IMG/VR virus record: IMGVR_UViG_2925891887_000003
Length of the DNA stretch: 55,008 nt
Strand: one strand, 5' to 3'
DNA from: a virus
Lineage: Duplodnaviria; Heunggongvirae; Uroviricota; Caudoviricetes
In this document: piece after piece, positions 1 to 55,008 of the stretch
Layout of the letters: each line of letters begins with the position of its first letter
Numbering within the stretch: the stretch's first letter is position 1
Position numbers and translations under genes: made by a program
The notes under the pieces: model-generated
What the model was told of the DNA's origin: nothing
Databases searched by the model: none
The model's input: the letters and a program-made list of their open reading frames with translations, nothing else

Positions 1-2334
1 CTATTTTGTGATTTCGAGACTGCACTTCGGTAGCCAGTCAGCATTGCATTCTTCTCTAAGTGCCAGATTGGTCTGCATTCCCTGATTGGTCCGCCGCTTC
101 TCGTACTGCAGCCCATACTCTTTCAGCATTAACGGCAACCCCTTGCCAAACATGGTCAGACTGAGCGTGTTTTTATAGCCGTTGGCTTCCATGTAGACCA
201 GATAAGCATGGTAAAGGTATGTACGAGGCTGACGTGGGACAATATTGGCGTTCCCCATAAACATGCCGTTGGTGTCAGGTAATGCCTCAAGGTAGCCACA
301 AAAATCAAATGCTGGATCAGCATCACGCTTGATGGTGAGAGCCTCATCAGAATTCTGCTGCGACTGAAGCAATGTTCTGGCGCTCATCGGATCGCTGAAA
401 CGCTGCATGAGCTGACGAACAATCACAGCCAGTTCTCGTGCAATTTTATCTTTCAGCTGCGGATCGCGTTCTTCCGGTGCTATCTGCTCAGGAAAATGCA
501 GAATAACTCTCCTGCGGGACACACCACCACTGCGATCAGTGAAGCGCATAGGATTATTATTTACGGCCAGGATAACCGCCGGAATATGTGTTGAATAAGC
601 ATTCTGATATTTGGGGTCCACAGATACTGCATCGCCACCAGTTATAGCCTTAAGCCCGGCGCCGTCGCCGCTCCACTTCTCCTGATCAGGCAGGCGAATA
701 AGAGAAAAACCTATCAGAGCCGCACGTTCTCGCGGGGACTCCAGCGTTTCAATGGTCGCAGAGGTGGCGTTATCCTCTCCAGCAAGCATGGTCGCAATTT
801 CAGCCAGAATACTTTTGCCACTTCCACCAGGGCCAGTCACTTCCAGAAAGAGCTGCCAGTCATAGCGGTTCGCCAGCACCATAAATAACGCTGCAAGAAT
901 AATGTCGCGCTTTGCTGGCTTGTGTCCGGCGGCCCGGTCCAGCCAACGCCAGAATGCCGGGGCATGAGTTTCAAGCGTTTCCCCTTTTACCGGTGGCGTG
1001 AAATCGACTTCACACACGGTACGCAGCCAGTTCTCTTTACAGTGCGGACTAAAAAGCCCTGTTCGCGTATCGAGGACGCCATTACGAAAACCAATCAGAT
1101 GACGTGCCGGATTTTGCTGCTGCGGAACAATTAACTTTAATGTTTCCACCAATGAGGCAATTTTTCCTGAGGAAAACGGTGCACCGAGGCGCTGGAAAAG
1201 GGCTGCGACATCTCGGGCAAAATCTGACTGAGAAATCACTTTCCACGCTCCAGACTCGTAGCGGGATAAAAGCTGTCCGTTCGGATCAACCGCCAGTGCA
1301 TCCCTGTAATGCTCCCGAACCCTCTGAGCTTTTTCGCTGACACTCATCGCTGTGAATTCTGCTTCACTCATTGTGTCGAAAGGACTGGCGTTATGTGGCT
1401 TCAAAGCCTCAAGAATTGCCTTCCGGGTGGATTCCTCTCCGTAATGGGCAAGCGCATCATTCCAGTCACCAAAAACCGGTGGCAGCACAATGTCACACTG
1501 ACACGCTTTTGCAGCAGCTTCAGCCCTGTTCTGGCCTGAACCATTCAGATCTCGGTCCGCTGCAATAATTAGCTGATACCCCGGATACTTGTTATGGGCA
1601 ACGCTGGCCAGAGAAAGAAAGTTGACCGACGAAAATGCCACCATGACGGCTTCTCCTGTCAGATGATGAATGGTAAGCGCCGTTGCGTAACCTTCTGCAA
1701 TCCAAACCCTTCTTACAGAACTCCCGCCCCCTTCTATCAGATGATAGGCCTCCTTAACCTGACCTCCTTTAAGAAAACACTTGCTACCATTGCCACTGAT
1801 AAGCTGAATATTCACCAGCTCCCCGTCAGCGTTATAGAGCGGGACGATCAAATCACCGGGGCGGAACATCACCCCACCGGTTTTATGAGCTGAAGTCAGC
1901 TCATGGCAAACATGCTCCGGGAAACCTTTATGTGTAAGATAAGTGTTTCCGGCAGATTCACGCGAGGCTTGCAGCAGTCGCGCGGCAAGTGCTGCCGCTG
2001 CATCTTTCCCGCTATCGGTATCGGCGGTTAACGTCCTGACTTCGGAATTAGCTATAAACAGACCATGTGTCAGTCCATGTATCCTGTCAGCTGCTTCACT
2101 GATATCCACATTCAGTGCCCTGGTGACAAGCGCTAAACCATCCCCGGCTCCGCACTGATTGCAGAACCATGTTCCGCGTCCTTCCTGATCGTCGAAGCGA
2201 AAACGATCTTTACCGCCACAGACCGGACAAGGCTGATGGCGATTTTTCAATATATTCACGCCCAGCGCTGGCAGAATCTGAGCCCAGTGACCGCGGGCAG
2301 CCTTCACGGCCTGACTGACTTTCATTCCTGACAT
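1..2334 (-). CDS. P4 alpha-like bifunctional primase/helicase (satellite replication protein)
   Basis: ORF 1..2385; likely start at internal ATG 2334 (MSGMKVSQ...), giving 777 aa. N-terminal zinc ribbon CPVCGGKDRF...WFCNQCG typical of phage primases; Walker A GPGGSGKS in the C-terminal helicase part. Stop codon at 1-3. Confidence 0.85.
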   Translation of the reverse strand: MSGMKVSQAVKAARGHWAQILPALGVNILKNRHQPCPVCGGKDRFRFDDQEGRGTWFCNQCGAGDGLALVTRALNVDISEAADRIHGLTHGLFIANSEVRTLTADTDSGKDAAAALAARLLQASRESAGNTYLTHKGFPEHVCHELTSAHKTGGVMFRPGDLIVPLYNADGELVNIQLISGNGSKCFLKGGQVKEAYHLIEGGGSSVRRVWIAEGYATALTIHHLTGEAVMVAFSSVNFLSLASVAHNKYPGYQLIIAADRDLNGSGQNRAEAAAKACQCDIVLPPVFGDWNDALAHYGEESTRKAILEALKPHNASPFDTMSEAEFTAMSVSEKAQRVREHYRDALAVDPNGQLLSRYESGAWKVISQSDFARDVAALFQRLGAPFSSGKIASLVETLKLIVPQQQNPARHLIGFRNGVLDTRTGLFSPHCKENWLRTVCEVDFTPPVKGETLETHAPAFWRWLDRAAGHKPAKRDIILAALFMVLANRYDWQLFLEVTGPGGSGKSILAEIATMLAGEDNATSATIETLESPRERAALIGFSLIRLPDQEKWSGDGAGLKAITGGDAVSVDPKYQNAYSTHIPAVILAVNNNPMRFTDRSGGVSRRRVILHFPEQIAPEERDPQLKDKIARELAVIVRQLMQRFSDPMSARTLLQSQQNSDEALTIKRDADPAFDFCGYLEALPDTNGMFMGNANIVPRQPRTYLYHAYLVYMEANGYKNTLSLTMFGKGLPLMLKEYGLQYEKRRTNQGMQTNLALREECNADWLPKCSLEITK

Positions 2335-2348
2335 GATGCAGTTCTCCC

Positions 2349-2672
2349 TCAGTGTAAAACCGGCTTTTTGATGTGACGGACGCATAACTCATCCATTACG
2401 GCTATCCCGAGCTGGGAGAGTGCGGGACAGGACATTAGAGGGCCGGATTCCATCAGGTCTGAAAGCAGGGCGCAGGCGATTTCCATGCCTTTTGTTTGCC
2501 CGTGCTGTCGCAGATAAAATCCTTCAAGCTCACGGGCAATAGCGGTTTCAATTTCATCCAGAGTGAGCTGCAGGTGGCGGTTTTGCTGATAGCAGGCACT
2601 CAACCAGGCGCAGGCTACCGCGCGGCGATACAACGCTACCCGAAGTGAAAGGGAAAGAGTGCGTGATTTCAT
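2349..2672 (-). CDS. hypothetical protein, immediately upstream of alpha in the leftward operon
   Basis: 107-aa ORF, 14 nt upstream of the alpha start, same strand; ATGA overlap with the next ORF upstream. No recognisable motif. Confidence 0.4.
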
Positions 2673-2893
2673 TGCACCACCTCCATGTTCATCAGGTCAT
2701 CCTGGCAACGCTGTACCACGCCATCAAGCTGCTCTGTCATCAGATAAATCAGGGAAACCAGTTGCTCACATTGAGCACTGGCAGGTTTTTCGTAGCAATC
2801 CTGAAGAACAGCCATTCCGGTGACAAACTCCCCCACGTTACGAAGATGCTTCAGGCGGACAATATCGTCATAAGAGATTGCGGCGTGATTCAT
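2669..2893 (-). CDS. hypothetical small protein (position of P4 epsilon-like genes)
   Basis: ORF 2669..2932; internal ATG at 2893 ([11 protein letters not shown]...) preferred. Translationally coupled to the downstream ORF. Function inferred only from position. Confidence 0.3.
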
Positions 2894-3287
2894 CACATCA
2901 CCTCCCGGACAGGCAGGCGAGCAGCAAGGCAAAGCACATATTCATGGACCAGTGAAAGACGTGCATGAGACTCATCGCTGGCGACAATACGCAGCATACT
3001 GATACGTGGTTTACGTTCTGCACGACGAACGGCGGCAAAAACAAATATAAATTGAGGATGTGATGGGGTGAGGATCGTAGCCATAAGGGCAATCTCCAAT
3101 AAGTAGCGGTTATTGCCACCACCAGAGCTGCAAATCTCATGGGTGATGGCCCGGACGGGGTTTGCAGTACCGGCCTTATTGGAAACCGGCCAGCCCGAAG
3201 GCTGCCCCGCCCGGACCACCATTATCTGACAGGAGCCACGGTGTAAGCACCACAGCCCGAAAAATAGGTGTGCCTGAGCAACGACAT

Positions 3288-3309
3288 AAAAAAACACGCT
3301 CGACGCGTG
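3288..3309 (-). terminator. intrinsic terminator downstream of the AlpA/Vis-like gene
   Basis: On the minus strand: 5-bp GC stem (CACGC/GCGTG, loop GTCGA) followed by U7 (plus-strand A-run 3288-3294). Confidence 0.45.
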
Positions 3310-3437
3310 CTGTGTCGCCAATAAGTTACACGGGCTGCAAATCCCGGCTGCCGATTTTGCGGCAGCGGAAAAACTATAACTGGAAAGGTTGCCAGGACGC
3401 AAGCCACAAAAAAAGAGATGAGACTGCAAAGCCAGAT

Positions 3438-3698
3438 TCACGCATGGACTCCTTGCTCGCGGGCTGCAATTCGCGCCGCCATCCATGCACTGACCTCCGA
3501 CTGTACCCAGGCAACATTTTTTCCACCCAGGGAGATCTGCTGCGGGAAGGCATCACGGCTGATAAGGTCGTAGATGGTTGAACGGGATAGCCCGCAAAGG
3601 TGCATCACTTCAGGTAATCGTATGAAGCGCTCCTGCTGAGTCGGAACCGGGAGCACCGGAGCAGCTGGTGCCTGGGTGGAAACGGAAATAGTATGCAT
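3438..3698 (-). CDS. AlpA/Vis-family (MerR-like) phage transcriptional regulator
   Basis: 86 aa; [49 protein letters not shown] matches the AlpA-family pattern (RLP.V....G.SRST.Y......FP....LG...V.W..SEV..W). First gene of the leftward operon, divergent from the late operon. Confidence 0.75.
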
Positions 3699-4232
3699 CT
3701 CGCTACCTCTCTAATATGTTTTCAGTAGTCCGGAGAATTCCATCCGGATTCAGGTAGTTCCTTATTATGTTTATATAAGCGGCTCGCGCATGCTTTATTT
3801 AATTAGAGTGAAATATTGCTTTCTCAAAAAATAAAACAGCTAAAAACCGGATAAAACGGACAAAAACAAATCATTCCTTCATGGAATATAATAAGGAACT
3901 TAAAGAATAAAAAAGTCTATTACACCAGGCAGGATCGCAGCTCAAGCCTGAACCAGACCATATCATTCCGGGCGTTACATCATAAGGACAAAGACGGCAC
4001 CGGAATAATAAAAGGGCCAAAAAACATCCATAAAAAACAGTTCATCATATGTATTAATTAAATTAACGACTAAAAAATTAAATTACCCGCATCCTTCCGC
4101 ATTTATCCGGATGTGTTTAATGAGCATCAGACAGATTCATTTTTATGGATATTTTCTTGAAATGCAACCGAGTGTAGGGAGGTTAAGTTTTGAATTTTCA
4201 AACAGACATAAGACACATTTTATACTGTATAT

Positions 4233-4450
4233 TGAATAGTGTTGAATACGTGTGAATAGTGGTGATGAGTAAAAATCTAGTAATAAACTGAAATAAAGAT
4301 CGCGACTCATATGAAAAACAAATATAAGTTTAAATTTATCTCTGTGAACAGTCATGAACAGTAGATGACCACTTTGATTTAAACACTACACTCCTTAATT
4401 CCATGTATTTACTATTCTTTTATAAAAGTGAACAGTAGTGAATAGTATGT
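4233..4450. repeat. cluster of at least 7 TGAAYAGT-type short repeats (candidate iterons or operator sites)
   Basis: tgaatagtg, tgaatacgtg, tgaatagtgg (4233-4260); gtgaacagtc, atgaacagtag (4345-4365); gtgaacagtag, gtgaatagtat (4429-4450). Confidence 0.5.
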
Positions 4451-4511
4451 ATTAAAGGAAGGGTGAAGATCAGACATGACACCTTTCTCTGGCTAGCCAG
4501 AACAAGGTCAT

Positions 4512-4529
4512 TGTTCAGTCACTGGCACA
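4512..4529 (+). promoter_or_regulatory. TGT-N12-ACA dyad, candidate Ogr/Delta activator site of the late promoter
   Basis: tgt tcagtcactggc aca, ~75-90 bp upstream of the Sid-like start codon; P2/P4 late promoters carry a TGT-N12-ACA element near -55. Confidence 0.4.
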
Positions 4530-4601
4530 ATCCTCATCGGTAGTGCGCTTGTATGGGCACCGGCACAATTGACTCAACAACAAAACACTACCGGAGCAGC
4601 C

Positions 4602-5354
4602 ATGACAACTGTTAACCAGATCCCTGATGTAAACATTACACCTTCCCTCCCGCCGAAAATTCGCGAAGCGGTAGAAAAAGTTAAAGCAGCAAAAGCTGTC
4701 TGGCAGGAAGAACGGCGAAAACAAACTGAAGCCGCTGCAATGACTGAAACTATCCGTAAACGTCAGGAAGATACAAAAACGGAGACGCAGGCGCTTAATG
4801 ATGAATGGCGAAACCTGTTTCGTGAGAATCAGGGGAATATGACGCCACGAATGAAAAAACTGCGGGCAGAAATCGCCCTCGGACGCGAAACACTGGATGA
4901 GTTCGAAGATTTGCTGGCAGCTCAGGCCGCAGAAAATGAATTCCTGCCATGGAAAACTGCGGATGCTGCAAACCGCTACATCAGCGAACATAATCGCCTG
5001 ATTGAAACTCATGCAGTGTGGCTCTGGAATGAGTTTATGAAGGAACACGGCCAGAAACTTATTCAGATCCTTGGACTGCTGAAAATGACTCTGGGCCGAA
5101 GCGCATCTTCTGTTATCGGTGTAGTTCATACCGTAAACGACCCCGAAAGTGTGCTGAAGCAATTTATCAGCGAGCAACTCACCACTCCGGCACTGTCCTG
5201 TAACGTATCTTCAACGGATGATATTGCCCTGCCGGGGATCAGCATTTATGCGGACGATAAAGCCATACAGGATGCCAGACAATCACCCAGCCCTGCAGCG
5301 CGTTCCCGGATGCTTAAACAGCGTGACATGGTTAAAGGGGGCGAGAAGGAATGA
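4602..5354 (+). CDS. P4 late-operon protein, possibly Sid-like capsid size determination protein
   Basis: ORF 4569..5354 (TTG); ATG at 4602 with GGAG upstream preferred (250 aa). Predicted helical and charged; first gene of the operon ending in Psu-like and Ogr/Delta genes. Sid assignment is positional only. Confidence 0.4.
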   Translation: MTTVNQIPDVNITPSLPPKIREAVEKVKAAKAVWQEERRKQTEAAAMTETIRKRQEDTKTETQALNDEWRNLFRENQGNMTPRMKKLRAEIALGRETLDEFEDLLAAQAAENEFLPWKTADAANRYISEHNRLIETHAVWLWNEFMKEHGQKLIQILGLLKMTLGRSASSVIGVVHTVNDPESVLKQFISEQLTTPALSCNVSSTDDIALPGISIYADDKAIQDARQSPSPAARSRMLKQRDMVKGGEKE

Positions 5355-5905
5355 ATACCGGAACCATTACTAAGGAAGCTCTCAACGATTACCGCGCGGC
5401 GATAAAAAGCTGGCTGACACTACGTAATGTGCAAAGTACCAGCCAGCTTCGTCTGGCGGCTTTGCTGGATACTGAAGAAAAACCCGCAGCATATGCCAGC
5501 CAACTTGAGGATCTTCGTGAGCATCTTGTACTCCTCGAATGGCAGATTAACTGTGCCGCCCGGGATGGTCTTTATGCTCACCAGATTGTGCTGGAAAGCT
5601 GTGTTACAAGCGCAACTGAAAACTTCATGAGCGAGCATGGTGATGCACTCACTGACGCTCTGGCTCCTTTTCTTTGCGCACCATACGGGCTTGAGGCGGC
5701 AATGAAAATATTACGAACCGCTGTAGCCCGACAAACGGAAGTCCGTACTCCGGTAATTTCAGCAGCATATAAGAGCATTATCGACGAAACCGGATTAACG
5801 GTGGATGCATCAATGCGCGCTGATGCTTCAGCCAGTTTCACCCCGGCACAACATAAAGTTTTCCTGGCCCGCCTTAACCGACTTAATGAAAAAGGAGTGT
5901 GCTGA
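5351..5905 (+). CDS. Psu-like (polarity suppression / capsid decoration) protein
   Basis: 184 aa; ATGA overlap with the upstream gene. Segments ALTDALAPFL and SFTPAQHKVF resemble what I recall of P4 Psu. Moderate confidence. Confidence 0.55.
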   Translation: MNTGTITKEALNDYRAAIKSWLTLRNVQSTSQLRLAALLDTEEKPAAYASQLEDLREHLVLLEWQINCAARDGLYAHQIVLESCVTSATENFMSEHGDALTDALAPFLCAPYGLEAAMKILRTAVARQTEVRTPVISAAYKSIIDETGLTVDASMRADASASFTPAQHKVFLARLNRLNEKGVC

Positions 5906-5906
5906 T

Positions 5907-6179
5907 ATGGCCCTGAAGTGTCCTGAATGTGGCGCGGTCGCTCACGCTAGAACCAGCGCCTATGAAGCTCCGTCGGTTAAACGCTCATGGTATCAGTGCC
6001 AGAGTCTGGAATGTTCCTGCACATTTACCGCACTGGAAAGCGTGGATACGATAATTATGAAGCCTCGGCGCAATGAACAGGCATCAGACAAAGCAAAAAT
6101 GCCGGAAAAACAACAGCAAACTCTCAATCGCTATGGCTCCGCGTCAAAGCTGTCAAACCGTCAGCAAATTCCTGTCTGA
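5907..6179 (+). CDS. Ogr/Delta-family zinc-finger late transcription activator
   Basis: MALKCPECGAVAHARTSAYEAPSVKRSWYQCQSLECSCTFTALESV matches the Ogr/Delta C-x2-C...C-x4-C finger pattern; AAAGGAG RBS 9 nt upstream of the ATG. Confidence 0.85.
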   Translation: MALKCPECGAVAHARTSAYEAPSVKRSWYQCQSLECSCTFTALESVDTIIMKPRRNEQASDKAKMPEKQQQTLNRYGSASKLSNRQQIPV

Positions 6180-6270
6180 TTAGCAAAATACGCCCACGAA
6201 GTCTCGGTCCAGTACCGGGATTTTTTACGCTTTTTCCCTGGCTGGCCTGAGAGCGTATGAGTGCATATCT

Positions 6271-6309
6271 ATGGCGCATGAAAACGCATGAGTCTCATGC
6301 GCCATTTTT
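6271..6309 (+). terminator. intrinsic terminator of the late operon
   Basis: Perfect 11-bp inverted repeat atggcgcatga / tcatgcgccat followed by TTTTT. Confidence 0.6.
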
Positions 6310-6383
6310 GACGCGAAAGCCCTTGTGTGGTGGCTTCTGAGACGATTTAAGGGGTGCATGAAAACCAGTCTGTTAAGCGAAGC

Positions 6384-6407
6384 GGGCAGGCGGGCGGGGC
6401 TGCGCAC
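6384..6407. other. candidate cos (cohesive end) site of the P4-like element
   Basis: GC-rich gggcaggcgggcggggctgcgcac resembles my recollection of the P2/P4 cohesive end (GGCGAGGCGGGGAAAGCAC); sits where cos is expected, between the late operon and the cargo/int region. Not verified by alignment. Confidence 0.3.
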
Positions 6408-6451
6408 GCTGAGGGGAAGTATTGAGATCGGTGAGGGGAAATCTGATTCAT

Positions 6452-6473
6452 TAAAAAGGCCGCTTTCGCGGCC
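6452..6473 (-). terminator. intrinsic terminator ending the reverse-transcriptase operon
   Basis: Minus strand: GGCCGC-GAAA-GCGGCC hairpin followed by UUUUU, ~120 nt downstream of the RT-B stop. Confidence 0.6.
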
Positions 6474-6590
6474 TGTTTAGCTAAAAGGCAATAGTGTGTC
6501 TAAATCGGTCCATCCTCAAAACGTATCGCGAATATCTTTCGGATGAACATTCAAAAGCCGATCTTCCGGTATCTGCTTCAGGTCGAAACC

Positions 6591-8630
6591 TTAGGCATCG
6601 CAACCCTTTAACGAAATTAAAATACTACTATTCATATGCTGTTCGCAACTCTTTTTTATAAAGAACGTGCTCAAGATCAGCATCTCCAGACCAGTTAAAA
6701 AGATTACATTATTTTTTAAAGAATCAATTTCAGAATCAATTACTGCATTCGTAAATCTTTTTTGACCTGTATTTGCTTCGACATATGTTCTATAAATTAT
6801 TCTCTTATGCTTAACTGTAAGATATGGGCACGTCATCATATCAAGGAATAGCATAAATGTTTCAGTGTCTTTTTTTATATCGTTCCGACCACTTATCAAA
6901 CTCTGTATAGCAAGGACAATATCTTCTTTCATTTTTAGATAGAGAACATCATCGCCTATATAGTGTAACATGCTGCATATAGAAAAATATTCTAAATCGT
7001 AAAAACACTCATTCTCACTAATACCCAACAAATCCTTAAATTCATCTGGATTGAGTTTATACTGCTCCCCCAAACCTTTCATACATATAAGTAAGTTAGA
7101 TAACTCCACTGGCCTCTCATGAATATTACCCATGCTTTTCATGCACATAAGAAGCTCATCAAAAGTATTCTTTTTTATAACTTCACTAATGTCTGAAGCT
7201 TGCTTATTAGCAAATGAATTTATTTCCAAAATAACTTGGCTAATTATGTATGTCTGTCGGACTCGAAAATCCATAGCATAAATAAAAAAAATCACCTCAT
7301 TGAATATTGAGAAGAATTTATAAGTTATATCTTCTTTTCCTGACAGATCGAACATCCTCAACAGCCTAATTACTTTGAAAAACTTACTCTTAATCGCACT
7401 TATTAAGTATGAGCTAACAAGATCAAATGTGGTATTGTTTTTTCTAACCGCAATTTTGATTCGTTTTATAAATTTGTCCGCGTGTAGCTTTTTATTCCAT
7501 ACACCTTTCAATGGAAAAAGGTTATTCATATTTTCAGGCTGAATTTTGACGTCTGGATTTAAATTAACCATAGCTGTTAACTCATCCAACTTCTCAGTAT
7601 GGATTAACGATCCATATAAATCCTCAATGATTTCTGCAATATCATTTTTAGCCATCGTGGCTCCAGTCACGAATGGCCTCTCGATAAATTCCTTTTTAGA
7701 TTCATTCAAATAAAGCTTATATTTTTCGAGTTCATTTGCCAGTACAAATTCTATTAGCTTAAATGTTTCATCATCATCCGCAAATATAAAATAATCATCA
7801 ACGTAACGTCTTATAGCATAGCTCTTATCTTTAACTATGCCTGGCTCAAGATTCAAATGAGACTCAACATTCAAGTCAACGCGCTGTAATATAATCTCCG
7901 CAAATATCCTTGAAAATTCAGGCCCAATTATTATGCCATTTGTTTCACCATAATTGGCATCTTGAAAAAGCTTATCCAAACAACCTTCAAAGCTGTTATA
8001 AGTTCTATTAACCTTAGAGAATTCTTTAGATTTTACAGCCCATGAAACGCTGTGTGTATATATATGACTAAAACACTTAGCAATATCAAGCTTTAAAAGT
8101 TTCCTAAACTTCCTTTCCAATCTATGAAATTCATATGACTCATAAAACTTATAGATGAAAGGATATTTCTTATATGAAAAATGGGAAGATGAGGAAGTTT
8201 CTTGGGAATCAAAGCCATGATTATGAAATTGTACAAGACCATCTTTTAGATTTATTCTACTTTTTAAGAAGTCCTTTTCGTAATAATAGCTCCCTATTTT
8301 GCTAGGATAACGTAGCGAAAACGGACTTTTTGTACACATATGAACCATCAAATGTTCATACTTATCATAAAAATCACAGATTCTTAACTGCGTTGAAGGA
8401 TGTATAATGCCAAGGCTTCGAGAACTCGCCAGCCCCTTTTTTATTTTATAGGAGTAAGGGATGGTATAAGAATCCAGCTTAAGGCCTTCTGAAAATGTTC
8501 CGGGTAAAACTTTATTTTCAGAAATTAACTTATAGAAACCTTCGTTAGAAAAAAGGATAGGGACTTCATATGGTAAAATATCCGTGAGAAGTACTCTTTT
8601 ATAATCACTCTTCGATATTTTAATTTTCAT
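6591..8630 (-). CDS. reverse transcriptase, large (RT-B; UG/Abi-class defence-type RT with ~390-aa C-terminal extension)
   Basis: 679 aa, ~30% GC. RT motifs: LKLDIAKCFSHIYTHSV (motif A with Asp), NGIIIGPEFSRIFAEIILQRVD (motif B), RRYVDDYFIFADD (motif C, YVDD). GGTGA RBS; start 3 nt after the RT-A stop. Confidence 0.85.
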   Translation of the reverse strand: MKIKISKSDYKRVLLTDILPYEVPILFSNEGFYKLISENKVLPGTFSEGLKLDSYTIPYSYKIKKGLASSRSLGIIHPSTQLRICDFYDKYEHLMVHMCTKSPFSLRYPSKIGSYYYEKDFLKSRINLKDGLVQFHNHGFDSQETSSSSHFSYKKYPFIYKFYESYEFHRLERKFRKLLKLDIAKCFSHIYTHSVSWAVKSKEFSKVNRTYNSFEGCLDKLFQDANYGETNGIIIGPEFSRIFAEIILQRVDLNVESHLNLEPGIVKDKSYAIRRYVDDYFIFADDDETFKLIEFVLANELEKYKLYLNESKKEFIERPFVTGATMAKNDIAEIIEDLYGSLIHTEKLDELTAMVNLNPDVKIQPENMNNLFPLKGVWNKKLHADKFIKRIKIAVRKNNTTFDLVSSYLISAIKSKFFKVIRLLRMFDLSGKEDITYKFFSIFNEVIFFIYAMDFRVRQTYIISQVILEINSFANKQASDISEVIKKNTFDELLMCMKSMGNIHERPVELSNLLICMKGLGEQYKLNPDEFKDLLGISENECFYDLEYFSICSMLHYIGDDVLYLKMKEDIVLAIQSLISGRNDIKKDTETFMLFLDMMTCPYLTVKHKRIIYRTYVEANTGQKRFTNAVIDSEIDSLKNNVIFLTGLEMLILSTFFIKKSCEQHMNSSILISLKGCDA

Positions 8631-8633
8631 GAA

Positions 8634-9830
8634 TCACCAAACCTTATTTATTTTAATAATATCTTCCCGTTTAAAAGAAGACAGTAGCCGTTTTTCAAAA
8701 CCAGCCAAAAATGAGTATTTTTTAGGCGCAGTTAATAAGTTGTGACCTGCTGCTAAAATTTTTCTCCCCACCTCGCCCTTTGAAGAAAATAGCATCCTAT
8801 TCTTAAATATATCAAGTTCCTTGAGCTGTGTTTTATCAGTTATATGTTGATAATTGTAATAAATTCCACTATATAAAGCATCAGTTTTATTACTATTGGA
8901 GTTTACTAATATATTACCAGTTAAATACTTTATTCTTTTCTTCAAGAGTTCTGCATCAGAATTATTTGAGTAATCTTTTACCGCAAGTGCAATCCTTCTT
9001 TTTATTTTCTTTATTTTCTCCTCCGAAATTCTGATCACAACATGACGACGCTGATTTTTTAATCCATGGTGTATAATAAATGAATATCCCAAAAACTCAA
9101 TTTCAGAATGTTTAGTTGAAGTGTCCTCTATGGTATACTCACTGCACTTTCTTTCATTTAAATGTAATCCATTTGGTAAAATCCTTGAAAAATAATTTTT
9201 ATAATCTGGTATTTTATAGAATGAAAAAACTATGATATCATCCACATATCTTGAAGCATAAAAAACTTCAGGCAGCCTCGCCAACTCAGCATCAAATTCC
9301 TCCATAAATATTTCTGATAAAGTCGCACTTAATCCCATACCACGGGGAAGTCCGTTATTTGCAGAGAAAGCGTTATGTTTAAAAAGACCATTGATAAATT
9401 TTTTAGTATTATGAGAAATAATCGGGTTATTATTAATTCTTTGGAAAACGATATTTTTATCTATTGATTCATAAAAACTCTTAATATCCAGCCTGTAAAT
9501 ATAATAATTTACAGGCTCACTTAACACTGTATTTACTTTTTTTATGATGTCATGTCTGTTGTTTTGTTTAACACTATACACACGCTTAATGTTATCATTT
9601 ATTTTCCTGGCGACAAGTACATCCATAAAATCTTTAAATATATACACATTTTTGTTGTTAATTCTTGAATTTGAGATCGAACCAAATGAGTATGTTTCAA
9701 TTGAGCCATTAACTTTATCAGCTATATATTTTTTATATTCAGCTGAATTCCTACCAATTTTGTATCTTTTTGGATCGGTTTTTTTTAAAAGCTTAATTAA
9801 GTTCGAAACGGAAAATGACTGGTTTAACAT
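8634..9830 (-). CDS. reverse transcriptase, small (RT-A; UG/Abi-class defence-type RT)
   Basis: ORF track starts at GTG 9863 (overlapping int); ATG at 9830 with AAGGGG RBS preferred (398 aa). Motifs: YRLDIKSFYESID (A), GLPRGMGLSATLSEIFMEEFD (B), YASRYVDDIIVFS (C, YVDD). AT-rich. Confidence 0.85.
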   Translation of the reverse strand: MLNQSFSVSNLIKLLKKTDPKRYKIGRNSAEYKKYIADKVNGSIETYSFGSISNSRINNKNVYIFKDFMDVLVARKINDNIKRVYSVKQNNRHDIIKKVNTVLSEPVNYYIYRLDIKSFYESIDKNIVFQRINNNPIISHNTKKFINGLFKHNAFSANNGLPRGMGLSATLSEIFMEEFDAELARLPEVFYASRYVDDIIVFSFYKIPDYKNYFSRILPNGLHLNERKCSEYTIEDTSTKHSEIEFLGYSFIIHHGLKNQRRHVVIRISEEKIKKIKRRIALAVKDYSNNSDAELLKKRIKYLTGNILVNSNSNKTDALYSGIYYNYQHITDKTQLKELDIFKNRMLFSSKGEVGRKILAAGHNLLTAPKKYSFLAGFEKRLLSSFKREDIIKINKVW

Positions 9831-9831
9831 A

Positions 9832-11010
9832 TTATAACCCCTTTTTTTTGCGAAGATAATCACTGTACCATTGCATCATCTTCTGCCTTTCCATAAGGTA
9901 TATGGCATGATTATAAGTTCCTCTTATATTATTTCTATCAACATGAGCTAATTGGACTTCAATAAATGCTGATTGAAAACCTTCTTCATGCAAAATTGTT
10001 GATAACATATGTCTGAACCCGTGACCAGTGAGTCGGCCTTCGTAACCGATACGCTTGATAACTTGATTTATGCTAGCTTCGCTCATCGGTTTGTTCGGAT
10101 CGTTCCGTCCTGGAAAAACATAACGATAGTTCCCTGTCATTATCTTGAGTTCATGGAGTAAATCTAACGCTTGGGTCGACAATGGCACAAGATGCGGCCT
10201 GCGCATTTTCATCCTTTCAGCAGGAATTTCCCAAATAGCGTTATCCAGATCAAATTCTTGCCATAATGCCGCGCGTAATTCGATGGTTCTCACGCCCGTA
10301 ATCATCAGTAATTTCGTTGCTATCTGGACAAGCTTACTCCCGGTGTAACTCTCTAAGGCACGCAGAAATTCGGGTATCTCATCAGCTTTTAGGAACGGGA
10401 AATGATTGGATTGGTGCACTTCGAGAGCGCTGGAAAGATCTGCCGCAGGATTGTACTCCGCTCTACCCGTTGCAATTGCGTAGCGAAACACTTCAGAGCA
10501 ACGCTGACGCACTTTCCGCATTTTCTCCAACGCACCACGTTTCTCAATTTTACGCAGTACGTTCAGCAGCTCTAGCGGTTTAATCTCACTCACAGGCCTT
10601 GTTCCAACATAAGGAAAAATGTCGTTCTTAAACGCTTCCATGATGTCTGATGCATATCCTGCCGACCATTTAGCAGATTTAAGTTGATGCCACTCTCTGG
10701 CTATCTTTTCGAAGGCGTTCTCTGACTCTGCTTGCAGAGCCAGCTTTTGCTCTTTTCGAACATCACTAGGGTTCTTTCCTTCTGCCACAAGTTTTCGAGC
10801 TTCATCACGACGGGAACGAGCATCGGCAAGAGTGATCGTTGGGTAAACGCCAAGCGAGATCATCTTGGGTTTACCGGCATAGCGATAGCGGAACCGCCAG
10901 CTCTTGCTTCCATTAGGTTCTATAAGCAATGACAAGCCTTGCCCATCCCCAAGCGTATAGGGTTTATCTTCAGGCTTAGCGCGGCGAATCTGCATATCGT
11001 TTAAAGGCAT
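9832..11010 (-). CDS. int: P4-type tyrosine integrase
   Basis: 392 aa; N-terminus MPLNDMQIRRAKPEDKPYTLGDGQGLSL... typical of P4-family integrases; C-terminal HGFRHM...RGTYNHAIY catalytic region. Adjacent to the duplicated thrW 3' segment. Confidence 0.9.
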   Translation of the reverse strand: MPLNDMQIRRAKPEDKPYTLGDGQGLSLLIEPNGSKSWRFRYRYAGKPKMISLGVYPTITLADARSRRDEARKLVAEGKNPSDVRKEQKLALQAESENAFEKIAREWHQLKSAKWSAGYASDIMEAFKNDIFPYVGTRPVSEIKPLELLNVLRKIEKRGALEKMRKVRQRCSEVFRYAIATGRAEYNPAADLSSALEVHQSNHFPFLKADEIPEFLRALESYTGSKLVQIATKLLMITGVRTIELRAALWQEFDLDNAIWEIPAERMKMRRPHLVPLSTQALDLLHELKIMTGNYRYVFPGRNDPNKPMSEASINQVIKRIGYEGRLTGHGFRHMLSTILHEEGFQSAFIEVQLAHVDRNNIRGTYNHAIYLMERQKMMQWYSDYLRKKKGL

Positions 11011-11011
11011 G

Positions 11012-11061
11012 TGTATAGGAATCCATGACCGAACAGGAACATATACACAATCCTATACACA
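11012..11061. promoter_or_regulatory. 10-bp perfect inverted repeat just upstream of the int start codon (candidate operator or Int binding site)
   Basis: gtgtatagga ... tcctatacac separated by 30 bp. Confidence 0.3.
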
Positions 11062-11172
11062 TTCTTTATCGGATTCTACTGGATGGCTGCGGACGATGAT
11101 GGACTAAAAAACGGTAAAATCGTTATAAATCAGGGTATTTATGGATGAATACGGACATTTGGGGAAGTTGAG

Positions 11173-11219
11173 ATGGTGCCGATAATAGGAGTCGAACCTA
11201 CGACCTTCGCATTACGAAT
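11173..11219. repeat. att site: 47-bp duplicate of the thrW 3' end, junction between the two tandem elements
   Basis: atggtgccgataataggagtcgaacctacgaccttcgcattacgaat is identical to 53564-53610, which overlaps the 3' end of the intact tRNA. Confidence 0.85.
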
Positions 11220-11295
11220 TATAAGAATCCACTTCTAATTCAAAGCATTACCCCATCAACACTGCGCTCACACGTCCCACCACATCAAAACATGT

Positions 11296-11353
11296 AAAGC
11301 CTTGCAAGCCATTGCGAGGCCTTATGTGTCTCAGTTTTGTCCCACCTTGTATT
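11296..11353 (+). repeat. ~58-bp direct repeat, copy A (near the prophage end)
   Basis: aaagccttgcaagccattgcgaggccttatgtgtctcagttttgtcccac...; near-identical copy at 20129-20186; contains an internal hairpin GCCTTGC / GCGAGGC. Confidence 0.7.
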
Positions 11354-11568
11354 ACGACTTGCATAGCCAATGAAGATAAACGTGACGACAAACGGCGCAG
11401 CAGTCTTCTTTTCCTTCATACTTTCCCCACCCAGCATGCATACCTTTATGCCATAACTGAAGTTTATGTCTGTTATGAGCGAATTGCAGACATTAACGTT
11501 TGGTTAAGGGACGGGCTGTAGCCCGTCCCAGTGAGCGAAGCTTAATTTAGTCCGTGTGCAGCGCTTTG

Positions 11569-12999
11569 TTAGCCAAAACTGATGTGATTTTTAGTTAGAT
11601 CTCTATATCTCTTATCGTTGTGTACTTTATGGAGGATCGTTTGGTTGGCGATCAAAAAATCTATAATTTCTTGAATTCTTTCGCTACGAGCATTGGCTCT
11701 TAACAAAGTCAAAACGCTTACCATATGTTGCTGGCAGTATTTGTTGTCTAAATTCACTCGCACTTCATTAGAGTGCATTGCTATAACTGTATTGATAATG
11801 TTTTGATCGCCAAGCATGCCAAAAAACTGATCATACAAAGGTCGTCCCGCCGGAGAAACACCAGTATTATATGGTATTCCTTTACCAACACGACAAATCA
11901 AAACTGTTTTTATAAGCTTATGAACCCTCTCTAAAGGTATGTCATTTTCAGTCTTTAAATACGAAAGAATCTTCCGCATATGAGGGGGTTCATTATAAAA
12001 GTTATCCCAAGCATACCTAGCCTCTAAGAGATCGTCGGCATGGCCGTCCAGTGATATAATTCTAGAGTCTAATGATTGATAACGATTACCATCACAAAAC
12101 GTAAAAAACTCAATACCTAAAGCATGTTTCTCGTTGTGAAGATTGTTCTTGTATCCGTCTAGCGTCACGCCGAGCTTGTATTTTACGTTATCACTGCTTT
12201 TATTCCAGATATGCGGAGCAAAAAGAGCGATATTTTTTCTGACAACATTTCCTGTTGAATCAGCTGTATATATGCCGAAAATACTATTGAGTAGATTGTC
12301 AGTATTCTGAAGCGACAGATCATTCAAAGGTCTTTCCATGCTATGAATTGTGGCTTCATCAAGAACATCAGTGGATCTTTTTAGATTCTCAAGGAATGAT
12401 TTTATTTGTATGGCAGACGCGGACGGTTTGTCGTTCAAAATATCTTGAACGCATGTTTGGAGCCAGCCAAGAAGTTCAAAAGCATTTATGGAGTATGAAT
12501 TTGGGTGCGAAGCACCAATGTCATTCCTCATAGTCAATATATGATTGAGCTTGGTGTAAACAACGTCAGATATTAATTCAAGTTTTCGGCAAGTATTAAT
12601 AAGGGTGTTGTCTTTTAAACCAGAAAGATCTTCTTCGGTAGAATAAAGCTCTCTACGTCCTCCTCCAACTGCAGCATCAAAGAACATATCGAGGCCATAA
12701 ACTACTACTTTTTCCCTTAAATTCAGTACAACTTCATTCCAAACATAATTTAACGATGCATCAAATAGTCCTATAGCCGCACCAGCAACGAACTTTGATA
12801 AATATCGAGCATCTCTTTTTACCTCAGCAGGTAAAGAATCTATGAATGTGGGGAGGTTTTTTTCAATAATTTGGCGCTCAGGGAGAGAGGCAATTATATT
12901 TTCGGTCGGCAAACCAAGATAGGATAAATATCCTTCAAATTTTGTTGTATCTGTGGAAAGTACCCCTGTTCCAGGTTTTGCAATCAATTCTGAACTCAT
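11569..12999 (-). CDS. hypothetical 476-aa protein, AT-rich moron at the prophage end
   Basis: Long AT-rich ORF with ATG start; no motif I recognise. Strong 10-bp GC hairpin (11509-11531) downstream. Confidence 0.7.
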   Translation of the reverse strand: MSSELIAKPGTGVLSTDTTKFEGYLSYLGLPTENIIASLPERQIIEKNLPTFIDSLPAEVKRDARYLSKFVAGAAIGLFDASLNYVWNEVVLNLREKVVVYGLDMFFDAAVGGGRRELYSTEEDLSGLKDNTLINTCRKLELISDVVYTKLNHILTMRNDIGASHPNSYSINAFELLGWLQTCVQDILNDKPSASAIQIKSFLENLKRSTDVLDEATIHSMERPLNDLSLQNTDNLLNSIFGIYTADSTGNVVRKNIALFAPHIWNKSSDNVKYKLGVTLDGYKNNLHNEKHALGIEFFTFCDGNRYQSLDSRIISLDGHADDLLEARYAWDNFYNEPPHMRKILSYLKTENDIPLERVHKLIKTVLICRVGKGIPYNTGVSPAGRPLYDQFFGMLGDQNIINTVIAMHSNEVRVNLDNKYCQQHMVSVLTLLRANARSERIQEIIDFLIANQTILHKVHNDKRYRDLTKNHISFG

Positions 13000-13615
13000 A
13001 CGATTATTTCCTTATCTGGTTGAAGGCTAGAGAACAGCTAACGCTTTTAGCAGGGGCGCGACGTTAGGAGCGTCCCATACCTAAACTTGTTAAGGTATTT
13101 GTGAGCAAACGCCACCAGTATTTGGGTTTAGATCCAATACATACTTCATGCGAGTACAACCTATCCCGAATCAAGCAGGAGTCATTTCTCCCGCACTTAG
13201 GGTTTGGACATTTCATGTTCCCTACCCATGGTGAATTCGATTCGTAATGTACGATCTTCATAAAGCCTTAACAATTTAATAGAAGGCTTTTTTGCCCGCA
13301 AGTGGAACATTTTTCTGCCTTCTTTCCTGATCTTTACTCACATCAAACTAACGCTGATATACCTCTATTTCAACAGGTTTTTCTGAAATCAATAAATTTG
13401 CGTCCGGCAAACTTTATACAGCCAGTACGCGAGTTGTTCTTGATTTACTTAAGCTGGACACATGGGAATTATCCAGCGGCTTGTGCTAGTAAAAGAAGAA
13501 ATTATCAGGCATTTACCACAACGCCCAATGCCCGCTTTTGGCACAAAGCAGACGCCCACTCTCACGCGAATGCTTTGCCCTTGACTTGCCAACAACCGTA
13601 TCGCTTGCTCCGCAA

Positions 13616-14908
13616 CTATGGTTTTTTATTAGAATCTTCGCCACTAAATAAATTATAATAAATTGATTTTATTAGATATCTGTCAGAATCTATATGGTCA
13701 GCACGAGTAGCATGCTCTAATGTTTCAAATGCTAGGGTTTGTGCGGCTTCAGCAAAAATTCCAGGCCAACCCTTACTCAGCATCGACAGTCCTTTAAGGA
13801 CCCTTATCTGAATTTCCCTCATACTGGCACCATCGCGCGCAACAGGTGAGAAAAAGTCTTCAAGTAGATCGTTATTCTGAAGTGGTGCAACATGTACAGA
13901 AGGATATTTCACTTCTATTTCATCAGATTTATTCTGCGCGTAAGCGGAAAGTATACGTACACCTCTGCCAATGACATCAATGGCGGTTCCAGGATCGTTC
14001 ACTGCGGGGGAAAGGGCTCGGCAGGCTATTTCGGCCATGACGCTAAGACAAAATCGGGGGTCCTGAGCAAATGAACGTACATCCGAGACAATAATCGTCT
14101 CAAGTAAATCGGTGCTGATTGATGACTCCTGGCCCTGACTCAGGTACAAAACTGGCGTGGACGGATGTATGAAACTGCCCGGCTGCGCCACGAGGTATAC
14201 ATGACGGGGATCATTGGTCAGCAGCTTACTGAGTTTCACCATATCAACATATTCAACATAGCCAATCTTTTTCGGATAAACTGCAACCGTTCCTTTCGGC
14301 TGTTCATTGTTCTCAAGCCATGGATATCCGCCGAGACAGGGATTTCTTGCTCTCGCAATAAATGTTTCGATGGCCGCCTGTTCTACTTTTGCCGTTGTCT
14401 CACCAACCCTCCCCAGAGAGGTCAAATGCTGTATCCAGCGAAGCAATGTGATGAGGATTAAGGCAATGACAACCAGTGTTACAATGAATAAAATGACTCT
14501 CCCCCTTTCTCCATAAGCTCCCATATTGAGGGCAATAATCCCTACCAGACTGAAGAGAAAAGAACCGATGAAGGTGGCCAGTACATTTTGTGTGGTGACG
14601 TCTTCAACAACTAAACGAGTAGCTCTGGGAGTCACATTAGTAGTGGCTGAACCGTAGGCTGTGACCATGATGCTCAGCGAAAATGTGGTCACTGCCAGCA
14701 TACTCGATGCCAGTATGTTCAGAATGTTATCGACTGCTTCCGCACCAACCTTCACGGAAACCGACTCAGGTATCATTGATTTAAAAAGAATTGATAAAAG
14801 GGCCGTTATTATTGCGACAATTGCGAATAACGTTGCCCTGAACCATAGTTTTTTAAATGTCTGCTTCAGCATCCATTTCCAGCGTGAAATCATTCTGCAT
14901 TCCCTCAT
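13616..14908 (-). CDS. membrane protein with N-terminal TM helices (DUF2254-like)
   Basis: 430 aa; four hydrophobic segments in the first ~160 aa, then a soluble domain. Family name from recollection only. Confidence 0.55.
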   Translation of the reverse strand: MRECRMISRWKWMLKQTFKKLWFRATLFAIVAIITALLSILFKSMIPESVSVKVGAEAVDNILNILASSMLAVTTFSLSIMVTAYGSATTNVTPRATRLVVEDVTTQNVLATFIGSFLFSLVGIIALNMGAYGERGRVILFIVTLVVIALILITLLRWIQHLTSLGRVGETTAKVEQAAIETFIARARNPCLGGYPWLENNEQPKGTVAVYPKKIGYVEYVDMVKLSKLLTNDPRHVYLVAQPGSFIHPSTPVLYLSQGQESSISTDLLETIIVSDVRSFAQDPRFCLSVMAEIACRALSPAVNDPGTAIDVIGRGVRILSAYAQNKSDEIEVKYPSVHVAPLQNNDLLEDFFSPVARDGASMREIQIRVLKGLSMLSKGWPGIFAEAAQTLAFETLEHATRADHIDSDRYLIKSIYYNLFSGEDSNKKP

Positions 14909-14919
14909 ATTGCAGCCGG

Positions 14920-14949
14920 GATAAATAAATGCCGCCTCTGTGGCGGCAT
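14920..14949 (-). terminator. intrinsic terminator downstream of the BCCT transporter gene
   Basis: Minus strand: 8-bp stem atgccgcc/ggcggcat followed by a U-rich tract. Confidence 0.5.
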
Positions 14950-14956
14950 GTTGCTG

Positions 14957-16960
14957 TTAACGAACCAGATGCAGGAAGTGCAGGTGTTTTTCGTACTGGT
15001 CCAGTATGTCATTAATCAGCTGTTCCTGATTCCAGCCCATTACATCATAATTTTGGCCGCCCTCTTTGAGATAGACTTCAGCGCGATAATATCGATGTTG
15101 TTCACTCTGCTGCTCATCATTATCCAGCGCAGCGAGCGCGAAGGTCGGTGAGTTATACCCGCGAAGCCTCACTTCATATATATAATTCAGCTCGTTGCCC
15201 AAATCGACTTCAAGGCGAATACGATCCTCGGCGGCGTCACTGATGTGGCTTATCGTTCCCTGCTTGTTAAGTTCCTCCTGAACCAGCGTCATGGCGGGTT
15301 GGATAATGTCGTCCATAAAACGTTTCACAAGAGAGCGCTTCGGCAAATACGCGATATTGCGTAACCTTCTCTGCCAGGGAATTGGGTTACGTGCAGCCGT
15401 AGGAGCAATAGTCGCCATGCTAAGGCTTTCACGCTTGGTCAAATCCCGACGCAGGGCTTTTAACAGTCCGTATATGGATATTAATAAGATAACTGAGAAG
15501 GGCAATGCACTCGCTATCGTTACGGTTTGCAACGCACTCAGCCCCCCTGCGATCAGCAGGGCAATAGCAACAACGCCCATGAGCAATGCCCAGAAAATTC
15601 GCTGCCAGACGGGCGTGTTTGCCACCCCACCTGATGCCAGAGTATCCACAACCATTGCCCCCGAATCAGCAGACGTTACAAAGAAGACGATGACCATCGC
15701 CATTGCAATGAATGACAGCACGGAAGAGAACGGGAAATGCTCCAGGAAATTAAACAGGGCAAGCGCAACATCCTGCTGAACGGTATTGGCGAGGTCAGTG
15801 GCGCCCTGGTTCATGATGAGATAGATGGCGCTGTTTCCAAACACCGTCATCCACATGAGCGTAAAGCCGGCGGGAACAAACAACACGCCAGTCACGAACT
15901 CACGAATTGTCCTGCCGCGGGAAACGCGTGCAATGAACATACCTACAAACGGCGACCATGAAAGCCACCATCCCCAGTATAATAATGTCCAGCCCCCCAG
16001 CCAGTTGCTCGACTTGGGTTCATACGCGTAAAGGTTGAACGTTTTACTCACCAGTTCCGACAGATAACCACCCGTATTTTCCACAAATGACTTCAGCAGA
16101 AGCACAGTGGGACCCAGGCACAAGACCAGCGCCAGGAGCAACACCGCCAGGCCCAGATTAAGCTCAGACAGGATGCGTATTCCCTTGTCCAGGCCGGACA
16201 CCACCGAAATCGTCGCTAACCCCGTGATGACCACGATCAAAATGACCTGTACCGTTTCATTGATGGGCACGCCGAAAAGATGGTTCAAACCGGCATTCAC
16301 CTGCAATACACCGTAACCCAGCGATGTTGCAACGCCAAAGACAGTGCCTATCACGGCGAAGATATCAACCGCGTGGCCTATAGGCCCGTAAATGCGATCG
16401 CCGATAATGGGATAGAGCGCAGAACGCAGCGTTAAAGGCAGACCGTGACGGTAACTGAAAAAGGCCAGAATCAGCGCCACGATGGCATAAATTGCCCATG
16501 CGTGCAGACCCCAGTGGAAGAACGTCAGGCGCATGGCTTCCTTCGCTGCCGCAACGGTCTCTGGAGTGCCGACAGGTGGCGAAAGATAATGCATCACAGG
16601 TTCGGCAACGCCAAAGAACATCAGGCCGATCCCCATCCCTGCCGAAAAAAGCATCGCGAACCAGGAGTGGTAGCTGAAATCAGGCTGCGCATGGTCTGGG
16701 CCCAGCTTTATATCACCGTAACGTGAGAGTCCAAGGAACGTGACGCTCAGTAAAATCAGGGCCACAGCAAGTATGTAGAACCAGCTGGCATTCGTGAAGA
16801 TTTGTTGCTGAAGTAGTTTAAAATTTTTGTCGGCGACATCCGGGAATACGGCGGCAAAGGCGACAAGAAGGAAAATTAGCAAAGCAGATGTAAAGAATAC
16901 CGCTTTGTTAACCTGGCTTGTAGACTTCTTTGGGGTTGTATCATTTTCACTCATAATCAT
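14957..16960 (-). CDS. BCCT-family transporter (BetT-like choline/betaine transporter)
   Basis: 667 aa, polytopic; long collinear similarity to E. coli BetT (e.g. SRYGDIKLGP, WTLLYWGWWLSWSPFVGMFIARVSRGRTIREF) plus a C-terminal cytoplasmic extension. Divergent from K-12 betT. Confidence 0.8.
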   Translation of the reverse strand: MIMSENDTTPKKSTSQVNKAVFFTSALLIFLLVAFAAVFPDVADKNFKLLQQQIFTNASWFYILAVALILLSVTFLGLSRYGDIKLGPDHAQPDFSYHSWFAMLFSAGMGIGLMFFGVAEPVMHYLSPPVGTPETVAAAKEAMRLTFFHWGLHAWAIYAIVALILAFFSYRHGLPLTLRSALYPIIGDRIYGPIGHAVDIFAVIGTVFGVATSLGYGVLQVNAGLNHLFGVPINETVQVILIVVITGLATISVVSGLDKGIRILSELNLGLAVLLLALVLCLGPTVLLLKSFVENTGGYLSELVSKTFNLYAYEPKSSNWLGGWTLLYWGWWLSWSPFVGMFIARVSRGRTIREFVTGVLFVPAGFTLMWMTVFGNSAIYLIMNQGATDLANTVQQDVALALFNFLEHFPFSSVLSFIAMAMVIVFFVTSADSGAMVVDTLASGGVANTPVWQRIFWALLMGVVAIALLIAGGLSALQTVTIASALPFSVILLISIYGLLKALRRDLTKRESLSMATIAPTAARNPIPWQRRLRNIAYLPKRSLVKRFMDDIIQPAMTLVQEELNKQGTISHISDAAEDRIRLEVDLGNELNYIYEVRLRGYNSPTFALAALDNDEQQSEQHRYYRAEVYLKEGGQNYDVMGWNQEQLINDILDQYEKHLHFLHLVR

Positions 16961-17485
16961 TTATTCCATTAATTAAATCCGCACTGGATAGAAGGTACTA
17001 CCTCTCACAGAGTAGCAAAGTTCAACTGGCTATGCGGGATTAATCGGAATGCATGGTGGAATGAGTGCCGATACAAATCATCCTATATTCTAAGGAGTTT
17101 TAAGTTACTCAGCCTGCCAATTACTGGGGCATTTAATTTGTATGATCTGTATCAAAGCTGGGATATAAGTTAAGTGAAGTATATTAGGCACGAATTACCA
17201 GCGTCTGCTCTTGGCACATAGCAGACCAGAGACACTGGCGTAAAGCCATGGAGGATCGGTGGGAGGAGGTAAAAATCCTCTCATGCAAAAAATACGCAAA
17301 ATCGATAACAGTTGGAAATCATTCAATACTCGCACTATCGGAAGTTCACCAGCCAGTCGTAGCACGTTCTTGCATACGACGTGGCTACGGGTTTCGAGAC
17401 CGACCCGATCATCAAACGAAACATAAAATTAGCTCACATTATGAGGAAAGGTATCTTTTTGCGCTATGTAAATTCAAAGGGTTAG

Positions 17486-18355
<870 letters not shown>

Positions 18356-18905
18356 GTATTCAATTGATAAGATTAAACCGCAGCACGTTATTGCATACAA
18401 CGTGTCTGCGGTTTCAACTCCGCCGGCCCCCCCCAATCATGATTGGACAGCACTTGCAAAAAAAGAAATTAGTATTCTCAGCAGGACACCGGTCAGATAG
18501 TGCGGCAGATCAATGTCTGGTTAATATTGATGACCGCTGCCCGCTGATTCTATTGCCGAAACTGTGCGGGAAAAGATGTGGCAAGATATTGTTGGTAAAA
18601 AATTCTCAGTGACTTTATGCCAGCAAATCAGTTTGCCTGGCATCCAGTATCATGTGCGGTGGATAATGTCAAAAAACATGGGGAGTCGATTAAACAGGTA
18701 TAATCGTTAAAAACCTTCAAACTCCAGGCAAAACCCTATTTCATAGAACATGTACTTTCATCTGGTATACATGAACGAATTATGACTGCGTTAGTAAAAT
18801 TACCTTGGTTAAATTACAGGCAGAGATATATGTTCCAGTCCAGTGCTTTTTCGTTTACAATATTTATCTTTCATTATCACTTGACTTTATTAAAAGAGGT
18901 TCGTT

Positions 18906-29240: not shown

Positions 29241-30736
29241 TATGCAGACTCCTCTGAATACTGAAGACGGAACTGGTTAACCACGGCAAAAACACGCAAC
29301 TGGTTAACATAGTCAGGCGGGAACAGCGTGTTCAGGCGGTTCGGATCGCTGGCATCACGCTCCACAACCAGGTACTGCTTAAACAGTTCGTAGTTTTCCA
29401 CGATCCCCGCACGCTCAAGCTGACGGTAGGTTGCCAGCAGTTCCCCTTTGATTACCGCCGGGGTGACAATCGCCTGACCGGGACCAAAGCGGGTACCGTC
29501 GCTGGCAAGCTTGTGACGCCCGTACTTACTGGTAATGACGGATTTCAGTTTGCGCAGTACATACGCACTGGTATGCAGCGTCTCGCTGTCGAGGTAGCTG
29601 TTATCCGCAACCCCGTAAGCATTTTTCCTGTACGTGGTGACATCACGCTGAATGCGCAGCACCCCGCTTTCGACATACGCCGTTGCCACGCCATGAGACA
29701 GCAGGGTCTGCTGCTCGGTCATCGTGAACCGTTTCCCCTTCGGCGCAGGCAGCATACCCACCAGCTCACCGGTCTGCGTGGGACGTGCCGGATCGTTGCG
29801 GATAAACACCGCTGCGCGGGCGGTACGGCTTGCCGCCAGCTCGTCGGCAGGCGTCTGGGTCTCTTTTTCGTACCCCGCCAGGGTGATGTGCTGCTGGTTA
29901 AACTGGTCACCTGCGTTCACCAGTTCTGACAGTGTGCCGGTCTTTGCCGTATACACATGACCATACAGCTGACGCGCATAGCTCCAGCGACCGCTGGTAT
30001 CGTTCATTTCGGTCACCAGCGTGTTAACGGAGGCCGTGTCGTTGAACGGCAGACCGATATAATCAAACGGCTCATCCGCCATTGCAGCCACCGCGCCGGT
30101 GAGAACCGGAGCGCCCGTTCCGGCGGTCCCCGTCGCCACGGCAATCTGTACGCCCGCTGGCAGCACTTCGCCCCCACCGAAGCCGTAGTAATTGAGGCTG
30201 ACAGGAATTTCATTCCCGCAAAGCCCCTTATGACGCGCGGTCAGCGTGACAACACCAGCCGAAGATGAAGCTGTAAACGGCAGAGTCGGAACGGCATTGA
30301 TGGCATCTTTGATACTGCTGGCAATCGTCGTGACGTTATCGCCGTTGGTCACCGAAGCCTGCACGCGGGTACGTCCCACATAGACATTCACCGTGCCGCT
30401 TTCGGTTGCTTCCCCGGTCACCGTCAGCGTAACCGTTGCCGCCGCGCCTGTGGCTTCCGGAACGGCAATCACATACAGCTCACCAAACGGGTCGGTCTGG
30501 CGATAAGCCTCGACCATACGCGCCAGCTGACTTCCCGCACCACAAATCTGGCGTGCATAGTCTGCCGACGGCATCAGCACCAGACTGTTGGCAACAATCT
30601 CTGCACCGTTATTGGCATGACCAATCAGCAGCGATGCTCCGCTGTCCTGTGCAGTATTCGCAGCCTGGTTATCCATTTCCGCATAAAACAGCGGAACCAG
30701 CGTATTCGACGGAATGGTGTTAAAGCTTATCGTCAT
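29240..30736 (-). CDS. contractile tail sheath protein
   Basis: 498 aa; size and position upstream of tube/chaperone/tape measure. Confidence 0.75.
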   Translation of the reverse strand: MTISFNTIPSNTLVPLFYAEMDNQAANTAQDSGASLLIGHANNGAEIVANSLVLMPSADYARQICGAGSQLARMVEAYRQTDPFGELYVIAVPEATGAAATVTLTVTGEATESGTVNVYVGRTRVQASVTNGDNVTTIASSIKDAINAVPTLPFTASSSAGVVTLTARHKGLCGNEIPVSLNYYGFGGGEVLPAGVQIAVATGTAGTGAPVLTGAVAAMADEPFDYIGLPFNDTASVNTLVTEMNDTSGRWSYARQLYGHVYTAKTGTLSELVNAGDQFNQQHITLAGYEKETQTPADELAASRTARAAVFIRNDPARPTQTGELVGMLPAPKGKRFTMTEQQTLLSHGVATAYVESGVLRIQRDVTTYRKNAYGVADNSYLDSETLHTSAYVLRKLKSVITSKYGRHKLASDGTRFGPGQAIVTPAVIKGELLATYRQLERAGIVENYELFKQYLVVERDASDPNRLNTLFPPDYVNQLRVFAVVNQFRLQYSEESA

Positions 30737-30890
30737 CGGTGTTCACCTTTTTATTCACGCGCCGGATATCACCCGCTGCTTCACGGCGCAGCCAGTAGTT
30801 GTTCTCATCAACATTTCGCCCTTCGGCGGGCAAAAGGTCGCCGCGGGCAGGGTCAGGCACTGACCGCCCTTTAACAGGTTTCACAAACAT
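30720..30890 (-). CDS. small hypothetical protein (56 aa) upstream of the sheath gene
   Basis: Not in the ORF track (<60 aa). ATG at 30890; MFVKPVKGRSVPDPARGDLLPAEGRNVDENNYWLRREAAGDIRRVNKKVNTDDKL; fills the sheath-upstream gap and overlaps the sheath start by 17 nt. Confidence 0.35.
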   Translation of the reverse strand: MFVKPVKGRSVPDPARGDLLPAEGRNVDENNYWLRREAAGDIRRVNKKVNTDDDKL

Positions 30891-30898
30891 GATGATCC

Positions 30899-31459
30899 TC
30901 AGGAAGGAAGGGGTATTTCGGTGTGATGTTCGATATCGCCGTCAGGCCCGTTACCGGGATCGAGATAATCAACATCAATCGCCAGCGTTCGCAGTTCATC
31001 CAGACTGTTCAGGTCATCCTGCTGGCGGGTATCGTCTTCGGTCAGCTCGCTGATGACCGAAAAATCGAACTGATAAATCAGCTCATGACGATTCAGATCC
31101 AGCAGCGTGCCGCCGTCATAGGTAATCGGGTTACCGCACGCTTCCGGGTTCCAGCCCAGCAGGGCCTTAAAGAGCATCTGCCGGACATCGTCCACCACAT
31201 CATACGAAGCAAACTGACCGCGCTCATCACGCCCGTTACTCAGTATGACAACCACGGAGAAGCCCTCTTTCAGCTCCTGCCAGTAGTCGGTCTGGCTTTT
31301 GTTTTCTCCCGGAGAGTCATCACCCGGTACCACATACGCCGCCGGGAGTCTCAGCTTTCCGACCTCCGGCAGATTTTTGAACTGTGCCGCGCCTGCCACC
31401 CGGTTTTCAAAATACGGGCAGCGGGCACGCAGCGCAGCAATAACAGGCGTCAGTTTCAT
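30899..31459 (-). CDS. virion structural/morphogenesis protein (Mu gp37-like)
   Basis: 186 aa in the head-tail joining region; positional. Confidence 0.4.
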   Translation of the reverse strand: MKLTPVIAALRARCPYFENRVAGAAQFKNLPEVGKLRLPAAYVVPGDDSPGENKSQTDYWQELKEGFSVVVILSNGRDERGQFASYDVVDDVRQMLFKALLGWNPEACGNPITYDGGTLLDLNRHELIYQFDFSVISELTEDDTRQQDDLNSLDELRTLAIDVDYLDPGNGPDGDIEHHTEIPLPS

Positions 31460-31962
31460 CTGCGTCGTCGCTCCGGCTTCAGTGATTTACGTAATTCCCG
31501 CGCCAGAAAATAGCGTGTCCAGCTGCGGTTCTTTTCAAGAGTTTCCACCATAAAGTTATTACGTGGAGCCAGCCGCCAGCCGCTGCCACCGGATGCACCA
31601 CGATGATGACTACGACGACGTTTTGCTCCTCCCCGGACACCAAAAAACAGAAACGCCGGATAGAAGTCACCAGAGATCATCCGGTTCCCCTTCCCGTTGC
31701 GCTGGTTAGGGGCAATGCGTGTCATAAAACCGGCTCGCTTTTTACTGGCTCTCGGCACCATGTAACCAATCGAACGAGCCAGGCGTCCGGTCTGATAACC
31801 GGGGTTTTCACCCGGTGCCGACCGCGCACGGCGCATCACCAGCCGACGGGCATCACGCATATGACGCTGCCCAATCGTGACAAACGCCCGCCGGACACGG
31901 GCGCGGTTAAAGCGCATCTCCGCGGGCTGCTGAACATCAACGTGAAAAAAGGGAGTCGCCAT
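31456..31962 (-). CDS. virion morphogenesis protein, Arg-rich
   Basis: 168 aa; positional. Confidence 0.35.
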   Translation of the reverse strand: MATPFFHVDVQQPAEMRFNRARVRRAFVTIGQRHMRDARRLVMRRARSAPGENPGYQTGRLARSIGYMVPRASKKRAGFMTRIAPNQRNGKGNRMISGDFYPAFLFFGVRGGAKRRRSHHRGASGGSGWRLAPRNNFMVETLEKNRSWTRYFLARELRKSLKPERRRR

Positions 31963-32347
31963 TGCTGCCTCCGTGACTCTGCGTAAATTCGCCCAGTTCC
32001 GTACACTCCAGCAGCAGAAAGCGCCGCGCCCCGTTCAGATCGCGCTGACGTTTCACCCGGTACACACTGTCATCACAGACCACCTCATAATCAGCAGTGA
32101 TCCCCCGGCGGTAGCGAATGGTGATGTAATGGGTGATGGCATCTCCGGTCTGCGCGGTTTCCTGCCAGGTGGTGGCACTGGTCTGGATAACCTTCGCCCA
32201 TGCCCGGAACGCAACCGGGTATTGAGGCTCCACGCCAAAGTTATCCGCGGGCATATCCACCCGCTGGCGGATCAGGACGCGTTTATTCAGTTCGCCGGGA
32301 TCCGGCAGAATGTAGGTTGCGCTGGTCTGCGCCTGACGAATTTTCAT
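31937..32347 (-). CDS. head closure / head-tail adaptor protein
   Basis: 136 aa downstream of the capsid and connector genes. Confidence 0.4.
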   Translation of the reverse strand: MKIRQAQTSATYILPDPGELNKRVLIRQRVDMPADNFGVEPQYPVAFRAWAKVIQTSATTWQETAQTGDAITHYITIRYRRGITADYEVVCDDSVYRVKRQRDLNGARRFLLLECTELGEFTQSHGGSNGDSLFSR

Positions 32348-32667
32348 AGTGGTATAAGGCGATAAGGAGCAACCAACCAGTTAAAACTCATTGGCAACTC
32401 CATTTTCTCAACGTCTGTAACCGTTGAGCGGTTTTCGTAGAAATGGCTGACAAGTAGCAGGAGCGCCAGCTTCACATCATCAGATATCACAAGCCCATCA
32501 GGATCATCCGCAGGCCTGTCATCTGCGGTTGCATACAACGTACGGTTAAGGAAGTTTTCCGTCCGACTCTGAGCGGCCTTCCCAAGTAGTTCAAGCAACT
32601 CATCTTCATCAGAGAAATCATCATCCAGACGAAGCTGAAGCTTAATCTCTTCCATTTTTAACAGCAT
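32344..32667 (-). CDS. head-tail connector (gp6-like) protein
   Basis: ORF 32344..32712; internal ATG (MLLKMEEIKL...) preferred; acidic small protein right after the major capsid gene. Confidence 0.4.
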   Translation of the reverse strand: MLLKMEEIKLQLRLDDDFSDEDELLELLGKAAQSRTENFLNRTLYATADDRPADDPDGLVISDDVKLALLLLVSHFYENRSTVTDVEKMELPMSFNWLVAPYRLIPL

Positions 32668-32745
32668 AAAACCTCCTGTGCCCGCCAGAACGCAGGCACA
32701 AAAAAACCGCATTACGCGGCGTGCTGTATTACGTAAAAAGACTAA

Positions 32746-33975
32746 TCAACCACCAACGCTACCTTTCCCCACCAGCGCTTTAATGGCAGAGGTGTCTTCC
32801 AGGATACAGTCAAAACGATGGAAGGCCAGAAAACCGGTCTGATCATATTCCGCGTAACGCTCAACCAGACGTTTAAGAATCATGTATCGCACACGACGGA
32901 TAATGAAGCGATCAAAGTCACCACAGAACATGAATTTTTTACCCGCCCCGATATCATCAATTTCCTGATCAATGACATACGGTACATTCAACACTGAAGC
33001 AGGTGCCACACCAACAATATCCGGCAACCATAAAGGGCGTCCCTGACCGTCTTCCATCTCACTGATCAGTTTCAGCGTATTATCGTTAAACGCCAGGCGG
33101 AATTTCGGTCCGCGACGATATGCAGGATCAATGCTGTGTTTCAGAGCCAGAATTTCCTGCCACTTCACCGCATTTGCCGCGGCAGTCTGTGTTGTGCCGG
33201 TCACTGATGCTGCCAGCCCTTTGGGTTGTTTAGGCGTACCAGCACCAGTCCCCTGAATCAGATAACGGGCTTCACCACGACCAATACGTTCAGCAATGCG
33301 ACGGGCAAGATAAGCTTCCATATCGATCGCGCTGTCCTGCAGCAACTCATTAGACACACGAATGATTTTCGATGTCATTTTGAGCGCCCCAAGGCTTCCC
33401 ATACCGAAATCGGTGTCTTCTTCACCGGCTTCTTCATTTTCGCCCAGCAGAACACCAACTTCGGAAGTACCATCAGCTGTTGCCCACTCCATAGTGCGAC
33501 CGTCAGAAGTGGTCAGAATCTGCGCCACACTGGCGATACCACCGTAGGATTTCATCTTCTCAACAACTTTCGCCAGGAATGTTTCTGGTACGGTATATCC
33601 GCCCTTTTCATCCTGAGCTACCCCCTGGGCACGAAGTTCACGCAACGCCTTTCGTTCTTCTGATGTCAGCTCACTGGCACCGTGACGCATCCACTTATCA
33701 AAAACCTGAGCTCGTTTCTCATCCTGTTGTGGATTGTTTTCCGGATCAAGATTCTGACGCTGCTCTTCCTCATTGCTTTCAATGTACGCCTGATCCTGAC
33801 GACGCAGTTCTTCTTCGCGTGCAATTCGTTCATCAAGCGCTTCCAGTTCGGATTTTGCTTTGTTCCACTCAGTGCGCTGCTCTTCCGTCCATGCGTTATC
33901 ACCAATTTTTTCATTCAGGGCGCGCATGTCAGTTGCGATAGTATTACGTTTCTGTTTCAGTTCATGCAGTTTCAT
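32746..33975 (-). CDS. HK97-family major capsid protein (with N-terminal coiled-coil/delta domain)
   Basis: 409 aa; charged coiled-coil N-terminus then capsid core; preceded by protease and portal genes in the canonical order. Confidence 0.85.
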   Translation of the reverse strand: MKLHELKQKRNTIATDMRALNEKIGDNAWTEEQRTEWNKAKSELEALDERIAREEELRRQDQAYIESNEEEQRQNLDPENNPQQDEKRAQVFDKWMRHGASELTSEERKALRELRAQGVAQDEKGGYTVPETFLAKVVEKMKSYGGIASVAQILTTSDGRTMEWATADGTSEVGVLLGENEEAGEEDTDFGMGSLGALKMTSKIIRVSNELLQDSAIDMEAYLARRIAERIGRGEARYLIQGTGAGTPKQPKGLAASVTGTTQTAAANAVKWQEILALKHSIDPAYRRGPKFRLAFNDNTLKLISEMEDGQGRPLWLPDIVGVAPASVLNVPYVIDQEIDDIGAGKKFMFCGDFDRFIIRRVRYMILKRLVERYAEYDQTGFLAFHRFDCILEDTSAIKALVGKGSVGG

Positions 33976-33985
33976 GATGTTTCCT

Positions 33986-34588
33986 TTACGCGTTAAGAAG
34001 GGTCAGGACGCGTTCACGCGCCATACGTTGATTAATGGCTTTCTGTAGCGCGCCGCTGTTGCGCGCCTCCTGCCATGCTTTCATGGAGCGAACAGCCGAG
34101 TCAGCCTCCTGATAGGCAGGATATGTCACAGGACTGACATCCAGCAGACGGGAAAAGCGGGTTATCTCGCGAATAACAACCCCATCCTCATCCTGATACC
34201 ACTCCTCACCGTCACGGGCGACACGGAAAGCGAAAGATGACTGGTTAATATCTCCACGTTGCATCGGGGCCAGCACCAGATCACGAATGGTCTGTGTCTC
34301 CGGAGCCTGGATGTCATAGCGTAATCCGCGCTCATCAACTGAAAGATTCAGCGTGCCTGCTGCACTACGCCCAAGAATAAAATTAGGATCGTGGTTAAAC
34401 AGTGCGCGTACATCATCACCAAGCACATCGTCAAAAGCGCCGGGCCGGATGATTTCGCGGAATGAACCGAATATCAGCTCAGAACGACAGTCAAACACCG
34501 ATCCATAACCGATAATGTGCGCCGGGTTATCGTCATGCCTCTCAGCACGCACCTCACCGCTGTAACAACGGATTTCACGGTCATTCAT
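33986..34588 (-). CDS. HK97-family prohead protease
   Basis: ~200 aa between the portal and capsid genes. Confidence 0.75.
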   Translation of the reverse strand: MNDREIRCYSGEVRAERHDDNPAHIIGYGSVFDCRSELIFGSFREIIRPGAFDDVLGDDVRALFNHDPNFILGRSAAGTLNLSVDERGLRYDIQAPETQTIRDLVLAPMQRGDINQSSFAFRVARDGEEWYQDEDGVVIREITRFSRLLDVSPVTYPAYQEADSAVRSMKAWQEARNSGALQKAINQRMARERVLTLLNA

Positions 34589-35807
34589 TGGTTTTTCCCT
34601 CATCGTTTTTTGGGGGCTTAAAATCTCCTGCCGGGTTAGCAGCGTTCACGCTTACCAGCATCTCATCCAGCCCTTCAACCGGATTCATATCCTCGAATGC
34701 GCGGGCCTCATTACGGCTCATCCATCCATCGGTAATAGCGAAGTGATAGAATTGCGCGCGCTCCTGCGGAGTTCCGCGTAAAAGCCCCGTCAGATTGAAC
34801 CTGACGTAATACCCGGCGGCTAACTCAGCGCGGGTAAACAAGCGACGGTTAAGCTCCTGCTCCCAGTTCATCACCCACGGCATCATCGTGTAGCGGACAA
34901 ACTGAATCGCCTGCGCAGAAATATTGGAGAAGGTGGCTTTTTCGAGGTCATTAATCATGTGCGCAGGAATATTGAAAATACCGGCAATCATTGAACGGTT
35001 CAGTTTCATCATGTCAATGATCTGAGCGTCAACTGGCGACACAGTCAGTGCCTTGTAATCCAGATCGGCTGGCAGCAGCATGGTTTTGTTTTCCTGGCTG
35101 CGTAACGCCTGCGATGCCTTCTGCCACTGATCTTTAAGCCAGCCCCAGCTGTCCTTATTGAGTCCGCTTTTAACGGATACTATCCCCGCCGGACGGGCAT
35201 TACCGCTGAAGAAGCTTTCTGTGTATTTCTGACCGCTCATCCCCATGCCTATTGTTTCGGCATGTTGCATAATCGGACTCAGCCCCATCTTCTGATTATT
35301 ACCCAGCGCTCGGATGTGGATCATATCGTCGGGGCTGATCGCAAACGCCCCATATTCGTTGTACAAACCGTAGGTGTATCGGCCACCAGTATTCATCAGC
35401 GTCGTTTCCCACGGCATACAGCAATCCAGGGATATGACTTCACCGCGACGATTACGTTTCACCCAGGTATACCCATTCCCCCAGCCAAGGATGTGACGTT
35501 GCTTCAGTTCGCGCCATTTGTAACTGGTTTGCCAGGTATTGGGCTCATCATGAACCAGATAAAACGCCGGATGATCGCGTGCGGGCTCAACCTTCCCATT
35601 GTGCCTGCGCATAACATGCAACGGCATCTGGGCAAGGCTGGAAGACAGGACATAGATACAGGAATACACCGCAGCCAGTTTCATCGCAGTTTCAGGACTG
35701 ACATAAACGTCTGCCCGTAACAGCCCATCAGTATCAACGGCATCCCCGGTTATCGGGGTGGAAGGATTCTCCAGTGATTTACTTCTGAACAGAGCATCAA
35801 GCAGCAC
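34581..35807 (-). CDS. HK97-family portal protein
   Basis: 408 aa; directly downstream of the terminase large subunit gene. Confidence 0.85.
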   Translation of the reverse strand: MLLDALFRSKSLENPSTPITGDAVDTDGLLRADVYVSPETAMKLAAVYSCIYVLSSSLAQMPLHVMRRHNGKVEPARDHPAFYLVHDEPNTWQTSYKWRELKQRHILGWGNGYTWVKRNRRGEVISLDCCMPWETTLMNTGGRYTYGLYNEYGAFAISPDDMIHIRALGNNQKMGLSPIMQHAETIGMGMSGQKYTESFFSGNARPAGIVSVKSGLNKDSWGWLKDQWQKASQALRSQENKTMLLPADLDYKALTVSPVDAQIIDMMKLNRSMIAGIFNIPAHMINDLEKATFSNISAQAIQFVRYTMMPWVMNWEQELNRRLFTRAELAAGYYVRFNLTGLLRGTPQERAQFYHFAITDGWMSRNEARAFEDMNPVEGLDEMLVSVNAANPAGDFKPPKNDEGKTNE

Positions 35808-35958
35808 GCGTCCCCCTTCTGGCCATAGCCAGTGCGCCCACCAGCAGTAAACCGCCGGACAGCATCAGAGCCGGAGCCATACCAAACTGCAGGTAAAACC
35901 CGCACGTAAGCAGGCCAAAACCAGCCAGCCCGATAACATCAGCAATTAGTGATTTCAT
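35797..35958 (-). CDS. small hydrophobic protein (53 aa) between the terminase and portal genes
   Basis: Not in the ORF track. ATG overlaps the terminase stop (ATGA); [53 protein letters not shown], one or two predicted TM helices. Confidence 0.35.
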
Positions 35959-37688
35959 AGAATTAAGAGATCATCGTCCGGATCAAGAGATGAAAGGAAA
36001 TCGTCGGGTTCTTTGAGCATTGCCCGACCGATCGCCATAATCAGTGCAACCGCACCATCGATTTTGTTTTCCGCCTGCTCCTTGACAGGCTTCACCACAT
36101 CATCGTTACCCGGAATGGTTTTGCCGACCACGTTGCCGATACACCAGGTCATGATGGGATTGCCGTCATGATGAAAGCGCCACGATTCAATCGCCGCTTC
36201 CAGCTCTTTCATCGGATCGGACATGTTGGTGTAGTTCTGAATGATGGTGATGGGGTTCAGGTCTTCATCAGCAAGGTCATGCGACAGCCCGGTCGCCCCG
36301 AAGGGGTCGATGGGTGACTCACTGACCGGGCTGATTTTGTTCGCCGCTTTGGCCTCCTCGAGGATGTAGCGATAATCCACCTCCGCACCAGCGGTAACAG
36401 TCAGAACGCCCATTTCCACCCATTTCTGAAAGCGTTCGGCTGTCCGGCGATCTTCATTTTTCTCGACGCTGTACACCGTGTCATACGGTACCCAGAAACG
36501 CGGGGCTACACTGTAGTAATGCGTTTTACCGTCAATCTCGCGGGTATAAAGTCGCGCCATGCTGTTCATATCCAGCTTACGCGCCAGGTCAAAGGCCAGA
36601 ATGCACGGCTGCCCCTCGAACTGCTCAAGGGTCAGTGATTTATCCTCGCAGCTCTGCCAGCTCACCAGGTTGAAATACGCCGAACGCGCCGACACCCAGA
36701 TATTGAGGTGTTTTGTTTTAAAGACGTTTGCCAGACGGGCGTTATTTTTCGCACGCTGCTGCTGACTTAACAAAAATTCGCGATAAACCGACACGCCAAT
36801 ATTTGGATTGGCTTTTTCCAGCACCTGCGGGTCGGTCCAGTCGTCTCCTTCATCAACGGTATAGATGATCCCGAACAGTTCATCGTTAGGCACCGAGCCG
36901 TTGAGCATCTCGATGACTTCCCGCCGCTTGTCGTAGCACGGCCCCTCAATGTTGTACCCGGCGGTGGTGATGGCCCACATCAGTGGCTGACGTCGCGCCC
37001 CCATCCCGGTAAGCATTGTGGTATAAAGCGCATCGGTGGCATGCTCGTGATATTCATCAACCACGGCACAGTGGGGTGATGAACCATCACCGGGGTTGCC
37101 GATCAGCGGTTCAAACCGCGCGCCATCCTCCGGACGGTTCATGTTTGAGGCGTTAACCTCAATCCCGAACGCTTCCGTCAGCATGGGTGTGCGTTTACAC
37201 ATCAGTCGCGCCGGGCGAAAGACTTCCCACGCCTGTTTCTCTGTCGTGGCACCGGAATACACTTCCGCGCCAAACTCGTTATCACAGGCAAAACAATACA
37301 GGGCAACACCGGCAGAGATTGCCGATTTGCCGTTCTTACGGGGGATTTCGGTATACACCTCCCTGAAGCGGCGCAGCCGGGAGCCTTTATTGACCCAGCC
37401 AAACGCACAGCAGATCACAAAGAGCTGCCACGGCTCCAGCGTGATGGGCATCCGTTTGAATGCCCACTCACCCTTGGTGTGCGGCAACAGCTGAATAAAT
37501 TTCGCGGCCCGTTCAGCCAGGTCCTTGTCGAAGCGGTAACGAAACGACTTACTTTTTTCCGCCATCAGGTCATCAAGATGGCGCTGGCAGGCCTGAATCA
37601 CAAACTGGCAGGCCACAATCTTTCCGCGCACGACATCACGGGCATACTGATTGGCTGCATTTACATTGGGGTAAGATTTCCGGCTCAT
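35955..37688 (-). CDS. terminase large subunit
   Basis: 577 aa; ATPase/nuclease architecture; flanked by the terminase small subunit and portal genes. Confidence 0.9.
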
Positions 37689-38188
37689 GATTCGATAATT
37701 TTCAGAAACGGGTTAGTGGCTTTCTTCTGCCCCGCCAGGCCAATCAGACGCTGGCGGCTGCTGGGGTCGAGTCCGAGCATTGCCCCCGTGCTGCTCATCT
37801 CGGACTCCTGTTCTTTCTTGGCGGTCAGCTCCGGATTTTTGACCATACCGCCCATTGCACCGGTGATGGTGTTGCCCTGGCTGGCAATATTTTTCACGGC
37901 ACGTCGCCAGAACTCATAGGCCACACACCACCGCTCAAGCACCGCGAGGTCAGTCACGCACAGCAGGCCCTGACCGCAGAGTTCTTTGGTTGTCAGTTGC
38001 CACATGATCGTGGCGAGAGGGAGATCTTCTTCAGCGAACCACTCCGGTGGCTCAACACCTTTGATGGGCGTAAAAACAGGTTCATCTTTGTTCAGGGCTC
38101 GCTTGCCGGGGTTTCCGGCCAGCGCCTTGCGCGCCGTTGGCTTGGGGCGACGCCCGGAACGCCCCGCCGTTCCAGCCATATGCGGCAC
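37685..38188 (-). CDS. terminase small subunit (P27-family-like)
   Basis: 167 aa, GTG start (alternative ATG at 38179); N-terminal [14 protein letters not shown]... typical of this family. Confidence 0.75.
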
Positions 38189-38304
38189 TCCTGGTTAAAT
38201 TTCATTTTTCGCGGGTATAAAAAAACGATGGGGCGGGCAGTCCGGAAGACGTCAGGTCACAGGGATTGGACCCGCCCCTACCCTCAAACAGTTGAGAATT
38301 ATTA

Positions 38305-38655
38305 TCACTTAAGCCGTTCACGGGCCGTCTTCGCCTTATGACACGGCCAGCACAAACTCTGCAGATTGCAGTCAGCATCAGTGCCGCCATGCGCTTTAGG
38401 GATAATGTGGTCAACGGTTTTCGCCTCACGCACCACACCGGCACGCAGGCACAACTGGCACAGGCCTTTGTCACGCTTCAGGACACGCGCGCGGATACTG
38501 ACCCACTTCGAACCGTAGCCGCGCTGATGACGGGATTGTCCAGGTTTGTATTGCTTCCAGCCTTCGCTTTTGTGGCTTTCGCAATAGCCTGACGGGTCAG
38601 TTGTGGTATGGCGGCAGCCGCGAACACGGCAGGCTCTGGGGATTAAGGCAGGCAT
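38305..38655 (-). CDS. HNH endonuclease (packaging-associated)
   Basis: 116 aa; CxxC...DHIIPKAHGGTDADCNLQSLCWPCHKAK; classic position just upstream of the terminase genes. Confidence 0.8.
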   Translation of the reverse strand: MPALIPRACRVRGCRHTTTDPSGYCESHKSEGWKQYKPGQSRHQRGYGSKWVSIRARVLKRDKGLCQLCLRAGVVREAKTVDHIIPKAHGGTDADCNLQSLCWPCHKAKTARERLK

Positions 38656-38928
38656 GAGAAATCGACTCGTTTAACTCTTCTCTGTCTACAACGCAAATCA
38701 CAAACTCCGCATTCTTCCCTCCATTAAAACTGAATATTGAAGAGGGACTATGAAAAAAGATTATTTAATCAATCTGATAATCAATATCTTACTTAAGATG
38801 ATAATAAAGCTTTGCGCAAATTGGATATTGGAACACTTCCACATATGGTTGAACAATCTGCTGTCTTACATGAGCTGACACTGTTCATCCGCACACGAGC
38901 GGTGTGGTAGGCATATTGATTCGAGCGC

Positions 38929-39426
38929 TTATGAATGCAGCCCGGGTATTGTGAGCTGCAGCTGGGTAGCCAGGTTACTAATTTCAGCCATCAGAACTGG
39001 CTTGGTGTAACGCCAAGCAGCCAGTCCCTGCCCGCAAAAGCTCGCCATATCTTTCTTCTGATCAAACTCGTGACACTTCATATTGAGCTGTGCACTTAAG
39101 CTGCTGCGATGCTGAAGCTCTCCGGTGAAGTAGTCATCGAGGACTTTATAGGCTGCATATTTAAATTCAGGGTTTAGCCATGCTGCGTAATCATAAGCAA
39201 CGAACTTTCCTCCATAAGTTCCACCGTGCACACCGCGTTCCGTAAAAACCACAGATTCGTGGTTTTTCTCCAGCTCAGCCAAGAACTCTTTGGTCTGCTT
39301 GTTTCGCAGGTAGTGGTACGGCGATTCAGATTCACTTTTACCACTAGCTTTCCACATGTCAGTGAGGCAGATCATTCCTGATTCATCAACACGGATCGGT
39401 GTATTAAAAAGCGTGATTGCTTTCAT
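38929..39426 (-). CDS. KilA-N domain protein
   Basis: ORF 38929..39609; internal ATG at 39426 (MKAITLFNTPIRV...) with AAGG RBS preferred; ...GTYGGKFVAYDYAAWLNPEFKYAAYKVL matches the KilA-N core. Confidence 0.55.
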   Translation of the reverse strand: MKAITLFNTPIRVDESGMICLTDMWKASGKSESESPYHYLRNKQTKEFLAELEKNHESVVFTERGVHGGTYGGKFVAYDYAAWLNPEFKYAAYKVLDDYFTGELQHRSSLSAQLNMKCHEFDQKKDMASFCGQGLAAWRYTKPVLMAEISNLATQLQLTIPGLHS

Positions 39427-39617
39427 AGCGCTTTTACCTTTTAGAAAATTGAGCCTGCCCCACAGAAAAGCCGCCCCGAGATGGTCGCCACCATATACGG
39501 CAGTTCTCAGGCTCAACTTTCTGAAAGGCTCGGGTGATAATGTGCGCGTGGGGTGCGCAGTGAAATTCAGATGTGAAAAAGCCCCGCTAAAAGCGAGGCC
39601 ATAAATCACTTGATATC

Positions 39618-39992
39618 TTACTGAGGACGTTGAAGAAATCCGTACTGAGCGAGTATCAGAACAATGTCATAAGACCCTTGCCTGTCTTTATAGCAAGTTT
39701 TATCAACTAACTCAGCTTTGCTGATTCCGGGCAAATCAAGAATCAGATTCGCAACTTCAATTGCCCTTTGGTACAACTTACCGACCTTTCTCTCCCCATG
39801 CTGTGGTTTTACATTCTTCAGATAACCGCTATCCGTCAGAGCGAGAAACGTTGCCCTTGGGCATCCTTTCTTTCTTGCCGATTCGCTTTCTGTAACCTCA
39901 GCGACAGCAGCCTCCCATGCATCACGAGGGGATAATGAATTATCAGCAACCAAATAATAAGCAATTAAAGCAGCACGCGCGTATTGAGACAT
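39618..39992 (-). CDS. hypothetical protein downstream of the lysis cassette
   Basis: ORF 39618..40043; ATG at 39992 (MSQYARAALIAYYLV...) preferred. No motif recognised. Confidence 0.4.
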   Translation of the reverse strand: MSQYARAALIAYYLVADNSLSPRDAWEAAVAEVTESESARKKGCPRATFLALTDSGYLKNVKPQHGERKVGKLYQRAIEVANLILDLPGISKAELVDKTCYKDRQGSYDIVLILAQYGFLQRPQ

Positions 39993-40030
39993 AATGCATC
40001 CATATACAAAAATCTTATGGTAAGACTTTT

Positions 40031-40498
40031 CTAATATGAACACTGTGATCTCACATACTCTTGCAGGCCATTCAATTGGTTAGTTATGGTTTCAATGCGC
40101 TCTCTGAGAACGAAATAATCCCGTTGAGCGGTGTCAGTAAGTCTGGGGCTGGAGCCATCATCCACGCCGGAGGCGGCGGTGATTTTATGCATGTCGGGAC
40201 AGACTGCTTTGACGCGCAGCCACTTACGGCCAGCAGAAACATCAGCACGGAGACTTTCGATAGTCGCGTTAGCATCAGCAAGCTCCTTTGTATATCTGGC
40301 GTCAAGTTCTGCTACGTCACGTTGACGCTTCTGCATATCAGAGAGCGTCGCCATAGCCGAATCTAATGCCATTGCGTTTTCGTCGCGCTGCTTTTTGTAT
40401 TCAATGGCTTTATTGTGGTAATGATTCGCTGAAAAGATAAAAGAACCAATGACAGTAACGAAGAAAGCAGCGATAACCAACTTATAGCTCAACTTCAT
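40031..40498 (-). CDS. Rz-like i-spanin
   Basis: 155 aa; N-terminal TM helix then a coiled-coil periplasmic domain; follows the endolysin gene. Confidence 0.8.
   Translation of the reverse strand: MKLSYKLVIAAFFVTVIGSFIFSANHYHNKAIEYKKQRDENAMALDSAMATLSDMQKRQRDVAELDARYTKELADANATIESLRADVSAGRKWLRVKAVCPDMHKITAASGVDDGSSPRLTDTAQRDYFVLRERIETITNQLNGLQEYVRSQCSY
40084..40275 (-). CDS. Rz1-like o-spanin lipoprotein (embedded in Rz, +1 frame)
   Basis: Embedded ORF with lipobox LLAVSGC and a Pro-rich tail (SPPPPAW). Confidence 0.65.
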   Translation of the reverse strand: MLTRLSKVSVLMFLLAVSGCASKQSVPTCIKSPPPPAWMMAPAPDLLTPLNGIISFSESALKP

Positions 40499-40958
40499 TT
40501 ACCACCCCACCAGCCTCTTTAAATCGGGCAATCAGGTCACCGATTTTATGTTCATACTGACCGTAACCAGCGCCCGGCAGTGAAGCCCAGATATTGCTGC
40601 AACGGTCGATTGCCTGACGGATATCACCGCGATCAATCATCGGTAAAGCGCCACGCTCTTTAATCTGCTGCAATGCCACAGCGTCCTGGCTTTTGGGGGA
40701 GAAGTCTTTCAAACCAAGCTGTTTACGGTAAGCATCCCACCAACGGGAAAGAAGCTGATAACGTCCGGCAGCTGTTGATTTAAGTTTCGGGTTTAGCGTG
40801 ACAAGTTTGTGAGGATGATCGGAGTAATCAGTAAACAGTTCACCACCAACAATAACGTCATAACCGTGGTTACGTGTCGGTTGTCGCCCGTTATCCGTTC
40901 CTTCTGACCATGCCACCATATCCAAGAAAGCTTTACGCTGGGAATTTAGTACCTGCAT
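40482..40958 (-). CDS. endolysin (lytic transglycosylase/lysozyme type)
   Basis: 158 aa; downstream of the holin and upstream of Rz; sequence of the lambda R-type family. Confidence 0.8.
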   Translation of the reverse strand: MQVLNSQRKAFLDMVAWSEGTDNGRQPTRNHGYDVIVGGELFTDYSDHPHKLVTLNPKLKSTAAGRYQLLSRWWDAYRKQLGLKDFSPKSQDAVALQQIKERGALPMIDRGDIRQAIDRCSNIWASLPGAGYGQYEHKIGDLIARFKEAGGVVNEVEL

Positions 40959-40961
40959 AAA

Positions 40962-41288
40962 TTACTCCTTAGAGCCACCAAATTTGTTACCGATTACTCG
41001 CATTGCAGCCCCACGAATAGCATCGACACCGATCAGCCCCACCCCACCACCAATGGCAACAGATAGTGATTTAGGCCATCCGACATACTCAAGAGCGGAT
41101 GCAAAAGTCAGCGTCAGAGCGCCACAGAGTAGAATTTCGAGTGTTTTTCGCTTCCAACCGCCACCACCGCCAAAATAGGCGATACGTAAACCAGCCATAA
41201 CAATCGACATAATCACTGCGCCCAGCGGTGTGTCTCCACGCCACCAGCTCTGGACCAACTCCAGCCAGGTATTTGGGTTATGAGGCAT
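40962..41288 (-). CDS. holin
   Basis: 108 aa, hydrophobic TM segments and a charged C-terminus; first gene of the lysis cassette. Confidence 0.75.
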   Translation of the reverse strand: MPHNPNTWLELVQSWWRGDTPLGAVIMSIVMAGLRIAYFGGGGGWKRKTLEILLCGALTLTFASALEYVGWPKSLSVAIGGGVGLIGVDAIRGAAMRVIGNKFGGSKE

Positions 41289-41425
41289 TTGTAGTTATCT
41301 CTCACCTCGCCGATACAAGAGGTGCAAATTGAGGGAGTACCACGAACCGCAAATCAGAAGCGGAAACGTAAAAGAAGCCGAGCCAATGGATAAGAGCTAG
41401 ATAGACCAAGCCCAACGAATACCAA

Positions 41426-41462
41426 AGCCCAGAAACGACAAAACCCGCTCGACGGCGGGTTT
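41426..41462 (-). terminator. tR'-like intrinsic terminator downstream of the presumed late promoter
   Basis: Minus strand: CCCGC-CGUCGA-GCGGG hairpin followed by UUUUGUCGUUUCU, ~150 nt upstream of the holin start. Confidence 0.4.
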
Positions 41463-41585
41463 AAGCTGTGTGGCGAAGTAACCACTCTTAACAGATTACA
41501 AGAATTTTTGCGGACCGCGTTAATGATTTTTAATCCCAAAGTCGTATTATTCGTTTTTTACTGTAGGAGTTAATAGGTTTATATT

Positions 41586-42917
41586 ATGTTAGATACACTA
41601 TCTTTCACTGAACGTGACGAGTTCCAACGAAGAAACATCGCTGAAAATATCATCAAGTTGCTAAAACCAGAGGCAGACATTTCACCACTGGTAATAGACG
41701 GCGCATGGGGAACAGGGAAAACAGAATTTAGTATCAAACTGAAAAATCTCATTATTGAGCAAGAAACTGAATCTAAAGTTGTTTATATTGATGCCTTTAA
41801 AGGGGATCATGCAGAATCTCCATTACTTCTCATAACCTCTGCAATTGCCAGCATTTTGCCTGAGGAAGAAAAACAACACTTCATTAAGCGATCTCTTCCT
41901 GCAATTCGCTTTGGTTTAAAAACGGTACTAAAAGCTGGTGCAGGTTGGTTTTTACGACAGGAGGCTAGTGAAGTTGCCGAAGAATTCCAAGATGCGATGA
42001 AGAAAGCAAGCAATGCAGCAATAGATGGGACTATTGAAAATTTGCTTGAAGACCATATGGACTCAGAGAAAAACATAAATTCACTTAAATCCTGCATCGA
42101 AAGCATATCAAAAAATCAAAAAATCGTAATTATAATTGATGAATTAGACCGATGTAAGCCGAGTTTTTCAACAAATGTCATTGAAACAATAAAACACATT
42201 TTTGACATCAATAATGTCTTTTTTATTTTAGTTACAAACACAGAACAATTAAAAGCATCTATAAATCATATTTATGGTTATAGCATTAACTCACAAAAGT
42301 ATCTTGACAAGTTTATAAAATATACCATCACGCTTCCAGATACATGTTTGATAAATGGTCACAACGTATGTAAAGCCTCTGTTATATATTGGGATTACCT
42401 TGTAGAAAAAACAAGATTATTGAATAAAATCAATAGATTATCAGGTTGCTTTATCCGTGATTTAATTCAACGAACCAACTTATCATTACGTGAAACACAA
42501 ACATTTTCACGCAATCTTAACATTTTTCAACTGTTAAACGACGATGAGAACAAAAGCAGTGATCCTTTAATAAATATGATCTTTGTCGTAGCTGCCTTCA
42601 TACATTGCTTTGGTAACAAGGAAAAACTAAAACAAGAAATTACCGCTGAATCTATATCTTATTTAGCAGACCTGCTTAACATAAAAGAAATACCTTATTC
42701 TTATGAGAGAAGATCGCAAATCCCTGAAATATCCATTGTATTCTTCGGAATAATTAAAGACAGTATTACTCTTAATGAGCGATTTGCCCCTAAAAGTGAT
42801 GAAGAACTTAAAAAATTCACAAATGTTTATACTGATTATGAACACATAAATTTTTGGAGTACTACACCCAGAGAGTTATTGATAAAATATATTAATCAAA
42901 TGTCATTCATCCAGTAA
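41586..42917 (+). CDS. KAP-family P-loop NTPase (moron)
   Basis: 443 aa, AT-rich, opposite strand to its neighbours; Walker A IDGAWGTGKTEF and Walker B IIIDELDRC, the pattern of KAP NTPases. Confidence 0.75.
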   Translation: MLDTLSFTERDEFQRRNIAENIIKLLKPEADISPLVIDGAWGTGKTEFSIKLKNLIIEQETESKVVYIDAFKGDHAESPLLLITSAIASILPEEEKQHFIKRSLPAIRFGLKTVLKAGAGWFLRQEASEVAEEFQDAMKKASNAAIDGTIENLLEDHMDSEKNINSLKSCIESISKNQKIVIIIDELDRCKPSFSTNVIETIKHIFDINNVFFILVTNTEQLKASINHIYGYSINSQKYLDKFIKYTITLPDTCLINGHNVCKASVIYWDYLVEKTRLLNKINRLSGCFIRDLIQRTNLSLRETQTFSRNLNIFQLLNDDENKSSDPLINMIFVVAAFIHCFGNKEKLKQEITAESISYLADLLNIKEIPYSYERRSQIPEISIVFFGIIKDSITLNERFAPKSDEELKKFTNVYTDYEHINFWSTTPRELLIKYINQMSFIQ

Positions 42918-42947
42918 ATAATACGCCCCATGCAGGGGCGTATTATT
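42917..42947. other. 13-bp perfect inverted repeat between convergent KAP NTPase and Q genes
   Basis: aataatacgcccc atgca ggggcgtattatt; no clear U-tract on either strand. Confidence 0.5.
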
Positions 42948-43311
42948 AAACGTCCAAATCTAATGTTAGATCTAGCATGGAAAGGCAGCCATCAATAAAT
43001 CCTTCGGCTAGCTGTATTTCTATACGTATCAATTTCTCATCTTTTTTACGAGCCTTGGCGAGCTTTCTTTTAGAGATACCGTATAGGTAATGGGCAACAA
43101 GAAGCGAATGTTCGTCCGGCCTTTTTTGCTTTAGACGAGCAAGACAACCTTCAATAATTAAGGCATCACTATCCGAACAAGCCAAGCGTTTCTTGCTTGT
43201 ATAGGGAAGAAGTCCCTTAAACCCAGCGGCTATAGGTGAATAATCAACGCCTGAACTATCACTCGCCGCCCATGCCCCCCAACGCTCCAGAACCATCTGA
43301 ATATCACGCAT
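42946..43311 (-). CDS. Q: late-gene antiterminator Q
   Basis: N-terminus MRDIQMVLERWGAWAA... as in lambdoid Q proteins of the phage 21/933W type; upstream of the late promoter region and lysis genes. Confidence 0.8.
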   Translation of the reverse strand: MRDIQMVLERWGAWAASDSSGVDYSPIAAGFKGLLPYTSKKRLACSDSDALIIEGCLARLKQKRPDEHSLLVAHYLYGISKRKLAKARKKDEKLIRIEIQLAEGFIDGCLSMLDLTLDLDV

Positions 43312-43328
43312 CAACTTTCTCCACCAAA

Positions 43329-44324
43329 TCAGGCTAGCACACCAATTGCCAACACACGGTCGATAAAACGAAATATCAGCTCCAGCTGGGAGCCATACTT
43401 CTCTTCAAATGCCACGGTATCCGCATGCAGCTCGTCGTGATGCTTTCTGCACAAAGGCAACACAAAGAGGTCATGCGCTTTTGTACCCATCCCACCCTGA
43501 CCGTGGCCTATCAAGTGGTGGGGATCATCAGCAGGCTTTCCACAACATGCACACGGCTGTGTCTTAACCCAGCGCGTGTACTTTTCATTAACCCAGCGGC
43601 GACGTTTTGGGCGTAACATAAAAGACTCCGGCGACTCCGGATCCACTTTCAGCGTCAGCACCTTTTTCGCCTTATCCTGGATGATGCTGGTGGCAGGAAC
43701 CGAAGGCACAAGGTCACTTTCCCGGGTGACAGACGGCACAACAGGCTTTGGTAATCTCAGTGCCTTACGGGCTGCACTTTCCGGTAAGGCATCCGCCAGG
43801 TCATTACGAATCAGCCACCAGCACAGTTCCGGCATTGTCACAACGTGACTATCATCAAAACCGAGATCCCGACGCACAACAGACAACACCCAGCGGGCAC
43901 AGTTATCCGTTGCCATTGATTCCAGCCGTTCCGTGAACTGATCGCGCAGCTGGTTATCACAGTGCCAGCACAGACGGATTGCGCCCGGAGCGTGTCGCAT
44001 TGTGGTCATGTTCTCGCTATGCCAGTCGGAATGAGGCCACTGGCAGCCTTTTTCACGAAGTAACCAGCTTTCAAGACATTCCACGCCACCAGCACGACGG
44101 ATCACTGCCTCATTGCGGAACACGGCCCGAACAGCAGGATCATCCGCCAGCGGTTGTGATGCCGCGGGAACGGCACCACTGGCGAAAGATGAATAACGTT
44201 CCGGCTCAGGCTCCAGCAGTACACGCCCCTGCATAAACAGGGGCATCAGCTCTGAACCTGGTCTGAACAATACGATCCCCATACGCGGGGCTATTTCAGG
44301 GGTCAGTAGTGCTCTCACGGTCAC
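43329..44324 (-). CDS. DUF968-like protein with C-terminal Cys/His (HNH-like) cluster
   Basis: 331 aa, GTG start; C-terminal CxxCG...HHLIGH...C..HH pattern; common in the nin region of lambdoid prophages. Confidence 0.55.
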   Translation of the reverse strand: MTVRALLTPEIAPRMGIVLFRPGSELMPLFMQGRVLLEPEPERYSSFASGAVPAASQPLADDPAVRAVFRNEAVIRRAGGVECLESWLLREKGCQWPHSDWHSENMTTMRHAPGAIRLCWHCDNQLRDQFTERLESMATDNCARWVLSVVRRDLGFDDSHVVTMPELCWWLIRNDLADALPESAARKALRLPKPVVPSVTRESDLVPSVPATSIIQDKAKKVLTLKVDPESPESFMLRPKRRRWVNEKYTRWVKTQPCACCGKPADDPHHLIGHGQGGMGTKAHDLFVLPLCRKHHDELHADTVAFEEKYGSQLELIFRFIDRVLAIGVLA

Positions 44325-44325
44325 C

Positions 44326-45135
44326 TCAATGAACGGTATCGAGCAACTTTAACAGCTCAGGGAATCGGGATTCGAAGAAATGCGGCTGCGTCTCACGCGG
44401 ATTTGCGGGACTGGTGATGTTCTTGCCGAACATGCAGCCTTTCGCCGTCAGCGACCAGAATTTTTTGATGTTGTTAATCGCGGTACGGCTGTATCGTTCG
44501 CGCTGCTCGACGATCCCCAGCTTCGCCATCTGGTGATATGCCTGATTAGCCGTAAGGCGGATACCATACTGTTTCAGCAGTGCACTCAGCGACAGTGTCG
44601 GGCGGCTTGAGCCATCAGGCGCGTCAGCAGGAGCATCAATGGCATAGCGCGGTGCCAGATTCGGTAAGCCAACAGCCTCCTGGAGTTTCTGACAGGCCCC
44701 AAGCACTGAAGAGTTAGACAGGTTTAACTCCCTGCGCATAAAGTCCAGCAGAATCACTCCAGCCTGCATCTTGTCAGCAGCCTGCCCGGATAATTTTTCC
44801 GGTACGCTGGTTACCATATCGAAAGTACGGATCACCTTCAGATGGAATGACGGGCTGATCCACATTGCATAGGCATACACCAGTTCCTTGCAGACATAAG
44901 TTCCCCGTTCATTTCCCCCATGAATCACACTCACCGGGTCAACACCCAAATTCTGGGTGTTGGTCAATTCATGAACAAGTTCAACAGTTTGTTGGCTGGA
45001 AAGAAACTTTCCTGGCTCCTTGGTTCTGGCATTTGCACCAGATGCTACTGCTGCGCGATGCAGATCGTTCAGGCTGTAACGCCCATAAGCATCACGACGA
45101 ACTTCAATACCATCAATGACCATCAGATTATTCAT
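44326..45135 (-). CDS. KilA-N domain protein (antirepressor-like)
   Basis: ATG at 45135 with AAGGAG RBS; IDGIEVRRDAYGRYSLNDLHRA...GTYVCKELVYAYAMWISPSFHLKVI matches the KilA-N fold pattern. Confidence 0.6.
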   Translation of the reverse strand: MNNLMVIDGIEVRRDAYGRYSLNDLHRAAVASGANARTKEPGKFLSSQQTVELVHELTNTQNLGVDPVSVIHGGNERGTYVCKELVYAYAMWISPSFHLKVIRTFDMVTSVPEKLSGQAADKMQAGVILLDFMRRELNLSNSSVLGACQKLQEAVGLPNLAPRYAIDAPADAPDGSSRPTLSLSALLKQYGIRLTANQAYHQMAKLGIVEQRERYSRTAINNIKKFWSLTAKGCMFGKNITSPANPRETQPHFFESRFPELLKLLDTVH

Positions 45136-45154
45136 ACTTCGTTTCTCCTTTTGC

Positions 45155-45544
45155 TCAGGCGTCTGCACCCGCCGTTTTCTCGTACTTACTGATAGTGATC
45201 TCGACCTTCCCTTCCGGGATAACCGGTCCCCACTCCACCAGCATTCTTTTCACCTGGCTGTCGTCTTCCCACACACCCGCGTGGGTCAGGGCGTCAAACA
45301 GCGCCTTGTTATAGTTGTCCAGATCGCGGATCCGGTTATCCGGAGGAAACAACACGATCTCCACTGAAGCAGGTGCCGACGTTGGTTTTGGCAGACGACG
45401 TAACTGCTCAACTATTGCTGCACATGCCGCGCTCTGGAATTTGCGCCCCGCCGCGCTTATCAGGCTCTTACCTGCAAACGTCCCTTTGTTGGGGTGTCGC
45501 CAGTACGTGTTCACGCTGGGCGGAAAAGGCAGTATTAGCTTCAT
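45155..45544 (-). CDS. rusA: RusA-family Holliday junction resolvase
   Basis: 129 aa; PPSVNTYW...DLDNYNKALFDALTHAGVWEDDSQV is the RusA signature. Confidence 0.85.
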   Translation of the reverse strand: MKLILPFPPSVNTYWRHPNKGTFAGKSLISAAGRKFQSAACAAIVEQLRRLPKPTSAPASVEIVLFPPDNRIRDLDNYNKALFDALTHAGVWEDDSQVKRMLVEWGPVIPEGKVEITISKYEKTAGADA

Positions 45545-45867
45545 ACTTTCAGCTCCCTCTCATGTAACCAGTGGGCTGCACGCAGCCTGGCGTTTTCCTC
45601 ACCGGCAAGCAGTGCGCGGATAATCCCGACCGCCTCGCTGTCGTCGTCCTTCACCGCGGTATGAAGCGTTATCCCCCGGGCCACGCCACGCTTTATCGTG
45701 ATGACGCCTTTTTTCTCCAGTGCACGAAGATGCTCTACCGCTGCATTCACTGAACGGTATCCCAGCATGGTTGCCACCTCCTGATTGGTTGGCGGAAAGC
45801 CACGCTCTTTCTGGTAAGAAATCAGCATATCCAGCACCTGCTGCTGGCATTGAGTTAACGTCGTCAT
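45541..45867 (-). CDS. LexA-N-terminal-like winged-helix DNA-binding protein
   Basis: 108 aa; LTQCQQQVLDMLISYQKERGFPPTNQEVATMLGYRSVNAAVEHLRALEKKGVI resembles the LexA DNA-binding domain; no peptidase domain. Confidence 0.6.
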   Translation of the reverse strand: MTTLTQCQQQVLDMLISYQKERGFPPTNQEVATMLGYRSVNAAVEHLRALEKKGVITIKRGVARGITLHTAVKDDDSEAVGIIRALLAGEENARLRAAHWLHERELKV

Positions 45868-46517
45868 GCCGCCATCTCCCTGACCAGTTTTTCCGCCTGC
45901 TGGCGAACCTGCACCAGAAAGGCTTCACCACATGCCTCAAGTTCATCGCGCCCGATGTAGCTGATTGCCGGTCCCTTCCAGGTCTTGTCGAAAACAGCAA
46001 TAGCACCAGCGAAGAAAGCGCCTGTCGGCACCTGCTTCTCATCCTTCGGGATAAACCAGGCAGGCAGTTCAAAACCAATACGCCCGCGAATAAAAGCAAT
46101 ATGGTCCGCATCTTCCGGCCACCACACTTCGCTGGTGGCAGCTTTGATCAGGAAAACATAGCGCCCGCCCTTATCACGCATGGCACTGGCATGTTTCATG
46201 ATGTAACGCATGCCGGTGATGTATTGCCCCTCATGCTGACTGGCGCGGCTGTATGGGGGATTACCAAAGGCAGCACCTTTAAGCTCCGCAAGGCGTTCTG
46301 ACCAGTCATGCGCCAGCGCGTTGTCTTCCGCCGTGTAATACGCAGCACATTTGGCGTTATCACCGTCAGTGAACAGATCCAGAACAAACGGGCCAAACAG
46401 GGTGTTAATTCCCCAGAAAATGTTGTCCGGCGTGCGCCACTGATCGCCCACTTCCTTCAGTTCATGGGCTGGTTTGTTCCGCAGTTCCACCAGCGCCTGG
46501 CAATATTTATTACTCAT
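45864..46517 (-). CDS. phage N6-adenine DNA methyltransferase (Dam-like)
   Basis: ATG at 46517 (MSNKYCQ...); motif FGNPPYS (N6-MTase motif IV). Orphan: no adjacent restriction enzyme. Confidence 0.75.
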   Translation of the reverse strand: MSNKYCQALVELRNKPAHELKEVGDQWRTPDNIFWGINTLFGPFVLDLFTDGDNAKCAAYYTAEDNALAHDWSERLAELKGAAFGNPPYSRASQHEGQYITGMRYIMKHASAMRDKGGRYVFLIKAATSEVWWPEDADHIAFIRGRIGFELPAWFIPKDEKQVPTGAFFAGAIAVFDKTWKGPAISYIGRDELEACGEAFLVQVRQQAEKLVREMAA

Positions 46518-47005
46518 TAAGCCCCCACGTAATTCCCTGACAGATACCACTCTTCACCCGATGCAGCGCGCTTGCTGCTTTTCCGTAAGCACCGCTCACG
46601 ACGCGCCAGAAAATTGTTTCGTTCTGGCTGGGAGTGGCTTTCACGGAATGCCGCCATCCACACGGTTGCAGCACGACGGTATAAGCCCCTGGACTCCAGT
46701 TCTTCAGCCTGGCGGGTCAGGCACAAAATCACCCGTGGATCGTTAGTGCCGACATAGAAATTGCGCACAGGTCTGGTTTCTCGAACTGGTTGTGGTTCCG
46801 GTTCCTGCGCTCTCTCAGTCAGGCGCGGGAAATGTCTGCGTGTATCTCCTTCACAACGGTGAGCCACACGCCCACTCTGACGTAACTTGCTTGCTGACTG
46901 CAGAACGCGCTGCCGTGAGTAACCTGCAAAAGCATCCGCAATGTCTCCGGAAGTACATCCCGGATGGGCTTCAATGAATTTCTGAACTTCATTCAAAAGA
47001 CTCAT
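46517..47005 (-). CDS. hypothetical phage protein downstream of the replication initiator
   Basis: ATG at 47005, 2 nt after the O-like stop; basic protein, no motif recognised. Confidence 0.45.
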   Translation of the reverse strand: MSLLNEVQKFIEAHPGCTSGDIADAFAGYSRQRVLQSASKLRQSGRVAHRCEGDTRRHFPRLTERAQEPEPQPVRETRPVRNFYVGTNDPRVILCLTRQAEELESRGLYRRAATVWMAAFRESHSQPERNNFLARRERCLRKSSKRAASGEEWYLSGNYVGA

Positions 47006-47007
47006 GA

Positions 47008-47949
47008 TCACCCCCTGAATCCTGCCGGGATCTGGCTGTAGTCCACGTTGTCGTAACTGGATTTGAAGTACGGGTCTTCGCGTTTTTCGGTGTACGTGCT
47101 GACGGACGGTGATAAGCGCAGGGAAAGCTCATCCCATTTTTCCCGCAACTTCGACGGGCTGAGCACGTTACGGCACCAGAACGGATCGCGGCTGACGCGG
47201 CTGTACATCTCGCAGATTTGTTTGTGAGTACGACCATCCTGCACACACATCAGGCGAATTTCGTTTGCCCAGGCTGTCCAGTTCGGTTCTTTGGGACGAA
47301 CCACCTCGCCGTCACATTCGGCGGCTTGCTCGTACAGGGCGATGATTTTTTTCCAGAGCCACTGTGCGCAGGTCAAATCATCCTGCGTTCCCCACTGGCG
47401 CTTTTTAGGGCTGAATACAACCGCATCAGGATGGCGAGTTAAAAAACCCTGTTCATCCGTCTGCGTGTCCGGTTGCGAAGCGTCCGGACGAGAAGGTTTT
47501 TTATCTGACGGATCATGTTTTGATTTTACTGACGGATCCCCGCCAGATTCTGACGGGTGAAAACCCGCTTTTTTGCCAGATTTCGACGCATCAAATTTTG
47601 ACGGGTCAGATTTTGATGCGTCAGATTTTGACGGGTCAGAATCTGACAGTTGAGAAAATGCCGCTGCCTGAAGCTTCGCAACGTTAAGCTGATAAACATT
47701 CGACGCATTGCGGTTACCCTGGCGACGCGCCTTACGCGTTAACCAGCCTTCTGCTTCCAGCCGTGCGATAGCCGTCCTGACGGTACTCATCCCCGCGCCA
47801 ATCTGACGGGCAATAGTTTCAATTGATGGCCAGCACACACCTTCGTCATTACTGAAATCAGCCAGGCGGGCCATAATTGCCACGCTGGATAATTTCATGC
47901 CTGATGCAGCACAACCATCCCATACATAGCCGGTTAATTTAGTGCTCAT
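47008..47949 (-). CDS. replication initiator (O-like, HTH N-terminal domain) carrying internal origin iterons
   Basis: 313 aa; N-terminal winged-HTH (SIETIARQIGAGMSTVRTAIARLEAEGWL); central low-complexity SKSDASKSDPSKFDASKS region encoded by DNA iterons; AGAGG RBS. Confidence 0.7.
   Translation of the reverse strand: MSTKLTGYVWDGCAASGMKLSSVAIMARLADFSNDEGVCWPSIETIARQIGAGMSTVRTAIARLEAEGWLTRKARRQGNRNASNVYQLNVAKLQAAAFSQLSDSDPSKSDASKSDPSKFDASKSGKKAGFHPSESGGDPSVKSKHDPSDKKPSRPDASQPDTQTDEQGFLTRHPDAVVFSPKKRQWGTQDDLTCAQWLWKKIIALYEQAAECDGEVVRPKEPNWTAWANEIRLMCVQDGRTHKQICEMYSRVSRDPFWCRNVLSPSKLREKWDELSLRLSPSVSTYTEKREDPYFKSSYDNVDYSQIPAGFRG
47522..47655. repeat. origin-like iterons (about 7 copies of a ~15-17 bp GATTTTGACGGGTCAGA-type repeat)
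   Basis: gattttactgacggatc / gattctgacgggtga / gatttcgacgcatcaaa / attttgacgggtcaga / ttttgatgcgtcaga / ttttgacgggtcaga / atctgacagttgaga, all inside the initiator gene. Confidence 0.65.
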
Positions 47950-47958
47950 GACCGACCT

Positions 47959-48297
47959 CTATTTCCCTGAATTTACGACGAAACTGTTCGAGCAGGCTGA
48001 AGCACTCATGCTCATAGCCTTCGCGGAGGTAGATAACTCGTTGTGTTTCCGGCTCCCAACGAATGACTCTGACGGGCACTCCGTAGTGATCTTTGAACCA
48101 GCGGTTAACTTGTCGCAAAGGACTGTCTCCTTCTGCCGGTTGAAATCACCCACAGCCCACTCAGCAAAGCTGTGGGTTACAATTTCCCTGTCACCTGGTA
48201 CATTTACTGCATAGCAATACTCCACCTTCGCTTTTCCACCCGGTACAGGAAGCGCAATCAGTTGCGAGCGACGGTAGTGTGTTGTTAAACTGTTCAT
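47959..48297 (-). CDS. hypothetical protein in the early-right operon
   Basis: 112 aa; ATGA overlap with the upstream gene's stop. No motif recognised. Confidence 0.4.
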
Positions 48298-48902
48298 GCG
48301 TTAGTTTCTCCACAGTCACGACACGCCACGGCGCCCGGAGCTGCACACTCGCGGGCGTCATTACTTTCTGAAATGCAAAAGATTTTGTAGACCAGTGCTG
48401 CATGCTCCTGCAGCTTCGAAATTGAGAGATACAGCTCGTCGTTAATTGCTGTCTTCTCATGCGGTTCCACCACACCGTCTTCGATTGCCGAACGAATCTG
48501 TCTGGAATAACTGCCAATCTGTTCAATGACTTCCAGCAGGCGCTGGTTAATATCGGCGTTGTCCACATCCTCGACGTCAGGAAGAGACACAAAGACGCCA
48601 TTTGCAGACTGCGCCACAGCGTCAGCAATGAAGTGAGTTCCACCAGCACGTTGCAAAATCATTGCCCATCCCAGCGGGAAAATCTGATCGCCATCGGCAC
48701 GAAGGCGGTTAAATAATGCGTTTTCTGTTACATCCAGCCAGTCAGCTGCTTCAGCGTAACCACCCGGCAACGCTGCGATAGTTTTTCTGACAGCTTTCAC
48801 GTACCACTCAGGCTGTTTTTCTACTTTCCAGTGATGCTTACCCACGGTTAGCCTCATCGTTCTGTGGTTTCTGTTAATCGATTTATCCATTAGATTTTTC
48901 AT
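48294..48902 (-). CDS. YdaT-like / CII-like early regulatory protein
   Basis: ORF 48294..48959 (GTG); candidate ATGs at 48902, 48890, 48857. Immediately downstream of the Cro-like gene as in Rac-type ydaS-ydaT modules; assignment is positional. Confidence 0.4.
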
Positions 48903-49083
48903 AAAGCTCAGGTTTAAATGGCAACCGTCCGCAAGTTCTATATGCAGCTTCTGCTGCACGTCCTTTTGGAATTAACTGGCCCGGACGGTTTCGCCACTGA
49001 TAAACGGCTTCAGTTGTTATGCCGAAAAAAGCAGCAACTTTCTCAATACTGCCGAAGTAGCTTTCGATATCGTCAGTTGTCAT
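48883..49083 (-). CDS. Cro-like / YdaS-like HTH regulator
   Basis: 66 aa, divergent from the cI-like repressor; HTH segment AAFFGITTEAVYQWRN. Confidence 0.7.
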   Translation of the reverse strand: MTTDDIESYFGSIEKVAAFFGITTEAVYQWRNRPGQLIPKGRAAEAAYRTCGRLPFKPELYEKSNG

Positions 49084-49180
49084 ACGCCCTCCAAACTAAG
49101 TTTTATTAGATGCTAATTACAAATCTATCTTTGGTCAATAAAAACTAAGATTACTTAGCAATTCAAGAAATGGTGCTCCT
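49084..49180. promoter_or_regulatory. OR-like operator/promoter region between cro-like and cI-like genes
   Basis: Divergent genes; repeated CTAAG-containing dyads (ctaagattacttag; aactaagtttta). Confidence 0.5.

Positions 49181-55008: not shown

Follow-up and report, generated by a model that had tools for sequence, protein, structure and literature searches.

In phage Mu the tail genes run in the order gp37-gp38-gp39, and in phage SfV a tail terminator gene, orf10 and the sheath gene stand in the same order. Phage lambda carries a small gene, W, between its large terminase and portal genes, and gpW is a soluble head-completion protein. The slot between the genes for the large terminase subunit (TerL) and the portal is occupied in e14-type prophages by YmfR of Escherichia coli K-12 (e14 prophage, PHROG 502), which has 50 to 60 aa, two apolar helices and basic residues after helix 2. 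Streptococcus thermophilus phage Sfi21 has an HK97-like head module (TerS, TerL, small gene, portal, protease, major capsid protein) in which orf59c, of DUF1056 (PF06341), lies between TerL and portal and encodes 59 aa with two hydrophobic segments; DUF1056 is found in 237 phage records. T4 gp40 is a small phage membrane protein that helps to start portal (gp20)-based prohead assembly at the inner membrane. A literature search found no paper on DUF2635, which is the family of Mu gp38, on YmfR function or on DUF1056.

We compared these systems with two short open reading frames in a 55,008-nucleotide stretch of viral DNA (IMG/VR record IMGVR_UViG_2925891887_000003; the window). Both lie on the minus strand in the late operon of an SfV-like prophage, which joins a Mu-type contractile tail module to an HK97-type head and not to the Mu head. 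The first-pass annotation had reported a 56-aa frame (ORF1) and a hydrophobic 53-aa frame (ORF2) here, and both are present at the positions in Table 1. It called them unannotated, which is true of its own ORF track only, for PGAP lists both in RefSeq E. coli genomes. Both genes are already known, under the RefSeq accessions in Table 1, and at least 1000 public contigs carry each exact sequence. ORF2 is missing from the SfV reference genome, and the portal gene of that genome probably starts too far upstream.

Table 1. Positions of the two small genes, their parts and their neighbours in the window
Feature	Position	Strand	Basis
ORF1, 56 aa, DUF2635 / Mu gp38 family	30720..30890	-	ATG start; RefSeq WP_000497751.1; identical to SfV orf10
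ORF1 conserved core, residues 1-41, MFVKPxxGRSVPDPARGDLLPxEGRNVxxxxYWLRRxxxGD	30768..30890	-	alignment, AF2, dN/dS
Shine-Dalgarno-like GAGGA, 5 nt upstream of ORF1 ATG	30896..30900	-	read from sequence
ORF1 end / sheath ATG overlap, 17 nt	30720..30736	-	coordinates
Tail terminator protein (Mu gp37/K type), ORF1 upstream neighbour	30899..31459	-	PF23840 E 2e-26; PGAP product name
Tail sheath protein (Mu gpL type), ORF1 downstream neighbour	29240..30736	-	PF04984, PF17482, PF17481; PGAP
ORF2, 53 aa, two-helix hydrophobic hairpin (PHROG 7105)	35797..35958	-	ATG start; RefSeq WP_000838374.1
ORF2 helix 1, residues 2-25, predicted transmembrane	35884..35955	-	hydropathy segment 3-19; AF2 helix 2-25
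ORF2 helix 2, residues 27-52, predicted transmembrane, then basic tail ARRGTRAA	35803..35880	-	hydropathy 25-47; AF2 helix 27-52
ATGA, TerL stop / ORF2 start overlap	35955..35958	-	coordinates
ORF2 end / portal GTG start (35807) overlap, 11 nt	35797..35807	-	coordinates
Terminase large subunit, ORF2 upstream neighbour	35955..37688	-	PF03354, PF20441; PGAP
Portal protein, ORF2 downstream neighbour	34581..35807	-	PF04860 E 4.7e-98; PGAP

ORF1 is a plain member of the DUF2635/Mu gp38 family, from which it shows no substantive difference. PF10948 (DUF2635) matches it with an E value of 9.8e-17 (60.9 bits against a gathering cut-off of 26.6), residues 3 to 47 aligning to positions 1 to 45 of 46, and phrog_208 matches it with E 3.6e-26. 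The protein is 100% identical to those of SfV (orf10), SfI, SfII and SfIV and 42% identical to Mu gp38 (Mup38) over 52 residues; all of its 125 homologues belong to PF10948, and no PDB chain matches it. An alignment of 36 family sequences had 15 invariant positions and a variable C-terminal tail. The AF2 model reached a pLDDT above 90 for residues 1 to 40, and the core had a dN/dS of 0.21 with the third codon position most variable. The protein consists of a conserved soluble domain of about 40 residues and a variable charged tail. Its length falls in the range of about 50 to 75 aa, and its gene lies between the terminator and sheath genes of a Mu-type tail module, as is usual for the family: DUF2635 was found there in 20 of 21 independent, sheath-bearing loci selected by TerL and in none of the TerL-selected loci that have no sheath. 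In the one exception (L021), an unrelated 197-aa ORF filled the slot. ORF1 is strictly co-inherited with the Mu-type pair of tail-terminator and sheath genes.

Both ORFs had been described as overlapping their neighbors by stop and start codons. Three of the four junctions do overlap; the exception is the ORF1 start, which has no overlap with the tail terminator because it lies 8 nt past the stop of that gene. The GAGGA motif overlaps the terminator stop codon (30899-30901), and the ORF1 start is predicted to be driven by this Shine-Dalgarno (SD) sequence, with an 8-nt spacer, and not by overlap with the upstream gene. Overlaps of -17 to -1 nt between ORF1 and sheath are common to most relatives, and the one in the window is, as judged from its layout, a translational coupling. 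ORF1 would use an SD of its own for translation and would be coupled to the sheath gene.

ORF2 consists of two apolar helices of about 20 residues each, with small-residue motifs and a basic C-tail. Its GRAVY of 1.13 agrees with the earlier description of the frame as hydrophobic, and the AF2 model of the hairpin has a pLDDT of 89. By the positive-inside rule, both termini would lie in the cytoplasm, with the basic C-tail inside. ORF2 is matched at full length by phrog_7105 (E 9.2e-22; residues 1 to 52 to profile positions 1 to 52 of 52), and a search of 1.84 billion representatives with the ORF2 profile gave 122 clusters, mostly 47 to 70 aa long. The 53-aa length is kept in 20 aligned homologues. 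The dN/dS was 0.30 for the SfV-type ORF2 and 0.28 for the YmfR type, values that are only rough because dS is saturated (about 1.3 to 1.6); in both, variation is highest at third codon positions. A holin or antiholin identity is not supported for ORF2: no holin family matched, and the YmfR-type proteins gave only noise (PF07332, best E 0.12).

TerL similarity was the sole criterion for choosing the 79 loci from other species in which we surveyed the TerL-portal slot. A hydrophobic hairpin ORF of 49 to 76 aa directly followed TerL in 64 of them, and HMMs of both hairpin types gave 68 matches, all in this slot and none elsewhere. The slot had no hairpin gene in the other 15 modules; therefore, the hairpin cannot be a universal requirement. 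The portals of some of these modules share 45% identity or more with portals from modules that carry a hairpin, and one Shigella copy of the gene has a frameshift. Among relatives, the start of the hairpin ORF falls anywhere from 25 nt ahead of the end of the TerL stop to 13 nt beyond it, 3 nt ahead being the commonest position, and the 11-nt overlap with the portal gene is common to most SfV-type loci. The SfV-type hairpin is present with all 21 SfV-type portals; inside one portal cluster, hairpin presence varies. Hairpin identity follows that of the portal (rho 0.56) and of the TerL C-terminal tail (0.48) more closely than that of the TerL core (0.30). The co-variation with the portal may have no other cause than physical linkage and a recombination breakpoint within the TerL 3' end.

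The comparison suggests that ORF2 is a distant homologue of YmfR. The two share a length of 50 to 60 aa, their helices, the basic residues after helix 2 and the location between TerL and portal, and their PHROG profiles match reciprocally, if weakly (ORF2 to phrog_502, E 1e-4; YmfR to phrog_7105, E 0.022). HHalign of ORF2 against a YmfR-type alignment gave 94.8% probability and E 5e-8 over 48 columns, a score that the composition of apolar helices may inflate. They differ in that identity is only about 27%, that ORF2 belongs to PHROG 7105 and not 502, and that a 12-nt spacer separates YmfR, which has an SD of its own, from TerL, whereas ORF2 shows the ATGA overlap and no clear SD. Each type is paired with a different portal clade. 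Sfi21 orf59c/DUF1056, as far as sequence comparison goes, is an analogue of ORF2 in position and build only: the DUF1056 profile matched neither ORF2 (E up to 1) nor the YmfR-type proteins and others from the slot (E up to 10), while the control, orf59c itself, matched at E 7e-10.

Judged by their sequence context, both ORFs are late-operon genes rather than morons. No promoter-like site (by consensus scan) and no convincing terminator was found beside either ORF, and the one weak hairpin that lies in ORF2 is no more than chance would give (12 found, 10.6 expected). The GC content of both is 0.54 to 0.56, and that of the flanking genes is 0.52 to 0.58. PADLOC defence models had no match at E up to 1 for ORF1, ORF2 or YmfR.

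The first-pass annotation took the two frames for real small phage genes, and both are almost certainly protein-coding genes of their families. They might instead be, one or both, chance open frames in short intergenic spacers that are never translated, as their size (below 60 aa) and the lack of a clear SD for ORF2 would allow. Conservation effectively refutes this: both frames have full-length matches to curated family profiles and stay open in relatives across 30 to 50% amino acid divergence, with dN/dS of 0.2 to 0.3 and most variation at third codon positions, and the 53-aa length and exclusive TerL-portal location of the hairpin are likewise conserved. As to what ORF1 does, whole-virion, near-atomic cryo-EM of Mu could not resolve gp38 and found that a gp37 hexamer caps both tube and sheath (PMC11915804). 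Because gp38 went unresolved in the virion, an assembly factor is favored over a structural cap, and we lean, with reservations, toward ORF1 as a nonstructural or substoichiometric accessory at sheath polymerization or termination and not a separate sheath cap. The same cryo-EM failure is compatible with a disordered or low-copy virion protein. That the gp38 family supplies a structural sheath terminator or a virion neck component is unlikely, even though the curated Mu GenBank record gives Mu_38 the product name "putative sheath terminator protein," the ORF1 gene has the tail terminator gene on one side and the sheath gene, to which it is coupled, on the other, the core is very strongly conserved and the authors of the cryo-EM study still place gp38 among "probably structural proteins" (PMC11915804).

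For ORF2, we propose a YmfR-like two-transmembrane helical hairpin whose translation would follow that of TerL, and precede that of portal, by termination-reinitiation; such coupling would place its synthesis late in infection, alongside that of the portal and packaging proteins. It may insert into the inner membrane and serve as an accessory in a step of portal/prohead assembly or DNA packaging that takes place at the membrane, a role that might be matched to the kind of portal and not needed in some portal lineages. T4 gp40 is the model for this proposal by analogy, and we claim no similarity to it in sequence, size or gene position; we know of no need for membrane initiation in HK97-type heads. 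The assignment of ORF2 as an inner-membrane accessory of assembly or packaging is tentative. A small build of two transmembrane helices with small-residue motifs and a basic C-tail is common to many exclusion proteins and holins, and ORF2 could be a late membrane effector unrelated to head assembly that rides in the TerL-portal gap, either a superinfection exclusion protein blocking DNA entry or an antiholin- or holin-like modulator of lysis timing. The PHROGs category of the related phrog_502 ("moron, auxiliary metabolic gene and host takeover") fits such an effector, as does the absence of the hairpin from 15 of 79 modules and its variation within one portal cluster, which would be expected of an accessory gene. 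It is nonetheless a doubtful reading, since ORF2 lacks its own promoter and terminator, overlaps the codons of both neighbors and matches their GC content; it has no PADLOC match, and Pfam holin matches do not rise above noise. One relative (L001), which matches the window exactly wherever the two were compared, has a complete holin/endolysin/lysis-protein cassette upstream of its terminase genes (terS). The confinement of the family to this slot, where Gram-positive Sfi21-like phages have the same build, is a constancy unusual for a moron. A head-tail joining (head completion) protein like lambda gpW is very unlikely. In its favor, ORF2 has the position of W, and the names "head-tail joining protein W," "head-tail connector protein" and "capsid and scaffold protein" occur in several phage records for homologues or analogues. 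However, other records name the slot gene "membrane protein," ORF2 is a strongly hydrophobic hairpin and not a soluble alpha/beta protein like gpW, and the module already encodes adaptor, head-closure, neck/tail-completion and tail terminator proteins. No gpW-family match exists, because ORF2 has no Pfam match at all at E up to 1.

To the explanation as a whole, that these are genuine, catalogued late genes with the accessory roles proposed for ORF1 and ORF2, we give a probability of about 0.6. A wider reading of the hairpin family is possible, if somewhat doubtful: the ORF2/YmfR hairpin may be an uncharacterized accessory of HK97/P27-type head-packaging modules, a small protein of the inner membrane that couples the membrane to portal/prohead initiation or to the packaging motor, is cotranslated with TerL and portal, is coinherited with the portal and the portal-binding TerL tail and has a functional counterpart in DUF1056 of Gram-positive Sfi21-like phages.

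An ORF-length cut-off hid two short genes that public annotation already has, which matters little in the form first reported. The hairpin family is a modest side lead, with a K-12 relative in YmfR and a Gram-positive look-alike in DUF1056. About four fifths of related modules, in Gammaproteobacteria and Betaproteobacteria, have a two-helix membrane hairpin gene in the TerL-portal slot, and the gene in this slot bears contradictory names based on position. If the wider reading is true, the K-12 y-gene ymfR would be the relic of a morphogenetic gene, and if ORF2 links head assembly or packaging to the membrane, it would be an extra component in a well-studied assembly pathway.

The window DNA is an SfV-like prophage, and a minus-strand late operon lies in its region from 28.5 to 38.5 kb. 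Within this operon, the first-pass annotation had singled out two small open reading frames, ORF1 (56 aa) and ORF2 (53 aa), and proposed that they were real phage genes. We found both at exactly the positions it gave, and conserved frames, family matches and a fixed gene neighborhood support the proposal. The suggested overlap with neighboring genes was seen at both ends of ORF2, which starts in an ATGA overlap with the TerL stop and extends 11 nt into the portal gene, and at the 3' end of ORF1, which lies 17 nt inside the sheath gene. It was not seen at the start of ORF1, which is 8 nt past the tail-terminator stop and is preceded by GAGGA at a 5-nt spacer.

Gene order and coordinates in the late operon of the prophage
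Feature	Position (nt)	Strand	Remark
TerS	37685-38188	-	First gene of the late-operon order
TerL	35955-37688	-	Next after TerS
ORF2	35797-35958	-	Between TerL and portal
Portal	34581-35807	-	GTG start
HK97-type protease, then major capsid protein		-	Downstream of portal
Adaptor, head-closure protein, neck/tail-completion protein		-	Between major capsid protein and tail terminator
Tail terminator	30899-31459	-	Upstream of ORF1
ORF1	30720-30890	-	Between tail terminator and sheath
Sheath	29240-30736	-	Downstream of ORF1
Tube		-	After sheath, end of the listed order

Both genes were already known as sequences and as families. In RefSeq E. coli, PGAP names ORF1 "DUF2635 domain-containing protein" (WP_000497751.1) and ORF2 "hypothetical protein" (WP_000838374.1), and each exact protein sequence occurs on at least 1000 public contigs. 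Thus, the description of the two ORFs as unannotated is valid only for the first-pass ORF track. The 601 bp around ORF1 were present in 1076 of 5426 E. coli RefSeq genomes, and the 601 bp around ORF2 were full-length in 255. In the SfV reference records (U82619.2 and NC_003444.1), the ORF2 gene is not annotated though it is intact at 94% identity (NC_003444.1, 2289-2450). There, the portal gene (orf3) is annotated from an upstream GTG (2392) that lies within the small gene. The same codon is GCG in the window, so the longer portal start is unusable here. This difference speaks in favor of the small gene and of a portal gene that starts farther downstream; judging from the sequences, the longer start is probably wrong in SfV.

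We observed several further features of the prophage. Rfam matches above the gathering score at 3139-3379 (-), near one window end, comprise a C4 antisense RNA (86 bits), isrK (73 bits) and a c4 a1/b1 target (50 bits), which we take to be a P1/P7-type C4/ant immunity element. A tRNA-Thr (anticodon CGT) at 53565-53640 (-) could represent the attachment site and an end of the prophage, given that thrW is the integration site of SfV-family phages. Directly past the major capsid gene are two terminator-like hairpins with T-runs (32672-32720, -), and SfV carries a matching "putative rho-independent terminator" annotation. The longest ORF of the following gene (32344-32712, 122 aa) includes these hairpins, which makes the later start used by PGAP (107 aa) more likely.

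A promoter and terminator scan found no sigma-70-like site or convincing terminator flanking ORF1 or ORF2, with regional counts no higher than chance. The GC content of both ORFs is that of their neighbors, and neither matched a PADLOC defense model. We had considered a moron architecture and rejected it, as the scan found no independent expression signals. By their layout, ORF1 and ORF2 fit integral late-operon genes, not morons.

ORF1 belongs to the DUF2635/Mu gp38 family. It matched Pfam DUF2635 with 60.9 bits (cutoff, 26.6) and phrog_208 with an E value of 3.6e-26, and the DUF2635 name or Pfam domain was found on all 120 homologues listed, of 125 found. The product is 100% identical to that of orf10 of Shigella phage SfV and to the homologues in SfI, SfII and SfIV, while identity to Mu gp38 is 42%. 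In an alignment of 36 sequences, a core of 41 residues contained 15 invariant positions, and the charged tail beyond it was variable. Variation is greatest at third codon positions, and dN/dS of the core is about 0.21, a rough value given that dS is saturated. With AlphaFold2, ORF1 was modeled confidently (pLDDT 84) as a small alpha/beta domain that had no significant match among solved or viral predicted structures, and a sequence search of the PDB with ORF1 gave no match.

For synteny, we fetched 80 loci from other species with TerL as the sole query. The first-pass annotation had named frame conservation in related loci as the check on its proposal, and for ORF1 it was borne out: DUF2635 was present in 20 of 21 loci having a Mu-type sheath and tail terminator, always between these two genes, and in none of the sheath-less loci. 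The sole sheath-bearing locus without a gp38 homologue, from Serratia microhaemolytica, carries in that slot (15132-15917 of the locus) a 197-aa ORF that appeared KilA-N-like by eye. In another locus (L010), an insertion of about 1 kb (about 14781-15843) separates the tail terminator from the DUF2635 gene, which still adjoins the sheath gene upstream; thus, DUF2635 stays with the sheath and not with the terminator. The curated Mu record calls gp38 a "putative sheath terminator protein." In the near-atomic cryo-EM structure of the whole Mu virion, the terminator-tail region was modeled with gp37, gp39 and gp40 only, tube and sheath were both capped by a gp37 hexamer, and the authors stated that gp38 could not be resolved (PMC11915804). 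The lack of gp38 in this structure tentatively favors a role for ORF1 as a nonstructural or substoichiometric assembly accessory, which synteny and gene coupling would place at the sheath/terminator step.

ORF2 is strongly hydrophobic (GRAVY 1.13), with two apolar segments by hydropathy. AlphaFold2 predicted helices at residues 2-25 and 27-52 (pLDDT 89). phrog_7105 matched over the full length of ORF2 (E value, 9.2e-22), no Pfam or NCBIfam model matched ORF2 or its counterpart YmfR, and a PDB sequence search gave only a chance match (0.26). Among 20 aligned close homologues, all but one are 53 aa long; when 1.84 billion representative proteins were searched with a profile, 122 clusters were found, mostly of 47 to 70 aa. 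The tblastn identity figures for these hydrophobic proteins cover only the part of each query that aligned, perhaps due to the BLAST low-complexity filter.

We then asked how widely this gene is conserved in the 79 analyzable loci (TerL identity, 67 to 99%), which come from Enterobacterales, Aeromonadaceae, Pseudomonas, Burkholderiales and others. A hydrophobic hairpin ORF of 49 to 76 aa occupied the TerL-portal slot in 64 of the 79; this is the unbiased figure, since a count of open frames at annotated genes is circular, the sequences having been chosen as ORFs. Relative to the end of the TerL stop, the ORF start ranges from 25 nt upstream to 13 nt downstream, with 3 nt upstream the most common position. 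In the other 15 loci (among them L028, L030, L034 and L036), the portal gene directly follows TerL. HMMs of the SfV type, which includes ORF2, and of the YmfR type gave 68 matches in the slot and 0 elsewhere in these loci. With dS saturated, dN/dS is a rough indicator; it came to about 0.30 among the 21 unique SfV-type sequences and to about 0.28 among the 24 of the YmfR type. Hairpin identity correlated more strongly with that of the portal (Spearman, 0.56) and the TerL C-terminal tail (0.48) than with that of the TerL core (0.30), and an SfV-type hairpin was present with 21 of 21 SfV-type portals. One portal cluster (at least 45% identity) was mixed, with 5 loci having a Pseudomonas-type hairpin and 7 having none, so a single portal lineage has seen gain or loss of the gene. 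Thus, inheritance of the hairpin gene goes along with that of the portal and the TerL C-terminal tail, yet the gene is not a universal requirement.

YmfR of the K-12 e14 prophage (60 aa; phrog_502, E value 2.5e-28) has the same two-helix build as ORF2. Cross-matches between phrog_7105 and phrog_502 were weak both ways (1e-4 and 0.022), and profile-profile comparison of the SfV-type with the YmfR/Burkholderiales-type alignments gave 94.8% probability (E value, 5e-8; 48 columns). The two types probably form a single superfamily, although similarity between apolar helices calls for the usual caution. Query coverage (255/1374 genomes) could be read as absence of ORF2 from many E. coli; we rejected this reading, as a ymfR-type allele and a different portal replace it. 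In most E. coli genomes sharing TerL, similarity ends some 26 codons short of the TerL stop, with ymfR and the different portal beyond. The mosaic breakpoint lies near TerL residue 566 (about 36033 in the window; loci L002-L004). Upstream of it, about 1100 further E. coli genomes have TerL at 95 to 99% identity; downstream, the TerL C-terminal tail and the hairpin gene (ymfR type there) are swapped together with the portal, for which identity is about 28%. In K-12 e14, ymfR persists along with fragments of TerL and of the portal. In a Shigella flexneri locus from CP182557.1, a frameshift about 27 codons into the ymfR-type gene (9746-9961 of the locus) gives an aberrant 71-aa product, probably through prophage decay; the same genome has an intact second copy.

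ORF2 has a conserved coding frame, a two-helix apolar build, codon overlap with TerL and portal, restriction to the slot and co-inheritance with portal type. Its basic C-terminal tail and the positive-inside rule suggest that it would insert in the inner membrane with both ends cytoplasmic, and it would be made late in infection along with TerL and portal. Our tentative reading (probability, roughly 0.35) is that ORF2 may serve as an accessory at a membrane-associated step of portal/prohead assembly or packaging, for which T4 gp40 is a precedent in portal/prohead assembly. That the gene is dispensable in some lineages would also fit its main rival, a late membrane effector acting, for example, in superinfection exclusion or lysis timing. 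The constant position of ORF2 and its coupling to the neighbors weaken this reading, which we rate slightly below the assembly role. A lambda gpW-like head-completion protein is unlikely, as ORF2 is too hydrophobic.

Phage records (H142-H165 and H166-H184) name the slot gene in conflicting ways. Some use "membrane protein" or "putative integral membrane protein"; many others use "head-tail joining protein W," "head-tail connector protein" or "capsid and scaffold protein," three labels that look like position-based guesses without sequence support. Streptococcus thermophilus phage Sfi21 has a collinear HK97-like head module in which the same slot is taken by orf59c; this DUF1056 protein is 59 aa long, contains two hydrophobic segments and has homologues in 237 phage records. 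We found no sequence link between DUF1056/orf59c and ORF2 or YmfR; thus, orf59c is an analogue of ORF2 only. Our literature search found no functional study on YmfR, DUF2635, DUF1056 or a transmembrane protein of the TerL-portal slot. The YmfR-like hairpin family in this slot is a modest lead that is open to experiment.

Follow-up and report, generated by a model that had tools for sequence, protein, structure and literature searches.

Our analysis suggests that a short gap in the late region of an E. coli lambdoid prophage may hold a small protein-coding gene. The open reading frame (ORF) concerned lies at 38750-38878 on the plus strand of the window, by which we mean the whole stretch of 55,008 nucleotides that was analysed, and consists of 42 codons followed by a TGA stop, with the product MKKDYLINLIINILLKMIIKLCANWILEHFHIWLNNLLSYMS. 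Translation of this interval reproduced the coordinates, strand, 42-aa length and peptide given in an earlier note on this DNA. We put at roughly 45% the probability that the ORF is a genuine and complete small gene, an orphan confined to one lineage, that encodes a 42-residue membrane peptide with a single helix.

Results

The gap and its setting in the prophage

In the window, a P4-like satellite precedes an SfI/e14-like lambdoid prophage, whose late genes all lie on the minus strand in the order Q, holin, lysozyme, Rz, DUF6979, KilA-N, gap, HNH, terS (P27 family), terL and portal. The gap (38656-38928) measures 273 bp, in agreement with the ~270 bp between minus-strand genes of the earlier note, and has a GC content of 38%. 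It is bounded by the gene for an HNH endonuclease (38305-38655, minus strand), the last late gene before cos, and by that for a KilA-N domain protein (38929-39426, minus strand), which lies upstream in the late-strand direction. Both genes are annotated by PGAP in the matching RefSeq record of E. coli PC-NDM34, which is 100% identical to the window over 38600-38980 and in which no feature is called in the gap, so that the ORF is indeed unannotated. The AT-rich core of the gap, at 27-30% GC, largely corresponds to the ORF (30% GC). Taken over its first 50 kb, the window differs from the PC-NDM34 segment (NZ_CP082120.1 3735575-3785574; L105), yet the gene coordinates coincide.

The ORF is oriented antisense to the late transcript, and the gap lies upstream of the last late gene. 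In the SfI family the HNH gene is the last one before cos, and the genome is written from terS on (PMC3851460). The SfI record stops about 75 bp beyond its HNH gene, which places cos between HNH and terS; the gap was rejected as a cos site by this homology.

The base composition of the ORF is phased by codon

The length of the ORF does not set it apart. An ATG-initiated ORF of at least 42 aa was found in 27% of dinucleotide shuffles of the gap (P=0.27), the other frames of the same stretch are open for 30-33 codons, and in the first 50 kb of the window 184 ATG ORFs of 40-80 aa are without annotation, of which 12 have a Shine-Dalgarno (SD) 4-mer (one of these 12 is evidently Rz1). An ORF of at least 42 aa together with an SD 4-mer occurred in 1.3% of the shuffled gaps (P 0.013). 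The 1.3% counts in favour of a gene; the other figures, along with the lack of homologues described below, are what speaks for the fallback reading of the earlier note, a pure chance ORF in AT-rich intergenic DNA.

The distribution of GC within the ORF argues against that reading. GC contents at codon positions 1, 2 and 3 are 0.24, 0.14 and 0.52 (Fisher P 2e-4). Dinucleotide shuffles gave this bias a P of 8e-4, stop-free shuffles 1e-3, and 26 million permutations 2e-4, which became 4e-4 on conditioning on the hydrophobicity of the peptide. Periodicity and hydrophobicity jointly reached P 7e-6 among stop-free permutations, although the P-values for periodicity are somewhat optimistic since an internal 24-nt repeat (see below) makes the codons not fully independent. 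When sliding windows of 126 nt were run through the other 11 intergenic regions of the first 50 kb, none of 3391 reached a phase bias of 0.30, and the maximum over all intergenic windows falls in the ORF gap, exactly at the start codon at 38750; 3.4% of genic windows are this extreme. The GC3 of 52% lies within the range of the neighbouring genes (0.43-0.62). The bias is kept in the last 21 codons (0.29/0.29/0.67) and absent from both flanks, which suggests that the stop codon is native and does not mark the truncation of a longer gene. Because the AT-richness is phased by codon and begins at the ATG, and the SD and ATG stay unchanged in otherwise variable surroundings (see below), a chance origin is disfavoured and we regard it as improbable.

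On the minus strand, the frame whose third positions coincide with those of the ORF stays open over only 34 codons and has no ATG, SD or homologue. A relic of a late-strand gene was rejected on the grounds that this reading has no homologue and no similarity to the 67-aa ORF found in the corresponding slot of SfI.

Distribution and variation of the gap

The gap is carried by five of 5426 complete E. coli genomes, by three IMG/VR contigs and by a number of Logan and NCBI assemblies, and its two flanking genes are the same in every case. None of 88 loci encoding KilA-N relatives has it in a new context, matches in phage records are limited to the start of HNH, and exact-pattern metagenome scans gave no match. 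With about 1000 index blocks of the assembly collection listing the exact KilA-N protein, the prophage type cannot be called vanishingly rare; the exact HNH protein is listed in about 600. The 25 loci that were fetched yielded six gap haplotypes and five peptide variants, all at least 93.7% identical; an error-ridden assembly (L117, via P0014) and a locus ending at the KilA-N stop codon (L118, via P0002) were excluded from the haplotypes. The ORF is intact in 25 of 25 loci and in all six haplotypes. At 38855 (codon 36), the window type has A and four other haplotypes have C (N36H); a third allele, G (N36D), is implied by P0014/L117 and is untrustworthy given the errors in that assembly.

The ribosome binding site reported previously, AAGAGGG, is present at 38740-38746, with a spacing slightly shorter than the 5 nt then given: it ends 3 nt (ACT) before the ATG, or 4 nt if counted from the GAGG core. 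Among the 23 bases at 38739-38761, seven are variable (38739, 38741, 38747-38749, 38759 and 38761) and none of these falls in the SD core GAGGG (38742-38746, plus strand) or in the ATG, both of which are constant across haplotypes. In one divergent haplotype the SD is changed to AGGAGG (AGGAGGG in full). By our own hypergeometric estimate, made post hoc, the sparing of the eight SD and ATG bases has a P of ~0.026. The 56 nt just upstream of the ORF (38683-38738) are likewise constant in all 25 copies, with variable bases on either side, and no promoter, structure or motif was found to explain this constancy.

The substitutions within the ORF look neutral. Between the window and the L007 haplotype there are five nonsynonymous changes and one synonymous change (pN/pS about 1.0), against a pN/pS of 0.05-0.11 for HNH and KilA-N in the same comparison, and two of the seven variable ORF sites are at codon position 3. 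Our own binomial estimate, which rests on few events, rejects an omega of 0.1 or below (P about 0.016) and is compatible with 0.3-0.5. Nucleotide divergence of the ORF is 4.7%, compared with 8.5-10% in the gap flanks and 13-25% at the synonymous sites of the neighbours. This low value hints at some constraint; the mutability of AT-rich DNA or the recombination history is an equally good explanation. The earlier note had named a lack of conservation in related prophages as evidence against its proposal. The ORF is in fact conserved, but within one shallow clade whose members are at least 93.7% identical, and without a signature of purifying selection.

The main rival to our reading is that the ORF is an inactive relic or a not-yet-functional proto-gene, neither transcribed nor selected in this prophage, that arose from a coding sequence or by internal AT-rich duplication. 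It is the account that best fits the neutral substitutions and the missing promoter. In its favour are a pN/pS of about 1 with changes spread evenly over codon positions, the failure to find a promoter or terminator, the rare codons (five of the eight Ile codons are ATA, a rare Ile codon in E. coli), the orphan status and the 24-nt internal duplication, and copies this similar have had too little divergence for decay to yield stop codons yet. It accounts less well for an SD core and ATG spared amid so many changed bases, with an SD that was improved once, for an ORF divergence about half that of the gap flanks and 3-5x below the synonymous divergence of the neighbours, or for a frame that is intact in every haplotype. 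On balance we judge this account unlikely, if still the most serious competitor to a genuine gene.

The predicted peptide and its lack of relatives

The peptide is predicted to form one hydrophobic helix with a Lys-Lys N-terminus. Its best 19-residue Kyte-Doolittle window scores 1.92, in the top 1.7% of null ORFs, and AlphaFold models a single helix over residues 2-41 with a pLDDT of 92.6, a result that is not decisive because any hydrophobic 42-mer would give such a helix. The hydrophobicity follows from the dominance of T at codon position 2. Polar residues occupy every fourth position (D4, N8, N12, K16, K20, N24 and E28), with a post hoc permutation P of about 1e-5 that is somewhat optimistic on account of the internal repeat. 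The period of this ladder is 4.0 and the hydrophobic moment peaks at 90 rather than 100 degrees, so the helix would not be a classic amphipathic alpha-helix. Part of the ladder stems from the repeat, a direct repeat of 24 nt on the plus strand (TTAATCAATCTGATAATCAA at 38765-38784 and TTACTTAAGATGATAATAAA at 38789-38808) with 75% identity between copies, which encode LINLIIN and LLKMIIK; lags of 12 and 24 give autocorrelations of 0.385 and 0.419. A tandem repeat was rejected, as TRF reports none and there is a single 24-nt pair at 75% only. The lysines are K2, K3, K16 and K20, and the C-terminal 14 residues include His and no Lys or Arg. By our own reading of the sequence the peptide has no lipobox, its sole Cys being within IKLC.

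Searches for relatives returned the peptide's own variant and little else. No match was found by tblastn against phages and plasmids, and both a search of 5.8 billion protein sequences (90% clusters) and an exhaustive HMMER search of 1.84 billion representatives found only a 90% variant of the peptide itself (P0001). Pfam and NCBIfam gave no match at E up to 10, the best match in PHROGs (E=0.23) was to a family of unknown function, and a literature search with the peptide string was empty. A blastn match to a Staphylococcus plasmid (79% over 62 nt, E=6e-3) lies out of frame in a DUF1430 gene and was rejected as chance similarity between AT-rich sequences; a match in Acinetobacter was likewise rejected as chance.

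The gap is part of an exchangeable cassette

We compared the window with 80 IMG/VR and 8 GTDB loci that encode close KilA-N relatives. Homology of these loci to the window breaks off at 38939, short of the KilA-N stop codon by ten bases. In four that have the same HNH gene (L023, L026, L028 and L034), it restarts at 38644, within HNH codon 4. The window thus carries an allelic cassette of 294 bp (38645-38938), made up of the last KilA-N codons, the ORF-bearing gap and HNH codons one to four, where these four loci have 628 bp between the same KilA-N and HNH. The 628-bp segment contains an 85-aa gene on the same strand (phrog_875) and, judged by eye from the sequence, a terminator-like hairpin. 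Other fillings upstream of this HNH type are iss, on the opposite strand, and a GrlR-like gene; in E. coli G6/7, iss lies between Rz and this HNH type. Sequences are swapped between the lysis module and this HNH type, at sharp junctions that fall within the ends of KilA-N and HNH, and the ORF is the sole cargo of the 294-bp cassette. The intervals compared were 38645-38938 in the window, 2989-3616 in L023, 3082-3375 in L103 and 2649-2969 in L104.

The cassette has no detectable similarity to the other slot alleles or to the rest of the window, and when the gap was compared by blastn-short with the iss locus (L103), only chance words of 10-11 nt appeared; an origin as a remnant of iss/bor or of an alternative slot allele was rejected for this lack of similarity. 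In SfI (L102, JX509734) the DUF6979 gene and HNH are separated by a 386-bp gap. This gap contains an unannotated 67-aa ORF (L102 492-695) on the minus (late) strand with two hydrophobic segments (MKILWVISLLCSAIGFIEGILGVFG...), so that small membrane ORFs may be a recurrent feature of the slot; no similarity was seen between this ORF and the window peptide.

Expression signals and RNA structure

No sigma-70-like promoter was found at 9/12 matches on either strand of the gap. Within 400 nt upstream of the ORF there was none at 8/12 apart from one poor site at 38338, and none was convincing at 7/12. No terminator was found downstream of 38878 or within the gap. On the minus strand, promoter-like sites reach 8/12 at best, lie inside the ORF and have no terminator. 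An Rfam search of the gap returned noise only, with no sRNA or RNA element, and the folding of the whole gap was not significant against shuffles on either strand (z 0.06 for minus, -1.3 for plus). The gap was rejected as an RNA element, given the Rfam noise and folding no better than that of shuffles.

A hairpin that could sequester the SD is possible at 38716-38747 on the plus strand, where UCCCUC (38716-38721) pairs with GAGGGA (38742-38747) in a 6-bp stem with a 20-nt loop. It folds with -8.5 kcal/mol in the window (z -0.6, not significant), -11.4 in L007 (z -2.4) and -11.1 in AVS0655 (z -1.6), the variant bases strengthening the SD-pairing stem. The same hairpin forms on the minus-strand (late) RNA. 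On that strand a GGAGG (38722-38718), which is part of the minus-strand version of the SD hairpin, is followed at proper spacing by a mini-ORF (38698-38712, minus; AUG CGG AGU UUG UGA, MRSL*) 43 nt upstream of the HNH start.

The earlier note had compared the composition of the peptide to that of small membrane toxins. Its hydrophobic, membrane-peptide character is borne out by the Kyte-Doolittle and AlphaFold results; the toxin part is not, as there is no family match in Pfam, NCBIfam or PHROGs, and the peptide belongs by these searches to none of the described families (Hok, Ldr, TisB, Ibs, ShoB, DinQ, ZorO, Fst and others). A specific form of this idea is a membrane-associated type I toxin whose translation is repressed in two ways, through sequestration of the SD and through an antisense RNA (the late transcript or a dedicated sRNA). 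Like the type I toxins TisB, Hok, Ldr, ZorO and BsrG (PMC8309996), the peptide is hydrophobic, is shorter than 60 aa and has a single predicted alpha-helix; the SD may pair with a complement upstream (CCCUCC), and antisense transcription is available from the late operon, though not as a dedicated sRNA. It also shares a prophage location with BsrG and YonT. Unlike those systems, the ORF has no sequence or family match, and the antisense RNA for which the earlier note had proposed a search did not emerge: Rfam and motif scans found no antisense sRNA gene and no antisense promoter and terminator pair (the minus-strand sites at 8/12 are inside the ORF), nor was a promoter found for a toxin mRNA. 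The hairpin, strengthened by variant bases in other haplotypes, falls short of significance in the window haplotype. Whereas the cationic residues of type I toxins are generally in the C-terminal domain (PMC8309996), those of the ORF peptide are N-terminal and mid-helix. Membership of the type I toxins is not supported, and we consider such a system quite unlikely here.

The same data bear on the idea that a DNA or RNA element of the late (minus) strand is what functions here, be it a 5' leader, an internal promoter for HNH and terminase or an AT-rich tract bound by a protein, with the ORF incidental to it. Consistent with such an element are the invariance of the 56 nt upstream of the ORF, a divergence of the gap below that of the neighbours' synonymous sites, GATAAT/GATATT motifs spaced by 24 nt (38775, 38799 and 38823) and the weak promoter-like minus-strand sites in the AT-rich core. 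It would, however, leave the codon-phase periodicity unexpected, since neither a binding site nor a leader calls for it; minus-strand structure is not significant and Rfam is empty, cos by homology with SfI lies beyond HNH, no homologue was found for the minus-strand reading, and relatives with the same HNH have the wholly different 628-bp sequence. We regard a late-strand element as very unlikely.

Discussion

The picture of a genuine small gene for a membrane peptide draws on a composition phased from the start codon to the stop codon and on an SD and ATG that have stayed constant in a changing patch. The ORF resembles the lambda bor and iss morons in several respects. It occupies the same slot between Rz and cos, is directed opposite to the late operon and differs in composition from its surroundings. 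The bor and iss genes encode lipoproteins of about 97 aa, whereas the peptide described here has 42 residues and no lipobox, and the ORF has no homology to them and no detectable promoter or terminator. Morons are classically defined, in the sense of Hendrix and Juhala, by features that include a promoter and a factor-independent terminator of their own. The cassette shows the extra or differently filled DNA between genes that are adjacent in relatives, as well as the distinct composition (30% GC for the ORF and 47-58% for its neighbours, a difference confined to codon positions 1 and 2); the promoter was not found within 400 nt upstream, nor the factor-independent terminator after 38878.

Small prophage membrane proteins are known to exclude superinfecting phage, as HK97 gp15 does. 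The ORF product may be comparable to these exclusion proteins as small, membrane-spanning accessory cargo in the late region of a temperate phage that is useful in the lysogen only; it differs from them in lacking homology and in having a single predicted helix. A different parallel is offered by yeast, where membrane peptides that arose de novo from T-rich or AT-rich non-genic DNA have been described. Similarly, our ORF is an orphan, is hydrophobic through its T-dominated second codon positions, has been lengthened by a short internal duplication and shows neutral-looking substitutions. In contrast to the yeast cases, its GC3 of 52% in an ORF of 30% GC points to a coding history, and no non-coding precursor sequence was found.

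How such a gene might act can be sketched as follows. Since the ORF points against the late operon, it would be expressed only outside late transcription, that is, in the lysogen. After induction, Q-dependent late transcription through the ORF would silence it by antisense interference. Pairing of the upstream CCCUCC with the SD and the five ATA codons may together keep output low. The peptide would insert in the inner membrane with its Lys-Lys N-terminus in the cytoplasm, might self-associate through the polar ladder (N8, N12, K16, K20, N24 and E28), and could act either by perturbing the membrane, as a toxin would, or by blocking an incoming phage in the manner of an exclusion protein. We give little credence to a further reading, in which the peptide is a membrane effector (toxin or exclusion factor) restricted to lysogeny that has no dedicated antitoxin, is shut off by Q-dependent antisense transcription and arose recently through internal duplication of a short AT-rich unit. 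If that were true, the ORF would be a recently born orphan gene, seen early in its history within a prophage cargo slot.

Small hydrophobic orphan ORFs that lack annotation are already known from phage accessory slots, and the present one would be no surprise to specialists. If translated, it would be one more small orphan membrane protein that E. coli prophages carry as accessory cargo without annotation, of a kind that standard annotation pipelines miss. PGAP and the gene calls of the collections skip the haplotype of the window type, and only the AGGAGG haplotype is called, in Logan assemblies. A translated ORF would also make a compact test case, with a 294-bp cassette, a single gene of 42 codons, alternative alleles and, through its orientation, late transcription as an inherent antisense regulator. 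Without translation, it would serve as a caution that a good SD, an ATG, hydrophobicity and codon-phased composition can persist where there is no present function.

Some features outside the gap were also seen. The P4-like satellite upstream of the prophage (1-11011 of the window) encodes a primase-helicase, an Icd-like protein, polarity suppression proteins, Ogr/Delta and an integrase, and adjoining the integrase gene are the antiviral reverse transcriptases Drt3a and Drt3b. Within the prophage, a gene for a KAP family NTPase (41586-42917, plus strand) lies on the opposite strand between the antiterminator Q and holin genes; it is AT-rich (GC 33%, GC3 28%) and looks like a moron or defence-type cargo in the Q-to-lysis slot. 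Inside Rz (40031-40498), in the +1 frame, is a further ORF on the minus strand that PGAP does not annotate, at 40084-40275 if started from ATG or extending to 40305 if started from TTG. With an AAGGAG SD, a lipobox-like LLAVSGC and a Pro-rich tail, this ORF is evidently Rz1, in the classic o-spanin arrangement.

Follow-up and report, generated by a model that had tools for sequence, protein, structure and literature searches.

KAP-family P-loop NTPases are already known as phage defences. Phage resistance conferred by a single KAP gene has been described for EF_KAP and three others, for which the Walker B motif is needed (PMC12632615), and for Reve, a single-gene KAP defence from a P4 hotspot (PMC13586616). 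PifA, a founding KAP member and a further single-protein precedent for phage resistance, is reported to have no transmembrane helices (PMC13001434), and such helices are therefore not strictly defining for KAP proteins. A further family, PDC-S20 of PADLOC, is already listed as a computational candidate, PDC being the label for 'Phage Defense Candidate'. No mechanism or experimental test of PDC-S20 was found in the literature searched, in which the string 'PDC-S20' does not occur, and KAP is not mentioned in Vassallo 2022, the 2026 STAND survey, or the DefensePredictor paper. Here, we describe a PDC-S20-like KAP gene carried by a prophage of Escherichia coli. Since KAP defences are known and PDC-S20 has already been listed, the gene is a fresh candidate member rather than a new kind of defence.

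The gene is located in a stretch of 55,008 nucleotides (IMG/VR record IMGVR_UViG_2925891887_000003), which is referred to as the window. The prophage that carries it is lambdoid in its regulation, has a head of the HK97 type and a contractile tail, and is kin to the Shigella phages SfII and SfIV. The genes of the region run in the order DUF968/HNH, Q (PF06530), KAP, holin, lysozyme, and Rz, and the KAP gene alone is antisense among neighboring phage genes that are all on the minus strand (Table 1). The GC content of its ORF is 33.0%, as compared to 43.6% for Q, 54.9% for the DUF968 gene, and 48.4% for the whole window. A first-pass annotation, made from the letters alone, had described an AT-rich, oppositely oriented gene for a 443-aa NTPase of the KAP type with clear Walker A and B motifs, and had proposed searches with Pfam and PADLOC as a check; this description was borne out in each of its parts by the results given here and below. 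On the E. coli PC-NDM34 chromosome, the gene is labeled 'KAP family NTPase' by PGAP (WP_085674740.1). Of 5426 complete E. coli genomes, 49 carry the allele in the window, with 95.6-100% DNA identity; it is chromosomal every time, the carriers including ETEC H10407 (ETEC_RS01535), and its ORF is intact in all 49. In one strain, H32, an IS903B insertion lies beside the gene. A P4-like satellite is also found within the window.

Table 1 Features of the KAP locus, with coordinates in the window
Feature	Position	Strand	Details
Lambda-family holin gene	40962-41288	-	Profile match and annotation
Conserved block (putative PR', Q-utilisation site, and tR')	41440..41531	-	Directly 3' of Q in empty-site phages
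Intrinsic-terminator-like hairpin followed by T-run (putative tR')	41441..41462	-	dG -13.3 kcal/mol
Candidate weak sigma-70 promoter for KAP	41523..41550	+	-35 ATGATT, 16 nt, -10 TATTAT; read from sequence, speculative
Cargo cassette	41532..42945	.	1414 bp, 33% GC; between Q stop and conserved late-promoter block
KAP-family P-loop NTPase gene	41586..42917	+	Intact ORF, ATG start, 443 aa
KAP_NTPase domain, residues 15-317	41628..42536	+	Pfam match span; conserved core ~ residues 1-255
Walker A GAWGTGKT, residues 39-46 (K45)	41700..41723	+	G39, W41, G42, T43, G44, and K45 invariant
Walker B IIIDELDR, residues 182-189 (D185, E186)	42129..42152	+	D185-E-L-D-R-C190 invariant
Alpha-helical C-terminal region, residues 256-443	42351..42914	+	Fast-evolving; from entropy, dN/dS, and AF2 model
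13-bp-stem hairpin over both convergent stop codons (KAP and Q)	42917..42947	.	dG -20.8 / -21.5 kcal/mol for the two strands, z ~ -6
Late antiterminator Q gene, convergent with KAP gene	42946..43314	-	PF06530, Pfam E 1.8e-52; PGAP

At the level of the protein, the match to Pfam KAP_NTPase (PF07693) covers profile positions 1-292 of 293 (E 8.9e-71, 239 bits against a 20-bit cutoff), and both Walker motifs are invariant in an alignment of 41 homologues. The PADLOC model of PDC-S20 (PDLC04956) aligns over residues 3-442 with profile positions 4-449 of 450 (E 1.1e-176), and PHROG 8614, to which no function is assigned in that resource, matches with an E value of 6.8e-189. Members of the family are numerous and uniform in size. 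A word-indexed search returned 2195 matches of ~440-447 aa across Enterobacterales, and an exhaustive search resulted in 264 clusters at 50% identity (E ≤1e-30), nearly all of them 430-500 aa long and typically ~445 aa, with distant homologues ceasing to align near residue 345. Among deposited phage genomes there was no close homologue; the proteins found there were 25-29% identical and came from Vibrio and Fusobacterium phages and from metagenome-derived phage records (Helicobacter sp., human faecal). A sequence search of the PDB gave no match. An AlphaFold2 model (mean pLDDT 80.5, pTM 0.78) consists of a P-loop core, in which Walker A and Walker B are separated by a long helical insert, and an all-helical C-terminal domain in which pLDDT is mostly 80-94. 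The closest solved folds are those of the defence ATPases RdrA and BrxC, to which the similarity is modest (TM ~0.4, 9-15% identity). No recognisable effector domain, whether a nuclease, TIR, protease, or membrane module, was found in the protein.

Hydropathy analysis gave no transmembrane segment, the maximum Kyte-Doolittle mean over 19 residues being 1.53, under the usual threshold, and the insert between Walker A and Walker B is amphipathic. On this ground, the transmembrane type of the classical KAP description was rejected. Tmn and the YobI NTPase, which need two transmembrane helices inside the P-loop domain (PMC13001434), were rejected as well, as none are predicted. A Qat system was rejected because QatA matches the NTPase core only (E 8e-12) and scores 34 bits against a 600-bit cutoff in NCBIfam, and because the neighbors of the KAP gene are Q and the holin gene and not QatBCD. 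RADAR consists of an RdrA-like ATPase paired with the adenosine deaminase RdrB, and no such pair is found at the locus. Because the nearest homologue cluster comes from S. Typhimurium, the protein was also compared to the Gifsy-1 defence protein GiPD474 (PMC12724215), which differs in being ParA/MinD-like with a Walker A of GGVGKT at residues 29-34.

The relation to PifA is confined to the NTPase core, where residues 7-252 align with positions 13-255 of the 720 positions of the PifA model (E 6e-18). Full-length similarity is lacking and the protein is not PifA itself. The match does raise the possibility of PifA-like abortive infection at the membrane, in which the protein would sense a phage protein and perturb the inner membrane, so that ions and nucleotides would leak and the infected cell would die. 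PifA is reported to have a KAP fold without transmembrane helices and to cause membrane depolarisation and nucleotide leakage (PMC13001434), and the protein described here has a borderline hydrophobic helix at residues 325-343, where the hydropathy value of 1.53 is reached. However, no segment attains the usual transmembrane threshold, the similarity ends at residue 252, the protein has 443 residues against a profile of 720 positions, and EF_KAP, the sole KAP defence tested for dependence on the multiplicity of infection, is reportedly not abortive (PMC12632615). We regard this mode of action as rather unlikely.

The core and the C-terminal region also differ in how they evolve. Among the E. 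coli alleles, for which substitution counts are small, dN/dS is ~0.2 overall; residues 1-255 give 0.03-0.12, whereas residues 256-443 give 0.31-0.49. In the homologue alignment, column entropy is 1.0-1.3 bits in the core as compared to 2.1-2.75 bits in the C-terminal region. By these sequence measures, the NTPase core is under strong purifying selection and the C-terminal domain evolves fast. The intact ORF in 49 genomes, together with the overall dN/dS, indicates that the KAP gene is a maintained gene and not a chance ORF. This bears on an explanation by which the gene would be a decaying or selfish passenger without current function, as its low GC content, its patchy distribution (49 of 5426 genomes), and the adjoining IS903B insertion in strain H32 might suggest. 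Such a passenger is not expected to keep its ORF intact in every carrying genome, a dN/dS of 0.03-0.12 in its NTPase core, catalytic motifs that are invariant in 41 homologues, and a uniform length across 264 clusters, and we consider this explanation, which is disfavoured, to be very improbable. Synonymous divergence was also compared in the same genome pairs. The values for KAP (0.09-0.12) are far under those for the adjoining Q gene (0.34-0.44), which suggests that the KAP cassette has moved between diverged phage backgrounds.

The boundaries of this cassette were set by comparison to the empty-site Stx2 phage 1720a-02 and to phages that carry other cargos. In 1720a-02, the 92 bp directly after the Q stop are 89% identical to positions 41531..41440 of the window, where the cassette, made up of 54 bp of upstream DNA, the KAP ORF, and the 13-bp-stem hairpin, stands between Q and this block. 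The block carries CGCGGTCCGC and TGTTAAGAGTGGTTAC, both of which are invariant across loci. Because of where it is placed, because phages with this Q family conserve it, and because the late genes follow it, the block is probably the late promoter PR' with the Q-utilisation site (qut) and the tR' terminator; by-eye mapping of the PR' hexamers across loci was ambiguous, and the block is therefore labeled putative. With that label attached, the gene does sit between Q and the late promoter, as the first-pass annotation had placed it. That annotation had also called the gene a moron, and the anatomy agrees: the cassette is inserted between otherwise adjacent parts, the site being empty in 1720a-02 and in 10 IMG/VR loci; its GC content is atypical (33% as compared to 44-55% in the flanks); and it ends, at the 3' end of the gene, in a terminator-like hairpin of its own (-21 kcal/mol, without a long T-run). 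The hairpin is kept with compensatory changes in the Citrobacter, Klebsiella, and Cronobacter loci and is likely a bidirectional terminator or insulator. A search of the flanks against Rfam gave no structured RNA match.

The candidate promoter listed in Table 1 is back-to-back with the conserved block, and its -10 region shows partial conservation in four genera. A consensus scan upstream of KAP gave no strong promoter, and ATGATT-16-TATTAT was not among its sites. Shuffled sequence gave at least as many sites as the scan did, and no site was in a suitable place for the ORF; a -10 element that it put at 41580-41585 is implausible, as it abuts the ATG.

To place the gene in the context of its family, nine homologue clusters of 42-66% identity from ~9 genera were sampled. 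All nine are cargo in one of two temperate-phage slots, and no conserved partner gene was found across the nine contexts. The first slot, that of the window, is occupied in lambdoid prophages of Citrobacter, Klebsiella, Cronobacter, and Enterobacter sp. R4-368; KAP there is convergent with a PF06530 Q gene, an adjacency that holds down to 44% KAP identity. The second slot belongs to 186-like prophages, sampled from E. coli (two clusters), Yersinia, Serratia, and Rahnella, and here KAP is flanked by the gene for the CI repressor and that for integrase, with all three on one strand; the 186-like phages with this family have no Q of the PF06530-type family. The transcript that covers cI and int in phage 186 is the one made in lysogeny. 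The second slot thus provides independent evidence that the KAP family is expressed in lysogens. The occurrence of this family between cI and int goes beyond the first-pass annotation, as does the general cargo hotspot described next.

The slot between Q and PR' was examined in 80 IMG/VR loci with relatives of this Q protein (74-100% identity) by measuring how far the conserved block lies from the Q stop. This distance could be mapped in 75 loci, 65 of which (~87%) are occupied by inserts of ~830-2730 bp and 10 of which are empty. The inserts comprise at least 16 architectures and 24 protein clusters, KAP being one cargo type that is present at 7 loci. Nearly all cargo ORFs (96 of 101) are antisense to Q, and the GC content of the slot is low everywhere (31-44%). 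Of the 65 occupied slots, 62 have a hairpin of -12 kcal/mol or below no more than 70 nt from the Q stop, as compared to 14 of 65 interior control segments. Wherever the start of the block-proximal cargo ORF could be mapped, it lies 23-300 nt from the invariant block, and cargos may, speculatively, share promoter elements with it.

Several of the cargos are recognisable as defence genes or related proteins. They include a TIR-TM protein (PADLOC, 1.9e-57), an HNH effector-like protein (PDC-M68A, 7.5e-27), a 657-aa OLD/AriA/PtuA-like ABC ATPase (AriA, 3.7e-17), a NYN nuclease (PF01936, 1.3e-09), a PDC-S42 protein (3.6e-27), and a protein with an Argonaute-associated REase domain (Aga_REase, 5.7e-29). 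The TIR, HNH, NYN, and OLD-like cargos in the same slot of related phages, together with the full-length PDC-S20 match, support the link between KAP and defence that had been proposed from the first reading of the DNA. The commonest cargos are a 343-aa protein and a pair that consists of a transmembrane protein and a DUF6731-like protein; neither matches a known defence family, and the pair occurs also in phage cdtI. With its conserved flanks, its many cargos, and its recognisable defence genes, the slot has the features of a phage defence hotspot in the sense of the P2/P4 hotspots.

The slot survey also helps to weigh an explanation in which the KAP gene would render the prophage a service other than defence, namely tuning of lysogeny or induction (for example, by antisense interference with Q), countering of satellites such as the resident P4-like element, or a role in host physiology. 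The gene is convergent with Q with both stop codons inside one hairpin, the KAP-Q adjacency persists to 44% KAP identity, and a P4-like satellite lies in the same window. However, unrelated 186-like phages, which lack such a Q, also carry the family, in their case between cI and int. The Q-adjacent slot takes 16 or more unrelated cargos, which makes the adjacency a property of the slot and not a KAP-specific link to Q. In addition, the C-terminal domain evolves fast, as would be expected from an arms race more than from housekeeping regulation. We give a non-defence service little weight.

Taken together, the full-length PDC-S20 match, the insertion anatomy, the two phage slots, and the pattern of selection make it likely that the gene is a self-contained moron of an SfII/SfIV-like lambdoid prophage and encodes a soluble, single-protein KAP NTPase that guards the lysogen and its prophage against other phages, a defence activity that we infer. 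In the mechanism that we propose, KAP would have a weak promoter of its own, back-to-back with PR', from which it is transcribed in the lysogen; the orientation of the gene and the 186-like context are the grounds on which lysogenic expression is assumed for the lambdoid slot. The C-terminal domain would be a sensor or specificity domain that recognises a component of the invading phage. By analogy to the ring ATPases RdrA and BrxC and to STAND proteins, recognition may switch the NTPase core to an NTP-dependent oligomer. Because there is no nuclease, TIR, protease, or membrane module, the oligomer probably acts by itself, either by sequestering or remodelling the phage target or by runaway NTP consumption that would stall the infection. 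On prophage induction, transcription through Q into the cassette would be antisense to KAP and could damp its expression, and this would spare the phage's own lytic cycle.

A broader proposal, which we put forward tentatively and hold to be doubtful in its entirety, is that lambdoid phages have, at the junction of a PF06530-type Q and the late promoter, a plug-and-play hotspot for defence genes that has so far gone undescribed. Antisense, low-GC cargos that start 23-300 nt from the invariant TGCGGACCGCG block might borrow its -35, would end in the Q-stop hairpin, and might be silenced by convergent transcription on induction, which would amount to built-in self-immunity. Under this proposal, the 443-aa KAP protein would be a complete sensor-plus-effector, and the commonest cargos without known function would be new defence systems. 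The literature searched, which did not cover Brenes & Laub 2025 on E. coli prophage defences, contained no account of a defence hotspot in the Q-PR' slot, and the novelty of the slot is uncertain.

If the KAP protein is a working defence, it would be among the smallest NTPase-based immune proteins known (443 aa, no extra effector module), and would offer a clean system in which to learn how a KAP/STAND-like switch alone stops a phage. The gene is present in well-studied strains such as ETEC H10407 and may thus affect phage typing and phage therapy, with relevance to E. coli, Salmonella, Klebsiella, Citrobacter, and Cronobacter. The Q-PR' slot is the broader and maybe the more valuable result, as its flanks are conserved and easily searched and most of its cargos are without known function; the same kind of anchor proved productive for new defence systems in the P2/P4 hotspots.

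Among the closest described systems is PDC-S20, with a full-length model match and with a single-gene organisation that is common to both, as judged from the full-length HMM and the lack of a conserved partner. PifA, which resides on the F plasmid and excludes phage T7, resembles the protein in its KAP core, in being a single protein on a mobile element, and in having no predicted transmembrane helices. It differs in its C-terminal domains, which are unrelated, in the length of its profile, and in being carried by a plasmid rather than a prophage. Reve, from a P4-satellite hotspot, EF_KAP, and the serine-recombinase-linked KAP fusions are validated single-gene KAP P-loop defences on mobile elements, as is proposed here. 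Reve comes from loci without DefenseFinder or PADLOC annotation and is for that reason probably another KAP subfamily. EF_KAP has two N-terminal transmembrane helices and an extra C-terminal region of 322 aa, neither of which is present in the protein of the window. RdrA is much larger (~800-850 aa) and works with the deaminase RdrB, whereas no partner gene is found here, and BrxC belongs to BREX, a system of several genes, whereas the KAP gene stands alone; the low sequence identity and TM values given above apply to both.

As a site, the Q-PR' slot resembles the P2/P4 hotspots (PMC13586616) in its conserved flanks and its swappable, low-GC defence cargo, much of it of unknown function. The slot differs from these hotspots in that it is found in lambdoid phages with a PF06530-type Q, between Q and the late promoter, and in that its cargos are almost uniformly antisense and each end in a Q-stop hairpin. 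The cargo of Stx-type lambdoid phages occupies the same genome neighborhood, and the empty-site comparator 1720a-02 is itself an Stx2 phage. The stx genes follow PR' in the sense orientation, and induction brings about their expression together with that of the late genes. In contrast, the Q-PR' cargos are found upstream of PR' in antisense orientation, an arrangement that implies expression in the lysogen.

Across window 41586-43314, synonymous divergence between the window and two other loci carrying KAP homologues (L020 and L021) was 0.09-0.12 for the KAP gene versus 0.34-0.44 for the adjacent Q gene in the same genome pairs, a three- to four-fold difference. A divergence so far below that of the neighboring gene implies that the KAP cassette was recently exchanged between diverged phage backgrounds. 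In the complete genome of E. coli SZQ1 (NZ_CP173996.1, match H32), the annotation of the stretch homologous to window 41200-43400 shows, next to the KAP gene, two Q features and a transposase of IS903B (IS5-like); the KAP gene itself bears just the label 'P-loop NTPase fold protein'. In all lambdoid loci examined, which come from E. coli, Citrobacter, Klebsiella, Cronobacter, and Enterobacter, the PF06530-family Q gene has a DUF968/HNHc_6 gene directly before it, and the record of phage 1720a-02 mis-annotates this gene as a second 'antitermination protein Q'.

The slot between Q and the putative late promoter PR' was surveyed in L022-L101, the IMG/VR loci with relatives of the window's Q. The most frequent cargos are a 343-aa protein, found in 17 loci, that matches nothing in Pfam or PADLOC, and a pair consisting of a 153-aa multi-transmembrane protein and a 340-aa DUF6731-like protein, found in 15; the same pair is represented by orf53/orf54 of phage cdtI. 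Both the 343-aa protein and the pair are candidates for new defense systems. When window 41486-41531 is set beside the equivalent region of these loci, many different cargos are seen to contribute a TATnnn hexamer, such as TATAAT in L070 and TATGAT in L087, at a fixed distance of 17-18 nt past the (T/A)TGCGG that is invariant in the conserved block; the window's own hexamer, TAATCC, is poor. This pattern would fit a -35 element that is common to the cargos and a -10 element that is specific to each.

Additional genes accompany KAP homologues elsewhere. In 186-like prophages from Yersinia, Serratia, and Rahnella, an additional ORF, 160-309 aa long, separates cI from the KAP gene; this ORF had no Pfam match and is not present in the E. 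coli versions of these prophages. It represents either one more cargo or a partner specific to the lineage.

Other genes of note lie within the window. The prophage's tail-fibre end (window 17583-19974) holds two genes, for a LEM-3-like GIY-YIG nuclease-domain protein and an acyltransferase, that are opposed to the structural genes and may be further cargo, e.g., for O-antigen modification or defense; a KAP-carrying Citrobacter prophage (L006) likewise has a LEM-3-like GIY-YIG gene. The interval that separates the lysis cassette from the HNH/terminase genes is unlike the corresponding region of the related prophages M7424 and H10407 and thus may be a second variable slot. The KilA-N protein encoded there gave a weak match to PADLOC PDC-S22 (2e-09).

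Features of the window and of related loci
Feature	Location	Strand
P4-like satellite (primase-helicase, Icd-like gene, two psu-type genes, ogr/Delta gene, integrase)	window 1-11011	
drt3b	window 6628-8631	
drt3a	window 8635-9831	
LEM-3-like GIY-YIG nuclease-domain protein gene	window 17583-18356	+
Acyltransferase gene	window 18907-19974	+
DUF6979 gene (PHROG 5039) and KilA-N/ORF11CD3 gene	within window 38929-40043	
DUF968/HNHc_6 gene	window 43329-44324	
Extra ORF between cI and KAP gene	L014/L015 5494-5976	
Extra ORF between cI and KAP gene	L103/L104 about 5461-5970	
Extra ORF between cI and KAP gene	L106 5075-6004	

The window also includes a P4-like satellite, which carries a DRT3 defense system adjoining the integrase, a location that is a known P4 hotspot.

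Follow-up and report, generated by a model that had tools for sequence, protein, structure and literature searches.

The Initiator Gene and Its Genomic Setting

The window (the whole stretch of 55,008 nucleotides of viral DNA that was analysed) contains an early-right lambdoid operon that encodes a CI-like repressor, Cro, a CII-like protein, a DUF4222 protein, a replication initiator, a PerC-like protein, a Dam methyltransferase, a LexA-like protein, and RusA. The LexA-like label is taken from the annotation of homologous phage records. The initiator gene (Table 1) is found in databases under several names: 'primosomal protein' in phage records, 'replication protein O', and 'helix-turn-helix domain-containing protein'. 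PHROG 391 (phrog_391, 'replication initiation O-like') covers the entire protein with an E-value of 7e-135, and a tblastn search with lambda O as the query matches the gene at E 4e-22. The C-terminal domain of lambda O shares 38% identity with residues 166-277 of the initiator (E 7e-17). On this homology the gene is an O-like initiator, as the first-pass annotation had held, with a lambda-O-like C-terminal domain.

The N-terminal part belongs to another family. The sole Pfam domain of the initiator is HTH_36 (aa 23-70, E 4e-11), whereas lambda O matches PF04492 (Phage_rep_O, E 6e-36), for which this initiator gives no match. An AlphaFold2 model has an N-terminal winged helix and a confident helical C-domain, separated by a segment with pLDDT below 50 that is predicted to be a disordered linker. 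Foldseek and PDB sequence searches returned no solved relative of the initiator, only generic winged helices of the MarR/ArsR type.

How widespread is this gene? Its DNA is 98-99.7% identical in the Shigella phages SfII and SfIV and in several E. coli phages, and the protein is 100% identical to one encoded on a Shigella flexneri chromosome (locus L006). A 181-bp region of the gene is found at an identity of at least 90% in 1949 of 5426 complete E. coli genomes, as well as in SfII and SfIV; among the top matches listed, RefSeq annotates this region merely as part of a 'helix-turn-helix domain-containing protein'. The matches in PLSDB include no small plasmid with this initiator as its sole rep gene; they are prophages on large replicons, an e14-like circle of 15 kb, and a circular phage genome of 44 kb, and say little about autonomous replication.

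The initiator is not accompanied by a recognisable helicase gene. No homologue of lambda P, DnaC, or DnaB is encoded anywhere in the 55-kb window, and a P-like gene is present at only 2 of 59 homologous loci and a DnaC-like gene at 4 of 59. A gene for a Dam-type methyltransferase lies at most 3 kb downstream in about 36 of the 59 loci, a count that has no control set.

A Repeat Array within the Linker-Coding Region

Tandem Repeats Finder reports positions 47577-47640 with a period of 15 (4.3 copies, 81% matches) and also with a period of 30 (88% matches), while a further repeat search returned 5-copy families spaced 15 bp apart and many short inverted repeats. On the sense strand the repeats read TCT GAC CCG TCA AAA ... 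and encode SDSDPSKSDASKSDPSKFDASKS, a run of SDPSK peptide repeats. When TYTGAYGSRTCM is allowed at most one mismatch, this loose motif occurs seven times on the plus strand from 47504 to 47638. Its strand-hits across the window total 18, where 7.7 are expected, and none of 100 shuffles attains 18. The refined motif YCRRAWTYTGR, matched exactly, gives 14 strand-hits compared with 3.2 expected (again reached in 0 of 100 shuffles). Six of its eight positions in the 55 kb fall inside 104 bp, at 47543-47646, with only two elsewhere and no second cluster in the window.

What is the repeated unit? When the homologues are read codon by codon, the correct register is TCArAWTCTGA, centred on the K/E codon. 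The conserved unit is TCA-rAA-TCT-GAy (Ser-Lys/Glu-Ser-Asp), to which one variable codon is added (P, A, T, G, V, R, H, M, and others), giving the 15-bp period. The register implied by the first-pass annotation must therefore be abandoned, since the unit conserved in 59 homologues is TCA-rAA-TCT-GA instead. The 11-bp core, TCAGA-W-TCTGA, is palindromic, and CAGAWTCTG can be taken as the conserved near-palindromic core; all six cores fit TCArAWTCTGr, each with internal dyad symmetry. Another register, in which the D-x-S codons form the centre of a 10-bp palindrome (TGACnnGTCA), was rejected: the x codon varies from one homologue to the next, and the GTCA arm varies with it.

Five of the sites (S1-S5) stand in tandem and the sixth (S6) lies apart, within a 19-bp near-palindrome that is also given as CCCGYCAGAATCTGRCGGG. 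Of all the sites, S6 is the best conserved in the family: its block is conserved at 90% or more across 56 homologues, third codon positions included. The sites occupy nt 304-407 of the gene, or aa 102-136, and the whole array falls inside the predicted disordered linker, in agreement with the earlier claim that the repeats encode a repetitive linker. That claim spoke of about seven direct repeats in the coding sequence; they are real and clustered, but the 'seven' resolve into five tandem units, one separate site, and two half-site/GATC repeats. The span originally assigned to them, 47522-47655, is in the right place and inside the O-like gene, for which the strand can now be given as minus, but the feature reaches to about 47493, and a start at 47522 leaves out the second GATC along with the greater part of the AT-rich stretch.

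Two kinds of signal were searched for around the array. A perfect DnaA box (TTWTNCACA) is absent from 46500-48500, where three boxes with one mismatch occur, none of them adjacent to the sites; no promoter-like site was found in 46900-48100.

Table 1. Features of the initiator gene and of the candidate origin within it (positions in the window)
Feature	Position	Strand	Description
O-like replication initiator gene	47008-47949	minus	313-codon ORF, 313 aa
Parts of the initiator protein			winged HTH, aa 1-98; disordered linker, aa 102-163; lambda-O-like C-domain, aa 166-280
Coding region of the N-terminal wHTH domain	47656-47949	minus	presumed iteron-binding domain; Pfam, AlphaFold, structure matches
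Tandem 15-bp units S1-S5	47576-47646	minus	repeat finding, weight matrix, codon constraint
11-bp cores S1-S5	47636-47646, 47621-47631, 47606-47616, 47591-47601, 47576-47586	minus	sense strand, in order: TCAGATTCTGA, TCAAAATCTGA, TCAAAATCTGA, TCAAAATTTGA, TCGAAATCTGG; one variable codon after each
Site S6	47539-47557	minus	core TCAGAATCTGG (47543-47553) within 19-bp near-palindrome CCCGTCAGAATCTGGCGGG
Two half-site/GATC repeats	47529-47538 and 47505-47514		
GATC site A	47535-47538		within GGGGATCCGTCAG; GATC (Asp codon + next base) in 56/56 homologues
GATC site B	47511-47514		within CATGATCCGTCAG, 24 bp from site A; GATC in 50/56 homologues
AT-rich 40-mer	47493-47532		GC 0.30, gene mean 0.52; candidate DNA-unwinding element

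Selection on the Repeats as DNA

Homologues were taken from 80 homologous loci in species-representative genomes and from five phage records, which gave 59 genes after reduction to a nucleotide identity below 93% in the N-domain. The set comes from Enterobacterales, and the protein identity of the N-domain goes down to about 41-50%. Comparison of the repeats across related prophages had been proposed at the outset, with their absence in homologues as the observation that would count against an origin. The array is present in all 59 non-redundant homologues of the N-domain, and this comparison gave no refutation. The homologues carry 4-10 units, mostly 5-6, with a spacing of exactly 15 bp in 213 of 275 cases, and among close relatives the copy number shifts by whole 5-residue units.

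To guard against circularity, codon usage was assessed in motifs defined by protein sequence only, namely the 176 occurrences of S[KE]S[DEGV] in the linkers of the 59 genes. The first serine is encoded by TCA in 164 of the 176 (93%), compared with 15.6% of Ser codons elsewhere in these genes, and the second by TCT in 147 (84%), compared with 8.1% elsewhere. Lysine is AAA in 113/113 cases and glutamate GAA in 63/63, against 59% and 55%, respectively, in the remainder of the genes. Fisher tests give p of about 1e-93 for Ser1 and 1e-96 for Ser2, values that overstate independence because the homologues are related; this concern is limited by the near-saturation of third positions in the N-domain. 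Between genes, third-base identity at identical residues is 0.84 in the array and 0.43 (42.5%) in the N-domain, where it falls to 37% at residues with four or more codons. With agreement this low in the N-domain, shared ancestry alone does not explain the identity of the array. Furthermore, conservation is periodic, the x codon being variable, and not segmental, which argues against the recent transfer of a whole segment.

Exceptions to the protein motif are also informative. The replacements found at Ser2 (F, P, Y, C, and T) are radical as residues, and yet they are single-base changes that retain the final T (nnT). In phiP27 L17 and in one further locus (L076), one extra copy of TCAGAATCTGG/A lies in another reading frame, where it encodes LQNL (Leu-Gln-Asn-Leu). 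From this pattern of codons and replacements it is concluded that the sites are selected as double-stranded DNA, the SDPSK repeat in the peptide being for the most part their by-product. Constraint of this kind at the DNA level points to selection for initiator-binding sites.

The AT-Rich Segment and the GATC Pair

The gene-downstream side of the array is also conserved. When each whole gene is scanned in 40-bp windows, the one lowest in GC begins 0-8 nt past GATC site A in 47 of 55 homologues; these minima have a GC content of 0.25-0.35, compared with 0.50-0.56 for the whole genes. Downstream of S6 in the gene, a block conserved at 90% or more reads TTTTSACCCGYCAGAATCTGGnGGGGATCCGTCAGTAAAwTCAA...GATCCRTCAG; its mean third-position information is 1.17 bits, compared with 0.59 in the N-domain. 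Both GATC sites are held at synonymous positions. They are the only two present, and both lie outside the tandem array. The Asp codon of D-P dipeptides provides an internal control: it is GAT in 105/105 cases in the GATC block and GAC in 80/80 cases in the tandem array.

Association of the Array with the N-Terminal Domain

Which protein binds the sites? The array accompanies the same N-domain across three unrelated types of C-domain (lambda-O-C-like, Phg_2220_C, and the P27/SfV type), while the neighbours of array-bearing homologues (cII-like, DUF4222, PerC-like, and Dam genes) come and go between loci. The converse situation is seen in mEp460_4F5, where the same C-domain (about 97% nucleotide identity) is combined with a different N-domain, the two being joined just after the AT-rich block; its linker contains 5.4 copies of an unrelated 23-24-bp unit together with AT-rich repeats of its own. 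A third N-domain, with a third set of repeats, is found in SfV orf39. Since the array follows the N-domain and is swapped when the N-domain differs, the initiator's own N-domain is the obvious binder, and we infer from this co-inheritance that it binds the array sites. The predicted recognition-helix segment, STVRTA (aa 55-60), is invariant in five aligned divergent homologues, bar one A/L change; as the core site also hardly varies among the aligned sequences, residues of the helix offer little variation to correlate with site variants.

Comparison with Known Origins

The classic origin of this layout is that of phage lambda, where four iterons of roughly 20 bp, along with an AT-rich tract, occupy the middle of gene O (PMC7466680). 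Here, as in lambda, multiple dyad-symmetric repeats lie in the linker-coding middle of the initiator gene, with an AT-rich segment of about 40 bp on their gene-distal side. The C-domains are homologous, and both genes follow cro and cII-like genes in an early rightward operon. Even the relative position is nearly equal, nt 304-407 compared with nt 349-433 of O for the annotated lambda iterons. The differences concern specificity and detail. The N-domain is HTH_36 and not Phage_rep_O (PF04492), the site CAGAWTCTG is unrelated to the lambda sequence ATCCCTCAAAACGAGGGA, and there are six 11-bp cores at a 15-bp period in place of four iterons of about 19 bp spaced 20-24 bp apart. The AT-rich minimum of lambda, which begins 3 nt after iteron 4, has a GC content of 0.20 and is more extreme than the 0.30 found here. 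The two conserved GATC sites have no counterpart in the AT-rich segment of lambda that was read, and no P gene follows the initiator.

Initiators of differing specificity are known from other lambdoid phages. In the Salmonella phages P22 and L, origins are predicted inside gene 18, whose coding region holds a set of iterons particular to each phage; those of L are six imprecise 11-bp repeats (PMC8022706), similar in size to the core described here. However, the L repeat is TGTCCAACGGA, and both P22 and L encode a DnaB-type helicase (gene 12) beside the initiator, whereas this window encodes none. The 'primosomal protein I' of mEp460_4F5 and SfV orf39 occupy the same slot as the present gene and have the same neighbours (PerC-like/orf40, dam, and rusA), and each has a repeat array in its linker. 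They differ in their N-domains and in the repeats themselves, which are 23-24-bp GGTCAAAATGACACG... units in mEp460_4F5 and 21-24-bp GGTAGTGCAGGAGATTCACCA units in SfV. To judge from their sequences, these variants illustrate the pairing of N-domain and iteron specificity that is the classical lambdoid pattern.

Rep proteins with an HTH_36 domain are known initiators of plasmids in Alphaproteobacteria (PMC3832669). Iteron-containing plasmid origins, such as P1 oriR, those of F, pSC101, and RK2, and those of HTH_36 Rep plasmids, resemble the present locus in having a winged-helix initiator, direct repeats, and an AT-rich region. In P1 oriR, GATC sites are found in the AT-rich part. Origins controlled by methylation, of the oriC or P1 oriR type, have a cluster of conserved GATC sites in the unwinding region; the present locus shows just two, held at synonymous positions. 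Plasmid iterons usually lie outside the rep gene, however, and are about 17-22 bp long and about two helical turns apart, with DnaA boxes alongside. By contrast, the sites described here are 11-bp cores inside the gene at a 15-bp period, and within 1 kb of them a perfect DnaA box is missing. The locus would thus work like lambda ori but would represent a different type of specificity, its N-domain lying outside the lambda O family.

A Model for Initiation

The segment 47493-47646, within the linker-coding part of the initiator gene, is probably the replication origin of a lambdoid prophage of the SfII/SfIV type (a probability of about 0.8), at which the N-domain would bind, the AT-rich DNA would melt, and the C-domain would recruit the helicase. 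This agrees with the first-pass annotation, which had proposed a probable prophage origin arranged as in lambda. The comparative evidence supports the proposal through the same relative position, the dyad-symmetric repeats, the adjoining AT-rich 40-mer, the synonymous constraint, and the co-inheritance with the N-domain.

From these features we infer a sequence of initiator binding, unwinding, helicase recruitment, and origin firing. The N-terminal winged-helix domain, probably as dimers, would bind the six near-palindromic sites with the core CAGAWTCTG. Five sites placed every 15 bp and a sixth in the 19-bp palindrome would give rise to a nucleoprotein complex, which may destabilise the adjoining 40-bp AT-rich segment with its two GATC sites. 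The lambda-O-like C-domain would then recruit the helicase machinery of the host. With about 1.4 helical turns between sites spaced 15 bp apart, neighbouring dimers would sit on almost opposite sides of the DNA helix. Given this spacing and the 11-bp cores, a wrapped structure similar to the O-some should not be assumed.

How might the helicase be loaded? As the phage encodes no helicase loader, this step would need the DnaB and DnaC proteins of the host. It is the weakest step of the mechanism, because loader and helicase genes are absent here and at most homologous loci, and because no perfect DnaA box is found within 1 kb. Weigel and Seitz (2006) reportedly catalogued 'initiator-solo' modules. 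It is tempting to speculate that this is a loader-less, methylation-gated origin. The GATC pair, together with the downstream phage Dam, might make firing, or the sequestration by SeqA that follows it, dependent on adenine methylation; the C-domain might recruit host DnaB-DnaC without a P-like loader, and the linker peptide would be essentially dictated by the DNA sites. This extended scheme is doubtful, if conceivable.

Alternative Explanations

Could the repeats be no more than a low-complexity protein linker of SDPSK units, generated by slippage and without a function as DNA? The region is predicted to be disordered, the period is a multiple of three, and close relatives differ by whole 5-residue units, all of which would fit such an origin of the repeats. 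The codons tell otherwise: synonymous choices are fixed by position (TCA, TCT, AAA, and GAA, with Asp as GAC or GAT depending on context), third-base identity in the array exceeds that in the N-domain by 0.84 to 0.43, radical changes at Ser2 keep the DNA pattern, and copies occur in another reading frame. By codon analysis this explanation is largely refuted, and it must be regarded as very improbable. Constraint might instead act on the mRNA, through its structure, ribosome pausing, or an antisense RNA, and not on double-stranded DNA. Palindromes could fold in RNA, and the antisense strand has a predicted hairpin at 47554-47567 that resembles a terminator; its 5' arm, however, is unconserved among homologues, and the hairpin was dismissed for that reason. 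Moreover, proteins that bind DNA as dimers typically recognise short dyad-symmetric cores at a fixed spacing, like those conserved here, and no promoter-like site was found near the array (46900-48100). Selection on the mRNA is hardly credible.

If the sites act as DNA, they might still be bound by another protein, such as a phage regulator or host SeqA, IHF, or DnaA, for the regulation of early transcription and not for initiation. Their position within the early rightward operon would suit such a role, and the conserved GATC pair might attract SeqA or Dam. Against this, the array tracks the initiator N-domain irrespective of the genes around it and is swapped where only the N-domain is swapped; a perfect DnaA box is lacking, and the GATC sites number only two, outside the tandem array. 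Regulation of this kind by another protein is decidedly unlikely. It is also quite unlikely that the initiator binds the sites only for autoregulation, copy control, or incompatibility (by titration or handcuffing), with strand opening elsewhere in the prophage. Iterons serve such control roles in plasmids, the AT-rich stretch is modest (GC 0.30), and neither a loader gene nor a DnaA box is nearby. A purely regulatory array does not readily account, however, for the lambda layout, nor for the fact that in 47 of 55 homologues the AT-rich minimum of the gene comes directly after the sites, with conservation extending to third codon positions; the 55-kb window contains no other cluster of the motif.

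Novelty and Significance

Full-text literature searches for the site sequences and for the origins of SfV, SfII, and SfIV found no description of this origin, although an earlier mention in Allison et al. 2002 (the SfV genome) or in Weigel and Seitz 2006 is possible. The SfIV genome paper discusses the replication module and mentions no origin. This version of the origin therefore seems undescribed; the arrangement of an origin inside the initiator gene is itself already known and ordinary.

Naming the probable origin and its site consensus would improve the annotation of prophages and would help to predict the incompatibility and specificity of replication modules. It would also be of use in the design of minimal replicons and in the interpretation of deletion variants in defective prophages. 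The understanding of lambdoid origins is unchanged unless the loader-less or GATC aspects prove to be functional; new insight could come only from the conserved GATC pair and the missing loader. The linker-coding region is also a clear case, fit for a textbook, of protein-coding DNA constrained by a second code, for DNA binding, that overlaps it.

Variation within the Candidate Origin

How constant is the array of 15-bp units in the linker-coding DNA of the initiator gene? Among close relatives of the initiator (P0007, P0009, P0015, P0016, P0018, P0029, and P0048), protein lengths differ by entire five-residue (15-bp) units, giving approximately 2 to 9 copies. Several close relatives have undergone repeat-to-repeat deletions that removed most of the array; the GATC-containing, AT-rich block GGDPSVKSKHDPS is retained in every one of these deletion variants. 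The GATC pair is kept at synonymous positions across genera. In approximately 36 of the 59 homologous loci, the 3 kb that follow the initiator on its downstream side include a Dam methyltransferase gene of the PF05869 family, a count that covers loci with this initiator alone. The GATC pair and the nearby Dam gene suggest that the candidate origin may be subject to control by methylation or SeqA.

Sites are also found outside the usual frame or place. Two homologous loci carry an additional 11-bp site, TCAGAATCTGG/A, in another reading frame: L005 (phiP27 L17) at gene nt 453-463 and L076 at gene nt 450-460. Here the site encodes T-L-Q-N-L-D, in contrast to S-E-S-G in the usual frame. Beyond the origin, the degenerate site pattern matches the window at only two places, one copy each, which is consistent with chance. 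Between array unit S5 and the separate conserved site S6, the antisense strand of the initiator gene has a terminator-like hairpin; it is probably fortuitous, because homologues do not conserve its 5' arm.

Features in and around the candidate origin
Feature	Position	Strand	Remarks
GATC pair	47511-47514 and 47535-47538		24 bp apart, AT-rich part
Hairpin	47554-47567	plus	CGGGTGAAAACCCG then CTTTTTTGCC
164-aa ORF	46517-47011	minus	next after initiator
Dam methyltransferase gene	45864-46550		PF05869
Degenerate-pattern matches	44946-44956 and 52634-52644		CCAAATTCTGG and TCGGATTCTGG

Helicase Loading

How would DnaB be loaded by such an initiator, above all by one with a lambda-O-like C-terminal domain? 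In lambda, the C-terminal domain of O binds P. The C-terminal domain of the 'solo' initiator, whose gene lies at 47008-47949, is lambda-O-like, yet the whole window (1-55008) has no gene for a helicase or helicase loader of the lambda P, DnaC, or DnaB type. A P-like gene adjoins the initiator in only two of the 59 homologous loci (drawn from L002-L085), and a DnaC-like gene is present in four.

Neighbouring and Derived Sequences

The start of the 164-aa ORF overlaps the initiator stop codon by 4 nt. Its N-terminal half is HTH-like and its C-terminal half belongs to the PerC family (Pfam PF06069, E 8e-9); it is a homologue of PerC/Pch-type transcriptional activators within the replication module.

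Truncated initiators occur in two E. coli chromosomes (L075 and L085) and in L089 (OR902851.1), a 15-kb circle carrying icd, mcrA, and hin. In all three, the first 79 codons of the initiator (99% identical) continue in-frame into what looks like terminase large-subunit sequence, forming an ORF of 455 aa from which the array and origin have been lost. This fusion resembles ymfN, a deletion relic of the e14 element.

Four homologous loci (L035, L040, L059, and L071) come from assemblies labelled Chryseobacterium, Vagococcus, Martelella, and Pseudomonas lundensis. Their module versions are typical of Enterobacterales; the probable explanation is contaminating contigs or wrong assembly labels.
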